Part shown: in pieces, positions 1-64,000 of the stretch | Layout of the letters: every line of letters starts with the position of its first letter | Position numbering within the stretch: position 1 is the first letter of the stretch | Translations under genes and position numbers: made by a program | Source of the DNA: Dudresnaya verticillata | Taxonomy: Eukaryota | Assembly: GCA_977862235.1 (NCBI GenBank) | Contig: OZ374559.1 | Coordinates: 1,922,001-1,986,000 of the forward strand | Direction of reading: 5' to 3' | Length of the DNA: 64,000 bases | The notes under the pieces: generated by a model | Seen by the model: the letters and a program-made list of their open reading frames with translations, nothing else | Databases searched by the model: none | What the model was told of the DNA's origin: nothing

Positions 1-751
1 CCGCAACACTACGGCATGTTGGACTTATTTGCAACAGAATTCCAATATGGAAGTTGTAGTGCTTTGATGGTTCTCGTGTCACCTTTTCCAGGCCCATTTG
101 CAGTCTCTCCCGTAGATCTGCTAGTGTCAAACTGCCAACCCCACCTTCTTACCCGGGATGAACTTCCCCCAGCCAAAAACATCAGCTGGGCTCTCCTTCA
201 AGGATCTCTTGCTAGCACCATTTTGCAGCGCTCCGGCATTCGCCATCTTTTTTCTCGCCCTGCAAGAGTGTTCAAGAGAGCCCGTGCCGTTTTATTTCTC
301 CATCATTCCTCTTCTCCGGAAAAGTTTCAAAGTACCGAAAATGCTTCATACGCATTCCCAGTAACCAGGAATAGCTCTATGACTTCATAACTACGTATCC
401 TTCCTGAGGGGAGAAGGGAAAAGGATCTAATAACCAAGCGCTAATAATTGCAGTCGGCATACTTGAATGTTTAGCCCGCGAAAGCAGTTTACTGCATCTT
501 TGTATTGCAACAAAGACAAACAGCAAACAACCCTCTCACCTCCCAGGCCCATCTACGAAATAGAATTGAAGAGAAAAGTAATCCCTGCTAGTCAAGTATT
601 ATTGCTGTCCCATTTGGTTCCTGTTTGACGGCAACCAGGACCAGGTCAACCAGACGTGCTGCGCATGAATATACCAGAGGGCTAGGAGCTTCAGCGGCCA
701 TGAAATCAGAATCTCCAACAAATCGCCTCTCCCTATCCTGGTCCTGAACAC

Positions 752-759
752 TATATAAA
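752..759 (+). promoter_or_regulatory. TATA box of the Cys-rich peptide gene (recurs at +8963 intervals)
   Basis: TATATAAA 115 nt upstream of CACCATG; AATAAA at 1326-1331 after the stop. Confidence 0.6.
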
Positions 760-866
760 GCAACGACGCATCCCAGTTTGTGGGATTCATTCATCAGACA
801 CGCAACACTCAGTTGCACCTGAATACAACATCAATTCAGAAAAGCTTTCCAAGTCCACCCCACACC

Positions 867-1241
867 ATGAAGATTACCGCTATGCTCTGCATCTGCCTAG
901 CATTCGCAGCTCTACATGCATCAAATGGACGATTTATTTCCGGTGACCAGCAGACAGAAGCCGTCAAGGTCAAGAAAAATATGCTCTTCACTCAAGGCGA
1001 GAACGCTGCAGAGATCCCAGCCTTTCCTTCTGAGCAACGTGATGGCCGCTTCAATGCCATTACTGTTCGCCAGGGCTATTATAGTACCGCTCCTCGACCA
1101 CCGCCTCCCCCTCCGGCGGCGTGCCCGTGCAGATGCACGACGTATACAAATGCAGTTCAACAGTGCAGAAGGTTCTCTGAACGAAGGTGCTGGCTGCAGC
1201 CACAGAAATGTAGTGGAGATCGGGTCATGTGCTGTTGCTAA
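867..1241 (+). CDS. Secreted Cys-rich prepropeptide, 124 aa (copy 1, Tyr variant)
   Basis: CACCATG start; signal peptide MKITAMLCICLAFAALHASNG; pro-region ending TVR|Q; poly-Pro linker; C-terminal 9-Cys domain; TATA box and polyA signal. Confidence 0.85.
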   Translation: MKITAMLCICLAFAALHASNGRFISGDQQTEAVKVKKNMLFTQGENAAEIPAFPSEQRDGRFNAITVRQGYYSTAPRPPPPPPAACPCRCTTYTNAVQQCRRFSERRCWLQPQKCSGDRVMCCC

Positions 1242-2951
1242 GTTTTTTGTGGTCTTTTTCTCCTTTTAGCTGGACAAGCAATTCACGAATAAGATTGTTT
1301 TAGTTCTCAAATAGCCTCTTATTGCAATAAATATTGCTGTGAAATGCGTTAGAGTTGGACTACTGATTCATGATCGTGTACTTTCTTTGGTACTAGTAGA
1401 TAGCATCCATTAGGGAAGACGTCTCGCTTTGATAAAAGGATACATGCTCCTTTTCTGCAATTGTGGATGGAATGGCCCCCTCTTTTGGATACCAAGTGTA
1501 GTACTTACTGACTCTCTTTGGATTTTCTATCGCGATGTTAAAGAAGGCTAATCATTCAGCTCTTTGAAGAAGGGAATCCTGCAAACCTACTTCATATCTC
1601 CAACTTTTGTCCATACAAATCCTGTCCCAATGTTTCCATCCGCTGACGCTGTTGAAGCGAACGGCGAAGGAAATCGCAGTGATGGGTATTGTGGGATATT
1701 TGGTGAGGTAGATCTGCCTGTCACGACGTCTTTAATCCCAATGATGGTTACAAACGTTGAGTCATGTTACCTTCCGGAAAATAAATACGGTAAGGTAATG
1801 CTCCCTCGGTAAAAGTAATCTATTAGGCTAAGAGAGCATCTATAGACTGCATGGGTTATCATAGATTTATGCTTGGAACTTTGCCGTATATTAATAATGC
1901 GATGCGAAATGAAGGTATTGTTTCACTGACTTGTTTCGGAACGGATGCTTTATGGGATTTTTATGACCATAGCTTCAATCTCGGTCTTAATTGACATCGC
2001 TCTTGAATGTAGGATTTCGTCTTCGTTTGACTCCAGCCGTTCTTCGTTAGCCCGTGTAAGAGCCATTCCGCTCATCTTAATATTTTATATATTCAACGGC
2101 ATACTGAAAATGAGGTCTTACACCTTTGCAAGTGCATGCGATATGGAATTTGTTGCTAATGTTTCTGGCGAAACTCTGCGTTTCTCGACGTCGAACCGTC
2201 GGGAATTAAGCCCAAGTCCACTTCTGGACGAAGCAACAAGGCCACCACTGATCCATTGTATCTTCTGGTAGGCATATATTTGCTTAGACGTGCGGTGCAA
2301 TGCATATACAAACAAAACTGGCTTGTCGTGGGTGCGCCAAATGTAGTTCTTGACGTCTTGTTGCCAGATTATCTTAGTTGGTTCATTAGGACGGAACCAT
2401 AATATTCACTTCCAGACCTTGCTGCAGGTTCATCTAAATATTCCCTCAATCGGTATCCGTGAACGGAATGCATACATTTATCTGCGTGCAATACCAGCAG
2501 TCGAACTATATTAAGAGTGGTTTTGTATTGTTGTTTCAACTTTTCAAATTATAGGACTAGAACCGACGCAGGGACCCAATTACTTCTCAACAGTCTTCAC
2601 AAGATGTTGGCGCATTGTGTTTGTTGCCTTCTAATGCATAAACGTCCCGTTACTACCGTACCTCATTTGTTCATGTGATACCCGCGCACACGTCGATGAA
2701 TATCTCTCCGTTCTGACGATGATTCCCCCGTACCTATGACAGCTTTATTGAATTCACGAAGGGGTGATAATTTGGGGCACACACCGATCTATTTGGACAC
2801 AGCGCTGAAGATGCCGTTTTTGCAGATGAGATGGAAATGTTATGTGGGCACATTTGTGTATCTGCAAGCAACTGGACATCGCGTACGGTATTCCAGGTAT
2901 TTTCTAAATCTTGCTTCTAATAACGATGAGAGCAGAAAAATGCGATTCCGC

Positions 2952-3372
2952 TGAACAACTTGGCTTGAAAAGAGCTGTTCTGTTCACTCATGGCTGAACC
3001 ACTACTATTTTTTCTGTTTATCGTTCAAGCACTGCCGTTCAAGCTATTTGTTTTACTGCTTATCGTTCAAGCCGTCGGCATTTACATACTAGATATGTTG
3101 TTATGATTATTTCTAGCGGTTCACGGCTACGGTCTGATAGAACTAGCTGTTTGTTAGGTTTATGTTACGTCTAGTACAGCAGTTTTATTCACGCTATAGA
3201 CTACATTGTAGCGCAGACTGTGGTCTATCTATACTGACCTTCTCGAGGTGCAGCAGTTTTAGACATCGAACTACAACAACACTTACCAACTTATCAGTAC
3301 CCATTCATCCTGTCCTTCATCACTTTCCCTTTTGTCAGCGTTCCCTTCCTCAGCGCGCCCCTTCCCTTTTCA
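2952..3372. mobile_element. Solo-LTR-like element, copy A (also 11915-12335, 20878-21298, 29841-30261)
   Basis: About 420 bp, TG...CA ends, colinear with but diverged from 5885-6304; internal cgttcaagc repeats; degenerate flanks ttccgc/atcccc. Confidence 0.55.
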
Positions 3373-4534
3373 ATCCCCATGAAGCCATACCGGAATTTTT
3401 CTAAATCGTTGGCGGGAAATAGACCTGCGGGCTGCGGGTAAGGGATCAAATCGCGTGAGTGTCATCATCATCGTCAAAACATTATTGAAGCAAGATGAAC
3501 AGCGGAAACCCCTAATGACTCAGCAGCTGATGACTATTGGAAGGCCTGGACAAACTGGACCTCTACGATTCATTGCGAGGGCTGTGAGCTGGAGAATGCG
3601 GGAAACCAGGGGTGAAACTAACGAATGGTATTGGGAATGGAGTGCTAGGATTTGTTCCCCGGCACGTGGCTAGGAAGGAAGCGAGCTTTTGGAGTGCAGT
3701 ACGGCATTCGGGACCAATGCTGCCGTGGATGTCAAAGCCCGGCGGCTGAAGCGAAATAGAATGTGATGGAAATCTTTACTCAAAGTTAAAGGTGAGCTTA
3801 GGCGGGCAACATAGGCCCGTTTACAAGCGCATCGGCACATCGTGCCAACGGAAGGCCAGTGCTGCGAGGATAGAGGAGGATGGTGGTGGGGGTGGGGGTG
3901 GGGCGGGGAGCAGGAGAATGTGCTGCACAAACGGTGCGATACTTGCGATTCTTCCCCGTTCAGCGACTTGGGCGGCCCCTGCAGGAATTACAGCTGCCTT
4001 GGACACAGCGCGAGCAGTAGAGGGAGCAACAATAGTAAGGTCATATCTAAGGCATGAATCAGAAAAGGCAGGATCATCCAACACCAAGTCGAAACTTCAA
4101 AGATCGTCCTGGAAACGAAAAGACTGCTCTCTTGTTACAGAAAGCCCGATAGACAGGTGTCGGAGATGGGAAAAAAGGGGGTCCCGAATAGAATTGTGAC
4201 GACGAGTTGAGCCTTGGGCACAGGGACATGTGGAAGCATGATACCCGAAACGGCCAAGGGAAACCACGCGACCAGAAACGGAGAGACAAGCAGAACAAGG
4301 GAGATCTGGCGCAACTACAGGTGCGCCCAAACGCAAGTCGAGCATGGTAGCCCAGTAGCCCAGGTGATACAGAGGTGCCTCGGCGTGGATCGGGGAATGC
4401 AGTCAAGGCCGTACGACATTTCAAACTACCACAGGAGAGAAGCCGGGTCCTTTTGACACGATCTGGAATCCAGAGGCTTGTGCCTGTGTGCTTGCTACCT
4501 GTTTTAAAAAAAAGATAGCAAGCACAAAGTGTTG

Positions 4535-5723
4535 GCGGCTCAACAGCAAACTGTTTCTGCGAAGAACTCTGCTTTAGAGAGAGAGTTAAACACAGCAATG
4601 GAGAGCTTGAAAACCAAGCAGATTCGGTGGAATACCATCGAAAACGAGGACAAACAGGAAAATGATGAATTGTGAGACCTGAAAGATACTCGGGCAGAGC
4701 TGGAGTCGGTTAAGCAAGAAAATAACGTAATTAAAGAATGGTTCGACAAAGCCAAAGGTGAAGCGATGAAGCATAAGACCGTCTCCCCACCACAACCAGC
4801 AGATCCAGGTTTTCCGCGTATGTATGAAACCCTCTTTCATCGTTGGAAACTGACAAAGCTAATCGGACAGGGTGGCTTTGGAGCAGTATAAAAAGGAAGT
4901 GGACACTTTGAATCGATCAGCAAACATCGCGATGAAGGTGCAACTCATCCAGGACACCGCAGGCTTTGAACTAGGATATGAGCGCAACATATACCGACAG
5001 TTTGCCCATCGTCATGGTCAGGAATCGGAAGATCAGTTCATGCCGCGAGCCCGGGGGTACAGCCGGATCCCAGGCAAGTATGAGGTACTTTCCATTGATC
5101 TTCTCGGCCCTTCAGTACAAGACTACTGGCAACGCTTCTATTGCACCTTTACCCTCACCGGTATTTTGACGTTTGGAATCAGAGCGCTGACCTGTCTCGA
5201 GAGGTTCCACGACAACGGTTACGTACATCGGGACATGAAAGCAGGAAAATGAAACTTTTTGACAGACCTGCATGGCCAAGGTAAGCTGTACTTGGCTGAC
5301 TTCGGGATGTCTGTGGAATATGAAAGCTGGGAGAACCCACCGCAACAAGATGAACGAGAAGTGTTTGGAACGCTTCTCTATGCTTCAAAGACAGCACACC
5401 AGCGCAAGCCCCAGTCTCGGGCAAGTGATCTTGAGTCACTTGGGTACGTTCTCTTTGAGATGATTAAAGGTGAACTTCCTTGGAGCCATGTTGCTCGCAA
5501 CTGCCACGGTGGGCGCTGGGAAGCTTGCCTTACCTTTAAGAAGATAGGAATCAATTGCCATGAATCTCCGTGGCTCGTCAAATACTTTGACTGCATCGAG
5601 AAGCTGACATAGACATTCTCACAGCATCCTGACTATGACGGACTGCGAGAGATTCTTAAGAAGTGTTTGGGACAAAGGGAAGGAGAGGTTGATTGGGTGC
5701 GATATGCCGAGGACCATGTGTGA
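4535..5723 (+). pseudogene. Coiled-coil + casein kinase 1-superfamily kinase pseudogene (copy 1; 5' limit approximate)
   Basis: Motifs GQGGFGAV, IAMK, LLGPS, HRDMK, DFG, GTLLYAS, DLESLGY, PDY. Stops at 4673, about 4888 (plus frameshift), 5250 and 5610. Colinear with intact 55882-57726. Confidence 0.9.
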
Positions 5724-5884
5724 ATATTGTATCTACAATATCGAAAGGAATTGCTTGCTTTCAGGATCAGACATGCCTGAGACTTAACTACCTCTCAGAT
5801 GACATGGAAGGTACATGAGAGGGGCGTCGTTAATGTAGATATCGACTCTGGTCTGGTGTGGCTTGTTATATATCTTGTAAAACT

Positions 5885-6304
5885 TGAATAACTTGGCTTG
5901 AAGAGCTGTTCACTCATGGCTGAACCGCTACTATTTGTTTTCTGTTTACGTTCAAGCACTACCGCTCAAGCTATTTGATTTACTGTTTATCGTTCAAGCA
6001 GTTGAGCAGTTACGTACTAGATATGTTGTTACGATTATTCCAGCAGTCCACGACTACGGTCTGATAGAACTAGCTGTTTTGTTACGTTTATGTTACGTCT
6101 AGCACTGCAGTTGAATTCATGCTACAGACCATGTTTTAGGGCAAACTGTGGTCTATTTATACTGACCTTCTCGTGGTCTGCAACAGGCATAGCTATCGAA
6201 CCACAACAATACTTACCAACTTATCAGCACCCATTCATCCCTTTCTGCATCTCGTTCCGTTTGGTCAGCATTCCCTTCCTCAATGTGCCCCTTTTCCTTC
6301 ATCA
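5885..6304. mobile_element. Solo-LTR-like element, copy B, with 6-bp target-site duplication (also 14848-15267, 23811-24230)
   Basis: TGA...TCA termini flanked by AAAACT at 5879-5884 and 6305-6310; absent from the paralogous flank near 32838. Confidence 0.7.
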
Positions 6305-7741
6305 AAAACTGTGTATGCTCTGTGCGTGATGAAGGTTGAAACGGAGTCTGACCAATATGGGGGAGCCCTCTGTGCATTAGTAGGATGGCCCATCCTACTA
6401 ATATAATACAAAAGCAGCACCCACCTTGGATGGGTGCTTCTTTCGTATAAAATAAAAGCTAGTATTGTGTTGACTTGACCGAGAGCTTTCAGAGAAAGAT
6501 CAGCAAACCTGTTGCTTCAGGCGCCGTATTTCGTACCAGTCCTGTTGCCCGATTGCGCAGAACCGAACTTCAAACGAAGATATATTAGTTGTTTGACATA
6601 CAGGATATATGTTGTATACACTTGTTGCTTTGCGTAACCATCCAAGTGGAGTTGACAGGAACAGTTACTGTATCAATATATCCTTGTCATATAAGAAATC
6701 ACTGGAATACCGTGTATGCTTAGCTGTTACGGAAAAGGTAAGTGTAATAGGTTATCCCCAGCATTAGCTAGCTGGGTATAAACTACAGTCTGTTCTTTCT
6801 GTGAGAGCTCTGCTTCAAATTCAACATAAAGTATTTTGCTTGAATGACGCAAGAGGCTGACAACCAAGCCGAGGAAACCGCTTGTGCAATGTCTCGCTTT
6901 ACACCCGCCATACTGCCATGCATTCAATGCAGGTGCCTCGTCTGCAATCCGTTGTATGTTCTTCTTTTCTCAAAGCAGGGACGCAACTGTGATCAGTGTG
7001 CAATTTCCCTTCGAGATGCATGGAGTGACTCGTGAACATTATGGATAGGAGCATGGCATTCATTTGTTAAGGCTCCGAAGCAGCGTCGATGAATGGCTGA
7101 GAGCGAACTATCAGGAAGCCACGTCGGTCCCAAATCTGGAGCTTTTCCTTATTAAACATAAAAACATAAATAATAATATGGAAAATAAGATTAAACAAAC
7201 ATCTCTCCTCGCCCGTATTCTTCACTGTTCTCCTTTGTTGCGCCCTCACTCTTGGAAAGGATGGGGAAGTGCCAGTTCAAAGGGTTTCCGATGGATTCAA
7301 TAAAACATGCCGTCTTCCTGTACAAGGGTGCATGCAAAGCCATCAGCGCTTCAAAGCGTGCAGAGCCATCAGCGGTTTAATGCTTGTTTCTCAAATCTTC
7401 TTTCCCACCATCACCTGGATCCGAATACCCGTCGCGGTATCGTCCTGTAATAAAGCCTGGCATGCGTTGCGAGCCATCATGGGCAGGAGGGGCTTCAATA
7501 GAGTTCAGTGTTTCATTGTCATAGCCAACAAAATTGATCATGCAAGGCTCAGAAACATTGTGTTTGAAGTATGTGTGCTCAACTGCGCAGAATGCCCATT
7601 CTGCGGCGGAAATTGGTACCTCCCTTGCTTTGCTAGTATCCTTTCTCCGCCCCTTAGGCCTGTCCTCTATCCTCGAGGGCAGGACTAAGAGGAGACTCCT
7701 TTCACCTGCTTTGGCAACGGTCCCCTAACACCATTTGTATA

Positions 7742-7837
7742 CATATACTGTTGTGGTATGCGTATCGCTGTGTCGGAATGCAGCCCCAAGTAGATGGCAG
7801 CACGACACAGCGATGCGCATACCACAACTTGTATATG
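7742..7837. repeat. Long inverted repeat/hairpin (also 16705-16800, 25668-25763)
   Basis: 7750-7775 pairs with 7803-7828 (25/26 Watson-Crick plus one G:U on +); 7742-7748 pairs with 7831-7837. Confidence 0.85.
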
Positions 7838-9829
7838 GTACATATGTATACTACATATATAAGCAAAGCATGTCTTTGTGACGCTACGCGCACATGCTTC
7901 GACATTGAGCGTATACGAAAATGTGAATCAGGTACGGGCTATCGACCAAAAGCAAAGGCGTCCGTGTCTAGAATCGGAAGTGGGGGCTATTAATCGAAAT
8001 CCGGTTTCAAACAGGCGTAGCAGTAAATCTAAAGCTGCTCTCTTGGGTGAAAGACAGACAGGAATAAGTTTGTATGACTTTCATTAGTATCACAACACAC
8101 AAACGGTACTCGAGGAGTCTGGATACAGGAGTCATTAAAACCGCGTTTGAAACGCGGGCTGTTCTGTGTTGCAACATGCTGAAATACTGTCATCCTTTGA
8201 CAAAAGTTAGTACCGCGAGCATGCTCATGCTGTGTCTGCATGTGAAGAGTTTAGTATTCGTTTTAACTTGCGCTCTGCTCCGTAGGATGACAGGCCTGCG
8301 TATGCAGCACGGCGCTGTCTGGAAACTGCTTCACCAAAAACGTTGCAATTCAATTGACAAGAAGTCCAGAGAAACTACGTATTTTCGTCGGTGCACCTCG
8401 TCATCTCCTTTCAAGCATCGTTCGAAAGCCTCAACGCTGCGATCACAGAGCTTGAACAGATTCAAGCTAATGTTTCAAATGGCAGCTCTGCACCGTGATG
8501 TTCTCCATTATAGAACAGGCACCCCCCATGGAGGTGTTCAGATAGAGGATAGCAATGAATGAGATCATGACTGATGCACATAATATCCAGGACGCATAAT
8601 CGCTACTCTCCTTCCGAGGGTTTTAAGAGTCCTCGGCGACAATCGACGTGTATTTCAATATGTAATGGTACGTGTCGTGGATGCTTTCTTCTGCATCTCC
8701 GAAGGCTCTATGATAAATAAACCTTCACAGTACCATCCAGATCCGTCGCAGAAGCACTAAATACAAAAGAAAAGTTCCCCACTCTCGTTCTGCACAATAC
8801 AAAGAAATAAACTTTCATATTGCAGAAGTGTTCTCAAAGGAGTTCAACGTAGAGTGTTATCTTGTTTTCTCTTCCCACGGGTTTTTAACAGATGCTTCAT
8901 TATTTATTATCTCGAGTATGGCATAAAGCCCATGGTTTCTCTTCGAGCACAGAGCCCGTGAGGCCGCAACACTACGGCATGTTGGACTTATTTGCAACAG
9001 AATTCCAATATGGAAGTTGTAGTGCTTTGATGGTTCTCGTGTCACCTTTTCCAGGCCCATTTGCAGTCTCTCCCGTAGATCTGCTAGTGTCAAACTGCCA
9101 ACCCCACCTTCTTACCCGGGATGAACTTCCCCCAGCCAAAAACATCAGCTGGGCTCTCCTTCAAGGATCTCTTGCTAGCACCATTTTGCAGCGCTCCGGC
9201 ATTCGCCATCTTTTTTCTCGCCCTGCAAGAGTGTTCAAGAGAGCCCGTGCCGTTTTATTTCTCCATCATTCCTCTTCTCCGGAAAAGTTTCAAAGTACCG
9301 AAAATGCTTCATACGCATTCCCAGTAACCAGGAATAGCTCTATGACTTCATAACTACGTATCCTTCCTGAGGGGAGAAGGGAAAAGGATCTAATAACCAA
9401 GCGCTAATAATTGCAGTCGGCATACTTGAATGTTTAGCCCGCGAAAGCAGTTTACTGCATCTTTGTATTGCAACAAAGACAAACAGCAAACAACCCTCTC
9501 ACCTCCCAGGCCCATCTACGAAATAGAATTGAAGAGAAAAGTAATCCCTGCTAGTCAAGTATTATTGCTGTCCCATTTGGTTCCTGTTTGACGGCAACCA
9601 GGACCAGGTCAACCAGACGTGCTGCGCATGAATATACCAGAGGGCTAGGAGCTTCAGCGGCCATGAAATCAGAATCTCCAACAAATCGCCTCTCCCTATC
9701 CTGGTCCTGAACACTATATAAAGCAACGACGCATCCCAGTTTGTGGGATTCATTCATCAGACACGCAACACTCAGTTGCACCTGAATACAACATCAATTC
9801 AGAAAAGCTTTCCAAGTCCACCCCACACC

Positions 9830-10204
9830 ATGAAGATTACCGCTATGCTCTGCATCTGCCTAGCATTCGCAGCTCTACATGCATCAAATGGACGATTTAT
9901 TTCCGGTGACCAGCAGACAGAAGCCGTCAAGGTCAAGAAAAATATGCTCTTCACTCAAGGCGAGAACGCTGCAGAGATCCCAGCCTTTCCTTCTGAGCAA
10001 CGTGATGGCCGCTTCAATGCCATTACTGTTCGCCAGGGCTATTATAGTACCGCTCCTCGACCACCGCCTCCCCCTCCGGCGGCGTGCCCGTGCAGATGCA
10101 CGACGCATACAAATGCAGTTCAACAGTGCAGAAGGTTCTCTGAACGAAGGTGCTGGCTGCAGCCACAGAAATGTAGTGGAGATCGGGTCATGTGCTGTTG
10201 CTAA
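9830..10204 (+). CDS. Secreted Cys-rich prepropeptide (copy 2, His variant)
   Basis: Same as 867-1241 except TAT>CAT at 10106. Confidence 0.85.
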   Translation: MKITAMLCICLAFAALHASNGRFISGDQQTEAVKVKKNMLFTQGENAAEIPAFPSEQRDGRFNAITVRQGYYSTAPRPPPPPPAACPCRCTTHTNAVQQCRRFSERRCWLQPQKCSGDRVMCCC

Positions 10205-13200
10205 GTTTTTTGTGGTCTTTTTCTCCTTTTAGCTGGACAAGCAATTCACGAATAAGATTGTTTTAGTTCTCAAATAGCCTCTTATTGCAATAAATATTGC
10301 TGTGAAATGCGTTAGAGTTGGACTACTGATTCATGATCGTGTACTTTCTTTGGTACTAGTAGATAGCATCCATTAGGGAAGACGTCTCGCTTTGATAAAA
10401 GGATACATGCTCCTTTTCTGCAATTGTGGATGGAATGGCCCCCTCTTTTGGATACCAAGTGTAGTACTTACTGACTCTCTTTGGATTTTCTATCGCGATG
10501 TTAAAGAAGGCTAATCATTCAGCTCTTTGAAGAAGGGAATCCTGCAAACCTACTTCATATCTCCAACTTTTGTCCATACAAATCCTGTCCCAATGTTTCC
10601 ATCCGCTGACGCTGTTGAAGCGAACGGCGAAGGAAATCGCAGTGATGGGTATTGTGGGATATTTGGTGAGGTAGATCTGCCTGTCACGACGTCTTTAATC
10701 CCAATGATGGTTACAAACGTTGAGTCATGTTACCTTCCGGAAAATAAATACGGTAAGGTAATGCTCCCTCGGTAAAAGTAATCTATTAGGCTAAGAGAGC
10801 ATCTATAGACTGCATGGGTTATCATAGATTTATGCTTGGAACTTTGCCGTATATTAATAATGCGATGCGAAATGAAGGTATTGTTTCACTGACTTGTTTC
10901 GGAACGGATGCTTTATGGGATTTTTATGACCATAGCTTCAATCTCGGTCTTAATTGACATCGCTCTTGAATGTAGGATTTCGTCTTCGTTTGACTCCAGC
11001 CGTTCTTCGTTAGCCCGTGTAAGAGCCATTCCGCTCATCTTAATATTTTATATATTCAACGGCATACTGAAAATGAGGTCTTACACCTTTGCAAGTGCAT
11101 GCGATATGGAATTTGTTGCTAATGTTTCTGGCGAAACTCTGCGTTTCTCGACGTCGAACCGTCGGGAATTAAGCCCAAGTCCACTTCTGGACGAAGCAAC
11201 AAGGCCACCACTGATCCATTGTATCTTCTGGTAGGCATATATTTGCTTAGACGTGCGGTGCAATGCATATACAAACAAAACTGGCTTGTCGTGGGTGCGC
11301 CAAATGTAGTTCTTGACGTCTTGTTGCCAGATTATCTTAGTTGGTTCATTAGGACGGAACCATAATATTCACTTCCAGACCTTGCTGCAGGTTCATCTAA
11401 ATATTCCCTCAATCGGTATCCGTGAACGGAATGCATACATTTATCTGCGTGCAATACCAGCAGTCGAACTATATTAAGAGTGGTTTTGTATTGTTGTTTC
11501 AACTTTTCAAATTATAGGACTAGAACCGACGCAGGGACCCAATTACTTCTCAACAGTCTTCACAAGATGTTGGCGCATTGTGTTTGTTGCCTTCTAATGC
11601 ATAAACGTCCCGTTACTACCGTACCTCATTTGTTCATGTGATACCCGCGCACACGTCGATGAATATCTCTCCGTTCTGACGATGATTCCCCCGTACCTAT
11701 GACAGCTTTATTGAATTCACGAAGGGGTGATAATTTGGGGCACACACCGATCTATTTGGACACAGCGCTGAAGATGCCGTTTTTGCAGATGAGATGGAAA
11801 TGTTATGTGGGCACATTTGTGTATCTGCAAGCAACTGGACATCGCGTACGGTATTCCAGGTATTTTCTAAATCTTGCTTCTAATAACGATGAGAGCAGAA
11901 AAATGCGATTCCGCTGAACAACTTGGCTTGAAAAGAGCTGTTCTGTTCACTCATGGCTGAACCACTACTATTTTTTCTGTTTATCGTTCAAGCACTGCCG
12001 TTCAAGCTATTTGTTTTACTGCTTATCGTTCAAGCCGTCGGCATTTACATACTAGATATGTTGTTATGATTATTTCTAGCGGTTCACGGCTACGGTCTGA
12101 TAGAACTAGCTGTTTGTTAGGTTTATGTTACGTCTAGTACAGCAGTTTTATTCACGCTATAGACTACATTGTAGCGCAGACTGTGGTCTATCTATACTGA
12201 CCTTCTCGAGGTGCAGCAGTTTTAGACATCGAACTACAACAACACTTACCAACTTATCAGTACCCATTCATCCTGTCCTTCATCACTTTCCCTTTTGTCA
12301 GCGTTCCCTTCCTCAGCGCGCCCCTTCCCTTTTCAATCCCCATGAAGCCATACCGGAATTTTTCTAAATCGTTGGCGGGAAATAGACCTGCGGGCTGCGG
12401 GTAAGGGATCAAATCGCGTGAGTGTCATCATCATCGTCAAAACATTATTGAAGCAAGATGAACAGCGGAAACCCCTAATGACTCAGCAGCTGATGACTAT
12501 TGGAAGGCCTGGACAAACTGGACCTCTACGATTCATTGCGAGGGCTGTGAGCTGGAGAATGCGGGAAACCAGGGGTGAAACTAACGAATGGTATTGGGAA
12601 TGGAGTGCTAGGATTTGTTCCCCGGCACGTGGCTAGGAAGGAAGCGAGCTTTTGGAGTGCAGTACGGCATTCGGGACCAATGCTGCCGTGGATGTCAAAG
12701 CCCGGCGGCTGAAGCGAAATAGAATGTGATGGAAATCTTTACTCAAAGTTAAAGGTGAGCTTAGGCGGGCAACATAGGCCCGTTTACAAGCGCATCGGCA
12801 CATCGTGCCAACGGAAGGCCAGTGCTGCGAGGATAGAGGAGGATGGTGGTGGGGGTGGGGGTGGGGCGGGGAGCAGGAGAATGTGCTGCACAAACGGTGC
12901 GATACTTGCGATTCTTCCCCGTTCAGCGACTTGGGCGGCCCCTGCAGGAATTACAGCTGCCTTGGACACAGCGCGAGCAGTAGAGGGAGCAACAATAGTA
13001 AGGTCATATCTAAGGCATGAATCAGAAAAGGCAGGATCATCCAACACCAAGTCGAAACTTCAAAGATCGTCCTGGAAACGAAAAGACTGCTCTCTTGTTA
13101 CAGAAAGCCCGATAGACAGGTGTCGGAGATGGGAAAAAAGGGGGTCCCGAATAGAATTGTGACGACGAGTTGAGCCTTGGGCACAGGGACATGTGGAAGC

Positions 13201-13497
13201 ATGATACCCGAAACGGCCAAGGGAAACCACGCGACCAGAAACGGAGAGACAAGCAGAACAAGGGAGATCTGGCGCAACTACAGGTGCGCCCAAACGCAAG
13301 TCGAGCATGGTAGCCCAGTAGCCCAGGTGATACAGAGGTGCCTCGGCGTGGATCGGGGAATGCAGTCAAGGCCGTACGACATTTCAAACTACCACAGGAG
13401 AGAAGCCGGGTCCTTTTGACACGATCTGGAATCCAGAGGCTTGTGCCTGTGTGCTTGCTACCTGTTTTAAAAAAAAGATAGCAAGCACAAAGTGTTG

Positions 13498-14686
13498 GCG
13501 GCTCAACAGCAAACTGTTTCTGCGAAGAACTCTGCTTTAGAGAGAGAGTTAAACACAGCAATGGAGAGCTTGAAAACCAAGCAGATTCGGTGGAATACCA
13601 TCGAAAACGAGGACAAACAGGAAAATGATGAATTGTGAGACCTGAAAGATACTCGGGCAGAGCTGGAGTCGGTTAAGCAAGAAAATAACGTAATTAAAGA
13701 ATGGTTCGACAAAGCCAAAGGTGAAGCGATGAAGCATAAGACCGTCTCCCCACCACAACCAGCAGATCCAGGTTTTCCGCGTATGTATGAAACCCTCTTT
13801 CATCGTTGGAAACTGACAAAGCTAATCGGACAGGGTGGCTTTGGAGCAGTATAAAAAGGAAGTGGACACTTTGAATCGATCAGCAAACATCGCGATGAAG
13901 GTGCAACTCATCCAGGACACCGCAGGCTTTGAACTAGGATATGAGCGCAACATATACCGACAGTTTGCCCATCGTCATGGTCAGGAATCGGAAGATCAGT
14001 TCATGCCGCGAGCCCGGGGGTACAGCCGGATCCCAGGCAAGTATGAGGTACTTTCCATTGATCTTCTCGGCCCTTCAGTACAAGACTACTGGCAACGCTT
14101 CTATTGCACCTTTACCCTCACCGGTATTTTGACGTTTGGAATCAGAGCGCTGACCTGTCTCGAGAGGTTCCACGACAACGGTTACGTACATCGGGACATG
14201 AAAGCAGGAAAATGAAACTTTTTGACAGACCTGCATGGCCAAGGTAAGCTGTACTTGGCTGACTTCGGGATGTCTGTGGAATATGAAAGCTGGGAGAACC
14301 CACCGCAACAAGATGAACGAGAAGTGTTTGGAACGCTTCTCTATGCTTCAAAGACAGCACACCAGCGCAAGCCCCAGTCTCGGGCAAGTGATCTTGAGTC
14401 ACTTGGGTACGTTCTCTTTGAGATGATTAAAGGTGAACTTCCTTGGAGCCATGTTGCTCGCAACTGCCACGGTGGGCGCTGGGAAGCTTGCCTTACCTTT
14501 AAGAAGATAGGAATCAATTGCCATGAATCTCCGTGGCTCGTCAAATACTTTGACTGCATCGAGAAGCTGACATAGACATTCTCACAGCATCCTGACTATG
14601 ACGGACTGCGAGAGATTCTTAAGAAGTGTTTGGGACAAAGGGAAGGAGAGGTTGATTGGGTGCGATATGCCGAGGACCATGTGTGA
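13498..14686 (+). pseudogene. CK1-like kinase pseudogene (copy 2)
   Basis: Same motifs and lesions as copy 1. Confidence 0.9.
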
Positions 14687-17600
14687 ATATTGTATCTACA
14701 ATATCGAAAGGAATTGCTTGCTTTCAGGATCAGACATGCCTGAGACTTAACTACCTCTCAGATGACATGGAAGGTACATGAGAGGGGCGTCGTTAATGTA
14801 GATATCGACTCTGGTCTGGTGTGGCTTGTTATATATCTTGTAAAACTTGAATAACTTGGCTTGAAGAGCTGTTCACTCATGGCTGAACCGCTACTATTTG
14901 TTTTCTGTTTACGTTCAAGCACTACCGCTCAAGCTATTTGATTTACTGTTTATCGTTCAAGCAGTTGAGCAGTTACGTACTAGATATGTTGTTACGATTA
15001 TTCCAGCAGTCCACGACTACGGTCTGATAGAACTAGCTGTTTTGTTACGTTTATGTTACGTCTAGCACTGCAGTTGAATTCATGCTACAGACCATGTTTT
15101 AGGGCAAACTGTGGTCTATTTATACTGACCTTCTCGTGGTCTGCAATAGGCATAGCTATCGAACCACAACAATACTTACCAACTTATCAGCACCCATTCA
15201 TCCCTTTCTGCATCTCGTTCCGTTTGGTCAGCATTCCCTTCCTCAATGTGCCCCTTTTCCTTCATCAAAAACTGTGTATGCTCTGTGCGTGATGAAGGTT
15301 GAAACGGAGTCTGACCAATATGGGGGAGCCCTCTGTGCATTAGTAGGATGGCCCATCCTACTAATATAATACAAAAGCAGCACCCACCTTGGATGGGTGC
15401 TTCTTTCGTATAAAATAAAAGCTAGTATTGTGTTGACTTGACCGAGAGCTTTCAGAGAAAGATCAGCAAACCTGTTGCTTCAGGCGCCGTATTTCGTACC
15501 AGTCCTGTTGCCCGATTGCGCAGAACCGAACTTCAAACGAAGATATATTAGTTGTTTGACATACAGGATATATGTTGTATACACTTGTTGCTTTGCGTAA
15601 CCATCCAAGTGGAGTTGACAGGAACAGTTACTGTATCAATATATCCTTGTCATATAAGAAATCACTGGAATACCGTGTATGCTTAGCTGTTACGGAAAAG
15701 GTAAGTGTAATAGGTTATCCCCAGCATTAGCTAGCTGGGTATAAACTACAGTCTGTTCTTTCTGTGAGAGCTCTGCTTCAAATTCAACATAAAGTATTTT
15801 GCTTGAATGACGCAAGAGGCTGACAACCAAGCCGAGGAAACCGCTTGTGCAATGTCTCGCTTTACACCCGCCATACTGCCATGCATTCAATGCAGGTGCC
15901 TCGTCTGCAATCCGTTGTATGTTCTTCTTTTCTCAAAGCAGGGACGCAACTGTGATCAGTGTGCAATTTCCCTTCGAGATGCATGGAGTGACTCGTGAAC
16001 ATTATGGATAGGAGCATGGCATTCATTTGTTAAGGCTCCGAAGCAGCGTCGATGAATGGCTGAGAGCGAACTATCAGGAAGCCACGTCGGTCCCAAATCT
16101 GGAGCTTTTCCTTATTAAACATAAAAACATAAATAATAATATGGAAAATAAGATTAAACAAACATCTCTCCTCGCCCGTATTCTTCACTGTTCTCCTTTG
16201 TTGCGCCCTCACTCTTGGAAAGGATGGGGAAGTGCCAGTTCAAAGGGTTTCCGATGGATTCAATAAAACATGCCGTCTTCCTGTACAAGGGTGCATGCAA
16301 AGCCATCAGCGCTTCAAAGCGTGCAGAGCCATCAGCGGTTTAATGCTTGTTTCTCAAATCTTCTTTCCCACCATCACCTGGATCCGAATACCCGTCGCGG
16401 TATCGTCCTGTAATAAAGCCTGGCATGCGTTGCGAGCCATCATGGGCAGGAGGGGCTTCAATAGAGTTCAGTGTTTCATTGTCATAGCCAACAAAATTGA
16501 TCATGCAAGGCTCAGAAACATTGTGTTTGAAGTATGTGTGCTCAACTGCGCAGAATGCCCATTCTGCGGCGGAAATTGGTACCTCCCTTGCTTTGCTAGT
16601 ATCCTTTCTCCGCCCCTTAGGCCTGTCCTCTATCCTCGAGGGCAGGACTAAGAGGAGACTCCTTTCACCTGCTTTGGCAACGGTCCCCTAACACCATTTG
16701 TATACATATACTGTTGTGGTATGCGTATCGCTGTGTCGGAATGCAGCCCCAAGTAGATGGCAGCACGACACAGCGATGCGCATACCACAACTTGTATATG
16801 GTACATATGTATACTACATATATAAGCAAAGCATGTCTTTGTGACGCTACGCGCACATGCTTCGACATTGAGCGTATACGAAAATGTGAATCAGGTACGG
16901 GCTATCGACCAAAAGCAAAGGCGTCCGTGTCTAGAATCGGAAGTGGGGGCTATTAATCGAAATCCGGTTTCAAACAGGCGTAGCAGTAAATCTAAAGCTG
17001 CTCTCTTGGGTGAAAGACAGACAGGAATAAGTTTGTATGACTTTCATTAGTATCACAACACACAAACGGTACTCGAGGAGTCTGGATACAGGAGTCATTA
17101 AAACCGCGTTTGAAACGCGGGCTGTTCTGTGTTGCAACATGCTGAAATACTGTCATCCTTTGACAAAAGTTAGTACCGCGAGCATGCTCATGCTGTGTCT
17201 GCATGTGAAGAGTTTAGTATTCGTTTTAACTTGCGCTCTGCTCCGTAGGATGACAGGCCTGCGTATGCAGCACGGCGCTGTCTGGAAACTGCTTCACCAA
17301 AAACGTTGCAATTCAATTGACAAGAAGTCCAGAGAAACTACGTATTTTCGTCGGTGCACCTCGTCATCTCCTTTCAAGCATCGTTCGAAAGCCTCAACGC
17401 TGCGATCACAGAGCTTGAACAGATTCAAGCTAATGTTTCAAATGGCAGCTCTGCACCGTGATGTTCTCCATTATAGAACAGGCACCCCCCATGGAGGTGT
17501 TCAGATAGAGGATAGCAATGAATGAGATCATGACTGATGCACATAATATCCAGGACGCATAATCGCTACTCTCCTTCCGAGGGTTTTAAGAGTCCTCGGC

Positions 17601-18792
17601 GACAATCGACGTGTATTTCAATATGTAATGGTACGTGTCGTGGATGCTTTCTTCTGCATCTCCGAAGGCTCTATGATAAATAAACCTTCACAGTACCATC
17701 CAGATCCGTCGCAGAAGCACTAAATACAAAAGAAAAGTTCCCCACTCTCGTTCTGCACAATACAAAGAAATAAACTTTCATATTGCAGAAGTGTTCTCAA
17801 AGGAGTTCAACGTAGAGTGTTATCTTGTTTTCTCTTCCCACGGGTTTTTAACAGATGCTTCATTATTTATTATCTCGAGTATGGCATAAAGCCCATGGTT
17901 TCTCTTCGAGCACAGAGCCCGTGAGGCCGCAACACTACGGCATGTTGGACTTATTTGCAACAGAATTCCAATATGGAAGTTGTAGTGCTTTGATGGTTCT
18001 CGTGTCACCTTTTCCAGGCCCATTTGCAGTCTCTCCCGTAGATCTGCTAGTGTCAAACTGCCAACCCCACCTTCTTACCCGGGATGAACTTCCCCCAGCC
18101 AAAAACATCAGCTGGGCTCTCCTTCAAGGATCTCTTGCTAGCACCATTTTGCAGCGCTCCGGCATTCGCCATCTTTTTTCTCGCCCTGCAAGAGTGTTCA
18201 AGAGAGCCCGTGCCGTTTTATTTCTCCATCATTCCTCTTCTCCGGAAAAGTTTCAAAGTACCGAAAATGCTTCATACGCATTCCCAGTAACCAGGAATAG
18301 CTCTATGACTTCATAACTACGTATCCTTCCTGAGGGGAGAAGGGAAAAGGATCTAATAACCAAGCGCTAATAATTGCAGTCGGCATACTTGAATGTTTAG
18401 CCCGCGAAAGCAGTTTACTGCATCTTTGTATTGCAACAAAGACAAACAGCAAACAACCCTCTCACCTCCCAGGCCCATCTACGAAATAGAATTGAAGAGA
18501 AAAGTAATCCCTGCTAGTCAAGTATTATTGCTGTCCCATTTGGTTCCTGTTTGACGGCAACCAGGACCAGGTCAACCAGACGTGCTGCGCATGAATATAC
18601 CAGAGGGCTAGGAGCTTCAGCGGCCATGAAATCAGAATCTCCAACAAATCGCCTCTCCCTATCCTGGTCCTGAACACTATATAAAGCAACGACGCATCCC
18701 AGTTTGTGGGATTCATTCATCAGACACGCAACACTCAGTTGCACCTGAATACAACATCAATTCAGAAAAGCTTTCCAAGTCCACCCCACACC

Positions 18793-19167
18793 ATGAAGAT
18801 TACCGCTATGCTCTGCATCTGCCTAGCATTCGCAGCTCTACATGCATCAAATGGACGATTTATTTCCGGTGACCAGCAGACAGAAGCCGTCAAGGTCAAG
18901 AAAAATATGCTCTTCACTCAAGGCGAGAACGCTGCAGAGATCCCAGCCTTTCCTTCTGAGCAACGTGATGGCCGCTTCAATGCCATTACTGTTCGCCAGG
19001 GCTATTATAGTACCGCTCCTCGACCACCGCCTCCCCCTCCGGCGGCGTGCCCGTGCAGATGCACGACGCATACAAATGCAGTTCAACAGTGCAGAAGGTT
19101 CTCTGAACGAAGGTGCTGGCTGCAGCCACAGAAATGTAGTGGAGATCGGGTCATGTGCTGTTGCTAA
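18793..19167 (+). CDS. Secreted Cys-rich prepropeptide (copy 3)
   Basis: Identical translation to copy 2. Confidence 0.85.
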   Translation: MKITAMLCICLAFAALHASNGRFISGDQQTEAVKVKKNMLFTQGENAAEIPAFPSEQRDGRFNAITVRQGYYSTAPRPPPPPPAACPCRCTTHTNAVQQCRRFSERRCWLQPQKCSGDRVMCCC

Positions 19168-22100
19168 GTTTTTTGTGGTCTTTTTCTCCTTTTAGCTGGA
19201 CAAGCAATTCACGAATAAGATTGTTTTAGTTCTCAAATAGCCTCTTATTGCAATAAATATTGCTGTGAAATGCGTTAGAGTTGGACTACTGATTCATGAT
19301 CGTGTACTTTCTTTGGTACTAGTAGATAGCATCCATTAGGGAAGACGTCTCGCTTTGATAAAAGGATACATGCTCCTTTTCTGCAATTGTGGATGGAATG
19401 GCCCCCTCTTTTGGATACCAAGTGTAGTACTTACTGACTCTCTTTGGATTTTCTATCGCGATGTTAAAGAAGGCTAATCATTCAGCTCTTTGAAGAAGGG
19501 AATCCTGCAAACCTACTTCATATCTCCAACTTTTGTCCATACAAATCCTGTCCCAATGTTTCCATCCGCTGACGCTGTTGAAGCGAACGGCGAAGGAAAT
19601 CGCAGTGATGGGTATTGTGGGATATTTGGTGAGGTAGATCTGCCTGTCACGACGTCTTTAATCCCAATGATGGTTACAAACGTTGAGTCATGTTACCTTC
19701 CGGAAAATAAATACGGTAAGGTAATGCTCCCTCGGTAAAAGTAATCTATTAGGCTAAGAGAGCATCTATAGACTGCATGGGTTATCATAGATTTATGCTT
19801 GGAACTTTGCCGTATATTAATAATGCGATGCGAAATGAAGGTATTGTTTCACTGACTTGTTTCGGAACGGATGCTTTATGGGATTTTTATGACCATAGCT
19901 TCAATCTCGGTCTTAATTGACATCGCTCTTGAATGTAGGATTTCGTCTTCGTTTGACTCCAGCCGTTCTTCGTTAGCCCGTGTAAGAGCCATTCCGCTCA
20001 TCTTAATATTTTATATATTCAACGGCATACTGAAAATGAGGTCTTACACCTTTGCAAGTGCATGCGATATGGAATTTGTTGCTAATGTTTCTGGCGAAAC
20101 TCTGCGTTTCTCGACGTCGAACCGTCGGGAATTAAGCCCAAGTCCACTTCTGGACGAAGCAACAAGGCCACCACTGATCCATTGTATCTTCTGGTAGGCA
20201 TATATTTGCTTAGACGTGCGGTGCAATGCATATACAAACAAAACTGGCTTGTCGTGGGTGCGCCAAATGTAGTTCTTGACGTCTTGTTGCCAGATTATCT
20301 TAGTTGGTTCATTAGGACGGAACCATAATATTCACTTCCAGACCTTGCTGCAGGTTCATCTAAATATTCCCTCAATCGGTATCCGTGAACGGAATGCATA
20401 CATTTATCTGCGTGCAATACCAGCAGTCGAACTATATTAAGAGTGGTTTTGTATTGTTGTTTCAACTTTTCAAATTATAGGACTAGAACCGACGCAGGGA
20501 CCCAATTACTTCTCAACAGTCTTCACAAGATGTTGGCGCATTGTGTTTGTTGCCTTCTAATGCATAAACGTCCCGTTACTACCGTACCTCATTTGTTCAT
20601 GTGATACCCGCGCACACGTCGATGAATATCTCTCCGTTCTGACGATGATTCCCCCGTACCTATGACAGCTTTATTGAATTCACGAAGGGGTGATAATTTG
20701 GGGCACACACCGATCTATTTGGACACAGCGCTGAAGATGCCGTTTTTGCAGATGAGATGGAAATGTTATGTGGGCACATTTGTGTATCTGCAAGCAACTG
20801 GACATCGCGTACGGTATTCCAGGTATTTTCTAAATCTTGCTTCTAATAACGATGAGAGCAGAAAAATGCGATTCCGCTGAACAACTTGGCTTGAAAAGAG
20901 CTGTTCTGTTCACTCATGGCTGAACCACTACTATTTTTTCTGTTTATCGTTCAAGCACTGCCGTTCAAGCTATTTGTTTTACTGCTTATCGTTCAAGCCG
21001 TCGGCATTTACATACTAGATATGTTGTTATGATTATTTCTAGCGGTTCACGGCTACGGTCTGATAGAACTAGCTGTTTGTTAGGTTTATGTTACGTCTAG
21101 TACAGCAGTTTTATTCACGCTATAGACTACATTGTAGCGCAGACTGTGGTCTATCTATACTGACCTTCTCGAGGTGCAGCAGTTTTAGACATCGAACTAC
21201 AACAACACTTACCAACTTATCAGTACCCATTCATCCTGTCCTTCATCACTTTCCCTTTTGTCAGCGTTCCCTTCCTCAGCGCGCCCCTTCCCTTTTCAAT
21301 CCCCATGAAGCCATACCGGAATTTTTCTAAATCGTTGGCGGGAAATAGACCTGCGGGCTGCGGGTAAGGGATCAAATCGCGTGAGTGTCATCATCATCGT
21401 CAAAACATTATTGAAGCAAGATGAACAGCGGAAACCCCTAATGACTCAGCAGCTGATGACTATTGGAAGGCCTGGACAAACTGGACCTCTACGATTCATT
21501 GCGAGGGCTGTGAGCTGGAGAATGCGGGAAACCAGGGGTGAAACTAACGAATGGTATTGGGAATGGAGTGCTAGGATTTGTTCCCCGGCACGTGGCTAGG
21601 AAGGAAGCGAGCTTTTGGAGTGCAGTACGGCATTCGGGACCAATGCTGCCGTGGATGTCAAAGCCCGGCGGCTGAAGCGAAATAGAATGTGATGGAAATC
21701 TTTACTCAAAGTTAAAGGTGAGCTTAGGCGGGCAACATAGGCCCGTTTACAAGCGCATCGGCACATCGTGCCAACGGAAGGCCAGTGCTGCGAGGATAGA
21801 GGAGGATGGTGGTGGGGGTGGGGGTGGGGCGGGGAGCAGGAGAATGTGCTGCACAAACGGTGCGATACTTGCGATTCTTCCCCGTTCAGCGACTTGGGCG
21901 GCCCCTGCAGGAATTACAGCTGCCTTGGACACAGCGCGAGCAGTAGAGGGAGCAACAATAGTAAGGTCATATCTAAGGCATGAATCAGAAAAGGCAGGAT
22001 CATCCAACACCAAGTCGAAACTTCAAAGATCGTCCTGGAAACGAAAAGACTGCTCTCTTGTTACAGAAAGCCCGATAGACAGGTGTCGGAGATGGGAAAA

Positions 22101-22460
22101 AAGGGGGTCCCGAATAGAATTGTGACGACGAGTTGAGCCTTGGGCACAGGGACATGTGGAAGCATGATACCCGAAACGGCCAAGGGAAACCACGCGACCA
22201 GAAACGGAGAGACAAGCAGAACAAGGGAGATCTGGCGCAACTACAGGTGCGCCCAAACGCAAGTCGAGCATGGTAGCCCAGTAGCCCAGGTGATACAGAG
22301 GTGCCTCGGCGTGGATCGGGGAATGCAGTCAAGGCCGTACGACATTTCAAACTACCACAGGAGAGAAGCCGGGTCCTTTTGACACGATCTGGAATCCAGA
22401 GGCTTGTGCCTGTGTGCTTGCTACCTGTTTTAAAAAAAAGATAGCAAGCACAAAGTGTTG

Positions 22461-23649
22461 GCGGCTCAACAGCAAACTGTTTCTGCGAAGAACTCTGCTT
22501 TAGAGAGAGAGTTAAACACAGCAATGGAGAGCTTGAAAACCAAGCAGATTCGGTGGAATACCATCGAAAACGAGGACAAACAGGAAAATGATGAATTGTG
22601 AGACCTGAAAGATACTCGGGCAGAGCTGGAGTCGGTTAAGCAAGAAAATAACGTAATTAAAGAATGGTTCGACAAAGCCAAAGGTGAAGCGATGAAGCAT
22701 AAGACCGTCTCCCCACCACAACCAGCAGATCCAGGTTTTCCGCGTATGTATGAAACCCTCTTTCATCGTTGGAAACTGACAAAGCTAATCGGACAGGGTG
22801 GCTTTGGAGCAGTATAAAAAGGAAGTGGACACTTTGAATCGATCAGCAAACATCGCGATGAAGGTGCAACTCATCCAGGACACCGCAGGCTTTGAACTAG
22901 GATATGAGCGCAACATATACCGACAGTTTGCCCATCGTCATGGTCAGGAATCGGAAGATCAGTTCATGCCGCGAGCCCGGGGGTACAGCCGGATCCCAGG
23001 CAAGTATGAGGTACTTTCCATTGATCTTCTCGGCCCTTCAGTACAAGACTACTGGCAACGCTTCTATTGCACCTTTACCCTCACCGGTATTTTGACGTTT
23101 GGAATCAGAGCGCTGACCTGTCTCGAGAGGTTCCACGACAACGGTTACGTACATCGGGACATGAAAGCAGGAAAATGAAACTTTTTGACAGACCTGCATG
23201 GCCAAGGTAAGCTGTACTTGGCTGACTTCGGGATGTCTGTGGAATATGAAAGCTGGGAGAACCCACCGCAACAAGATGAACGAGAAGTGTTTGGAACGCT
23301 TCTCTATGCTTCAAAGACAGCACACCAGCGCAAGCCCCAGTCTCGGGCAAGTGATCTTGAGTCACTTGGGTACGTTCTCTTTGAGATGATTAAAGGTGAA
23401 CTTCCTTGGAGCCATGTTGCTCGCAACTGCCACGGTGGGCGCTGGGAAGCTTGCCTTACCTTTAAGAAGATAGGAATCAATTGCCATGAATCTCCGTGGC
23501 TCGTCAAATACTTTGACTGCATCGAGAAGCTGACATAGACATTCTCACAGCATCCTGACTATGACGGACTGCGAGAGATTCTTAAGAAGTGTTTGGGACA
23601 AAGGGAAGGAGAGGTTGATTGGGTGCGATATGCCGAGGACCATGTGTGA
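22461..23649 (+). pseudogene. CK1-like kinase pseudogene (copy 3)
   Basis: Same motifs and lesions as copy 1. Confidence 0.9.
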
Positions 23650-26600
23650 ATATTGTATCTACAATATCGAAAGGAATTGCTTGCTTTCAGGATCAGACAT
23701 GCCTGAGACTTAACTACCTCTCAGATGACATGGAAGGTACATGAGAGGGGCGTCGTTAATGTAGATATCGACTCTGGTCTGGTGTGGCTTGTTATATATC
23801 TTGTAAAACTTGAATAACTTGGCTTGAAGAGCTGTTCACTCATGGCTGAACCGCTACTATTTGTTTTCTGTTTACGTTCAAGCACTACCGCTCAAGCTAT
23901 TTGATTTACTGTTTATCGTTCAAGCAGTTGAGCAGTTACGTACTAGATATGTTGTTACGATTATTCCAGCAGTCCACGACTACGGTCTGATAGAACTAGC
24001 TGTTTTGTTACGTTTATGTTACGTCTAGCACTGCAGTTGAATTCATGCTACAGACCATGTTTTAGGGCAAACTGTGGTCTATTTATACTGACCTTCTCGT
24101 GGTCTGCAATAGGCATAGCTATCGAACCACAACAATACTTACCAACTTATCAGCACCCATTCATCCCTTTCTGCATCTCGTTCCGTTTGGTCAGCATTCC
24201 CTTCCTCAATGTGCCCCTTTTCCTTCATCAAAAACTGTGTATGCTCTGTGCGTGATGAAGGTTGAAACGGAGTCTGACCAATATGGGGGAGCCCTCTGTG
24301 CATTAGTAGGATGGCCCATCCTACTAATATAATACAAAAGCAGCACCCACCTTGGATGGGTGCTTCTTTCGTATAAAATAAAAGCTAGTATTGTGTTGAC
24401 TTGACCGAGAGCTTTCAGAGAAAGATCAGCAAACCTGTTGCTTCAGGCGCCGTATTTCGTACCAGTCCTGTTGCCCGATTGCGCAGAACCGAACTTCAAA
24501 CGAAGATATATTAGTTGTTTGACATACAGGATATATGTTGTATACACTTGTTGCTTTGCGTAACCATCCAAGTGGAGTTGACAGGAACAGTTACTGTATC
24601 AATATATCCTTGTCATATAAGAAATCACTGGAATACCGTGTATGCTTAGCTGTTACGGAAAAGGTAAGTGTAATAGGTTATCCCCAGCATTAGCTAGCTG
24701 GGTATAAACTACAGTCTGTTCTTTCTGTGAGAGCTCTGCTTCAAATTCAACATAAAGTATTTTGCTTGAATGACGCAAGAGGCTGACAACCAAGCCGAGG
24801 AAACCGCTTGTGCAATGTCTCGCTTTACACCCGCCATACTGCCATGCATTCAATGCAGGTGCCTCGTCTGCAATCCGTTGTATGTTCTTCTTTTCTCAAA
24901 GCAGGGACGCAACTGTGATCAGTGTGCAATTTCCCTTCGAGATGCATGGAGTGACTCGTGAACATTATGGATAGGAGCATGGCATTCATTTGTTAAGGCT
25001 CCGAAGCAGCGTCGATGAATGGCTGAGAGCGAACTATCAGGAAGCCACGTCGGTCCCAAATCTGGAGCTTTTCCTTATTAAACATAAAAACATAAATAAT
25101 AATATGGAAAATAAGATTAAACAAACATCTCTCCTCGCCCGTATTCTTCACTGTTCTCCTTTGTTGCGCCCTCACTCTTGGAAAGGATGGGGAAGTGCCA
25201 GTTCAAAGGGTTTCCGATGGATTCAATAAAACATGCCGTCTTCCTGTACAAGGGTGCATGCAAAGCCATCAGCGCTTCAAAGCGTGCAGAGCCATCAGCG
25301 GTTTAATGCTTGTTTCTCAAATCTTCTTTCCCACCATCACCTGGATCCGAATACCCGTCGCGGTATCGTCCTGTAATAAAGCCTGGCATGCGTTGCGAGC
25401 CATCATGGGCAGGAGGGGCTTCAATAGAGTTCAGTGTTTCATTGTCATAGCCAACAAAATTGATCATGCAAGGCTCAGAAACATTGTGTTTGAAGTATGT
25501 GTGCTCAACTGCGCAGAATGCCCATTCTGCGGCGGAAATTGGTACCTCCCTTGCTTTGCTAGTATCCTTTCTCCGCCCCTTAGGCCTGTCCTCTATCCTC
25601 GAGGGCAGGACTAAGAGGAGACTCCTTTCACCTGCTTTGGCAACGGTCCCCTAACACCATTTGTATACATATACTGTTGTGGTATGCGTATCGCTGTGTC
25701 GGAATGCAGCCCCAAGTAGATGGCAGCACGACACAGCGATGCGCATACCACAACTTGTATATGGTACATATGTATACTACATATATAAGCAAAGCATGTC
25801 TTTGTGACGCTACGCGCACATGCTTCGACATTGAGCGTATACGAAAATGTGAATCAGGTACGGGCTATCGACCAAAAGCAAAGGCGTCCGTGTCTAGAAT
25901 CGGAAGTGGGGGCTATTAATCGAAATCCGGTTTCAAACAGGCGTAGCAGTAAATCTAAAGCTGCTCTCTTGGGTGAAAGACAGACAGGAATAAGTTTGTA
26001 TGACTTTCATTAGTATCACAACACACAAACGGTACTCGAGGAGTCTGGATACAGGAGTCATTAAAACCGCGTTTGAAACGCGGGCTGTTCTGTGTTGCAA
26101 CATGCTGAAATACTGTCATCCTTTGACAAAAGTTAGTACCGCGAGCATGCTCATGCTGTGTCTGCATGTGAAGAGTTTAGTATTCGTTTTAACTTGCGCT
26201 CTGCTCCGTAGGATGACAGGCCTGCGTATGCAGCACGGCGCTGTCTGGAAACTGCTTCACCAAAAACGTTGCAATTCAATTGACAAGAAGTCCAGAGAAA
26301 CTACGTATTTTCGTCGGTGCACCTCGTCATCTCCTTTCAAGCATCGTTCGAAAGCCTCAACGCTGCGATCACAGAGCTTGAACAGATTCAAGCTAATGTT
26401 TCAAATGGCAGCTCTGCACCGTGATGTTCTCCATTATAGAACAGGCACCCCCCATGGAGGTGTTCAGATAGAGGATAGCAATGAATGAGATCATGACTGA
26501 TGCACATAATATCCAGGACGCATAATCGCTACTCTCCTTCCGAGGGTTTTAAGAGTCCTCGGCGACAATCGACGTGTATTTCAATATGTAATGGTACGTG

Positions 26601-27755
26601 TCGTGGATGCTTTCTTCTGCATCTCCGAAGGCTCTATGATAAATAAACCTTCACAGTACCATCCAGATCCGTCGCAGAAGCACTAAATACAAAAGAAAAG
26701 TTCCCCACTCTCGTTCTGCACAATACAAAGAAATAAACTTTCATATTGCAGAAGTGTTCTCAAAGGAGTTCAACGTAGAGTGTTATCTTGTTTTCTCTTC
26801 CCACGGGTTTTTAACAGATGCTTCATTATTTATTATCTCGAGTATGGCATAAAGCCCATGGTTTCTCTTCGAGCACAGAGCCCGTGAGGCCGCAACACTA
26901 CGGCATGTTGGACTTATTTGCAACAGAATTCCAATATGGAAGTTGTAGTGCTTTGATGGTTCTCGTGTCACCTTTTCCAGGCCCATTTGCAGTCTCTCCC
27001 GTAGATCTGCTAGTGTCAAACTGCCAACCCCACCTTCTTACCCGGGATGAACTTCCCCCAGCCAAAAACATCAGCTGGGCTCTCCTTCAAGGATCTCTTG
27101 CTAGCACCATTTTGCAGCGCTCCGGCATTCGCCATCTTTTTTCTCGCCCTGCAAGAGTGTTCAAGAGAGCCCGTGCCGTTTTATTTCTCCATCATTCCTC
27201 TTCTCCGGAAAAGTTTCAAAGTACCGAAAATGCTTCATACGCATTCCCAGTAACCAGGAATAGCTCTATGACTTCATAACTACGTATCCTTCCTGAGGGG
27301 AGAAGGGAAAAGGATCTAATAACCAAGCGCTAATAATTGCAGTCGGCATACTTGAATGTTTAGCCCGCGAAAGCAGTTTACTGCATCTTTGTATTGCAAC
27401 AAAGACAAACAGCAAACAACCCTCTCACCTCCCAGGCCCATCTACGAAATAGAATTGAAGAGAAAAGTAATCCCTGCTAGTCAAGTATTATTGCTGTCCC
27501 ATTTGGTTCCTGTTTGACGGCAACCAGGACCAGGTCAACCAGACGTGCTGCGCATGAATATACCAGAGGGCTAGGAGCTTCAGCGGCCATGAAATCAGAA
27601 TCTCCAACAAATCGCCTCTCCCTATCCTGGTCCTGAACACTATATAAAGCAACGACGCATCCCAGTTTGTGGGATTCATTCATCAGACACGCAACACTCA
27701 GTTGCACCTGAATACAACATCAATTCAGAAAAGCTTTCCAAGTCCACCCCACACC

Positions 27756-28130
27756 ATGAAGATTACCGCTATGCTCTGCATCTGCCTAGCATTCGCAGCT
27801 CTACATGCATCAAATGGACGATTTATTTCCGGTGACCAGCAGACAGAAGCCGTCAAGGTCAAGAAAAATATGCTCTTCACTCAAGGCGAGAACGCTGCAG
27901 AGATCCCAGCCTTTCCTTCTGAGCAACGTGATGGCCGCTTCAATGCCATTACTGTTCGCCAGGGCTATTATAGTACCGCTCCTCGACCACCGCCTCCCCC
28001 TCCGGCGGCGTGCCCGTGCAGATGCACGACGCATACAAATGCAGTTCAACAGTGCAGAAGGTTCTCTGAACGAAGGTGCTGGCTGCAGCCACAGAAATGT
28101 AGTGGAGATCGGGTCATGTGCTGTTGCTAA
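27756..28130 (+). CDS. Secreted Cys-rich prepropeptide (copy 4)
   Basis: Identical translation to copy 2. Confidence 0.85.
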   Translation: MKITAMLCICLAFAALHASNGRFISGDQQTEAVKVKKNMLFTQGENAAEIPAFPSEQRDGRFNAITVRQGYYSTAPRPPPPPPAACPCRCTTHTNAVQQCRRFSERRCWLQPQKCSGDRVMCCC

Positions 28131-31100
28131 GTTTTTTGTGGTCTTTTTCTCCTTTTAGCTGGACAAGCAATTCACGAATAAGATTGTTTTAGTTCTCAAA
28201 TAGCCTCTTATTGCAATAAATATTGCTGTGAAATGCGTTAGAGTTGGACTACTGATTCATGATCGTGTACTTTCTTTGGTACTAGTAGATAGCATCCATT
28301 AGGGAAGACGTCTCGCTTTGATAAAAGGATACATGCTCCTTTTCTGCAATTGTGGATGGAATGGCCCCCTCTTTTGGATACCAAGTGTAGTACTTACTGA
28401 CTCTCTTTGGATTTTCTATCGCGATGTTAAAGAAGGCTAATCATTCAGCTCTTTGAAGAAGGGAATCCTGCAAACCTACTTCATATCTCCAACTTTTGTC
28501 CATACAAATCCTGTCCCAATGTTTCCATCCGCTGACGCTGTTGAAGCGAACGGCGAAGGAAATCGCAGTGATGGGTATTGTGGGATATTTGGTGAGGTAG
28601 ATCTGCCTGTCACGACGTCTTTAATCCCAATGATGGTTACAAACGTTGAGTCATGTTACCTTCCGGAAAATAAATACGGTAAGGTAATGCTCCCTCGGTA
28701 AAAGTAATCTATTAGGCTAAGAGAGCATCTATAGACTGCATGGGTTATCATAGATTTATGCTTGGAACTTTGCCGTATATTAATAATGCGATGCGAAATG
28801 AAGGTATTGTTTCACTGACTTGTTTCGGAACGGATGCTTTATGGGATTTTTATGACCATAGCTTCAATCTCGGTCTTAATTGACATCGCTCTTGAATGTA
28901 GGATTTCGTCTTCGTTTGACTCCAGCCGTTCTTCGTTAGCCCGTGTAAGAGCCATTCCGCTCATCTTAATATTTTATATATTCAACGGCATACTGAAAAT
29001 GAGGTCTTACACCTTTGCAAGTGCATGCGATATGGAATTTGTTGCTAATGTTTCTGGCGAAACTCTGCGTTTCTCGACGTCGAACCGTCGGGAATTAAGC
29101 CCAAGTCCACTTCTGGACGAAGCAACAAGGCCACCACTGATCCATTGTATCTTCTGGTAGGCATATATTTGCTTAGACGTGCGGTGCAATGCATATACAA
29201 ACAAAACTGGCTTGTCGTGGGTGCGCCAAATGTAGTTCTTGACGTCTTGTTGCCAGATTATCTTAGTTGGTTCATTAGGACGGAACCATAATATTCACTT
29301 CCAGACCTTGCTGCAGGTTCATCTAAATATTCCCTCAATCGGTATCCGTGAACGGAATGCATACATTTATCTGCGTGCAATACCAGCAGTCGAACTATAT
29401 TAAGAGTGGTTTTGTATTGTTGTTTCAACTTTTCAAATTATAGGACTAGAACCGACGCAGGGACCCAATTACTTCTCAACAGTCTTCACAAGATGTTGGC
29501 GCATTGTGTTTGTTGCCTTCTAATGCATAAACGTCCCGTTACTACCGTACCTCATTTGTTCATGTGATACCCGCGCACACGTCGATGAATATCTCTCCGT
29601 TCTGACGATGATTCCCCCGTACCTATGACAGCTTTATTGAATTCACGAAGGGGTGATAATTTGGGGCACACACCGATCTATTTGGACACAGCGCTGAAGA
29701 TGCCGTTTTTGCAGATGAGATGGAAATGTTATGTGGGCACATTTGTGTATCTGCAAGCAACTGGACATCGCGTACGGTATTCCAGGTATTTTCTAAATCT
29801 TGCTTCTAATAACGATGAGAGCAGAAAAATGCGATTCCGCTGAACAACTTGGCTTGAAAAGAGCTGTTCTGTTCACTCATGGCTGAACCACTACTATTTT
29901 TTCTGTTTATCGTTCAAGCACTGCCGTTCAAGCTATTTGTTTTACTGCTTATCGTTCAAGCCGTCGGCATTTACATACTAGATATGTTGTTATGATTATT
30001 TCTAGCGGTTCACGGCTACGGTCTGATAGAACTAGCTGTTTGTTAGGTTTATGTTACGTCTAGTACAGCAGTTTTATTCACGCTATAGACTACATTGTAG
30101 CGCAGACTGTGGTCTATCTATACTGACCTTCTCGAGGTGCAGCAGTTTTAGACATCGAACTACAACAACACTTACCAACTTATCAGTACCCATTCATCCT
30201 GTCCTTCATCACTTTCCCTTTTGTCAGCGTTCCCTTCCTCAGCGCGCCCCTTCCCTTTTCAATCCCCATGAAGCCATACCGGAATTTTTCTAAATCGTTG
30301 GCGGGAAATAGACCTGCGGGCTGCGGGTAAGGGATCAAATCGCGTGAGTGTCATCATCATCGTCAAAACATTATTGAAGCAAGATGAACAGCGGAAACCC
30401 CTAATGACTCAGCAGCTGATGACTATTGGAAGGCCTGGACAAACTGGACCTCTACGATTCATTGCGAGGGCTGTGAGCTGGAGAATGCGGGAAACCAGGG
30501 GTGAAACTAACGAATGGTATTGGGAATGGAGTGCTAGGATTTGTTCCCCGGCACGTGGCTAGGAAGGAAGCGAGCTTTTGGAGTGCAGTACGGCATTCGG
30601 GACCAATGCTGCCGTGGATGTCAAAGCCCGGCGGCTGAAGCGAAATAGAATGTGATGGAAATCTTTACTCAAAGTTAAAGGTGAGCTTAGGCGGGCAACA
30701 TAGGCCCGTTTACAAGCGCATCGGCACATCGTGCCAACGGAAGGCCAGTGCTGCGAGGATAGAGGAGGATGGTGGTGGGGGTGGGGGTGGGGCGGGGAGC
30801 AGGAGAATGTGCTGCACAAACGGTGCGATACTTGCGATTCTTCCCCGTTCAGCGACTTGGGCGGCCCCTGCAGGAATTACAGCTGCCTTGGACACAGCGC
30901 GAGCAGTAGAGGGAGCAACAATAGTAAGGTCATATCTAAGGCATGAATCAGAAAAGGCAGGATCATCCAACACCAAGTCGAAACTTCAAAGATCGTCCTG
31001 GAAACGAAAAGACTGCTCTCTTGTTACAGAAAGCCCGATAGACAGGTGTCGGAGATGGGAAAAAAGGGGGTCCCGAATAGAATTGTGACGACGAGTTGAG

Positions 31101-31423
31101 CCTTGGGCACAGGGACATGTGGAAGCATGATACCCGAAACGGCCAAGGGAAACCACGCGACCAGAAACGGAGAGACAAGCAGAACAAGGGAGATCTGGCG
31201 CAACTACAGGTGCGCCCAAACGCAAGTCGAGCATGGTAGCCCAGTAGCCCAGGTGATACAGAGGTGCCTCGGCGTGGATCGGGGAATGCAGTCAAGGCCG
31301 TACGACATTTCAAACTACCACAGGAGAGAAGCCGGGTCCTTTTGACACGATCTGGAATCCAGAGGCTTGTGCCTGTGTGCTTGCTACCTGTTTTAAAAAA
31401 AAGATAGCAAGCACAAAGTGTTG

Positions 31424-32645
31424 GCGGCTCAACAGCAAACTGTTTCTGCGAAGAACTCTGCTTTAGAGAGAGAGTTAAACACAGCAATGGAGAGCTTGAA
31501 AACCAAGCAGATTCGGTGGAATACCATCGAAAACGAGGACAAACAGGAAAATGATGAATTGTGAGACCTGAAAGATACTCGGGCAGAGCTGGAGTCGGTT
31601 AAGCAAGAAAATAACGTAATTAAAGAATGGTTCGACAAAGCCAAAGGTGAAGCGATGAAGCATAAGACCGTCTCCCCACCACAACCAGCAGATCCAGGTT
31701 TTCCGCGTATGTATGAAACCCTCTTTCATCGTTGGAAACTGACAAAGCTAATCGGACAGGGTGGCTTTGGAGCAGTATAAAAAGGAAGTGGACACTTTGA
31801 ATCGATCAGCAAACATCGCGATGAAGGTGCAACTCATCCAGGACACCGCAGGCTTTGAACTAGGATATGAGCGCAACATATACCGACAGTTTGCCCATCG
31901 TCATGGTCAGGAATCGGAAGATCAGTTCATGCCGCGAGCCCGGGGGTACAGCCGGATCCCAGGCAAGTATGAGGTACTTTCCATTGATCTTCTCGGCCCT
32001 TCAGTACAAGACTACTGGCAACGCTTCTATTGCACCTTTACCCTCACCGGTATTTTGACGTTTGGAATCAGAGCGCTGACCTGTCTCGAGAGGTTCCACG
32101 ACAACGGTTACGTACATCGGGACATGAAAGCAGGAAAATGAAACTTTTTGACAGACCTGCATGGCCAAGGTAAGCTGTACTTGGCTGACTTCGGGATGTC
32201 TGTGGAATATGAAAGCTGGGAGAACCCACCGCAACAAGATGAACGAGAAGTGTTTGGAACGCTTCTCTATGCTTCAAAGACAGCACACCAGCGCAAGCCC
32301 CAGTCTCGGGCAAGTGATCTTGAGTCACTTGGGTACGTTCTCTTTGAGATGATTAAAGGTGAACTTCCTTGGAGCCATGTTGCTCGCAACTGCCACGGTG
32401 GGCGCTGGGAAGCTTGCCTTACCTTTAAGAAGATAGGAATCAATTGCCATGAATCTCCGTGGCTCGTCAAATACTTTGACTGCATCGAGAAGCTGACATA
32501 GACATTCTCACAGCATCCTGACTATGACGGACTGCGAGAGATTCTTAAGAAGTGTTTGGGACAAAGGGAAGGAGAGGTTGATTGGGTGCGATATGCAGAG
32601 GAGCACACGAGAGTATTGTATCTGCAAAATCGAAATAATAAATGA
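31424..32645 (+). pseudogene. CK1-like kinase pseudogene (copy 4, different 3' tail)
   Basis: Same lesions; diverges at 32597, giving tail YAEEHTRVLYLQNRNNK* instead of YAEDHV*. Confidence 0.88.
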
Positions 32646-34555
32646 ATGACTTGTTTTCATGATCAGACAGGCCTTTGTACTCACCACCCGGTGCGCCTGC
32701 AAATGGGCCTTTGTTGCCTGCGCAGGACCACCTAAAACAACAATAAACATGAATCATCAACTCTCAGATGACATGAAAGACCCCGGAGAGAGAGGGCTTT
32801 GGCGTACGTATCGGCACTGGTGTGACTTGTTGTATAGCTGCGTTAGCGCTATGCATGATGAAGGTTGGAACGGAGTCTGAGCGATATGCAGTAGGGTTCT
32901 GTGCATTAGTAGGATGGACGCAGCTTTCGTATAAGGGCTAAAGTATGAAGGAAAAGATACTCTTCTGCAAACCTTCCAGAGAATTTCGTTGCGAAAGCTC
33001 TCGATTCTATTATCCTTGCTGCTTTTTCTCTTCGTTCTGTATCTGTGCCTCCTCTTCCCCTTTTTATTTAAGCTGAAGTGCTGCAGGGTGGCCGGGCAGA
33101 TGACCGTAAATGGAACAGCTACAGGCTAGAAATGTAAAAGGCTTCAAGATACAGGATACAGTGGAACATCTATGTGCAAAATCTAGAACGGAAGACCAAT
33201 ATCTTCGTCTAACAATTTGGTGTTTGCAAGCACAGATGTGTGAGCATGCATTGCTGAGAAACTACATTGGGTCTGCAAACCCAAAACATTACTCTGCAGA
33301 GTGACAAGATGGGGTCAATCAGGCAGTTGCAAGATTACAAGAGGGCAAGGGGCCTTCAATGTCTGAAAATAGCTACAAGCGGAATGCATCCCCGCTGTGA
33401 TATTCTATGGCCCGGTAATGTAAGGTAAGGGTCATCGTGAAAAGAACTGCTCTCCGTTCCAGAAATACTTTCAGAAGAAGGGCGGCAAAATGCATACGGA
33501 AAAGAAGACGAATCACGCAATGCTCTTCTGTAGTTGACATTTACCTAAAAGGGCTTGGAAGGAAATGTCATTGCTGTTAGACAACATTGCAGAATGCACA
33601 TGGAACTACAGAACGCAGGAAAATCAGATTTCCTTGGCGGTGGCAGGCCATCAAAATGGCAGACAAACTTGCCTTAGGCTGGGCTGCAGTAGAAAGAGAG
33701 CCCTGCGGGACATTTTAGTACATAGGAGGGGCTCGCCATAGCAGGGCGGTAGCTCGACACGGTCGGGTATCTTCAAACCAAAATATTAGACAAGGAGATT
33801 GGCATCGCCACGCGGTCCTCGGAAGCATCTTGCCTCTCCTGGTCCTCTTCAATGGGTTTACAGATGAGCTCTCTTCAGTTTTCATGCCAATGAGAAAGTC
33901 TTTTGCGTTGTTGCGTCCGCGGAGTGCACCGAACACGCACAATGCATGGCTGAACTGAACACAAGGTGCGTGGGCATCACAACCGCAGCTATCCCCAAAG
34001 CAGAATCTCATTCGGCTGCCCGCCGTGCTCGGGGGCGGGCGCTAGACGCTAGACGCAGTGCTTTCAGAGATGCTGCCGAAGCAGCAATGACGAGCTCAGT
34101 TGAATTGTTGCAAGACGTCGCGTATCCGCACAGCTGTCAATTTTTAATGAAACCTTCATTGCTGGAGTATAGATCGACGTATGGCTCGCGCTTGCTCCCC
34201 GGAAGGTAGTCGAGTCAGCCCGAGCCAGAGCATGCGTTTTGTGTAACATCTGAAGTGATTTCAAGGGGTTGTCTGCCGTGCCCTCTGACATCTCCTTTGT
34301 TTTAAATGCGTATCTGATTGACGCCCTCGCTGCCTAAGCGGACACACTCTAATCTGCTCCCGTGAAGTCTATCGTCAAATCTGTTTCAGAGACGAGAATA
34401 ACCCAAGCTTCAACCCTTCCTTGTGAAACGCACCGACATGCCTTCACTGATTACTTGATTCAACAGCAGTACATAAGAAGAACTGGAAAGCATCACCTTT
34501 GAACAGTTCACCAACTTCTCCAGGATCAGCGTCGTTAGCATCATCTATCAGACAA

Positions 34556-35389
34556 ATGGCTTCTATCTCGGGCTCTTTCGTGGGGGCGCTAGTCCTCCTT
34601 ATTGCGGTTACGCAGACCTCTGCCATAAACTGCGACGACCCAGATTCGCGAAGCTCTCTCCAGTGCGTAAAAATGTACTTAACCGGAGGCTCGGGGAACG
34701 ATGTGTACCGCCTTTCGTCTGGCAGCAGCCGGCCGGTGTTCATCCGAGACTCAGGCGGGTACGACTCGCTGATAATTTCTGGGAGCGTGATATCAAAGCC
34801 GACGCGCATCGGGGACTCGCTACGCATCGATCAAGACGGGCGGCCGATCACGATCGTGGACCACTTTGGCTCGGGGCGGATGGAGAAGATCGAGTACGAC
34901 ATTAACATCCCGTCATCGTCATCCAGCTCATCCGACGACAACGACCCATTTGTTCTGGCTAAGAAGGTCGACAAGGGCATCTGGGACCGGTTCACGACAC
35001 GCGCGGACGGGAGCTTCACGATTCGGGAGGGGGAAACCACTGTTCTCGGACAGTATAACGATCTGGGTGGCGGGGTAGTCACTGTCACTGCGGACATGTA
35101 CAACGGGCCTACCAAGATTGGGACCATGAATGGTAGGGCGAATCACAACTATGACACATTCGGATACACCTTGAAGACAGACAAAGGCTCGATTATCTTT
35201 GAAGGCAGGGCGGCGTTGTTTGGGACGACGACGTTTACTGAGTACCGTACTTCCACGTTTGACACGGAAGGAAATCATACCAACAATGACGACGACAGGG
35301 ATGACAATGACCCGTTTGGGAATGGGCCAGCTAAAGGGCCTGGGGATGGATGGGGTGACGGCCCTGGGGGACGGGATGGCGCTGTCTAA
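34556..35389 (+). CDS. Secreted protein with RTX/haemolysin-type Ca-binding-related domain, 277 aa (paralog 1)
   Basis: Signal peptide; YLTGGSGNDVY...IRDSGGYDSL...ITIVDHF...MEKIEY pattern; acidic Gly/Pro tail; conserved with 37485-38324. Confidence 0.85.
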   Translation: MASISGSFVGALVLLIAVTQTSAINCDDPDSRSSLQCVKMYLTGGSGNDVYRLSSGSSRPVFIRDSGGYDSLIISGSVISKPTRIGDSLRIDQDGRPITIVDHFGSGRMEKIEYDINIPSSSSSSSDDNDPFVLAKKVDKGIWDRFTTRADGSFTIREGETTVLGQYNDLGGGVVTVTADMYNGPTKIGTMNGRANHNYDTFGYTLKTDKGSIIFEGRAALFGTTTFTEYRTSTFDTEGNHTNNDDDRDDNDPFGNGPAKGPGDGWGDGPGGRDGAV

Positions 35390-35575
35390 AGTAGTAGATG
35401 TTGTAAGGAACCCACAGGTTTGTTGTGAAGGTTCTTTTATGCGCTTATCTGAATGATAGGGAGTTGAAACTGTAGATAGGTATCTTCCCAACTCAAGCTT
35501 CGCGGGTGAAACTGTGTAGATTTGCGGTGCGTATGGTAGCAAATTGAGGCCGAAATGAATAAGGTTGTTTACGAT

Positions 35576-35578
<3 letters not shown>

Positions 35579-35624
<46 letters not shown>
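35579..35624. repeat. (GA)23 microsatellite
   Basis: Direct reading. Confidence 0.95.
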
Positions 35625-35632
<8 letters not shown>

Positions 35633-37421
35633 TGGCTAGACGACCGCGAACAATTTCTAAAGATTGATGATACCAAAGCAAGTGAGAAATGCTTCGCGCA
35701 GTAAGTGCTCGAGCTTCATGCCCTGGATCGCTTTCATGATACTCGAGGATCTCTGATGCAAGACGAAGCGACCACGGTCTCATACAATAGGAAATCGGGC
35801 AAGGTCCAAGACATTGTTTTGGATCGTGACCGCTTCCCATGGGATTGCGTGGTGCAATGGTCGCGCTCTTCTATTTTGTGCTGATCGTGTATAGTCTACC
35901 TGTTCCCCATCTCACTGCACTAAAAGTTGCTTTTGATAACAAACTTAAATCATTTGACCCAAACTCAACTTTGGCTGAAGTTGATTTAAAGAACGCAAGC
36001 AAAACGGTAGCATGTCGGTATATTCATTCTCTAAGTGCAAGATGACTTTGATGATAATGAGGCCCGAAATTCGTATCTCTGACCTCTTATCGATCCCTCC
36101 ATGCCTCGCCACAGTCCGTGCAAAACCTGATTCAAGATATTTTATGCGCGCATCTTACGGCCAACAACTTGCACTACCCGTACTTGTGACACATATCCGT
36201 CCTCTAAAGGCGCTCCTAACATTTGATTATCTTGAAACAGTTCTTTGCCTTGCGATGCATAGTAGCAGTCCGTGACCATGATAGACTGGAGCATATAATA
36301 GCAAATGTATATCAATCTCCACCAAGCTGAAACTTTGTTTTCGCTGCGTGCAAATGCACGAAGATTCCATCTACAGGCCAGCAATTTTTCCTTGTACACA
36401 TTACCGATCTTCCCACCAAGTCGATGCACACCTGGTGTACATTTCTGTTACACAATGCTATTTATGTACATGCAAGACTGAACACGTCGGTTTTGCAGAT
36501 GGACTTGAAATGGAACGTCTGGCGAGCTATTGTACAACGCGTCCGATGTATGCAAAATCACACGAATATTTAACAATGATGCCCACAAGCCTACGCTGCC
36601 TCACTGAAAAACCTACTGAAGCCAAGGGGCACTCTCAAACATTCAGCTAGTTTATCATCTTGCAACGAAAACCTATGCATGCTTGTAAAGAGATGCCATG
36701 GTGACTTGAGGAAGATCAGACTGGTATGAGACAGAGAGCTGCTCCCGCTTCCAACCATTCAACCTAGCATGCAGATGGCACGGTGTAGTGAGAGAAATCA
36801 GATTGACCTGCGGTAGGAGGTGCTCCCGCTTCCACGATACTCATCAAGCTGATCAATCTAACACCTTTAAAGTCCGTTTAGTCTGCTGTAGGTCCTCAGA
36901 AAAAGTCCCAGTTGTCTGTTATAGAAATGCTACGATACAACAAGGTAGAGACAAGTGCAGATGAAGATGAATCAACGGGTGCGTTTCCTCTACAACTGAC
37001 GTCTGCGGATGAGCATCAAAGTAAACTTTCTTCTGAGCCAGATGGGCAGGGCTGCTCCACCCGGTCCTCGGAAGTGACTTTCATCTTCCCTCTGGTCCTC
37101 TTGAATGGGTTTGCATTGCAAATGATAGTCGCGAATGCCGAGAAGCTGCAAAGTATTCCGGCGAATTGTTGCAATCTGCCGAGCAGTCATTGCTGGAGAA
37201 TAGATCGGAGCCAAATTGATTTGAAGGGATTTGTGCCGTTGTCCATTGTCCTGGACACGTTTAGCTTCGAAGGTGTGTGTGCGTATGAGAGAAACGAGAA
37301 CAGCTTCAGCTTCTACTCTTCTTGGTAAAACGTCCACGGGAGATTGGTTTTCATGCTCACATCCCTGTCTTTAAGCGCGGACATGCCATTACTGACATCA
37401 AGTCGTTGACACAGCAGCAGG

Positions 37422-37428
37422 TATATAA
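37422..37428 (+). promoter_or_regulatory. TATA box of paralog 2
   Basis: TATATAA 63 nt upstream of ATG; the homologous site in paralog 1 reads TACATAA (34470). Confidence 0.55.
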
Positions 37429-37484
37429 GAACAACTGGAAAGCCACATTCTTGCAGCGTGGGTAACATCATCTACCAGACAAAG

Positions 37485-38324
37485 ATGGCTTCTCTCTCGG
37501 GCTCTTTCGTGGCGGCGCTAGTCCTCCTTACTGCGGTTGCGCAGACATTTGCAATTGACTGCAGTGACCCAGAATCGCGTAACGCTGTTCAGTGTCGCAA
37601 CTCGTACCTAGACGGGGGCTCGGGGAACGACGTGTACCGTCTGTCGTCTGGCAGCAGCCGGAAGGTGTTCATCCGGGACTCGGGCGGGTACGACACGCTG
37701 ATAATCGCTGGGAGCGTGATATCCAAGCCGACGCGCATCGGCGACTCGCTGCGCATCAACCAAGACGGGCGGCCGATCACGATCGTGGACCACTATGGCT
37801 CGGGGCGGATGGAGAAGATCGAGTACGACATTAACATCGCGCCGCCGTCAGGGTCGTCTGACGACAACGACGCGTTCGTGCTGGCCAAAAAGGTCGACCC
37901 GCAGATTCTGGAGGGCTTCACCATGCGCGTGGACGGGAGCTTCACGGCGCGCAACGGGGACGTTACTGCTGTCGGGCAGTACCGCAACATTGGCGGAGGC
38001 GTGCACACGGCGGCTGTCAACCTGTACGAGGGCGGTAGCAAGATTGGCGACATCAACGGCAGGGCGGACATGAACTATGGGACTGTTACGTACACGCTGA
38101 AATCGGATAAGGGGTCGCTTGTGTTCGAGGGGAGGGCGGCCATGTATGGCACGAACATGCTTGCGGAGTATCGCGCCACCATGCTTGACGGCGATGGAAG
38201 GGATATGAACGATGATGATGATGACGACGACCGCGACGACAACGACCCGTTTGGGAACGGACCCGCTACTGGGCCCGGCGATGGGTGGGGCGACGGCCCT
38301 GGGGGGCGCGACGGCGCTGTGTAA
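37485..38324 (+). CDS. Secreted protein with RTX/haemolysin-type Ca-binding-related domain, 279 aa (paralog 2)
   Basis: Same architecture as paralog 1; YLDGGSGNDVY; identical final GPGDGWGDGPGGRDGAV. Confidence 0.85.
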   Translation: MASLSGSFVAALVLLTAVAQTFAIDCSDPESRNAVQCRNSYLDGGSGNDVYRLSSGSSRKVFIRDSGGYDTLIIAGSVISKPTRIGDSLRINQDGRPITIVDHYGSGRMEKIEYDINIAPPSGSSDDNDAFVLAKKVDPQILEGFTMRVDGSFTARNGDVTAVGQYRNIGGGVHTAAVNLYEGGSKIGDINGRADMNYGTVTYTLKSDKGSLVFEGRAAMYGTNMLAEYRATMLDGDGRDMNDDDDDDDRDDNDPFGNGPATGPGDGWGDGPGGRDGAV

Positions 38325-38854
38325 AGGGTGTGTCTTGGTGCAGAGACTAAGTCGTAGTTTGAGAACGTGCTTTTGCCGTAGAGAAAGGAAGCTTTGCATC
38401 TCTTCGTCAGCCAACTCGCTCAAAGAAAGCCGCCGCGTATCCTCTGTCTTACGATGAGCCGACTCCGCTCCATTGCATTGCTGCGCGCTCAACCTTTTCC
38501 GATTCCACACCTTTGCGCAAAAGAGCGACGGCAGCGCTGCGCGCCCGCCCCGCCCGCTGCCATCCGCAGTCGCGCGGCCTTCGCGATGCGTCCCGCAGCC
38601 ACCGCCCCGCGCCCACCGCGCCGTCGTCGACGACAACCGCGCCGCGCCGTTCGCGACAGCTGCCCTCGCCGCCAATTCCAAGTCTGCACGGCCGCCGCCG
38701 GCGCCTGCTCGAATTCAACGCGCGCCGCGCGCCCCCCGCGCGCCGCTTAACCGCGCGCGCTTCCTCCCGCCAGCTCGGCCCCGACCAGCCCCCGCCGGCG
38801 TCGAAGCCACCCGTCGCCGCCTTCCCCGCCGTCGCCGCCTTCCCCATCGCCGCC

Positions 38855-40405
38855 ATGCGCGCCGCCCGCCGCATCGCGCCGCTCGTGCGCGCCGCCGTGC
38901 TGCTGCAGCTGCTTCCGCGCTTGTCGCGCGCCGCGCCGGGCGCGGCGCACGCGGTGCGCGCGTCGAGCTCGCGCTTCGACCAGCCGTGGCGCGCGCCGCC
39001 GCGCGTGCACATGCCGTCGCTGGCGGAGTCGCGCCACCGCGTGCTGTACTCGCCGGTGCGCGTGGCGGTGTCGGACGGGCTGGGGCACGGGCTGGCTACG
39101 ATGAACGCCGACGTGTCCACGGCCATTCGCCTGGGCGTCACGTACACGCACCGCGTCGCCAAGTACGGCTCGCTCGTCCCGGCCCCGGCGCTGCTCGCGT
39201 CGCTGTCCGAGCGCGAGACCCGGGAGCACGTGGCTGGCCTCTCCGCGGAGGCCGGTGCTGTCGAGGGCTTCTTCGCGTGGGGCGTCGGCGAGGTCCCCCG
39301 CGAGGCTGTGCAGGAGGCGGTTTGTCCCGACGTTGACAAGCGCGTCTTGGCGTGCAAGCTGTGCCCGCTGGGGCGTGTCAAGAATGGCTCTGCGAATGCC
39401 ATGCTCAAGTTGACGCAAGTTGTTGAGGTGCCCGAGGAGTTGTCGTACCGCTGGGTGTACCGCGCCACCGCCGCCGTGAATCGCACGTTGGACGCCTTTT
39501 TGCGCAAGCACTCGCAGCCGGGCACCGTGTTCCAGATGCCGAAAGTTCGCTGCGACAAGTCGCCCGCCTACTCCAAGTTCAGCCCGGAGAGCCGCTCGTT
39601 TTTCTTCCACAAGTACTGGGACGCGCACCAGGCGCGGCCTCGTCGCGGCCCGCACCACCCGGCCGCGATGCGGCTGTACCGCTCGTCGTGGGTTGGCACG
39701 CTGCGCATCCCGGGCGTGCCTCCGCGCGCAAAACTGGTGCGGCTGCGCGAGCACGAGCTGACCATCGCCGTGCACGCACGACGCGGGGACTTTTTCCGTG
39801 CCGGGCGGCCCATGGTGTCCATCGCGGCGTTTGCGCGCGTCGTGAGAAAGGTCGTGCACGAGGTGCGGCGTCAGAACGGGACGTTTGCGCGCATGCCCGT
39901 GGCCATCAATGTGTACAGCGAGGGCCTGCCCAAGAAGGGGCTCAACCACAAGGTCGGACACGACGTGACGCGGCTCACACGCGAGTTTCGAGATCCCGAT
40001 GGCCGCGTGCTGGACGTGGCCGCGGTGACGCGGGAGTTTCGCGAAGCTGGCCGCGACAAGTTTGGGAACGTGTACGCGAACGGGCTCAAGGTGGCGCTGC
40101 GTGTTTCGGAGGACACTCTGTTGTGCTTGCACGAGATGATCGCGGCCGATGTGTTTGTTGGAAGCGCGTCGGGGATGAGCCAGCACCTGGTGGGGAGTCT
40201 CTCGCGCGGCGCTATGCAGATTTTGCCAAAGCGGTATGAGCGGCCGCATGAGTGGCATGGGCATGTGGAGTTTGACCAGACGACGGGGGAGCTCGCTCCG
40301 GAAGAGTTGGTGCTTATGAGCAACTACTGGCGGGAGTTTGAGAAGGCGAATGCGGGTTCTGCGCAAAGGGCTTTGGAGACCTTTCGACGGTCGAAGCAAC
40401 TGTGA
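38855..40405 (+). CDS. Fucosyltransferase-like glycosyltransferase (GT11/GT23/NodZ-type motifs), 516 aa
   Basis: GCCATG start; hydrophobic N-terminus; DGLGHG, IAVHARRGDF, VYSEG, MIAADVFVGSASGMS; strong GC3 bias. Confidence 0.75.
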   Translation: MRAARRIAPLVRAAVLLQLLPRLSRAAPGAAHAVRASSSRFDQPWRAPPRVHMPSLAESRHRVLYSPVRVAVSDGLGHGLATMNADVSTAIRLGVTYTHRVAKYGSLVPAPALLASLSERETREHVAGLSAEAGAVEGFFAWGVGEVPREAVQEAVCPDVDKRVLACKLCPLGRVKNGSANAMLKLTQVVEVPEELSYRWVYRATAAVNRTLDAFLRKHSQPGTVFQMPKVRCDKSPAYSKFSPESRSFFFHKYWDAHQARPRRGPHHPAAMRLYRSSWVGTLRIPGVPPRAKLVRLREHELTIAVHARRGDFFRAGRPMVSIAAFARVVRKVVHEVRRQNGTFARMPVAINVYSEGLPKKGLNHKVGHDVTRLTREFRDPDGRVLDVAAVTREFREAGRDKFGNVYANGLKVALRVSEDTLLCLHEMIAADVFVGSASGMSQHLVGSLSRGAMQILPKRYERPHEWHGHVEFDQTTGELAPEELVLMSNYWREFEKANAGSAQRALETFRRSKQL

Positions 40406-40760
40406 AGTCGTGGGCGTAGGGGAAAGGGAGTGGCGAGTGTGCGCGGCTGGAGCTGCTGCTGCCGGGGATACGGAAAAGACGCCCCGACCCGCCTGTGCGT
40501 TGTTAGGCTTTGGCATTCCTCGGCGATTGCAAGTGCATCGCGCCGGCAACGGATGCACTGCGCTTGTTGTTTAGTTGGTGAGATAATCGCCAACTTGTCA
40601 GGTATTTAGACCACAGACAGACAGCTGCATGATTGCAGCAGCCATGTGCTCAGCACGGTGGGTGGGAGCAGACTCTCGCTACCGACTCGCGCTCCAAAAC
40701 GCCACGGCGGGGCAGAGAACACGCCCAAACACATACACACAAACACACACACGCCAAACT

Positions 40761-40963
40761 TGCTGCTGCTGCTGCTGCTGCTGCTGCTTTACCAAAGCGA
40801 TAGTCGCAGCTCGAGTCTCGTGGCCGGCTTGTTTGCAGGTATTAGAGAGGGAGAGGGAGAGGGAGAGAGAGAGAGAGAGAGAAACTCCAGTTATCAGCTT
40901 GCTCGAACAATGTCTATCCACCCACACGCCGCACTAGCTAAGAAGAAGAAGAAGAAGAAGAAA
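40761..40963. repeat. Microsatellite cluster (CTG)n, (GA/GAGAGG)n, (AAG)n between convergent genes
   Basis: Direct reading at 40761-40787, 40843-40882 and 40940-40963. Confidence 0.9.
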
Positions 40964-41028
40964 AGAGTAGCGTGAGAGATAGAGACAGACAGCATATGGT
41001 TGCAACAGTACAAACACACCGCGAGCCA

Positions 41029-43043
41029 TCACACCGTGCTAACGAGCCAGCGCAACCAGCTACGTTCCCGCAGCACGCACTCTCTCCGTGCCACCTCGGC
41101 AGCGCAAACCTCTCCATGATTCGCGGCGTGCATGGTAACGCCGAGAAAGTCATGCGCAAACACATCGCTCCCGCACCGCCCTTTGAACCCGACCGGCTCA
41201 TCCAGCCGCAACGTGCATGGCCCGACCTCCTCGCACAGCTCTTGCATGAACACCTCGCGCCCATGCCATCTCATCACGTGGAAACTCGTCGCGCACAGCT
41301 CGCTCCCCACGGTGCCATTCTGCCATTGCAAGCACAGCATCTCCACACGCCGCGGCGACATCCATCGGCGCGGGTGCCACTGCACTCTCAGCCCATGCTG
41401 TTGCTTGACCAGATCGACAAAGTCCATGCCCGACAGGCGACTCGACGTGCCCACGCAGGCAGCCTGGCCGCCGTCGCCGCCGTCGGAGCGTCCGGGGCTC
41501 GGCGCCGGGCTGGCCGGGGCCGAAGTCGACGGCGAAGGGGAGGGCGACGGGGCGACGGGGCGCGCCGCGGTCGTGAGCAACAGCTGCGGGTACGCGGCCT
41601 GCGGCGACGACGGCAGGCCCGAGTCTGTGCCGACGGTGTACACAACGTCGCCGTCGACGGCCATTGCGGCGGGGTCCCAGCGCTCGCGCAGCTCGCTCTG
41701 CACGATGGAGACGACGCGGTGGCGCGGCGTGACGACGAGCAGGGCCGGGCGGCCGTTGGAGAAGGAGCGAAACTTTTGCGTGTACGCGTCATCCGAGCGG
41801 TTGAGCAGCTCGGCGGAGTGCAGCAGCAGCAGAAGGCCGGGGCCTGCGGAGGACGGCGCGACCACGGCGGCGGCGCGCACGTCGGTGCGGGCCGTGCGCG
41901 TGTACACAACGTCCTGCTCAATGGTGCGCGCGAGCACGGCGGGCAGGTCGGGCGCGAGCGGCCACGCGGCCGGGGCCAGCGCCGGCAGCGCGTGGTGGCG
42001 CACGACGAGCTGCTCGCGGTTGTTGGTGCGCGAGACGTACGCGGCGTACACGCCGGCGTCGGACGCGGCTAGCGACAGCGACGTTTGCAGGTGGCGCGGC
42101 AGATCGACCGGCGCTGTGAGCGCGGCCAGCGTGGACGGGTGCAGCGCAAACAGCGTGGGCGTGAACGAGTGCACAAAGGCCGACACGGTCTGGCGGCGCG
42201 CCGCGACGTACACGGCGTGGCGCGACGCGTCCACGGCCCAGAAGCGGTCCTCCACGAGCGCGGGCGGCGCGGCGGCGGGGTCCGACGGGGTCGGCGGCGG
42301 CGGCAGCGCGAGTGCGGCGACGGTGACCAGGTCGGACGCGCGCGCGCGCGCCAGCACCAGGCCGGCCGTGCGCGGCGGCGCGGCCGCGAAGGCCGGGTGC
42401 TCTGGCGCGGCGCGCAGCACCAGCAGCAGGTGGTCGCCGTCGGCGGCGGCGAAGCGCGCCGCGAGGTAGGCGCCCGCCACGCGCGCGGGCGCGGCGCGGC
42501 GCGCGGCGCCGTCCGCGGCCGAGTACGCGGCGAGGTGGGCCTCGGGCGCGTCCGGCGCCGATGCGGACACGGCCGACGTGGCCAGGAAGAGCGTGGGGCG
42601 CGGCGCGGCGTCCGCGGCCAGCGCGACGCGCGTGTCGCGCGCGGGCAGCCACGCCGCGCGCACGGCCCACAGCGGCGCGGCGGAGGCGTTGGACGCGGCG
42701 GCGGCGGCGGCGGCGGCGGGCGCGGCGACGGCGGCGAGGAAGGCGGCCGACGCGGCGGACGGCGGGCGCGCGGCGAGCAGCGGCGAGTCGGACACGCGCG
42801 GCGGCGCGGCGCCGCCCGGCGTGGTGACCACGCCGGCGAGGTAGAGCACGCGGCCGCGCGCGACGACGGCGTGCAGCGACGACGCGGCCGGCGGCGGGAA
42901 CAGCGCGGCCAGGGCGTTTGTGGCGAACGGCGGGGCGGCGGCGGCGGCGGCGCGCGGCGCGCGCGCGGTTGGCACGGCCGCGGACGGGCGCGCGAGGAGG
43001 AGGAGGAGGGCGGCGAGGACGGCGACGGCGACGGCGGATGTCA

Positions 43044-43044
<1 letters not shown>
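41029..43044 (-). CDS. Secreted protein, 671 aa: Ala-rich N-terminal region, Pro/Ser linker, Cys-rich Hint-like C-terminal domain
   Basis: GCCATG start; signal MTSAVAVAVLAALLLLLARPSAA; PSPSPSPS linker; ACVGTSSRL...LCATSFH. Confidence 0.75.
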
Positions 43045-43082
<38 letters not shown>

Positions 43083-44732
43083 GCGGCGAGGCGGCGTGGC
43101 GGCGGCGGCGTGTGCGCAGGCGGCGGCGGCGCTGCAGACGCGCGCGCGGGCGCGGCTCCTTAACCGCGCGCGCGCGGCGGCGGCGGCGGCGGCGGGGAGC
43201 CGCGGCATTGCGTGGCGGCGGCGGCGATGTTTTGGCGGCGGCGGGGCGGGAGGGCGCGGTGCGGGAGGGCGGCGGGCGGTGACCGGCGCGGCGGGCGGGC
43301 GCGGCGGGCGGGCGCGTTGCGGCGGGGCGCGCCGCGGCGGGAGCGGCGGGGCTGCTCGCGCACACGTGTGCACGCGGCCACGCGGCCACGCGGCCACGCG
43401 GCCACGCGCACACGCGCACGCGTGTCCACGTGGCGCGCGGCGTGACGCGCCCGTGACGCGGCGCTGTAACCTTTTTGCACAGACGCGCGCGGCGGCTTCG
43501 GAAGGTAATTCGAGTACGAGCGCACTCGCGCGGCGCGCGGCGAGAGAGACTTTGCGCGGAAGTCGTCATACAGCGCGGCTGTCAACAGCGCGTGCTTGGG
43601 ACGTTGTCTCTCTCCACGCGCTGAACCGCAGCCGCCGGGGCCTCTCCCTCTCCCTCTCTCTTTGCGCGGCACGCGCTTCTCCCTTACTACCACAGCGCCA
43701 CCGCCGCGCCAGCGGCTCCGTCGCGCGCGCCTGCGCCGGGATTATACGCCGGCCAGCAGGCGGCGAGCGCCAGCCTTGCAGCGCAGAGAAACGTCGGCGG
43801 AAGCCTGGCGCGCGGCGGCGGCGCTGGCGCGGTGGTGGCAGCCGCGCCGCCACTGCGCAGCCGTGTGACGCACGCACAGCCGGCGAACGCGGCACTCGGT
43901 CGCGCGTGCGCGCATCTCGCTTGCAAGCTTGGAAGCACGCGGCGCGGCGCAGCGAGAACATTCCCTTGCCCGACCGGCATTGATCCACTGCATCCACTCC
44001 GTCCGCGCACCCGAGCCCTGTCACGCTGGGGAGCGAGCGAGCGAGCGAGCGGGCGGGCGCGCGAGTGGGCGGGCGACGGGGGGAGGGAGGGAGCCGCTGA
44101 GAAAGCCTTTGAAGCACCGCGAGACGGAGACCATGCAACGCTGCAAGCTGTAGGCGCGCGTGCCTGCGTGCCTGCGTGCCTGCGTGCCTGCCGTGTCTCA
44201 CGCCCCTGCGTCTCACATCGTCTTTGAATCTTTCAAGTTGCACACACACACACACACAACTCAATATAAAGCCCTGTCGGAACTTGAACAACACGTGACA
44301 CACCGCACCGCCCGCACCACCCCCTCGGTCCTCGGTGCTCTTGTAGTAAGGTCACACACACGCACTTACGCAGACATATATATCCCGTCGACGACAAACC
44401 GACCGCCTCTAATAATCCCACTGTTTCATACTTCCTGCTGTCGATCAATCATCGCACACAACTGCTTCAACCATACTTTGTGCACTGTTATACGCAATAT
44501 CTCACCCAAACACACAATCTCGCTCACCCCTACCATTACCCCCCGACACCGACACCGACACCGCCACCTTTTTTTCCATTTCCCTATAAAAACCTCCCTC
44601 CGAGCCCCTCGTCCCCTCACCCCATCACCACCACCACCTCCACCAAAGGCTTCACCTCAATTGCCCCAGCTTCAACGACAACAACAACAAAAAAAAACCA
44701 AAACCCTTTGCTCACTCTCACACCAAAGCACC

Positions 44733-47700
44733 ATGCCGGTCTGCTCCACCCGCCCCGTTCTGGGCGACAAGGCCCCGATCCGCCAGATGCAGGCCTTTCT
44801 CAACAAGGCCGGCCCCTACTCCATCCCGGAGGACGGCGTCTTCGGCCCCAACACCGACAACACCGTCAAGGACTGGCAGAAGAAGAACGGCCTGATCGTC
44901 GACGGCAAGGTCGCCAACCAGACCTGGCCCACGCTGTGCGACGCGGCATGCAAGCTGCGCCCCACCCTGGCCCACGCCTCGCCCAACAAGAAATCCGTCG
45001 CAGAGATGCAGACCCTGCTCAACAAGGCCGGCGGGTACTCCATGCCGGCCGACGGAGACTTTGGCAACAACACCGTCGCCAAGGTCAAGGACTGGCAGCG
45101 CCGCAATGGCCTTGCCGTCGACGGCGTCGTCGCCGCGCAAACCTGGCCCACGCTTTGTGAGTGCAGGGCTTGCAAGGTCCGTCCGAGACTGGTCCGCGGT
45201 TCCAACGACAAGGTTGCCGTCCTGCAGATGCAGGCTCTGCTCAACAACATTGGCGGCTACCGCATTCCTGAGGATGGCGATTTCGGTGGAAACACTCAAA
45301 ACACCGTCAAGGACTGGCAGGCCAAGAACAAGCTCATCGTCGATGGAGTCGTCGCCGGTCAGACCTGGCCTACCCTGTGTGACACCGTTTGCAAAACCAA
45401 GCCCAGGCTGTCTAAAGGGTACGATGCCTACGGTCAGGTCCGCCAGACCCAAGTCTTGCTCAATGCTGCAGGAGGCTACACTCTTTCGTTGGATGGCGAT
45501 TTTGGCAACCAGACAGACAGAACCGTCAGGGACTGGCAGACCAAGAATGGGCTCATCGTGGACGGAATTGTCGGAAACCAGACGTGGCCTACTCTTTGTG
45601 ACCCGATCTGCAAGTCGCGCCCTTCTTTGTCGAAAGGATCACCCAACAAGCGTGGAGTCAAGGAGATGCAGACCCTATTGAACGACAAGGGTGGCTACAA
45701 CATGCCAGTAGACGGAGACTTTGGCAACAACACTGACGGCAAAGTCAGGGATTGGCAGAAGAGGAATGGCCTTGCCGTTGACGGTGTTGTTGGCGCTCAA
45801 ACTTGGCCGACCCTGTGCGATGAATCTCAAGCTTGCAAGACCCGTCCGAGACTGCAAAAAGGATCTGCTGACAAGAGAGCCGTTCTCGAGATGCAAGCAG
45901 CGCTGAACAAGGCTGGTGGCTACAGCATTCCCGAGGACGGTTTGTTCGGAGGCAATACTGAGAATACCGTCAAGGACTGGCAGAACAAGAATGGTCGCGT
46001 AGTGGATGGCATTGTTGGAGGGCAGACATGGCCCACTCTGTGCGACTGCGTTTGTGAGGTCCGTCCGGTTTTGGGAGACAAGGCTCTCATTAAGGAGATG
46101 CAGGCCTTGTTGAACAAGGCTGGTGGGTATCATATCCCCGAGGATGGTATCTATGGAAGCAACACAGAGAAGACCGTCAAGGACTGGCAAACGAAGAGTG
46201 GCATTTTCGCAAGTGGCATCGTTGGGCCTGCCACATGGGATACTCTTTGCACCGACAGTCTCATTACAGATGCTGTCAAGGGGCTAGACTCTGAGATGGA
46301 TGCGCTAAAGCCCAAGCTGGAGCGCTTCAGGAATCTCGACTTCTTTATTCTCGACAACTCGATCCGCGAGTGCACTGTTGGCCAGCTCCGTAGCCATACC
46401 ATTGAGAACAAGAAGAAGATATACGCCGAGAGCAAAAAGTGTCACATGCATAGCATGATTGTCGCTTCATTTGCGCAACTGCACCGCGTTGACGACGAGT
46501 TTTGCCAGTGGCTCAAGGACTCTGGCGAGGATTTCTCCAAGCTCTTCTCCTTTTCCGAGGTGACTGAGGGCGTCAAGGACGGGCGGTTTATTACCGACGA
46601 GGTCCCAATCTCGCTTAAAAAGAACAAGACGTTCGGCCTGTACAATACTTTCTTTGAGGTCGACCTAGCAGACAGCAGAGTCGAGTGGGGAACCAAATGG
46701 TCCGTGCATGATATGTGCAAGTTGATAGAGAAATGGATGGACTGGGTGTTCGACAATATTCACAAGGACGCACGCATCCTCATCAACTTTCGAGATTTGC
46801 CCGCTGTCATGGTCCAGGCCCCGGAACGTATCCTAGCAGTCGTCGAGTTTCTCTCCAAAATGCCAGAGGATCGGCGTATGTTTGCCCTTGCGTATGAGGA
46901 CCCTATGGGTGAGAGCCTGCCGGCAGAGATGGCGGCCTGGACGAGGGCAATTCGCAACGTTATGACCGCTTCTGGTTGGAATGGGCGTTTGTTGAACCAC
47001 ATTCATGAAAAGTGGGAGTTCCAAACCTCAGCAACAATGGAGTGTTTGGCCGCAGGAGGTGACGGTGTTTGGGCAGGTATGTGCGTAGAAGGCGCAGCTA
47101 TGGGGCACGCTAGTTCGACGGTAACGCTGCTGAATTTGGTGCGTCTCGGCAATCAGAAGGTACTCAAGACGTATAATTGCACAGGGTTCCGCAATTCTGC
47201 TATCGAGGTGACCAAGTTGACGACGACAAAGAAGCCACACCCCAAACAATGTGTGTATGGAGAACGTGCGCTAGATCTGGTGTTCGGATTCCTCGGAGTT
47301 GGTGACTTCAACCTCGGAGATTTCTTCGGGGAACGCACGGAAAATAGAATGACGACTCTGGCTACACCGCAAATGATCGTCGATCGGTTGACGTTCCTGT
47401 TCGGTGCCGACCCGCAGTTTACGCTCGAAATGGGGGAGAAGATGAAGGTGAAGATGTTGGATGATCTCAACTCGACGCCTCCCAGGAAGGAGGAATATCA
47501 GAGCGCCATGGGTTTGGCAGTGTTACTCGATCGAACCGGCGGGAAGTTAACTGGGAAGATGAGTGACGCAATTGCAGCTGTGGAGGATCATCAGGAGAGT
47601 CACAAGCGAATTATTGCCGAGATTCGAGAGTTGTGGGACGAGTGGGATATGAAGGAGACGCACAAGAAGGATGACGCGTTGCAGTTTGACTCGTTCTACA

Positions 47701-47963
47701 ATGCATTCTTGTCGCCATACTTTGGGTGCTACCGCTGCGCAGATACGAAGCAGGCTATGAGTGCAATCGACATGGATGATGATCACTGCGTAGACTGGAA
47801 TGAGTTCCTAGTGTACATCAAGTGGGCGCTCGCGGAGAAGCCCAACGTTGCCTATTCGGATGAGGTGCTTGAGATGGCGATTCAGGAGGGATTGATCCCC
47901 GCGATGCGCGACGAGAAGATCAAGAATCAGGAGTCTCACAGCGGGTTCCGCCACCTGCCGTAG
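44733..47963 (+). CDS. 7x peptidoglycan-binding domain (PGBD-like) + DRE-TIM metallolyase-like barrel + EF-hand, 1076 aa
   Basis: CACCATG start; seven roughly 72-aa repeats (MQxLLN...DGxFGxNT...VKDWQ...GLxVDGxVxxQTW); FILDNSIRE, HIH and GAAMG; EF loop DMDDDHCVDWNE. Confidence 0.92.
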   Translation: MPVCSTRPVLGDKAPIRQMQAFLNKAGPYSIPEDGVFGPNTDNTVKDWQKKNGLIVDGKVANQTWPTLCDAACKLRPTLAHASPNKKSVAEMQTLLNKAGGYSMPADGDFGNNTVAKVKDWQRRNGLAVDGVVAAQTWPTLCECRACKVRPRLVRGSNDKVAVLQMQALLNNIGGYRIPEDGDFGGNTQNTVKDWQAKNKLIVDGVVAGQTWPTLCDTVCKTKPRLSKGYDAYGQVRQTQVLLNAAGGYTLSLDGDFGNQTDRTVRDWQTKNGLIVDGIVGNQTWPTLCDPICKSRPSLSKGSPNKRGVKEMQTLLNDKGGYNMPVDGDFGNNTDGKVRDWQKRNGLAVDGVVGAQTWPTLCDESQACKTRPRLQKGSADKRAVLEMQAALNKAGGYSIPEDGLFGGNTENTVKDWQNKNGRVVDGIVGGQTWPTLCDCVCEVRPVLGDKALIKEMQALLNKAGGYHIPEDGIYGSNTEKTVKDWQTKSGIFASGIVGPATWDTLCTDSLITDAVKGLDSEMDALKPKLERFRNLDFFILDNSIRECTVGQLRSHTIENKKKIYAESKKCHMHSMIVASFAQLHRVDDEFCQWLKDSGEDFSKLFSFSEVTEGVKDGRFITDEVPISLKKNKTFGLYNTFFEVDLADSRVEWGTKWSVHDMCKLIEKWMDWVFDNIHKDARILINFRDLPAVMVQAPERILAVVEFLSKMPEDRRMFALAYEDPMGESLPAEMAAWTRAIRNVMTASGWNGRLLNHIHEKWEFQTSATMECLAAGGDGVWAGMCVEGAAMGHASSTVTLLNLVRLGNQKVLKTYNCTGFRNSAIEVTKLTTTKKPHPKQCVYGERALDLVFGFLGVGDFNLGDFFGERTENRMTTLATPQMIVDRLTFLFGADPQFTLEMGEKMKVKMLDDLNSTPPRKEEYQSAMGLAVLLDRTGGKLTGKMSDAIAAVEDHQESHKRIIAEIRELWDEWDMKETHKKDDALQFDSFYNAFLSPYFGCYRCADTKQAMSAIDMDDDHCVDWNEFLVYIKWALAEKPNVAYSDEVLEMAIQEGLIPAMRDEKIKNQESHSGFRHLP

Positions 47964-48666
47964 GGTTTTCTAGTGTAGCTGTAGTAGTAGACATATTGTT
48001 CCTCGCGGCGTAGCTGAAGTAGTAAACTTCCTTGGCAGACTCACATACGCCACGTTTTCTCTGTCGATCGATTGGACGCATCAAGCCCAAGCACCTTTTG
48101 CACGAACACGGCAACGCAATTGAAACGTATCCTTGGCACCCTCTGCATTAAAATAGAAACCGGAAGCTGCTCCGCTTCAAACTTGAAAGAAGCCGCAAGT
48201 TGTCCACCATTTGCAGCCTAGGAGCAAGATAGAGCAGTGACATAGTAATTTTGGGGCTGCATCCTGCGCAGACTCGGAGAATCCTCACGATGTGCCATGG
48301 CGGCCTGAAGCAGCACGAAGGCCGAGTCGGTGCGCGCGGTGTTGACCAAGTGGCGACGGGGCGCCATATGCGCGCGACGGACGCGGGTTTGCCCGCGCAG
48401 CAGCTGCCGCGCAAAGCCGGGAGCGCGCTTCCGCGCGACGCGGACGCGGACGCACCCGGGCGCGCGCGGCCATGGAGCGCCGCGCAGCGCGCCACATCCG
48501 GCGCGGTCGCGAGTCTCTCGGGCTGTAAGACGGCGCAGCGGCGGCGGCCGCGGCGGCTAGCGCGGCGCTCCCGCGGCGTGGCTGGCCGCACCGGCCCCCG
48601 GGCGCTGCGCGCGCGTGCCGGCTTCGGCTGCCGCTGCTTGCGCGGCGCGCGGCGCGGCTTCGGCGA

Positions 48667-48736
48667 GCGCGGCGCGGCGCGGCGCGGCGCGGCGCGGCGC
48701 GGCGCGGCGCGGCGCGGCGCGGCGCGGCGCGGCGCG
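48667..48736. repeat. (GGCGC)n pentanucleotide repeat, about 14 units
   Basis: Direct reading. Confidence 0.95.
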
Positions 48737-48919
48737 CGGAGCGCGGGGAGAGGTCGGAGCGGCTCGCGACGGCGTGACCACGCGGACGGGGTCCGGCGCG
48801 GGCTGGGATTTGCGACGGGCGGGCGGTCGGTGACGAGTGCGGGCGGGCGAGGGAGCGGAGGTGGTGATGACGTTATGGACGATTGCGTTATGCGTTATGT
48901 GCGTGGTGGTGATCTGCGG

Positions 48920-51900
48920 GCTGTGATTGGGGCGGTTGTGTGAGGCGCTGTTCGAGTGGAGGGGCGCTATCGCAATTGGGTGCGGTGCGGGTGTGATTGC
49001 CGAGATATTTTCTTTCGGCGTTTGGGGCACTTGTGGCTATCGGAGAATTTCTTTGAGGCATTATCGACATTGAAGGAGAACATAATGTTGATGCTAACCT
49101 CCGCAATAAACAATGTATCGAACAGATCCGGCCTCATCTTGATGTACACAATTTAAACAATTCACCGACTCAGAGTCTGAGGAGTCACACAGCTGTGGAT
49201 ATATCGAGTACTGTATAGTCTCACAATTAGCTCCGCAGCAGCTACTCATAAAGGGTTTAGATAAATCTGTAACGTGGTTTATTACCAGTTGTTTCTTATG
49301 AATATGTTCTCCGCAGCTTGGTTTCGGGTTTTTGTTGACAGTATATCAGCGCTCCCATCAAGAAGACATAACGTGTTCTCCAGATGCAAATCGTTGCAGA
49401 GACCGACTACTCAAGTACTTTCGATATCTTACAAAATGGCTACACTCTACGCTGCAAACTATCAGACATCTCACGATACACACAGTATAGCGTGACACAA
49501 GGGGTGTTCCAAGTGCACCATTTTTGACCGCAGGCCCAGCACGAAATAACATGCTGGTGATACGGAGATGCGATATTGTCACAAGCACACTTCCGGTCAG
49601 ACCGTGCCAAGCCGAGCCCAAGCCCCTGCATCTACCATCTGTAGACTACTCCCCAGCTTCGCACGTGCACACACCCGCGAGACTCGATCCCACGACCTCC
49701 ATGGTGGACCAAGCAAAAAGAAACCATTTAGCTATTGCCGCTTCAGTGTGGCTTTGCTTGGTGTAGCGCTGTGATGCTCCCTACTTAAGATCCTATTTCA
49801 GTAGGTATCTACACATCCACGTAAGTACTAATGTTACTAATGTATTGCACCATTCACACCACTGCATTCAAACACGAATGCCCTTTCTCGATATTCTCTG
49901 CTGCAACCCCAGTCCGATATTTATTAACATCTACTGTTGCTTCTCACACCAATTGACACTCAAACTACCGATACTGCACCCAATCCACATCATTACTTGA
50001 TCCGCTCACTTGCCTCTCCAGAAGCCTTCTCAAGTACTCATAGTCTGGACGAGTTGAAAACGTCAACCCCTGGAGATATTCAAAGTAAGAATTCATCCAA
50101 GGCAACTTGACGCGAATACGATGCAATGACCTCTGCTTCAACACAACAACTTGATTCAGTACTTCCGGATCAACACTGGCCGAATACTGGTCCCAAGCAA
50201 GCTCCCCGCAAACAAGTTCCCACAACACATACCCAAGAGACTCCAGATCGCTTGCTCGCGACTGGTGTTCCATTCTGTGCGCTGCCATGGATGCATAACG
50301 GGGTGTGGTCACGATGGACCCCACCTTTCCGGCGGGCGGATTATCCCAAGACGCATATCTTCGGGACAACCCGAAATCTGACAAATACACCCGCCCTGAG
50401 CCTCTGGAGTCGGTCAGAAAGTTTCCGGGCTTCACATCGCGATGCACAAACCCATTGTTGTGAAACCTCTCCAGGGCCGTCAGCGCTCTGACTGCAAACC
50501 GTACCACACCGGTGAGCGTAAAACGAAAATGGAACTTCTGAAACTGCTCTTCCACCGAAGGACCCAAACAATTCATCACGATTACCCCATACTCGTTGTT
50601 GAGCTGCAGGGCTTGTTCTGGCGTGGGCATGAAAGCATCGTTGGGATCTTGGTTTGGAAATGCACTGTACACCTGCGTTTCAGTCCGGAAGCCATGCTCC
50701 CTTCCTTCGACGAGGAGTCCTATCTTCAAAGCCACAATGTGGTTGTCGTCGTATGTATCTTCTGCCTGATACACTGCTCCATACCCACCCTCTCCAAGCA
50801 ATTTCGTCACCCGCCAGCGGTTAACGATGATGAAACTGGGGGAAGGGAAACGCTTATCCCTTGGTCGTTTCGGTGGCGAGGGCAAGCGACCCTGAAGCTC
50901 TTGTAGTTCGGCTTTGGTCTTTTCGTACCAGTGTACAATGATGTCTCGCTGGTCTGACAGCAATCTGACCTCGCCTTGGAGGTTTATGATGGTATGGTCC
51001 CCCTCGGTCTGGCTGGACTGCAGAGCATTGACCCTGTTCCTCAGCAAAGTTGTATCAGAATAGAATCGCTCTGTGATACCGTCTCGCTCGGTTTTCAGAG
51101 CCGATACCATGTTCTCCATGGTTTGAACCGTTAGACTATGCTCGAGGAAGTTGTTAGTCAGGGACACATTTTTGTCTTCGAGGGAATGACTTTCCTCCAA
51201 AAGTTCCTCATAGAGGAGAGACAAATCCGCATTTCTCCTGCTCAACTCAGTGTTCTGAGCTTCGAGCTTAGAAATGCGATCTTCAGCGTGTTTTTTCTCC
51301 CCCAACAAGTAGCTTATCTCATGGGATTGGCCATGGAGGCCTTTTTCCTGCCTGGGAACCTCATCACTCAGAGTAATGACCTCGGATATCGTAGCAGTCT
51401 GCCCATGGATCAGCGCCTTATTCTTCTCATTAGACTCGTTGAGCTTCTCCTTGAGTTCACTGCATGTATTTGGCAGGTTTGCTCCATGGCCGCCCAAACC
51501 GTGCGCGCTCTCTCGACCTACTCCTGAGGCACCTGATGACCTCGGTATTTCTAACGTCAAGTGCCTTCGAGGCATCCCACTCCTTCGTCAGTTGGGACAC
51601 AATGCCCTTCAAAGCATTGATCTCACCGCGAAGCCTGGTGTTGGTAGATTTCTCGAATGTGACTGACTCCTTGGTAACAAGTGCTTCAGACTCCTTCTGA
51701 ATGATCTTGTTCTTAAGAGAGGTGGTTTCTTCAGCCTGACTCTTGCAAATATCGACGTACGTCGGACGTCGACGCCAGGTAGGGAGCTGGATGCGCATGG
51801 TAATGACTTTTACAGGCTGTTAGAATTGCTGATTTATGCTGTGTTTTTAGTGGCAGATGTTGTACTTGCGTGAGAGTGAGAGCACTTCTGGGGGTAGGAG

Positions 51901-52469
51901 TCCGAGGGAAGAGGTGGAAAGGTATCGATGGAAAACGGTGCGGGTAGGCAAGGGTGGGCTGCCTGTTTCCTGGGGGAAATCGTGACTGAAATAGATCCCG
52001 TTTTGGCGCGCCAGTGATGCAGCCCGGCACTTCGTCGAGCCGGCAAAGACGTACACTGTACACAACACCGAACATTTCGGCATCGATGTCCGAAATGTTA
52101 GGTGTACGATGACACGCTGTACAGTGCATCTGTCCAGTGTGGAGTTGTCCTATGTCCTGACACTGCCCCGAACGCAGCATCCAGCAGCTTGCATGCGTCT
52201 TTATGTGTGCTGTACTTGCTCTATTGTCCCGGCTAGGACTTTTTGGCGCACTTAACCCAACTGTAAGAAGATAGCCCTCGAGAGCGATTCATTGGATGTT
52301 TCCAATTTCCTACCGACTTGTACAGTTGGCTCTCCCCAACGCATATAAAAAGCGCATATGCCTCTAGCAAACGATTCATTGGGCGTTTGCAATTCGGGCA
52401 TGCGAGTCCATGTTGGCCCAAAGCACTGGTATTCCCAATCGATAGAGTAAAATTTCTGCTGTAGGTCAC
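48920..52469 (-). repeat. Left arm of large inverted duplication
   Basis: Reverse complement of about 55222-58810; outer limit approximate. Confidence 0.92.
49965..51798 (-). pseudogene. Coiled-coil + CK1-like kinase, frameshifted copy (a 536-aa frame with intact kinase domain remains open from ATG 51575)
   Basis: 1834 nt versus 1845 nt for the + copy; net 11-nt deletion near 51512 splits it into 113-aa and 536-aa ORFs. Confidence 0.8.
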
Positions 52470-52756
52470 AAAGGCCCCCCAAGCTCCCCGACAACACACA
52501 AGGGTGTCCGACCCCTCAGCCAAGCCCCCCATTCCCTCTCCCACCCGGAGCCACGCAACGTGGAGCTCTGCGATATCATCGATACCATCTCATCCATACG
52601 GGAAATCTGCAGCAACGTGTACCCGCCCCCTGGGCTGCCCACCCTATCCCCTCACTCCACCAGAACCAACTGAGCCTGCCGACGTTGCGTGGGTGATTCC
52701 AGTACCTTTAGAACCTTCAACCACTTTCTTCGCAGTTGTTAAGCGCTGACTGCGCA

Positions 52757-53265
52757 TCATGCGTTTCCATTTGTTGCGTTTGCCTCACACGCAGATCTAG
52801 CACCATGAATGGCTTCACTTACAAGCTGTTCATCCCAGAACGTGGCATTTATCTTCAAAAAGATCAAAGCTTGAAGAAGTTGGGGTCCTTGACCGTCTAT
52901 TCTCGGATAAAAAGTTAAAATGCTCCATAGTCGTTCAATTTCTGCAACTGGCCCAAGCATAAAGTCGCCATTGATATAGTTAACTGGATGCGGTCTACTA
53001 CGTATCATCAATACTATCGATAATATCGATTACTCTGAAGCAACAGTGCGCGAAAATAGCAACAAGTAAGAAAAATAGCAACAAGAATTGCACCATGTCC
53101 CCAAATCGCAATAAGTATTGCAAGATATCCCCAAATAGCAATAGGGTATTGTAATATGCAGAAAACATCCAATAGGTATTGCATATTGCAAGTCGAGTTT
53201 CTATATAGAGTTTTTATTGCATATTGTAATACATTGCAATGGCAATACGTTGGGGCAAAGCCCTG
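52757..53265 (-). mobile_element. Internally deleted hAT-like DNA transposon remnant
   Basis: FMLGPVAEIERLWS...LLQALIFLKINATFWD resembles the hAT C-terminal dimerisation region; candidate terminus CAGGGCTTTGCCCC (minus strand, from 53265) followed by many GCAATA/TATTGC subterminal motifs. Confidence 0.55.
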
Positions 53266-54049
53266 TGTCGAGCATAGAAACTTGTGAAGAAGGGTCAGAG
53301 GACCCCTTTTACTTCGTTACTCGACTTCCACGTGCCCCCGCAGTTGATATCATCAGTATCCGATCCAATGGAGACATGCCGACCGTGCAATATGTGCAAA
53401 GAAAGGGAAGGGGAGGATCCGGACTGCTCTGTGGCAAATGGTGAGGAGTGGTGCCGAACTTCTACTTCTGAAATTCAAAAGGAAAGAAATAGCCAAGAGC
53501 AGCGAGCTCAGCAGAGCGTCCCACGCAATGTCAGCCTGAAGGAGAATACCGCGAGCACCGAGCTCAGCCGAGCATCTCATTGCTGGATATTGTCATTAGT
53601 CTAATCTACTCCCTCGTGGGATATTGTTGGCAATGACATCAGTAGTCCACAAACGTCTATTCAGTCACAGCACTACTGCATTCTTCTCCCGAACGCTAAA
53701 AATTGAGCGAAGTACTACACTTATTGAGAAAGTCACCGGAAGCAGAGGGGCTTCCCGCGGTAATGAAGTTGATCCATTCTCCCTCCCGCCCGCCCGCACA
53801 TTTACTCGTCCATTCAAGGTCATCCCTCCTTAATCAAATTTCCAATACACCACAGGTATTGAGTAGAGAAAGTGAATAGTATACCATCGTAAACTCTTTA
53901 TTTCCTTTTTCACGGAGGAGACGTATTTGCGGTTCAAGCAACTCCTCCATTTGTCTGTTCTTTCTCCCGCTGACACAATGGAATTTATCGACAGTTTTGC
54001 GTGGGGCCAGATTGCGTCTACATGTAAAATTTATTCTCCCATAGAGTCT

Positions 54050-54540
54050 AATATTACGCAGAACACGAGACAGCATTTGTCAGCTCTGCTTCAATCGGGA
54101 GAACATTTTTATGCCTACCATCCCAATATCGACAATACTCTATCTCGTAAAGCTTTGTAGGGTAGCTTCTTTATAGGCTCATTTCGAATGAGACTCGGGC
54201 TACAAACCTGGTGGCAAAATGAAACTAACCCCGACTACTGACCTTCCATTAATATATTGTATAATGAGATATTAAAATATTAATACCCCAAAGCTCCAGC
54301 TACATGCAACGTCTCAGAGCCTAGAGGCACAGTATCTAGAATGTACAGTTTTATCCTGGAAAATACGAGAGTTTCTATCTGTCCGAAGTCATCCAAGGGA
54401 AACGTCGAATACCTGGGCTGTACAATGTTGTGTGTGAAGATCTGCGGGCTCTCGGCTTCAGATCCAACATGCGCTATGTTTACACACTAGCAATCAATAC
54501 TATTTATTAGATATTTAGGAAAGTTAGTGAACTCTGGCCA
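54050..54540 (+). mobile_element. Possible highly degenerate Ty3/gypsy reverse transcriptase remnant
   Basis: Fragmentary motifs in the expected order across frames (AYHPNID, APAT, VEYLG); many stops. Confidence 0.3.
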
Positions 54541-55221
54541 GGATGTTACACAGGGTCTCGAGGTGCGCATTTCTCACGTGTAGTGAGGGCCAGTTTTCTG
54601 GTTGTCCTATTGGCCCTAGTTCCGTTTTGCCACTTCAAAGGCTAGTAATTTTTGTACTGTGTAAAGTATCCTGTTTCCTGTTTCGATTGTTATGTTGTAT
54701 TTTTTAGCCTTTAACGGGCTCAGTTGTGCGGGTGACTTAAAGGCCCATCCGCAAATACACGCTCTGCCATCTAGGTATATATCTGATCGTGCATCCAATA
54801 TCGTCTTTGAAGGTTTATTGTTCCTTCCACAACAATTATTTTGTCAGCCATATTTGATCACCTGGCCTACTGCTATAAAAATACTGGAGAGGGGGAGCGA
54901 CCCCTAATAAATAAGCAAAAGTGGAACTGTGTCAATAAATACCATCGCTGCGCCGAACAGGAAACGATATCGAACCGCGTAACTACGGAGGCTTGAACTT
55001 GCGATCATTCATGCTGTGATGGGTGTGGTGATTCGAGATCCTTTTCCGGTCGCTGTAGCAAAGGGTTGTAAGCAGGGTAGAGGCTCGTATGCGAATGGAA
55101 AGCAAAAGGTAGAGGCACTGCAACGGTGGTCGGTCTGCGGTTCATCTCCAGTACTCTCTGCGACCCCCAGACCTTCCGCCTTTGTGTTGTTGTATTTTAT
55201 TTGTTGTTTAACGTGGTTTTC

Positions 55222-58200
55222 GTGACCTACAGCAGAAAATTTACACTATCCACCGGGAATACCAGTGCCTTGGGCCAACATGGACTCACATGCCCGAGTT
55301 GGAAACGTCCAATGAATCGCTCGTTAGAGGCATATGCGATTTTGATATGCGTTGAGGAGGGCCAACTGTACAAGCCGGGAAGGAATTGGAAACATCCAAT
55401 GAATCGCTCTCGAGGGCTATCTTCTTACAGTTGGGTTAAGAGCGCCAATAATTCCTAGCCGGGAAAATGGAGAAGTACAGCCATATTAAGACGCATGCAA
55501 GCTGCTGGGTGTTGCGTTCGCGGCAGTGTGATGATAACTCCACTCTGGACATATGCACTGTACAGCACGTCATTGTACACCTAAAAATTCGGACATCGAT
55601 GCCGAAATGTTCGGTGTTGTGTACGGTGTACGTTTTTGCCGGCTCGACGAAGTGCCGGGCTACATCACTGGCGCGAAAACGGGATCTACTTGAGCCACAA
55701 CTTCCCCCAGGGAACAGGCAGCCCACCCTTACCTACCCGCACTGTTTTCCATCGATACCTTTCCACCTCTTCCCCCGGACTCCTACCCCCAGAAGTGCTC
55801 TCACTCTCACGCAAGTACAACATCTGCCACTAAAAGCACAGCATAAAGCAGCAATCGTAACAGCCTGTAAAAGCCATTACCATGCGCATCCAACTCCCTA
55901 CCTGGCGTCGACGTCCGACGTACGTCGATGTTTGCAAGAGTCAGGCTGAAGAAATCACCTCTCTTAAGAACAAGATCATTCAGAAGGAGTCTGAAGCACT
56001 TGTTACCAAGGAGTCAGTCACAGTCGAGAAATCTACCAACACCAAGCTTCGCGGTGAGATCAATGCTTTGACGGGACTTGTGTCCCAACTGACGAAGGAG
56101 CGGGATGCCTCGAAGGCACTTGACGTTAGAAATACCGAGGTCATCAGGTGCCTCAGGAGTAGGTCGAGCCGAGCAGAGAGGAGCGCGCACGGTTTGGGTG
56201 GCCATGTAGCAAGTCTGTCAAATACATGCCGTGAACTCAAGGAGAAGCTCAACAAATCTGACAAAAAGAATAAGGTGCTGAGCCATGAGAAGACTGCTAC
56301 GATATCCGAGGTCATTACGCTGAGTGATGAGGTTGCCAGGCTGGAAAAAGGCCTCCATGGCCAATCCCATGAGATAAGCTACTTGTTGGGGGAGAAAAAA
56401 CACGCTGAAGATCGCATTTCTAAGCTCGAAGCTCAGAACACTGAGTTGAGCAGGAGAAATGCGGATTTGTCTCTCCTCTATGAGGAACTTTTGGAGGAAA
56501 GTCATTCCCTCGAAGACAAAAATGTGTCCCTGACTAACAACTTCCTCGAGCATAGTCTAACGGTTCAAACCATGGAGAACATGGTATCGGCTCTGAAAAC
56601 CGAGCGAGACGGTATCACAGAGCGATTCTATTCTGATACAACTTTGCTGAGGAACAGGGTCAATGCTCTGCAGTCCAGCCAGACCGAGGGGGACCATACC
56701 ATCATAAACCTCCAAGGCGAGGTCAGATTGCTGTCAGACCAGCGAGACATCATTGTACACTGGTACGAAAAGACCAAAGCCGAACTACAAGAGCTTCAGG
56801 GTCGCTTGCCCTCGCCACCGAAACGACCAAGGGATAAGCGTTTCCCTTCCCCCAGTTTCATCATCGTTAACCGCTGGCGGGTGACGAAACTGCTTGGAGA
56901 GGGTGGGTATGGAGCAGTGTATCAGGCAGAAGATACATACGACAACAACCGCATTGTGGCTTTGAAGATAGAACTCCTCGTCGAAGGAAGGGAACATGGC
57001 TTCCGGACTGAAATGCAGGTGTACAGTGCATTTCCAAACCAAGATCCCAACGATGCTTTCATGCCCACGCCAGAACAAGCCCTGCAGCTCAACAATGAGT
57101 ATGGGGTAATCGTGATGAATTGTTTGGGTCCTTCGGTGGAAGAGCAGTTTCAGAAGTTCCATTTTCGTTTTACGCTCACCGGTGTGGTACGGTTTGCAGT
57201 CAGAGCGCTGACGGCCCTGGAGAGGTTTCACAACAATGGGTTTGTGCATCGCGATGTGAAGCCCGGAAACTTTCTGACCGACTCCAGAGGCTCAGGGCGG
57301 GTGTATTTGTCAGATTTCGGGTTGTCCCGAAGATATGCGTCTTGGGATAATCCGCCCGCCGGAAAGGTGGGGTCCATCGTGACCACACCCCGTTATGCAT
57401 CCATGGCAGCGCACAGAATGGAACACCAGTCGCGAGCAAGCGATCTGGAGTCTCTTGGGTATGTGTTGTGGGAACTTGTTTGCGGGGAGCTTGCTTGGGA
57501 CCAGTATTCGGCCAGTGTTGATCCGGAAGTACTGAATCAAGTTGTTGTGTTGAAGCAGAGGTCATTGCATCGTATTCGCGTCAAGTTGCCTTGGATGAAT
57601 TCTTACTTTGAATATCTCCAGGGGTTGACGTTTTCAACTCGTCCAGACTATGAGTACTTGAGAAGGCTTCTGGAGAGGCAAGTGAGCGGATCAAGTAATG
57701 ATGTGGATTGGGTGCAGTATCGGTAGTTTGAGTGTCAATTGGTGTGAGAAGCAACAGTAGATGTTAATAAATATCGGACTGGGGTTGCAGCAGAGAATAT
57801 CGAGAAAGGGCATTCGTGTTTGAATGCAGTGGTGTGAATGGTGCAATACATTAGTAACATTAGTACTTACGTGGATGTGTAGATACCTACTGAAATAGGA
57901 TCTTAAGTAGGGAGCATCACAGCGCTACACCAAGCAAAGCCACACTGAAGCGGCAATAGCTAAATGGTTTCTTTTTGCTTGGTCCACCATGGAGGTCGTG
58001 GGATCGAGTCTCGCGGGTGTGTGCACGTGCGAAGCTGGGGAGTAGTCTACAGATGGTAGATGCAGGGGCTTGGGCTCGGCTTGGCACGGTCTGAACGGAA
58101 GTGTGCTTGTGACAATATCACATTTCCTTATCAATGAGGACAGCTGTGTCTGCAGCAGAAACACTAGCATGTTATTTCGTGCTGGACCTGCGGTCAAAAA

Positions 58201-58810
58201 TGATGCACTAGCAAGACCCCCGAGTAAGTCACACTATACCGTGTGTACCGTGAGATATCTGATAGTTTGCAGCGTAGCTTGACGCCATTCTGTAAAATAT
58301 GAAAAGTACTTGAGTAGTTGGTCTCTACAACGATTGGTATCTGGAGAACATGCTATGTCTTCTTGATGGGAGCACTGATAAACTGTCAACAAGAAGAAAG
58401 CTGGGGAGAACAGATTCATAACAAACAACTTGTCGACCACATTAGATATTTATCTAACCCCTTTATGAGTAGCTGCTGTGCCGCTAAAATGCGAGACTAT
58501 ACAGTACTCGATATATCCACAGCTGTGTGACTCCTTACAACCTGAATCGGCGAGCTGTTTACATTGTGTAGATCAAGATGAGGCCGGGATCTGTTCAATA
58601 TATTGTTTATTGCGGAGGATAGCATCAACATTATGTTCTCCTTCAATGTCGTTAATACCTCCCCACCTGCCCCTAGCGCAAAGGAAAGAAATTCACCGAT
58701 TGGCACAAGTGCACCAAACGCCGAAAAGAAAATATCTCGGCAATCAGATCCAGATCACTCCAAATCGCGACTCGAATAGAAACTCACACATCCGCCCGAT
58801 CGCCCGAAAT
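55222..58810 (+). repeat. Right arm of large inverted duplication
   Basis: Reverse complement of about 48920-52469. Confidence 0.92.
55882..57726 (+). CDS. Coiled-coil + casein kinase 1-superfamily Ser/Thr kinase, 614 aa
   Basis: GEGGYG, VALK, LGPS, HRDVKPGN, DFG, TPRYAS, DLESLGY, RPDY; heptad-rich N-terminal about 310 aa. Confidence 0.93.
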   Translation: MRIQLPTWRRRPTYVDVCKSQAEEITSLKNKIIQKESEALVTKESVTVEKSTNTKLRGEINALTGLVSQLTKERDASKALDVRNTEVIRCLRSRSSRAERSAHGLGGHVASLSNTCRELKEKLNKSDKKNKVLSHEKTATISEVITLSDEVARLEKGLHGQSHEISYLLGEKKHAEDRISKLEAQNTELSRRNADLSLLYEELLEESHSLEDKNVSLTNNFLEHSLTVQTMENMVSALKTERDGITERFYSDTTLLRNRVNALQSSQTEGDHTIINLQGEVRLLSDQRDIIVHWYEKTKAELQELQGRLPSPPKRPRDKRFPSPSFIIVNRWRVTKLLGEGGYGAVYQAEDTYDNNRIVALKIELLVEGREHGFRTEMQVYSAFPNQDPNDAFMPTPEQALQLNNEYGVIVMNCLGPSVEEQFQKFHFRFTLTGVVRFAVRALTALERFHNNGFVHRDVKPGNFLTDSRGSGRVYLSDFGLSRRYASWDNPPAGKVGSIVTTPRYASMAAHRMEHQSRASDLESLGYVLWELVCGELAWDQYSASVDPEVLNQVVVLKQRSLHRIRVKLPWMNSYFEYLQGLTFSTRPDYEYLRRLLERQVSGSSNDVDWVQYR

Positions 58811-60487
58811 ATCGCGCCAACAGCAGTAGAATTGTATATTGCAATACGTACATTATCTATTTTAGCAGGCATAATACAAAACTCTGTTTCAGAATACATT
58901 ACAATAGCAATACTCTATTTGATTATTGCCTAGTATTTTGCCATACTGATTGTGGAGACGCTCTTTGTTGCAGTATTATTTTTTATTGCGAACTGACGAA
59001 AAAAGGCTGCAACAACATGCGAAAAAGCCCTGGTTCTACTTGATAAAGTGAGTTGCCCCAAAAGTAGCCATATGTAGACTCCAGTCTCACTCTGACGCAC
59101 CCTGGCTTGAATTAACCGAGGAGGTTAATGCGAAGGAGAGTGAGGACTGACGAGACACTGCTCTATGCACAGCTGCCTTCAAGCAAATTACGTGGATGTC
59201 GCCGGCAGATGTTTAGAGATAGAGAGTACTGTGGAACAGTATAGAAGGGAACGGTTCCTGTTACCGAATGTAGCACGGTACCGAACTATACATTTATCCT
59301 TTACCCTCTTTTTACTTACCAAATATCCTTCAATGCGGGGCTGCCGGTACCGCGGGCATAGTCCGTGTGTCCAAACGTGTACACATAGTTACCACTACTT
59401 GTTCAGATACTTTAACGGCCTTTTATTGCTCAACAGCGTGGCGGAGTATGAACTCACGAATCCGCCCAGGGAACACGTGAATCGATTGCTACTCCGAATC
59501 AGATCGAACTCCAGACAACTGCGAGAAACTTTTCACCGGGATTGCCCGTTATACTTGCACTAGAAAGCGTACCAATAAAAAAAGAAAACTTTTAAGGCCG
59601 TGGGCATTGGGAACACTAGACATCTACTGCTGAACAGCTTGAGCTGAGCGGCGTCCAAATCCGCCGGTGCCGACAAGGGGACGCCGCCGGCGACTTCAAA
59701 GTCAGAGGAGAAGTGTTCCTGGGCAAGACGTTTCTCCGCAATCAGACTGGGCGTGAGTTCTGCATCTTCTGCGACTTGGGGCACCGGATGGGACGGAAGC
59801 GCAGGCTGACGGTTTGAGGGGCCGGCCATGGCGGGACTTTGGTGTTCCGAGTGGAGAACGTTGGAAGAAGGGGGCTTCAAGTGCGAATGCGGGTGTGGTA
59901 GGGGTAGGATGGTGCTAGGTTGGAGTAGTGTGGAGCGGCGGGAGCGGCGGGGCCAACAATCCGCAGGTAGAAAGAGATGGAGACTCAGTTGAGTTGATTG
60001 ATCACGCGAGACATTGCACTTGCAAAGGCACTTGCAATGTGGCCTTGTACGGGTGACGAATGGCCCATACGCAAGCACACTGGCAGGGAGCGCGCAATGC
60101 GCTGTCTGACAAGAGTTCTTCAAAAGTTCAGCGAAGTGGTTGCTTCAAGCCTTTCCAGTTTCATCATCCCGCCGCTCGTATGCAACACGCGTTGGCAGCC
60201 CAAGCCGCCGTTGCACAACAGCTCCGCCGAACCGGCACCCGCCTCCTGCCGAAATCCAGCAATCGCGGCTCTCGCCACATTTGGGCCAATGGGAACAACA
60301 CCCTCATACCATTGTCACGCGTCACGCATTACGCGCCTCGCTGCCAGCGACCCTCAAGGCTCGTGCGGAGACTAAGGAGTTTCGCTTTACTCGTGTAGTC
60401 TCCTTAGGATAGCACACTTCCTTCGCCTCCCTTCGCCAGCCATCATCCCCCGTCCGCAACAGACCACCAAACAGTCTTCTACCCACC

Positions 60488-63121
60488 ATGCCTGGAGACG
60501 ACGACTCCTCCTCGCCCTCGGAAGACGTCCGCAGGCGCGTGCAGCGCCAGCTGCAGCTCACGGCGGACAACGAGCTCGCGCGCCGGCTAGCCGCGGACGA
60601 GACCCGTCTGATGGGAGAACGCTTGGATGACCACTTGGTCGCCCTGCGCCTCGCGGCAGAGTTCATTACCGAGGTGGACAGCCCGCCATCGCCGTCCGCT
60701 ACCGCCGCCGAGACAAACGTCCCTGCCTTCCCGCGGCCGGAACAGGCCGCTACTCTGTGCCTGCAGCACCCCGCCGCATCGCTCCAACATCCCTACGGTG
60801 CACGTTATATCCCCACGTCGGGTTCGCACCATGCCCACCCATCCCACACACACCACACACACCACGCTCCCTCATTTCCCTGCCACTACGCCCACCCATT
60901 GCCCGTGCACAATCATTCAGTCCCGCCCCACCACCATCCTGCTGGGCAGCCCACGCCCTACCATTCGCATTCTGGACCGCTCGGGCAATGCTGCCCGCCT
61001 GCTCAAGCCCATGTGCGCGTGGTCCCATCGTCAACGCAACATGCAGCCATGCCTGCGGGGCACTCGTTTGAGGATCCAGTAGCCAGAACGGCGTTCTACC
61101 CCCCGTTCACGCAGCATACGGTCGACCCTGGCAACTCCTCGTACCAGCACCGCCAAACGACATCTCCTGGGCAGGCCTTTCTGTCTCCTAACCATCCCAA
61201 CTACGCTAGTTTCGCCCAATCTTGCGCTGCTGGCTCGGAACACCACGACGATGCCGCTGTGTCGACCCAACAGCCCATGCACCGCGTCACCGGGACCTAT
61301 GCGCCAGATCCCACTTTGTTTACCCAACAACCTACTCACCAGTTCACCCCACAATATGCGCCAGATGGCACTTTGTCGACCCAACAACCCATGCACCGTT
61401 TCACCCCGATCCACACATCAGATGACACTGTGTCGACCCAACAACCCATTCACCACTTCACCCCAACATACGCGCCAGCACCAATTGCCCGTTGGCAGCA
61501 CTTCACACCAGACCACGCGCGGTTCACCGCCGGCGCTTCTTCAGATGATTCTTTCCCTGTGAATCCCCCGGTCGCCGTTCACGTATTAGCTGCCGGCCGT
61601 GGTGATCCTGCTCCAAGCCAGCTCGCAGCCGCATCGCCTACAAGGCTGATCTCTGTCATCCACCCATATTTCACCGCTGGTTGCGCTGTCGATGAAACAA
61701 AACATCATGGACACGCTCCTTCCCTTGGCTTGTCTGCCGCTGACAACCAGCTTGCTGATGTTCCCTCCACAGACCCCGTCGACCTCATTCACGTACAAGG
61801 CAGTTCTACGGCACCTGCAAAACCGGTTTCCGTCCCGCATCCACCCACGCACTCTACCGAGACTGCAGAACTGGTTGCACCCACCCATCAGGATCTCAGT
61901 ACAAAGCAGCTTTCGAGGCCCACAGAAAGAGCTGCAGAAGCAAAAAGGACAGTCGCCTGCTCTCCAAACGATGAAACTCCCAACAACGAATCGGGATACG
62001 GCTACAGTCGACTAGCAGCACTTGCTAGCTCTTTAGGACTACTGGGGATTGTTTCCAGATGGAATCAATCCCGAGCATCGTCTTCCACGCCAGACCAGAG
62101 CACAATTTCTTCCGGGGCATCCTCATCTGATCAGAAGGAGGCTGCTACAGGGTTATCCTCATTTCGTCAGCAGCCGCCCATTTCAGCTCCCAGCGCATCA
62201 GATGATCACGAACTAGGGGCCCGATTCGCAAAGGAGGATTGGGAAAGATATCCAGAAAGATATCAGGAGATTCTTGCAGACAAGGAATTTGCACAGCGTC
62301 TTTGGGAAGAAGACGTCGCCAAGCAACGTGACTTCGGTGAAGCACAGCAGCTTGCCCAGAGAGACCAGGACGAGGCGAAAGATGCTGTCGTCGCTTTAAC
62401 CATTGCGGCCAAGAACCTCGGATTGCAAGAGGATCTACTAGCTGTGTCCGATGAAACGCATGACTGCATGCTTTGTGCAGAGACTGTGGCGGGCACATCC
62501 GCGTTCAGGTCCAAGTCTTGTGAACATGTTTTCTGTACTATTTGCATTCGAAAACATATTAGGATTTCTGTTGAGGAAGGAAAGCTTCCAGTCAAGTGCC
62601 CGCATTGTCCTTCCGAATACAGCTTGCAGGAGTGCCTCGCACTCATGGCTGGAACTGGAGATCCGGAGCAAAAGCTGAACAAGATGATCATAGAGCGGGT
62701 GCATCACCAGCAGATGCATTTTTGTGCGAATCCGACATGCTCCCAGCCGTTTGACTATGCGCTCATTGGAGATGATGACGATGATGATGCTTGCAGAGCA
62801 GATTGCCCAATATGTCATACAAGGACTTGTGTCCGGTGCAAGGTCAAGTGGCACGAGGGACGCACCTGCAAGCAATACAAGGAAAACTTAGAGTTCGGTG
62901 AGCTGCGCAAGCTGGTGAAGAAGGAGAAATGGCAAATCTGTCCAGGCTGTGGCGAAGCAGTTGAGAGACCGCCAGATGGATGCAACTTTCTGATGTGCCG
63001 TTGTCGGACTGCATTCTGCTATAATTGCGGCGTTAAGTACTTGTCGACGAAGACCACAGCAAACAATTTGCATGGGCAGCCAGGTTGCAACTGCGGACTG
63101 TTCTCATACAAAAGTACGTAA
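60488..63121 (+). CDS. RBR-type (RING1-IBR-RING2) E3 ubiquitin ligase, 877 aa
   Basis: CMLC...CEHVFCTIC...CPHC; CANPTC...CPIC...CVRCKVKWHEGRTC; CPGC...GCNFLMCRCRTAFCYNC; MIU-like DxELAxxL motifs; CACCATG start. Confidence 0.93.
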   Translation: MPGDDDSSSPSEDVRRRVQRQLQLTADNELARRLAADETRLMGERLDDHLVALRLAAEFITEVDSPPSPSATAAETNVPAFPRPEQAATLCLQHPAASLQHPYGARYIPTSGSHHAHPSHTHHTHHAPSFPCHYAHPLPVHNHSVPPHHHPAGQPTPYHSHSGPLGQCCPPAQAHVRVVPSSTQHAAMPAGHSFEDPVARTAFYPPFTQHTVDPGNSSYQHRQTTSPGQAFLSPNHPNYASFAQSCAAGSEHHDDAAVSTQQPMHRVTGTYAPDPTLFTQQPTHQFTPQYAPDGTLSTQQPMHRFTPIHTSDDTVSTQQPIHHFTPTYAPAPIARWQHFTPDHARFTAGASSDDSFPVNPPVAVHVLAAGRGDPAPSQLAAASPTRLISVIHPYFTAGCAVDETKHHGHAPSLGLSAADNQLADVPSTDPVDLIHVQGSSTAPAKPVSVPHPPTHSTETAELVAPTHQDLSTKQLSRPTERAAEAKRTVACSPNDETPNNESGYGYSRLAALASSLGLLGIVSRWNQSRASSSTPDQSTISSGASSSDQKEAATGLSSFRQQPPISAPSASDDHELGARFAKEDWERYPERYQEILADKEFAQRLWEEDVAKQRDFGEAQQLAQRDQDEAKDAVVALTIAAKNLGLQEDLLAVSDETHDCMLCAETVAGTSAFRSKSCEHVFCTICIRKHIRISVEEGKLPVKCPHCPSEYSLQECLALMAGTGDPEQKLNKMIIERVHHQQMHFCANPTCSQPFDYALIGDDDDDDACRADCPICHTRTCVRCKVKWHEGRTCKQYKENLEFGELRKLVKKEKWQICPGCGEAVERPPDGCNFLMCRCRTAFCYNCGVKYLSTKTTANNLHGQPGCNCGLFSYKST
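61250..61477 (+). repeat. Coding minisatellite, 4 x 57 bp (19 aa)
   Basis: DxxxSTQQPxHxFTPxYAP-like units starting 61250, 61307, 61364 and 61421. Confidence 0.9.
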
Positions 63122-64000
63122 ATGTTTATACCCCGTGCAAAAGCTTTCTTCTTGTTAGGAGTAACCCTTCGGACGAAACGCAAGCACTCACGAATCGCAT
63201 TGTATCTCATCTTCTCCGCTTTCAGGCGCTGGCGATCAATCGCCGTCGTCTTGCCCTTCAGGTAGGTCCTTGCGTAGACGGGGCGACTTAGCGCCCTTCC
63301 AATCCTACCATAAAGGTCCCCATCTCTCTTGTTAGATCATCATCATCATTTGTTAGATAAAAATAAAGGTTGTGCTAGTTTTGGCCTTTGTATGGCTAAG
63401 TGGTCTAACAGCTCATCGAAAAGATCACAGCATAACATTTCCAGTGCTACCGTACATGGGCCGAAGCAGACCGAGCAGGGCAACTTGGTCAGGTAGTAAA
63501 TCCCTTGGGATCGCTATGTACTGCAATCGGATACCGTCCAGAGCCCCTCCAGAGCGGCTTGCTAGTGACCCGGCGCAACATGTGTACAGCAGCCAGCGAC
63601 TGGGTGGTGTGGGGTACCTTGGTAACCGCCGACTGCACATTGGGACGGTGAGATTTGTGGTGATTGATTCGTCAGTCATGCGGTCAAGAAGGCATTCGAA
63701 GTTTACTCCCGCTCGGTTGTTTGTGTTGTTGTATTTTATTTGTTGTTTAACGTGGCCCTGCGTAGGCGACTTTGGGCCATTTGCTGGCACACGGTCGATT
63801 AATGGGCGGGGAGTTATGCACTACAGAGTGGGGATGTGGTAGTGGGTGGGCCTGTCTACTGGGTGGCATGCGGTGAGGGGTATTCTTCGAGGCATATACG
63901 ACGGATGGCTCGCAGGGCGTCGCAGACGCTGGCGGCGGTGGATGGGTTGGGGTCTTGGAGTGACAGAAGTAACAGCGTCTGTGCGCGCGGTCGCAGCGCG

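Follow-up and report, generated by a model that had tools for sequence, protein, structure and literature searches.

The open reading frame (ORF) at positions 867-1241 (+) of the window, which is the whole stretch of 64,000 nucleotides of Dudresnaya verticillata DNA analysed here, raises the question of what kind of protein ends in a short domain with nine cysteines closed by CCC, and of whether it is a gene at all. An earlier note, made from the letters of the sequence, had described it as an amplified prepropeptide of defensin or toxin type. The gene is intronless and has 124 codons plus the stop (ATG at 867-869, stop at 1239-1241), without any upstream in-frame ATG before the preceding stop codon. 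It is the Tyr93 form of the gene, referred to here as copy 1, and it was aligned end to end with a complete transcript ORF, P0046. The 124-aa product begins with the hydrophobic N-terminus MKITAMLCICLAFAAL (in a longer extract of this start, MKITAMLCICLAFAALHASNG), contains AITVRQGYYSTAPRPPPPPPAA in its middle part and has CPCRCTTYTNAVQQCRRFSERRCWLQPQKCSGDRVMCCC as its C-terminal end.

Four parts were distinguished in the protein, and they agree with the signal-like start, the proline spacer and the cationic Cys domain that the earlier note had read in this ORF. The predicted signal peptide (867-923, +, approximately residues 1-19) consists, according to a hydrophobicity scan, of Met-Lys and the uncharged run of 14 residues ITAMLCICLAFAAL. 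It is followed by a variable N region (924-1097, +, residues 20-77), by a run of six prolines (1098-1115, +, P78-P83), among which P78-81 and P83 are invariant in the family described below, and by the nine-Cys cationic C-terminal domain (1122-1238, +, C86-C124), which is the conserved module of the family and was modelled with AlphaFold. The spacing that had been given for this domain, CxCxC-x9-C-x7-C-x6-C-x6-CCC-stop with nine Cys, proved exact. These last 39 residues include nine Cys, six Arg, one Lys, one Glu and one Asp, giving a net charge of +5. With regard to possible expression signals, a candidate TATA box, TATATAAA, is located at 752-759 (+), 115 nt upstream of the ATG, and precedes every copy of the gene. 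This octamer was found 8 times in the window against 0.85 expected, at two distinct sites in each repeat unit and nowhere outside the array. A candidate polyadenylation signal, AATAAA, lies at 1326-1331 (+), 85 nt after the stop and likewise in each copy; this is a weak indication, as the motif is common by chance.

The length of the ORF was unremarkable, given that 0.54 ATG-initiated ORFs of at least 124 aa are expected per shuffled repeat unit. None of 300 dinucleotide shuffles of the unit yielded an ORF of at least 60 aa with at least nine Cys in its last 40 residues, the maximum being seven. Within the window, stop-free stretches of 40 residues with at least eight Cys were restricted to the four gene copies and to three low-complexity sites in a GC-rich block at 38-41 kb. 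Judging from the sequence, with a Cys cluster that is unusual and homologues elsewhere, the ORF at 867-1241 is not a chance ORF.

Homologues were obtained by an exhaustive HMMER search against 1.84 billion representative sequences (E <= 0.001). The best of them, P0046 (122 aa, E 2.7e-13), aligned over its residues 10-122 with residues 12-124 of copy 1 at 40% identity, while P0047 (154 aa, E 2.2e-07), P0048 (178 aa, E 7.9e-07) and P0049 (150 aa, E 3.2e-05) matched in the C-terminal domain at about 50% identity. A fifth relative, P0051, came from a profile search with the alignment; a further entry, P0050, is a longer ORF call of the P0049 protein. A word-based protein search with the single sequence gave 56 candidates, none of them at E <= 0.01. 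The label of P0046 is that of a transcript from Agarophyton chilense whose ORF is complete, and that of P0051 names a Trinity transcript from Gracilaria changii; as far as these labels go, the family is transcribed in at least two red algae of the Gracilariales. These are the only named relatives, and they agree with the red-algal origin that the earlier note had guessed. That only five relatives were found says little about the true spread of the family, since the proteins of the source genome are absent from the searched collection. No related DNA was confirmed in metagenome contigs (600 pattern matches) or in viral contigs (608 pattern matches). In the ESM Atlas, the best score for the whole protein was 0.76, for a 'nacre protein' within the noise, and residues 76-124 gave no usable match.

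The layout of the window protein is retained in all five relatives. Each of the six proteins starts with Met, a basic residue and a hydrophobic run of 13-17 residues in the hydrophobicity scan and, when measured from this signal Met, they are 103-124 aa long, the longer database ORFs being due to upstream start codons. The N region that follows (approximately 35-55 residues) is only loosely alignable. The Pro run consists of 6-10 prolines, broken up in P0051, and is separated from the Cys domain by two or three residues in all six proteins; the residue preceding it is R, Y, F, T or F across the six, and never Ser. The domain itself comprises 37-40 residues with the pattern CxCxC-x9-C-x5..7-C-x6..7-C-x6-CCC, and the protein ends on CCC. 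The nine Cys, Pro87, Thr91, Ala96, Trp109 and most of the Pro run were invariant across all rows of the alignment. The odd number of Cys, which the earlier note had remarked upon, is therefore conserved in the family, and the nine Cys of the domain form a self-contained odd set in every member. Three subtypes can be told apart by loop length, namely that of the window (x7, x6), the CWLIGPPKC type (x7, x7) and that of P0049 (x5, x6). The net charge of the domain is +5, +4, +4, +5, +3 and +1 across the six proteins, the last value belonging to P0049, which is rich in His (four added His).

Conservation was unevenly distributed along these proteins. In all 15 pairwise comparisons conservation was higher in the Cys domain than in the N region, and this still held for 12 of the 15 once the Cys were excluded. 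Among P0046, P0051, P0047 and P0048, non-Cys residues of the domain were 71-94% identical versus 18-60% for the N region, and the window protein shared 46-51% identity with its relatives in the Cys domain. All five relatives carry exactly two extra Cys in the N region and the window protein has neither of them. This joint absence would be the pattern expected of a disulfide pair. On the sequence comparisons, we assign the ORF to a family of small proteins of red algae that is conserved, has not been described before and whose members are predicted to be secreted.

The gene is placed in a tandem array of 8963-bp units that occupies positions 1-32596 and was delimited by a base-by-base comparison at lag 8963. 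The array includes 3.64 units within the window, its left end being cut by the window edge. Besides copy 1, it holds copy 2 (9830-10204, +), copy 3 (18793-19167, +) and copy 4 (27756-28130, +), all three in the His93 form. The unit of copy 1 differs from those of copies 2 and 3 at two of 8963 bases; the units of copies 2 and 3 are identical to each other, and that of copy 4 is the same until the end of the array. One of the two differences, T/C at 1143, is the sole coding difference among the four gene copies. It confirms the Tyr/His polymorphism that had been placed in the mature domain, and it changes codon 93 (1143-1145, +) from TAT (Tyr) in copy 1 to CAT (His) in copies 2-4. Tyr is present at this position in all five relatives, so that His occurs only in copies 2-4 of the window. 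The second difference, at 6184, falls in sequence without a recognised gene. The start codon, the TATA-like box and the stop are retained in every copy. A search for divergent extra copies in the window, by tblastn and with an HMM of the domain over 1585 six-frame segments, recovered only these four.

Each unit also contains a kinase pseudogene (4457-5705, +, and again at 13420-14668, 22383-23631 and 31346-32594), a decayed paralogue of the coiled-coil kinase genes of the window. Four in-frame stops and a frame change interrupt it, and its kinase domain is 41% identical to that of the two intact kinase genes of the window. The end of the array, at 32596, falls in the final codons of its fourth pseudogene. 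Given that every 8963-bp unit carries a dead kinase as well, the amplification is segmental, affecting 9 kb, and is not specific to the peptide. The description of the gene as amplified thus holds in respect of its four copies in an array, and does not hold as an amplification of the peptide in particular. A transposon origin of the unit was also considered and was discarded, as no transposon domain was found: Pfam scans of one unit covered 20 stop-to-stop ORFs of at least 90 aa, leaving aside the peptide ORF and the three that overlap it, and matched the kinase fragment only. Rfam revealed no RNA family within the window. The kinase pseudogene is flanked in each unit by two direct repeats (2980-3363 and 5906-6293) that are spaced 2.9 kb apart, measure about 385 bp and share 82-94% identity. 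Two more putative ATG-ORFs are present per unit, at 8074-8562 (+, 162 aa) and 8892-9353 (+, 153 aa), without any Pfam match.

Several features were recorded outside the array. The two intact kinase genes are inverted with respect to each other (49965-51575, -, and 55882-57726, +) and encode proteins, approximately 96% identical, with a coiled-coil N-terminal half and a protein-kinase domain (Ser/Thr kinase), whose best database relatives are just 28-35% identical. An ORF of 1076 aa at 44733-47963 (+) contains seven PG_binding_1 (peptidoglycan-binding) repeats (E 5.7e-104), which is unusual for the eukaryote-like context. Between 38000 and 44500 the GC content is 58-79%, compared with about 45-50% elsewhere, with simple repeats of GCG/GGGC type and long overlapping ORFs on both strands that have no Pfam match. 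Finally, an ORF of 877 aa at 60488-63121 (+) contains RING and IBR domains (RBR-type E3 ligase) and an internal 57-bp tandem repeat of 3.8 copies (61260-61478).

The fold of the protein was modelled with AlphaFold on one sequence and on seven. In the single-sequence model, residues 1-85 are without structure (pLDDT about 50), and the domain contains a strand (88-92), a helix (93-102) and two further strands (109-114 and 119-123) with pLDDT of 70-86. The model of the 56-residue C-terminal part, built with the seven-row alignment, has a mean pLDDT of 72 and shows the same helix and the last two strands. The domain is accordingly predicted to be a small compact strand-helix-strand-strand fold. 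Foldseek, which the earlier note had proposed as a check on the Cys domain, gave nothing in the PDB at E <= 0.001 with either model. A wide VIA-align comparison with 48161 representative chains gave 19 at Z >= 2 and none at Z >= 5 (best Z 3.0), the nearest compact matches being designed strand-helix-strand-strand miniproteins (Z 2.6-2.7). No solved antimicrobial peptide was among the structural matches of Foldseek or VIA. Pfam assigned no family to the window protein at E <= 10, and for the six relative entries and the domain in its His form it gave only a sub-threshold match driven by polyproline. Sequence and profile searches of the PDB returned only chance or polyproline rows (E 0.8-6). On these sequence searches and models, the scaffold matches no known family, no sequence of a solved structure and no solved fold, in agreement with the earlier statement that it was not recognised.

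It must be considered, then, how far the family resembles classes that are defined by their Cys pattern. CS-alpha/beta defensins have six or eight Cys, and in them a CxxxC in the helix is bridged to a CxC in the last strand. The family resembles these proteins, of plants and invertebrates, in being small, cationic and secreted with several disulfides (as predicted here), and in its predicted strand-helix-strand-strand order. It is unlike them in that the predicted helix (93-103) holds only C100 in both models. A C-x3-C spacing occurs solely between the outer Cys of CxCxC, which precede the helix in an extended segment that contains Pro, next to Pro87. Rice defensin 6lcq was reached by Foldseek at E 5.1 with a probability of 0.04, and the VIA listing contained no solved defensin. 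Membership in the defensins was consequently rejected: no Pfam defensin profile matched, and the predicted structure has no CxxxC in its helix. The term 'defensin/toxin-like' is, on the sequence and the models, a likeness of class and not of membership. Metallothioneins are cytosolic proteins without a signal peptide, with few or no aromatics and with metal-thiolate clusters. The six proteins were not assigned to them, given the signal-like start in all six, the conserved Tyr, Trp and Phe, and the lack of a Pfam match.

Two classes of plant wall proteins were compared in the same way. The domain of hybrid proline-rich proteins (HyPRPs) is a helical 8-Cys motif, C..C..CC..CxC..C..C, of about 80-90 residues. 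The family differs from it in its domain of 37-40 residues, in its CxCxC...CCC framework and in having one Pro run instead of repeats, and membership in the HyPRPs or other 8-Cys-motif proteins was rejected on the Cys pattern and the lack of a Pfam match. Extensin-type hydroxyproline-rich glycoproteins share with the family contiguous prolines in a secreted protein of the plant-plastid lineage, and SPPP motifs are reported back to the Rhodophyta (PMC3797821). The family is unlike extensins in having one run and not many, in the absence of Ser before Pro in six of six proteins, and in being defined by its Cys domain; membership was rejected, the repeated Ser-Pro3-5 being absent in the six proteins. 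A match to a known structural wall-protein family had been named in the earlier note as evidence against a defence peptide, and no Pfam wall-protein family was found.

The closest published parallel, in both architecture and pattern of evolution, is that of the penaeidins, as a likeness of architecture and not of descent. According to PMC11678341, penaeidins combine a Pro-rich part with a conserved Cys-rich domain, which opens with CxC and has a disulfide-stabilised helix; gene duplication drives their diversification, and change occurs mainly in the N-terminal Pro-rich part. The same source describes six Cys and three bridges and a restriction to penaeid shrimps. Penaeidins, and also stylicins, resemble the family in the order of a signal, an extended Pro-rich part and, at the C-terminus, a Cys domain opening with CxC and containing a helix (predicted here); penaeidins also share a conserved Cys part, a variable N-terminal part and multiplication by duplication. 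The family is unlike penaeidins in its nine Cys, its terminal CCC, its one short and pure Pro run and its extra N region of about 55 residues. It was not placed among them, given the nine versus six Cys, the red-algal origin of its named relatives and the lack of any sequence or Pfam match. Size (103-124 aa) and an invariant nine-Cys framework across homologues do fit the class of secreted proteins that are small and rich in cysteine and, on its sequence features, the family is a predicted member of this class; its framework is unrecognised and its spread lineage-restricted.

The comparison with the relatives also bears on how the protein would be processed. Cleavage at TVR|Q, with the exposed Gln forming an N-terminal pyroglutamate, had been suggested in the earlier note and finds no counterpart in the family, in which the relatives read R-S-C-G, R-S-C-F, R-T-G-R-L-P-C or T-R-I-P-C at this place. 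No conserved dibasic processing site was found before the Cys domain in the family alignment. In the relatives, the Cys after that Arg has a partner only in the N region, so that cleavage there, if the two are paired, would leave the N region tethered. We think, from these sequences, that the N region is not removed at TVR|Q and, by analogy, the mature protein would be expected to keep it, as penaeidins keep their Pro-rich part.

The explanation that we prefer, with a probability of roughly one in three (about 0.35), is that of a secreted protein with a C-terminal, four-disulfide, cationic module of defence type carried on a stiff polyproline stalk. The nine-Cys domain would act outside the cell as a disulfide-stapled module of antimicrobial type, held by four intramolecular disulfides and leaving a single Cys over, probably within the terminal CCC, which may be free or bridging. 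The Pro run would form a stiff stalk between the fast-evolving N region and the constrained domain, and the positive charge (+3 to +5 in five of the six distinct proteins) may steer the domain towards microbial envelopes or other anionic surfaces. The recent segmental amplification of 9 kb would have raised the gene dose. The points that we counted for this explanation are the five relatives, the two transcripts, the invariant columns, the signal-like starts, the charge, the conservation of the domain, the AlphaFold models, the parallel with penaeidins and the TATATAAA box; the P0049 subtype, with only +1 and a high His content, was counted against it, as were the structural matches, which included no solved antimicrobial peptide, and the basis of the models in one and in seven sequences.

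Much of this evidence bears on other explanations as well. A wall-anchored protein would likewise be compatible with the conserved unpaired Cys and with the invariant Pro run, which adjoins the domain and in six of six proteins lies 2-3 residues ahead of the first Cys. The stalk and the cationic, aromatic-bearing Cys domain may in that case bind the anionic sulfated-galactan (agar) matrix, or the protein may be cross-linked through the spare Cys, in the manner of plant hybrid proline-rich or lectin-type wall proteins. We regard such a wall or matrix protein as possible though doubtful. The conserved aromatics Tyr93 and Trp109 on a cationic domain, the strong conservation of surface residues among four relatives and the agar-producing Gracilariales to which the named members belong are consistent with it, as is the comparable layout of the HyPRPs, putative wall proteins in which a signal and a Pro-rich part are followed by a Cys motif at the C-terminus (PMC2216038). 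The single short Pro run without Ser-Pro(n) repeats, however, provides no extensin-type motif, the Cys pattern is not the 8-Cys motif, Pfam matched no wall-protein family, and Hyp-glycosylation in red algae is uncertain, the Rhodophyte GT77 members belonging to a clade of unknown activity according to PMC3797821. The identity of 71-94% in non-Cys domain residues among P0046, P0051, P0047 and P0048, compared with 18-60% in the N region, would suit a specific conserved partner at least as well as a peptide under an arms race. An extracellular signalling ligand, for instance in cell-cell or gamete recognition, could thus be proposed, acting on a specific receptor as a covalent homodimer formed through the ninth Cys. 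The odd Cys count, whose conservation counts equally for a wall protein, and the small size with a signal-like start would agree with a ligand. It is nevertheless unlikely, since no receptor or partner is known, the domain has no conserved dibasic processing site ahead of it, and a gene dose raised by amplification would be less typical of a ligand.

A different matter is whether the copies of the window are active at all. They could be inert, that is, recently amplified and either unexpressed or decaying while the family is functional elsewhere, or their number could be inflated by the assembly. With His at Tyr93 in three of four copies, where five of five relatives have Tyr, and with a unit shared with a dead kinase that has a frame change and four in-frame stops, drift of these copies is conceivable; both N-region Cys of the relatives are missing as well, and the copies are so nearly identical that the intactness of their ORFs is uninformative on selection since duplication. 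On the other hand, apart from Tyr93 no invariant residue, the nine Cys included, has been lost at a domain identity of only 46-51%, which speaks for purifying selection over a long period until the amplification. Each copy has preserved its start codon, its TATA-like box and its stop, and the joint loss of the N-region Cys fits a disulfide pair and is unlike random decay. Inert copies are therefore, in our judgement, quite improbable. The nine Cys within 37-40 residues, clustered as CxC and CC, and the four His added in the P0049 subtype would be compatible with a secreted, metallothionein-like protein that binds metal through the thiolates of CxCxC and CCC. This we hold to be very improbable: the signal-like N-terminus implies an oxidising route, in which disulfides form, the conserved aromatics and the confidently predicted helix and strands are untypical of metallothioneins, and no Pfam metallothionein family was matched.

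A stronger form of the defence explanation would be that the family is the first one of gene-encoded host-defence peptides in red seaweeds, with a new disulfide scaffold, CxCxC...CCC, on a polyproline stalk, forming a covalent dimer through the ninth Cys and being amplified here. We consider this whole set of statements somewhat unlikely. In the literature searched, no paper on gene-encoded secreted peptides of red algae was found. Among papers outside paywalls, a search aimed at proteins of red algae or Gracilaria that are cysteine-rich, secreted, defensin-like or part of the wall gave none that deals with this family or with a cysteine-rich peptide from any red alga. A link with sex chromosomes was dropped, as PMC12502185 makes no mention of cysteine, secreted, signal peptide or tandem.

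The family bears on no long-standing open question. Its domain of 37-40 residues should be suited to chemical synthesis or recombinant expression. The Gracilariales concerned are farmed for agar. A conserved Cys scaffold that is lineage-restricted, with transcripts in two of these algae, would make the family a concrete candidate for a role in the surface defence or in the wall biology of seaweeds.

Follow-up and report, generated by a model that had tools for sequence, protein, structure and literature searches.

Seven PG_binding_1 repeats joined to an ilborin-type enzyme module in a single open frame of Dudresnaya verticillata

We find that a single gene in the 64,000-nucleotide stretch of Dudresnaya verticillata DNA analyzed here (the window) encodes seven repeats of the PG_binding_1 family (PGBD repeats) followed by an ilborin-type enzyme module, all in one open frame whose product is 1076 residues long (Table 1). 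The length of this frame, the seven Pfam-significant repeats and matches to ilborin-family proteins at E 1e-212 or better place the arrangement far beyond chance. We favor, tentatively and with slightly less than even confidence, the reading that this gene makes a predicted cytosolic enzyme, which the avidity of its repeat array would keep tethered to peptidoglycan or to another polymer of repeating units.

Table 1. Features of the fusion gene and its upstream region, with positions counted in the window.
Feature	Positions	Strand	Basis
TATA-like element ctataaaaacc, ~140 bases upstream of start codon	44585..44595	+	sequence
Complete coding frame, 1076 codons + stop, uninterrupted	44733..47963	+	ATG at 44733, stop 47961-47963
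PGBD repeat 1 (aa 4-72), Cys first, TLC last	44742..44948	+	Pfam, parsing, repeat comparison
PGBD repeat 2 (aa 73-146)	44949..45170	+	Pfam, parsing, repeat comparison
PGBD repeat 3 (aa 147-219)	45171..45389	+	parsing, match to solved PGBDs
PGBD repeat 4 (aa 220-292)	45390..45608	+	Pfam, parsing, repeat comparison
PGBD repeat 5 (aa 293-367)	45609..45833	+	Pfam, parsing, repeat comparison
PGBD repeat 6 (aa 368-440)	45834..46052	+	Pfam, parsing, repeat comparison
PGBD repeat 7 (aa 441-506), most divergent, Cys506 last	46053..46250	+	Pfam, parsing, repeat comparison
Full-length ilborin-family module (aa 508-1076), 569 residues	46254..47960	+	homologue alignment
Predicted DRE-TIM barrel (aa about 536-834)	46338..47234	+	AlphaFold2 model, VIA-align, Foldseek
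DNSIRE, D-x-x-x-R-E signature (D541, R545, E546; aa 541-546)	46353..46370	+	motif, family alignment
NHIHEKW (aa 755-761), HxH metal-ligand pair H756, H758 (HIH aa 756-758)	46995..47015	+	motif, profile alignment
Predicted EF-hand pair (aa about 955-1035)	47595..47837	+	helix-loop-helix in model, family profile
EF-hand loop DMDDDHCVDWNE (aa 1013-1024), 12 residues	47769..47804	+	motif, family alignment

The repeat array and its cysteines

The original prediction had placed seven PGBD-like repeats at about 44742-46255 and had seen no signal peptide, and both statements hold. Pfam assigns seven stretches of the protein to PG_binding_1 (PF01471) with 340.7 bits against a cut-off of 23 (E 5.7e-104), our parsing gives seven repeats of 66–75 residues spanning 44742-46250, and an independent repeat search at the DNA level recovered 7 copies at a spacing of 207–225 bases (repeat family D4). 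An NCBIfam search returned PGBD-containing families only, every one of them below its cut-off. Among themselves, the repeats have a mean amino-acid identity of 0.61, with pN of 0.28 against pS of 0.66 over 21 pairs, which indicates purifying selection. From one repeat to another, synonymous sites have diverged almost to saturation and the protein sequence has been kept, so the array is old and selected.

Used alone, repeat 3 matches solved PGBDs (4xxt, E 9.7e-6; the phiKZ gp144 endolysin, 3bkh, E 1.2e-5), and the best structural-database matches of a single repeat are the bacterial or phage wall-binding domains 4xxt, 3bkh and 5tv7 (E 1e-5 to 1e-4). Two DG..G..T motifs, which from the endolysin literature we take to be typical of wall-binding PGBDs, are present in all seven repeats. 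Since the PGBD consensus is kept throughout the array, the repeats likely bind muropeptide or glycan units.

The PG_binding_1 family also covers the prodomains of matrix metalloproteinases, which carry a cysteine switch and are not known to bind peptidoglycan. The fusion could be real while the repeats act in regulation or in protein-protein contacts, or have a different polymer as their ligand, for instance the wall polysaccharide of the organism itself; in one version the array would be a latency domain resembling such a prodomain, with a cysteine reaching the metal of the enzyme. Conserved cysteines flank every repeat, the last of these flanking cysteines, Cys506, stands two residues ahead of the enzyme module, that module is a predicted metal enzyme, and a PGBD array also occurs in the protist Heterolobosea sp. 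BB2 (1369 aa), all of which would fit. We nevertheless hold this reading to be unlikely, although it deserves serious consideration: no metalloproteinase prodomain is among the 12 matches listed for the single repeat, which is closest to wall-binding domains, the DG..G..T motifs persist in every copy, and an array of seven copies under purifying selection fits avid binding to a polymer more readily than a one-to-one latch. A fold model of a repeat pair, made from a six-row alignment of the array's own repeats, was too poor to use (pLDDT 53.4), and a complex prediction of repeats 6-7 with the enzyme module, in which our own alignments were unused, scored 0.02 against a mark of 0.34 and counts neither way.

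The cysteines, on which the original prediction is silent, raise a second question, that of location. There are 16 in residues 1-506, namely 14 at the two ends of the seven repeats and 2 extra, and none of the five repeat-array relatives inspected has the paired pattern, which would suit an oxidising compartment or secreted disulfides better than the cytosol. Together with the fact that most PGBD proteins are extracellular hydrolases (GH18, NlpC/P60, CHAP, GH25 and amidase partners), this could mean that the protein is exported, by way of a missed start exon or an unconventional route, and acts outside the cell on bacterial walls, each repeat being disulfide-stapled from its first to its last Cys. 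We consider export improbable. The protein has no hydrophobic N-terminus and no membrane segment (highest 19-residue Kyte-Doolittle mean 1.29), and repeat 1 already begins at residue 4. The 1163 bases upstream of 44733 contain, on the + strand, only one ATG, which heads a 6-codon frame, and none lies between the start codon and the TATA-like element, to which a promoter role may be ascribed from its sequence. Furthermore, sponge ilborins are reported to be cytoplasmic and to lack a signal peptide (PMC8864356), and the five nearest relatives begin directly with the enzyme module. We infer a cytosolic location from the lack of a signal peptide or membrane segment.

The ilborin-type module and its joint with the repeats

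The C-terminal module is, by sequence comparison, a full-length member of the ilborin family. Homologue searches with it gave 562 matches at E ≤ 0.001 and, in a second search, 858 representative clusters at E ≤ 0.001; the best homologues are 55–69% identical over 93–98% of the module, Halisarca ilborin B aligns with 57% identity and 94% coverage (E 1e-212), and in a tree the module falls within the family. Alignment with the stand-alone relatives pairs its first residues, DSLITDAV, with their MSLV... start, which places the joint one residue (T507) after the last repeat, so that it coincides with the native N-terminus of the enzyme, with no leftover untranslated sequence. Of the 74 family columns conserved in at least 95% of 171 relatives, 72 are kept (the departures are L to F and F to I), and the module looks intact and under purifying selection.

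These observations bear on whether the gene is a working one, rather than an assembly join, a recent accidental and silent fusion, or contaminating DNA. The 64-kb window holds four tandem copies of 8963 bases that are 100% identical, and a block of 64–79% GC adjoins the fusion gene, which calls for a degree of care with the assembly; a collection of about 15 billion sequences also lacks the exact protein. Even so, we regard a non-working gene as very improbable, because the 1076 codons are free of stops and frameshifts, the joint sits precisely where the native enzyme begins, the repeats have kept their protein sequence over near-saturated synonymous sites, nearly all conserved enzyme residues are retained, and GC3 is similar in the two halves (0.72 in the repeats, 0.67 in the enzyme). 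Codon use in the two halves correlates at 0.50, inside the spread among neighbouring genes. A recent bacterial origin of the repeat half was considered from composition, on which GC3 and codon use are uninformative either way. The fusion gene has an RBR ligase gene as a neighbour, which a cluster look-up places among eukaryotes, with nearest clusters that are plant-like and Streptophyta as the commonest group; an Rfam search of window positions 1-10000 returned nothing, and a tRNA search found none.

The DNSIRE and HIH motifs had been read as a DRE-TIM signature in the original prediction, which also pointed to an EF-hand loop, and motif alignment and predicted structure now support the former while an EF-hand-like loop is indeed present. 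D, N, R and E of DNSIRE are each conserved in at least 95% of the 171 relatives, and HIH, conserved in at least 95% of the family, aligns with the HgH of citramalate synthase 3ble, which the family profile matches at E 5.3e-5. In an AlphaFold2 model of the module (pLDDT 88.6, pTM 0.80), the barrel aligns by VIA-align to 3ble (Z 31.6, rmsd 2.5, 299 residues), homocitrate synthase (Z 29.7), HMG-CoA lyase (26.7) and 4-hydroxy-2-oxovalerate aldolase (24.8), with Z from 31.6 to 20 over DRE-TIM members that include isopropylmalate synthase, HOA aldolase and carboxyltransferase domains. The top Foldseek matches are homocitrate, methylthioalkylmalate, isopropylmalate and citramalate synthases (E 5.9e-11 to 4.5e-9). 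The module is thus predicted to have the TIM-barrel fold of the DRE-TIM metallolyase superfamily. Distant family members match Pfam HMGL-like (PF00682) with 36.5 bits, above its cut-off of 29, and several score 20–34 bits. The fusion protein itself gave no Pfam HMGL-like or EF-hand match even at E ≤ 10, and the module as a single sequence matched no Pfam family at E ≤ 10 and the PDB at chance level only (E 1.5); the enzyme and EF-hand assignments come from family profiles, motifs and the predicted fold.

The profile alignment to 3ble further pairs lpDTlG with fedptG (YEDPMG in the window), by which the threonine becomes Pro, and GERAG with GAavG, so that neither D-T-x-G nor G-E-R-x-G, the motifs of Claisen-condensing 2-oxoacid synthases, is found in the module. 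We therefore do not assign the module to these synthases, whose chemistry it may only resemble. With both signature motifs changed, the exact reaction cannot be read off, and the chemistry may differ from that of every characterized DRE-TIM enzyme.

In the predicted EF-hand pair the first hand is degenerate, and the second has the canonical ligand pattern, with D, D, D, D and E at positions 1, 3, 5, 9 and 12 of a loop that lies between predicted helices. Searching with the family profile brings up EF-hand proteins, namely calmodulins, troponin C and radial spoke protein 7 (E 8e-6 to 1e-3). At position 6 of the loop, a His replaces the Gly that is present in about 9 of 10 relatives, a change that may weaken the predicted Ca2+ binding.

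Novelty of the fusion and its possible role

No described protein of this architecture was known to the original prediction. For the full fusion this stands among the relatives searched, but the half that combines a DRE-TIM barrel with an EF-hand is the ilborin family, already named in 2022 (Borisenko et al., 2022; PMC8864356). PF01471 was found in 0 of 56 long homologues and 0 of 34 long representatives. An HMM of the repeats, which in controls recovered 120/120 repeat-array proteins and 7/7 window repeats, hit none of 304 ilborin relatives and none of 81 related loci, and no ilborin module was found in the 120 repeat-array proteins. The five nearest tree neighbours of the enzyme module are stand-alone proteins, and no orthologue with the same fusion was found among the relatives searched. 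Our literature search found no paper joining PG_binding_1 with HMGL-like, and the titles and abstract openings of the matches listed for PF01471 in eukaryotes contain no such fusion. From these comparisons the repeat-ilborin fusion does look new.

Under our favored reading of an array-tethered cytosolic enzyme, the protein would not leave the cytosol, where sponge ilborin has also been reported, and each repeat would bind a muropeptide or glycan weakly while the whole array binds strongly. In the barrel, E546, H756 and H758 would coordinate a divalent metal and R545 would bind a 2-oxo-acid-type substrate, and the reaction would form or cleave the C-C bond adjacent to the carbonyl, the nearest folds being those of acetyl-CoA:2-oxoacid condensing enzymes. 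Through the C-terminal EF-hand, Ca2+ would influence the activity or the conformation. Overall, an ilborin enzyme would become concentrated on bacterial wall material.

Another fusion in the family bears on this. Eight protein clusters of 715–749 residues, all from eukaryotic assemblies and forming one clade, join an ilborin to a DM9 lectin, and as this clade is separate from the window protein the two fusions are independent. DM9 proteins are described, in the parts of the literature at hand, as mannose-binding pattern-recognition receptors, some of them cytosolic. The existence of this separate clade suggests that glycan tethering is a recurring theme in the ilborin family. A bolder proposal, which we put forward as a speculation with little probability of being right as a whole, is that ilborins act in the cytosol as Ca2+-gated enzymes and that what they make is an output of microbe recognition. 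The fusion described here would then be a new intracellular eukaryotic peptidoglycan receptor, in which the seven PGBDs capture wall fragments or invading or ingested bacteria and either activate or locally enrich a DRE-TIM enzyme, whose product at that site is a small-molecule signal or an antimicrobial, and the DM9-lectin ilborins would be the mannose-reading version.

Domain fusions are among the few handles on the ilborins, which have many homologues but no assigned reaction or ligand. The PGBD fusion, taken together with the independent mannose-lectin fusion, yields the testable idea that the ilborin enzyme acts on microbial glycans or close to them. If the array binds peptidoglycan in the cytosol, it would represent an unusual eukaryotic reading of the bacterial wall, in which the direct output is an enzyme and not a signalling adaptor; should the repeats have another ligand, they would be a clean case of a bacterial-type wall-binding module in a new eukaryotic use.

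Comparison with known systems

The repeats share PF01471, here in seven copies, with the PG_binding_1 wall hydrolases (phiKZ gp144, 3BKH), and bacteria have tandem arrays of similar length. In those relatives, however, the arrays are joined to GH18, GH25, NlpC/P60, CHAP or amidase domains, with DRE-TIM in 0/120; the nearest arrays are 24–38% identical to that of the window, and the five multi-PGBD relatives inspected lack the cysteine pair that bounds each repeat here.

Citramalate, homocitrate and 2-isopropylmalate synthases (3BLE, 2ZYF, 4OV9) resemble the barrel (Z 31.6–29.4, rmsd 2.5–3.0 over ~300 residues, for barrel-only entries) and have the same D-x-x-x-R-(E/D) and HxH metal site. They differ in sequence (10–15% identity) and in the two altered motifs discussed above, and their regulatory domain is missing from the window module, which has the EF-hand pair in its place.

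The ilborin family has been reported or seen in sponges, cnidarians, ctenophores, echinoderms, protists and a few bacteria. Our scan of prokaryotic contigs gave one ilborin-like locus, 48% identical, in a Verrucomicrobiales MAG, although the scan used a single peptide pattern and is not a measure of how rare the family is in bacteria. This gene lies 460 bases downstream of a gene for a TRAP-type DctP solute-binding protein and adjoins a formate-dehydrogenase-like gene; as a clue to function, the context of one locus is too thin. The DM9-fused ilborins belong to the same enzyme family (56–61% identity) and likewise carry a carbohydrate-recognition module, but theirs is a C-terminal lectin of a different fold.

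The closest described system is that of the sponge ilborins, stand-alone proteins of about 560–610 residues, one of which is the major protein of sponge larval flagellated cells, and which have the same barrel, EF-hand and Arg/Glu/His/His residues as the window module (Borisenko et al., 2022; PMC8864356). Ilborins A-D of Halisarca dujardinii share with it the order of TIM barrel, helical region and single canonical EF-hand, the conserved Arg/Glu and His-x-His, and the lack of a signal peptide. Unlike them, the window protein is 1076 aa long, with 507 extra N-terminal residues that hold the seven PGBD repeats, has His and not Gly at position 6 of the EF-loop, and is encoded by an intron-less gene.

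The fusion gene and its repeat half

The fusion-gene observation as a whole is confirmed, since the open frame, Pfam and a DNA repeat search, in which the same seven copies appeared at a spacing of 207–225 bases, agree with the coordinates and the count of seven repeats in the original prediction; the interpretation put forward with them is partly supported. In a Pfam scan of the whole fusion protein PG_binding_1 was matched seven times (340.7 bits with the cut-off at 23, E 5.7e-104), and no other family was found. The repeats have a mean pairwise amino-acid identity of 0.61, and over the 21 pairs non-synonymous differences average 0.28 and synonymous ones 0.66, which argues that the array is old and that selection has kept each copy. 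GC3 values are 0.72 for the repeats and 0.67 for the enzyme part, and a TATA-like element lies ~140 bases 5′ of the predicted start. The fusion architecture is known from one locus, and a non-functional fusion is in our view hardly to be expected. The 1163 bases 5′ of the start codon (43570–44732, +) hold a single ATG, with a 6-codon frame, and long pyrimidine-rich and CA-repeat tracts.

Each repeat begins with a cysteine (C-x-x-R/K-P) and ends in T-L-C, so that 14 of the 16 cysteines in residues 1–506 flank repeats and two are extra. An exported protein with the repeat cysteines in disulfides seems to us improbable; sequence inspection found neither a hydrophobic N-terminus nor a membrane segment in the fusion protein, in keeping with the absence of a signal peptide stated in the original prediction. 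A single repeat has as its best matches among solved structures 4xxt (E 9.7e-6) and the endolysin gp144 of phage phiKZ (3bkh, E 1.2e-5), and thus resembles solved wall-binding domains, with the Streptomyces DD-carboxypeptidase 1lbu reaching only E 0.42. The consensus motif of peptidoglycan-binding domains (PGBDs) applied to the repeats is that of the endolysin literature. It is rather unlikely, though less so than export, that the repeats have a different ligand or serve to control the enzyme (compare the cysteine switch of metalloproteinases).

Features of the fusion gene and of the rest of the window
Feature	Position	Strand	Details
Tandem array, 8963-base unit	1–35852		four copies, starts 1, 8964, 17927, 26890; 100% identical over stretches compared
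High-GC block	38000–44000		64–79% GC vs 42–60% in rest of window
Ala/Pro/Arg-rich ORF	41029–43569	-	846 aa; GC3 0.90; within high-GC block
Single open frame (fusion gene)	44733–47963	+	1076 codons
Seven-repeat array	44742–46250	+	residues 4–506; repeats of 66–75 residues each
DNSIRE	aa 541–546	+	motif in enzyme module
NHIHEKW	aa 755–761	+	motif in enzyme module, holds HxH
EF-hand loop	aa 1013–1024	+	DMDDDHCVDWNE; motif in enzyme module
Protein kinase gene	49965–51575	-	inverted paralogue of next; coiled-coil N-terminal half
Protein kinase gene	55882–57726	+	inverted paralogue of previous; coiled-coil N-terminal half
RBR-type (RING-IBR) E3 ubiquitin ligase	60488–63121	+	877 aa

Elsewhere in the window, each copy of the 8963-base unit contains an internal duplication of ~2930 bases (81–85% identity); the array, in which we found no Rfam family (positions 1–10000), no tRNA and no ORF of at least 250 aa, may be satellite-like or may reflect assembly collapse or expansion. 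The Ala/Pro/Arg-rich ORF is divergent to the fusion gene, has an internal signal-peptide-like stretch and gave no Pfam match. The two kinase paralogues are 97% identical across 512 residues, and the nearest atlas clusters of the ubiquitin ligase are eukaryotic, Streptophyta being the commonest.

The ilborin module and the search for the fusion elsewhere

The rest of the product after the repeats (residues 508–1076, 569 residues) carries the three motifs located in the enzyme module. DSLITDAV, right after the last repeat, aligned to the MSLV... start of stand-alone relatives, which suggests that the array was set directly on the native ilborin N-terminus with one linker residue. Searched as a single sequence, the module had no Pfam match with the limit set at E ≤ 10, and its hits to solved structures stayed at chance level. 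It gave 562 matches at E ≤ 0.001, the best 120 of which are 54–69% identical and near full length, and 858 representative clusters at E ≤ 0.001, with 161 at E ≤ 1e-30. One of these relatives has a name, the sponge protein ilborin B (Halisarca dujardinii), with 57% identity at E 1e-212.

Borisenko et al. (2022; PMC8864356) describe the ilborins as a new family of cytoplasmic proteins, 560–610 residues long, that combine a TIM barrel of the aldolase type with a single canonical EF-hand; they report HHpred matches to homocitrate synthase and HMG-CoA lyase, and conserved Arg35, Glu36, His205 and His207. Homologues are listed there from sponges, cnidarians, ctenophores, echinoderms, one flatworm, two cyanobacteria and a labyrinthulomycete, and according to the authors neither an activity nor Ca2+ binding had been measured for the family. 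Given the match to ilborin B and this description, the DRE-TIM and EF-hand half is, by sequence, a member of an already described family. The original prediction had held the whole architecture to be undescribed; this stands for the fusion to the repeats, which we have not met elsewhere, but not for the ilborin half. In an alignment with 171 relatives, 74 columns are occupied by a single residue in 95% or more of the rows; 72 of these are unchanged in the window protein, which has F for L and I for F at the other two.

A bacterial homologue, 48% identical, lies on a Verrucomicrobiales MAG contig (L001, 7941–9608). Its neighbours are those of an ordinary bacterial locus: DnaG primase, NfeD, a formate-dehydrogenase-like and a TIR-ParA-like gene and, 460 bases upstream, a solute-binding protein of the DctP TRAP type. 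The called ORF stops ~100 bases short of the end of the tblastn match and may be frameshifted or shortened.

The PGBD–ilborin fusion was seen in no relative or locus examined. PF01471 was absent from all 56 homologues of 591–1883 residues and, in a Pfam scan, from 34 long representatives. A seven-repeat HMM found nothing in 304 ilborin relatives or in 81 related loci translated in six frames (80 metagenome, 1 bacterial MAG), a scan that took in open stretches of 35 residues or more and in which 37 of the 80 metagenome loci had at most 700 bases upstream of the match. Conversely, none of 120 repeat-array proteins carried the ilborin module. As controls, the repeat HMM recovered all 120 repeat-array proteins and the seven window repeats, and the ilborin HMM all 304 relatives. 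The exact fusion protein was not found in the large protein collection. In a FastTree phylogeny of 173 rows, the window module falls with five stand-alone proteins in a six-row clade (SH-like support 100). Judged from these sequences, the gene is a unique fusion within a known but uncharacterised family.

Other ilborins have partners of their own according to automatic gene models: C-terminal DM9 repeats in 8 clusters forming one clade, Abhydrolase_2 in 5 clusters forming another, extra EF-hands on some relatives, and single cases of GST, thioredoxin, cyclic-nucleotide-binding, SnoaL and rhamnosidase plus PAN domains. For DM9 proteins a role as pattern-recognition receptors that bind mannose has been described, one of these receptors being cytosolic. 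As the PGBD and DM9 fusions are two independent joinings to carbohydrate-recognition modules, glycan tethering would be a reasonable recurrent theme among ilborins. Relatives with Abhydrolase_2 (thioesterase-like), GST, thioredoxin, cyclic-nucleotide-binding or rhamnosidase and PAN partners are P0139, P0159–P0162, P0296, P0219, P0236 and P0163; from the thiol and thioester partners among these, a link to acyl-CoA chemistry might be suspected.

Predicted fold, proposed function and comparison with known systems

The AlphaFold2 model of the enzyme module (pLDDT 88.6, pTM 0.80) has as its best Foldseek matches in the PDB homocitrate, methylthioalkylmalate, isopropylmalate and citramalate synthases (E 5.9e-11 to 4.5e-9). 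VIA-align ranked citramalate synthase 3ble highest (Z 31.6, rmsd 2.5, 299 residues aligned), followed by homocitrate synthase (Z 29.7), HMG-CoA lyase (Z 26.7), 4-hydroxy-2-oxovalerate aldolase (Z 24.8) and carboxyltransferase domains (Z about 20–21). The family profile aligned to a citramalate synthase sequence at E 5.3e-5 with the HxH in register, and distant family members exceed the Pfam HMGL-like cut-off. The assignment to the DRE-TIM superfamily, originally made from D-x-x-x-R-E and HxH, is therefore supported, both motifs being present and the predicted fold in agreement. The C-terminal 70–130 profile positions matched calmodulins, troponin C and radial spoke protein 7 (E 8e-6 to 1e-3). 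In the EF-hand loop, positions 1, 3, 5, 9 and 12 are acidic ligands, and position 6, occupied by Gly in roughly nine-tenths of the relatives, is His. The module alignment (A1) comprised 25 rows of diverse ilborin relatives.

The architecture of the protein is a direct observation, and the functional steps we infer from it. We suggest a cytosolic ilborin enzyme, anchored on peptidoglycan, or on a polymer resembling it, by its array of seven PGBDs, with a putative metal site formed by E546, H756 and H758, in which R545 would act on a 2-oxo-acid-type substrate and the predicted EF-hand would confer Ca2+ control. The residue names and roles follow those of isopropylmalate and homocitrate synthases. 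This tethered, Ca2+-controlled enzyme is quite possible as a whole, if somewhat short of probable, and the flanking-cysteine pattern is the main feature that it does not account for. Because the fusion is a testable lead to ilborin function, we consider its value moderate to high.

In the profile alignment, D-T-x-G of the condensing enzymes is replaced by E-D-P-x-G and G-E-R-A-G by G-A-a-v-G, which is why we do not class the module with these enzymes and leave its reaction unassigned. Within the large protein collection, the arrays closest to that of the window share 24–38% identity with it and are mostly bacterial and attached to GH18, GH25, NlpC/P60, CHAP or amidase domains, with one from a heterolobosean protist; the flanking cysteines, absent in all five repeat-array relatives examined, are a feature of the window repeats.
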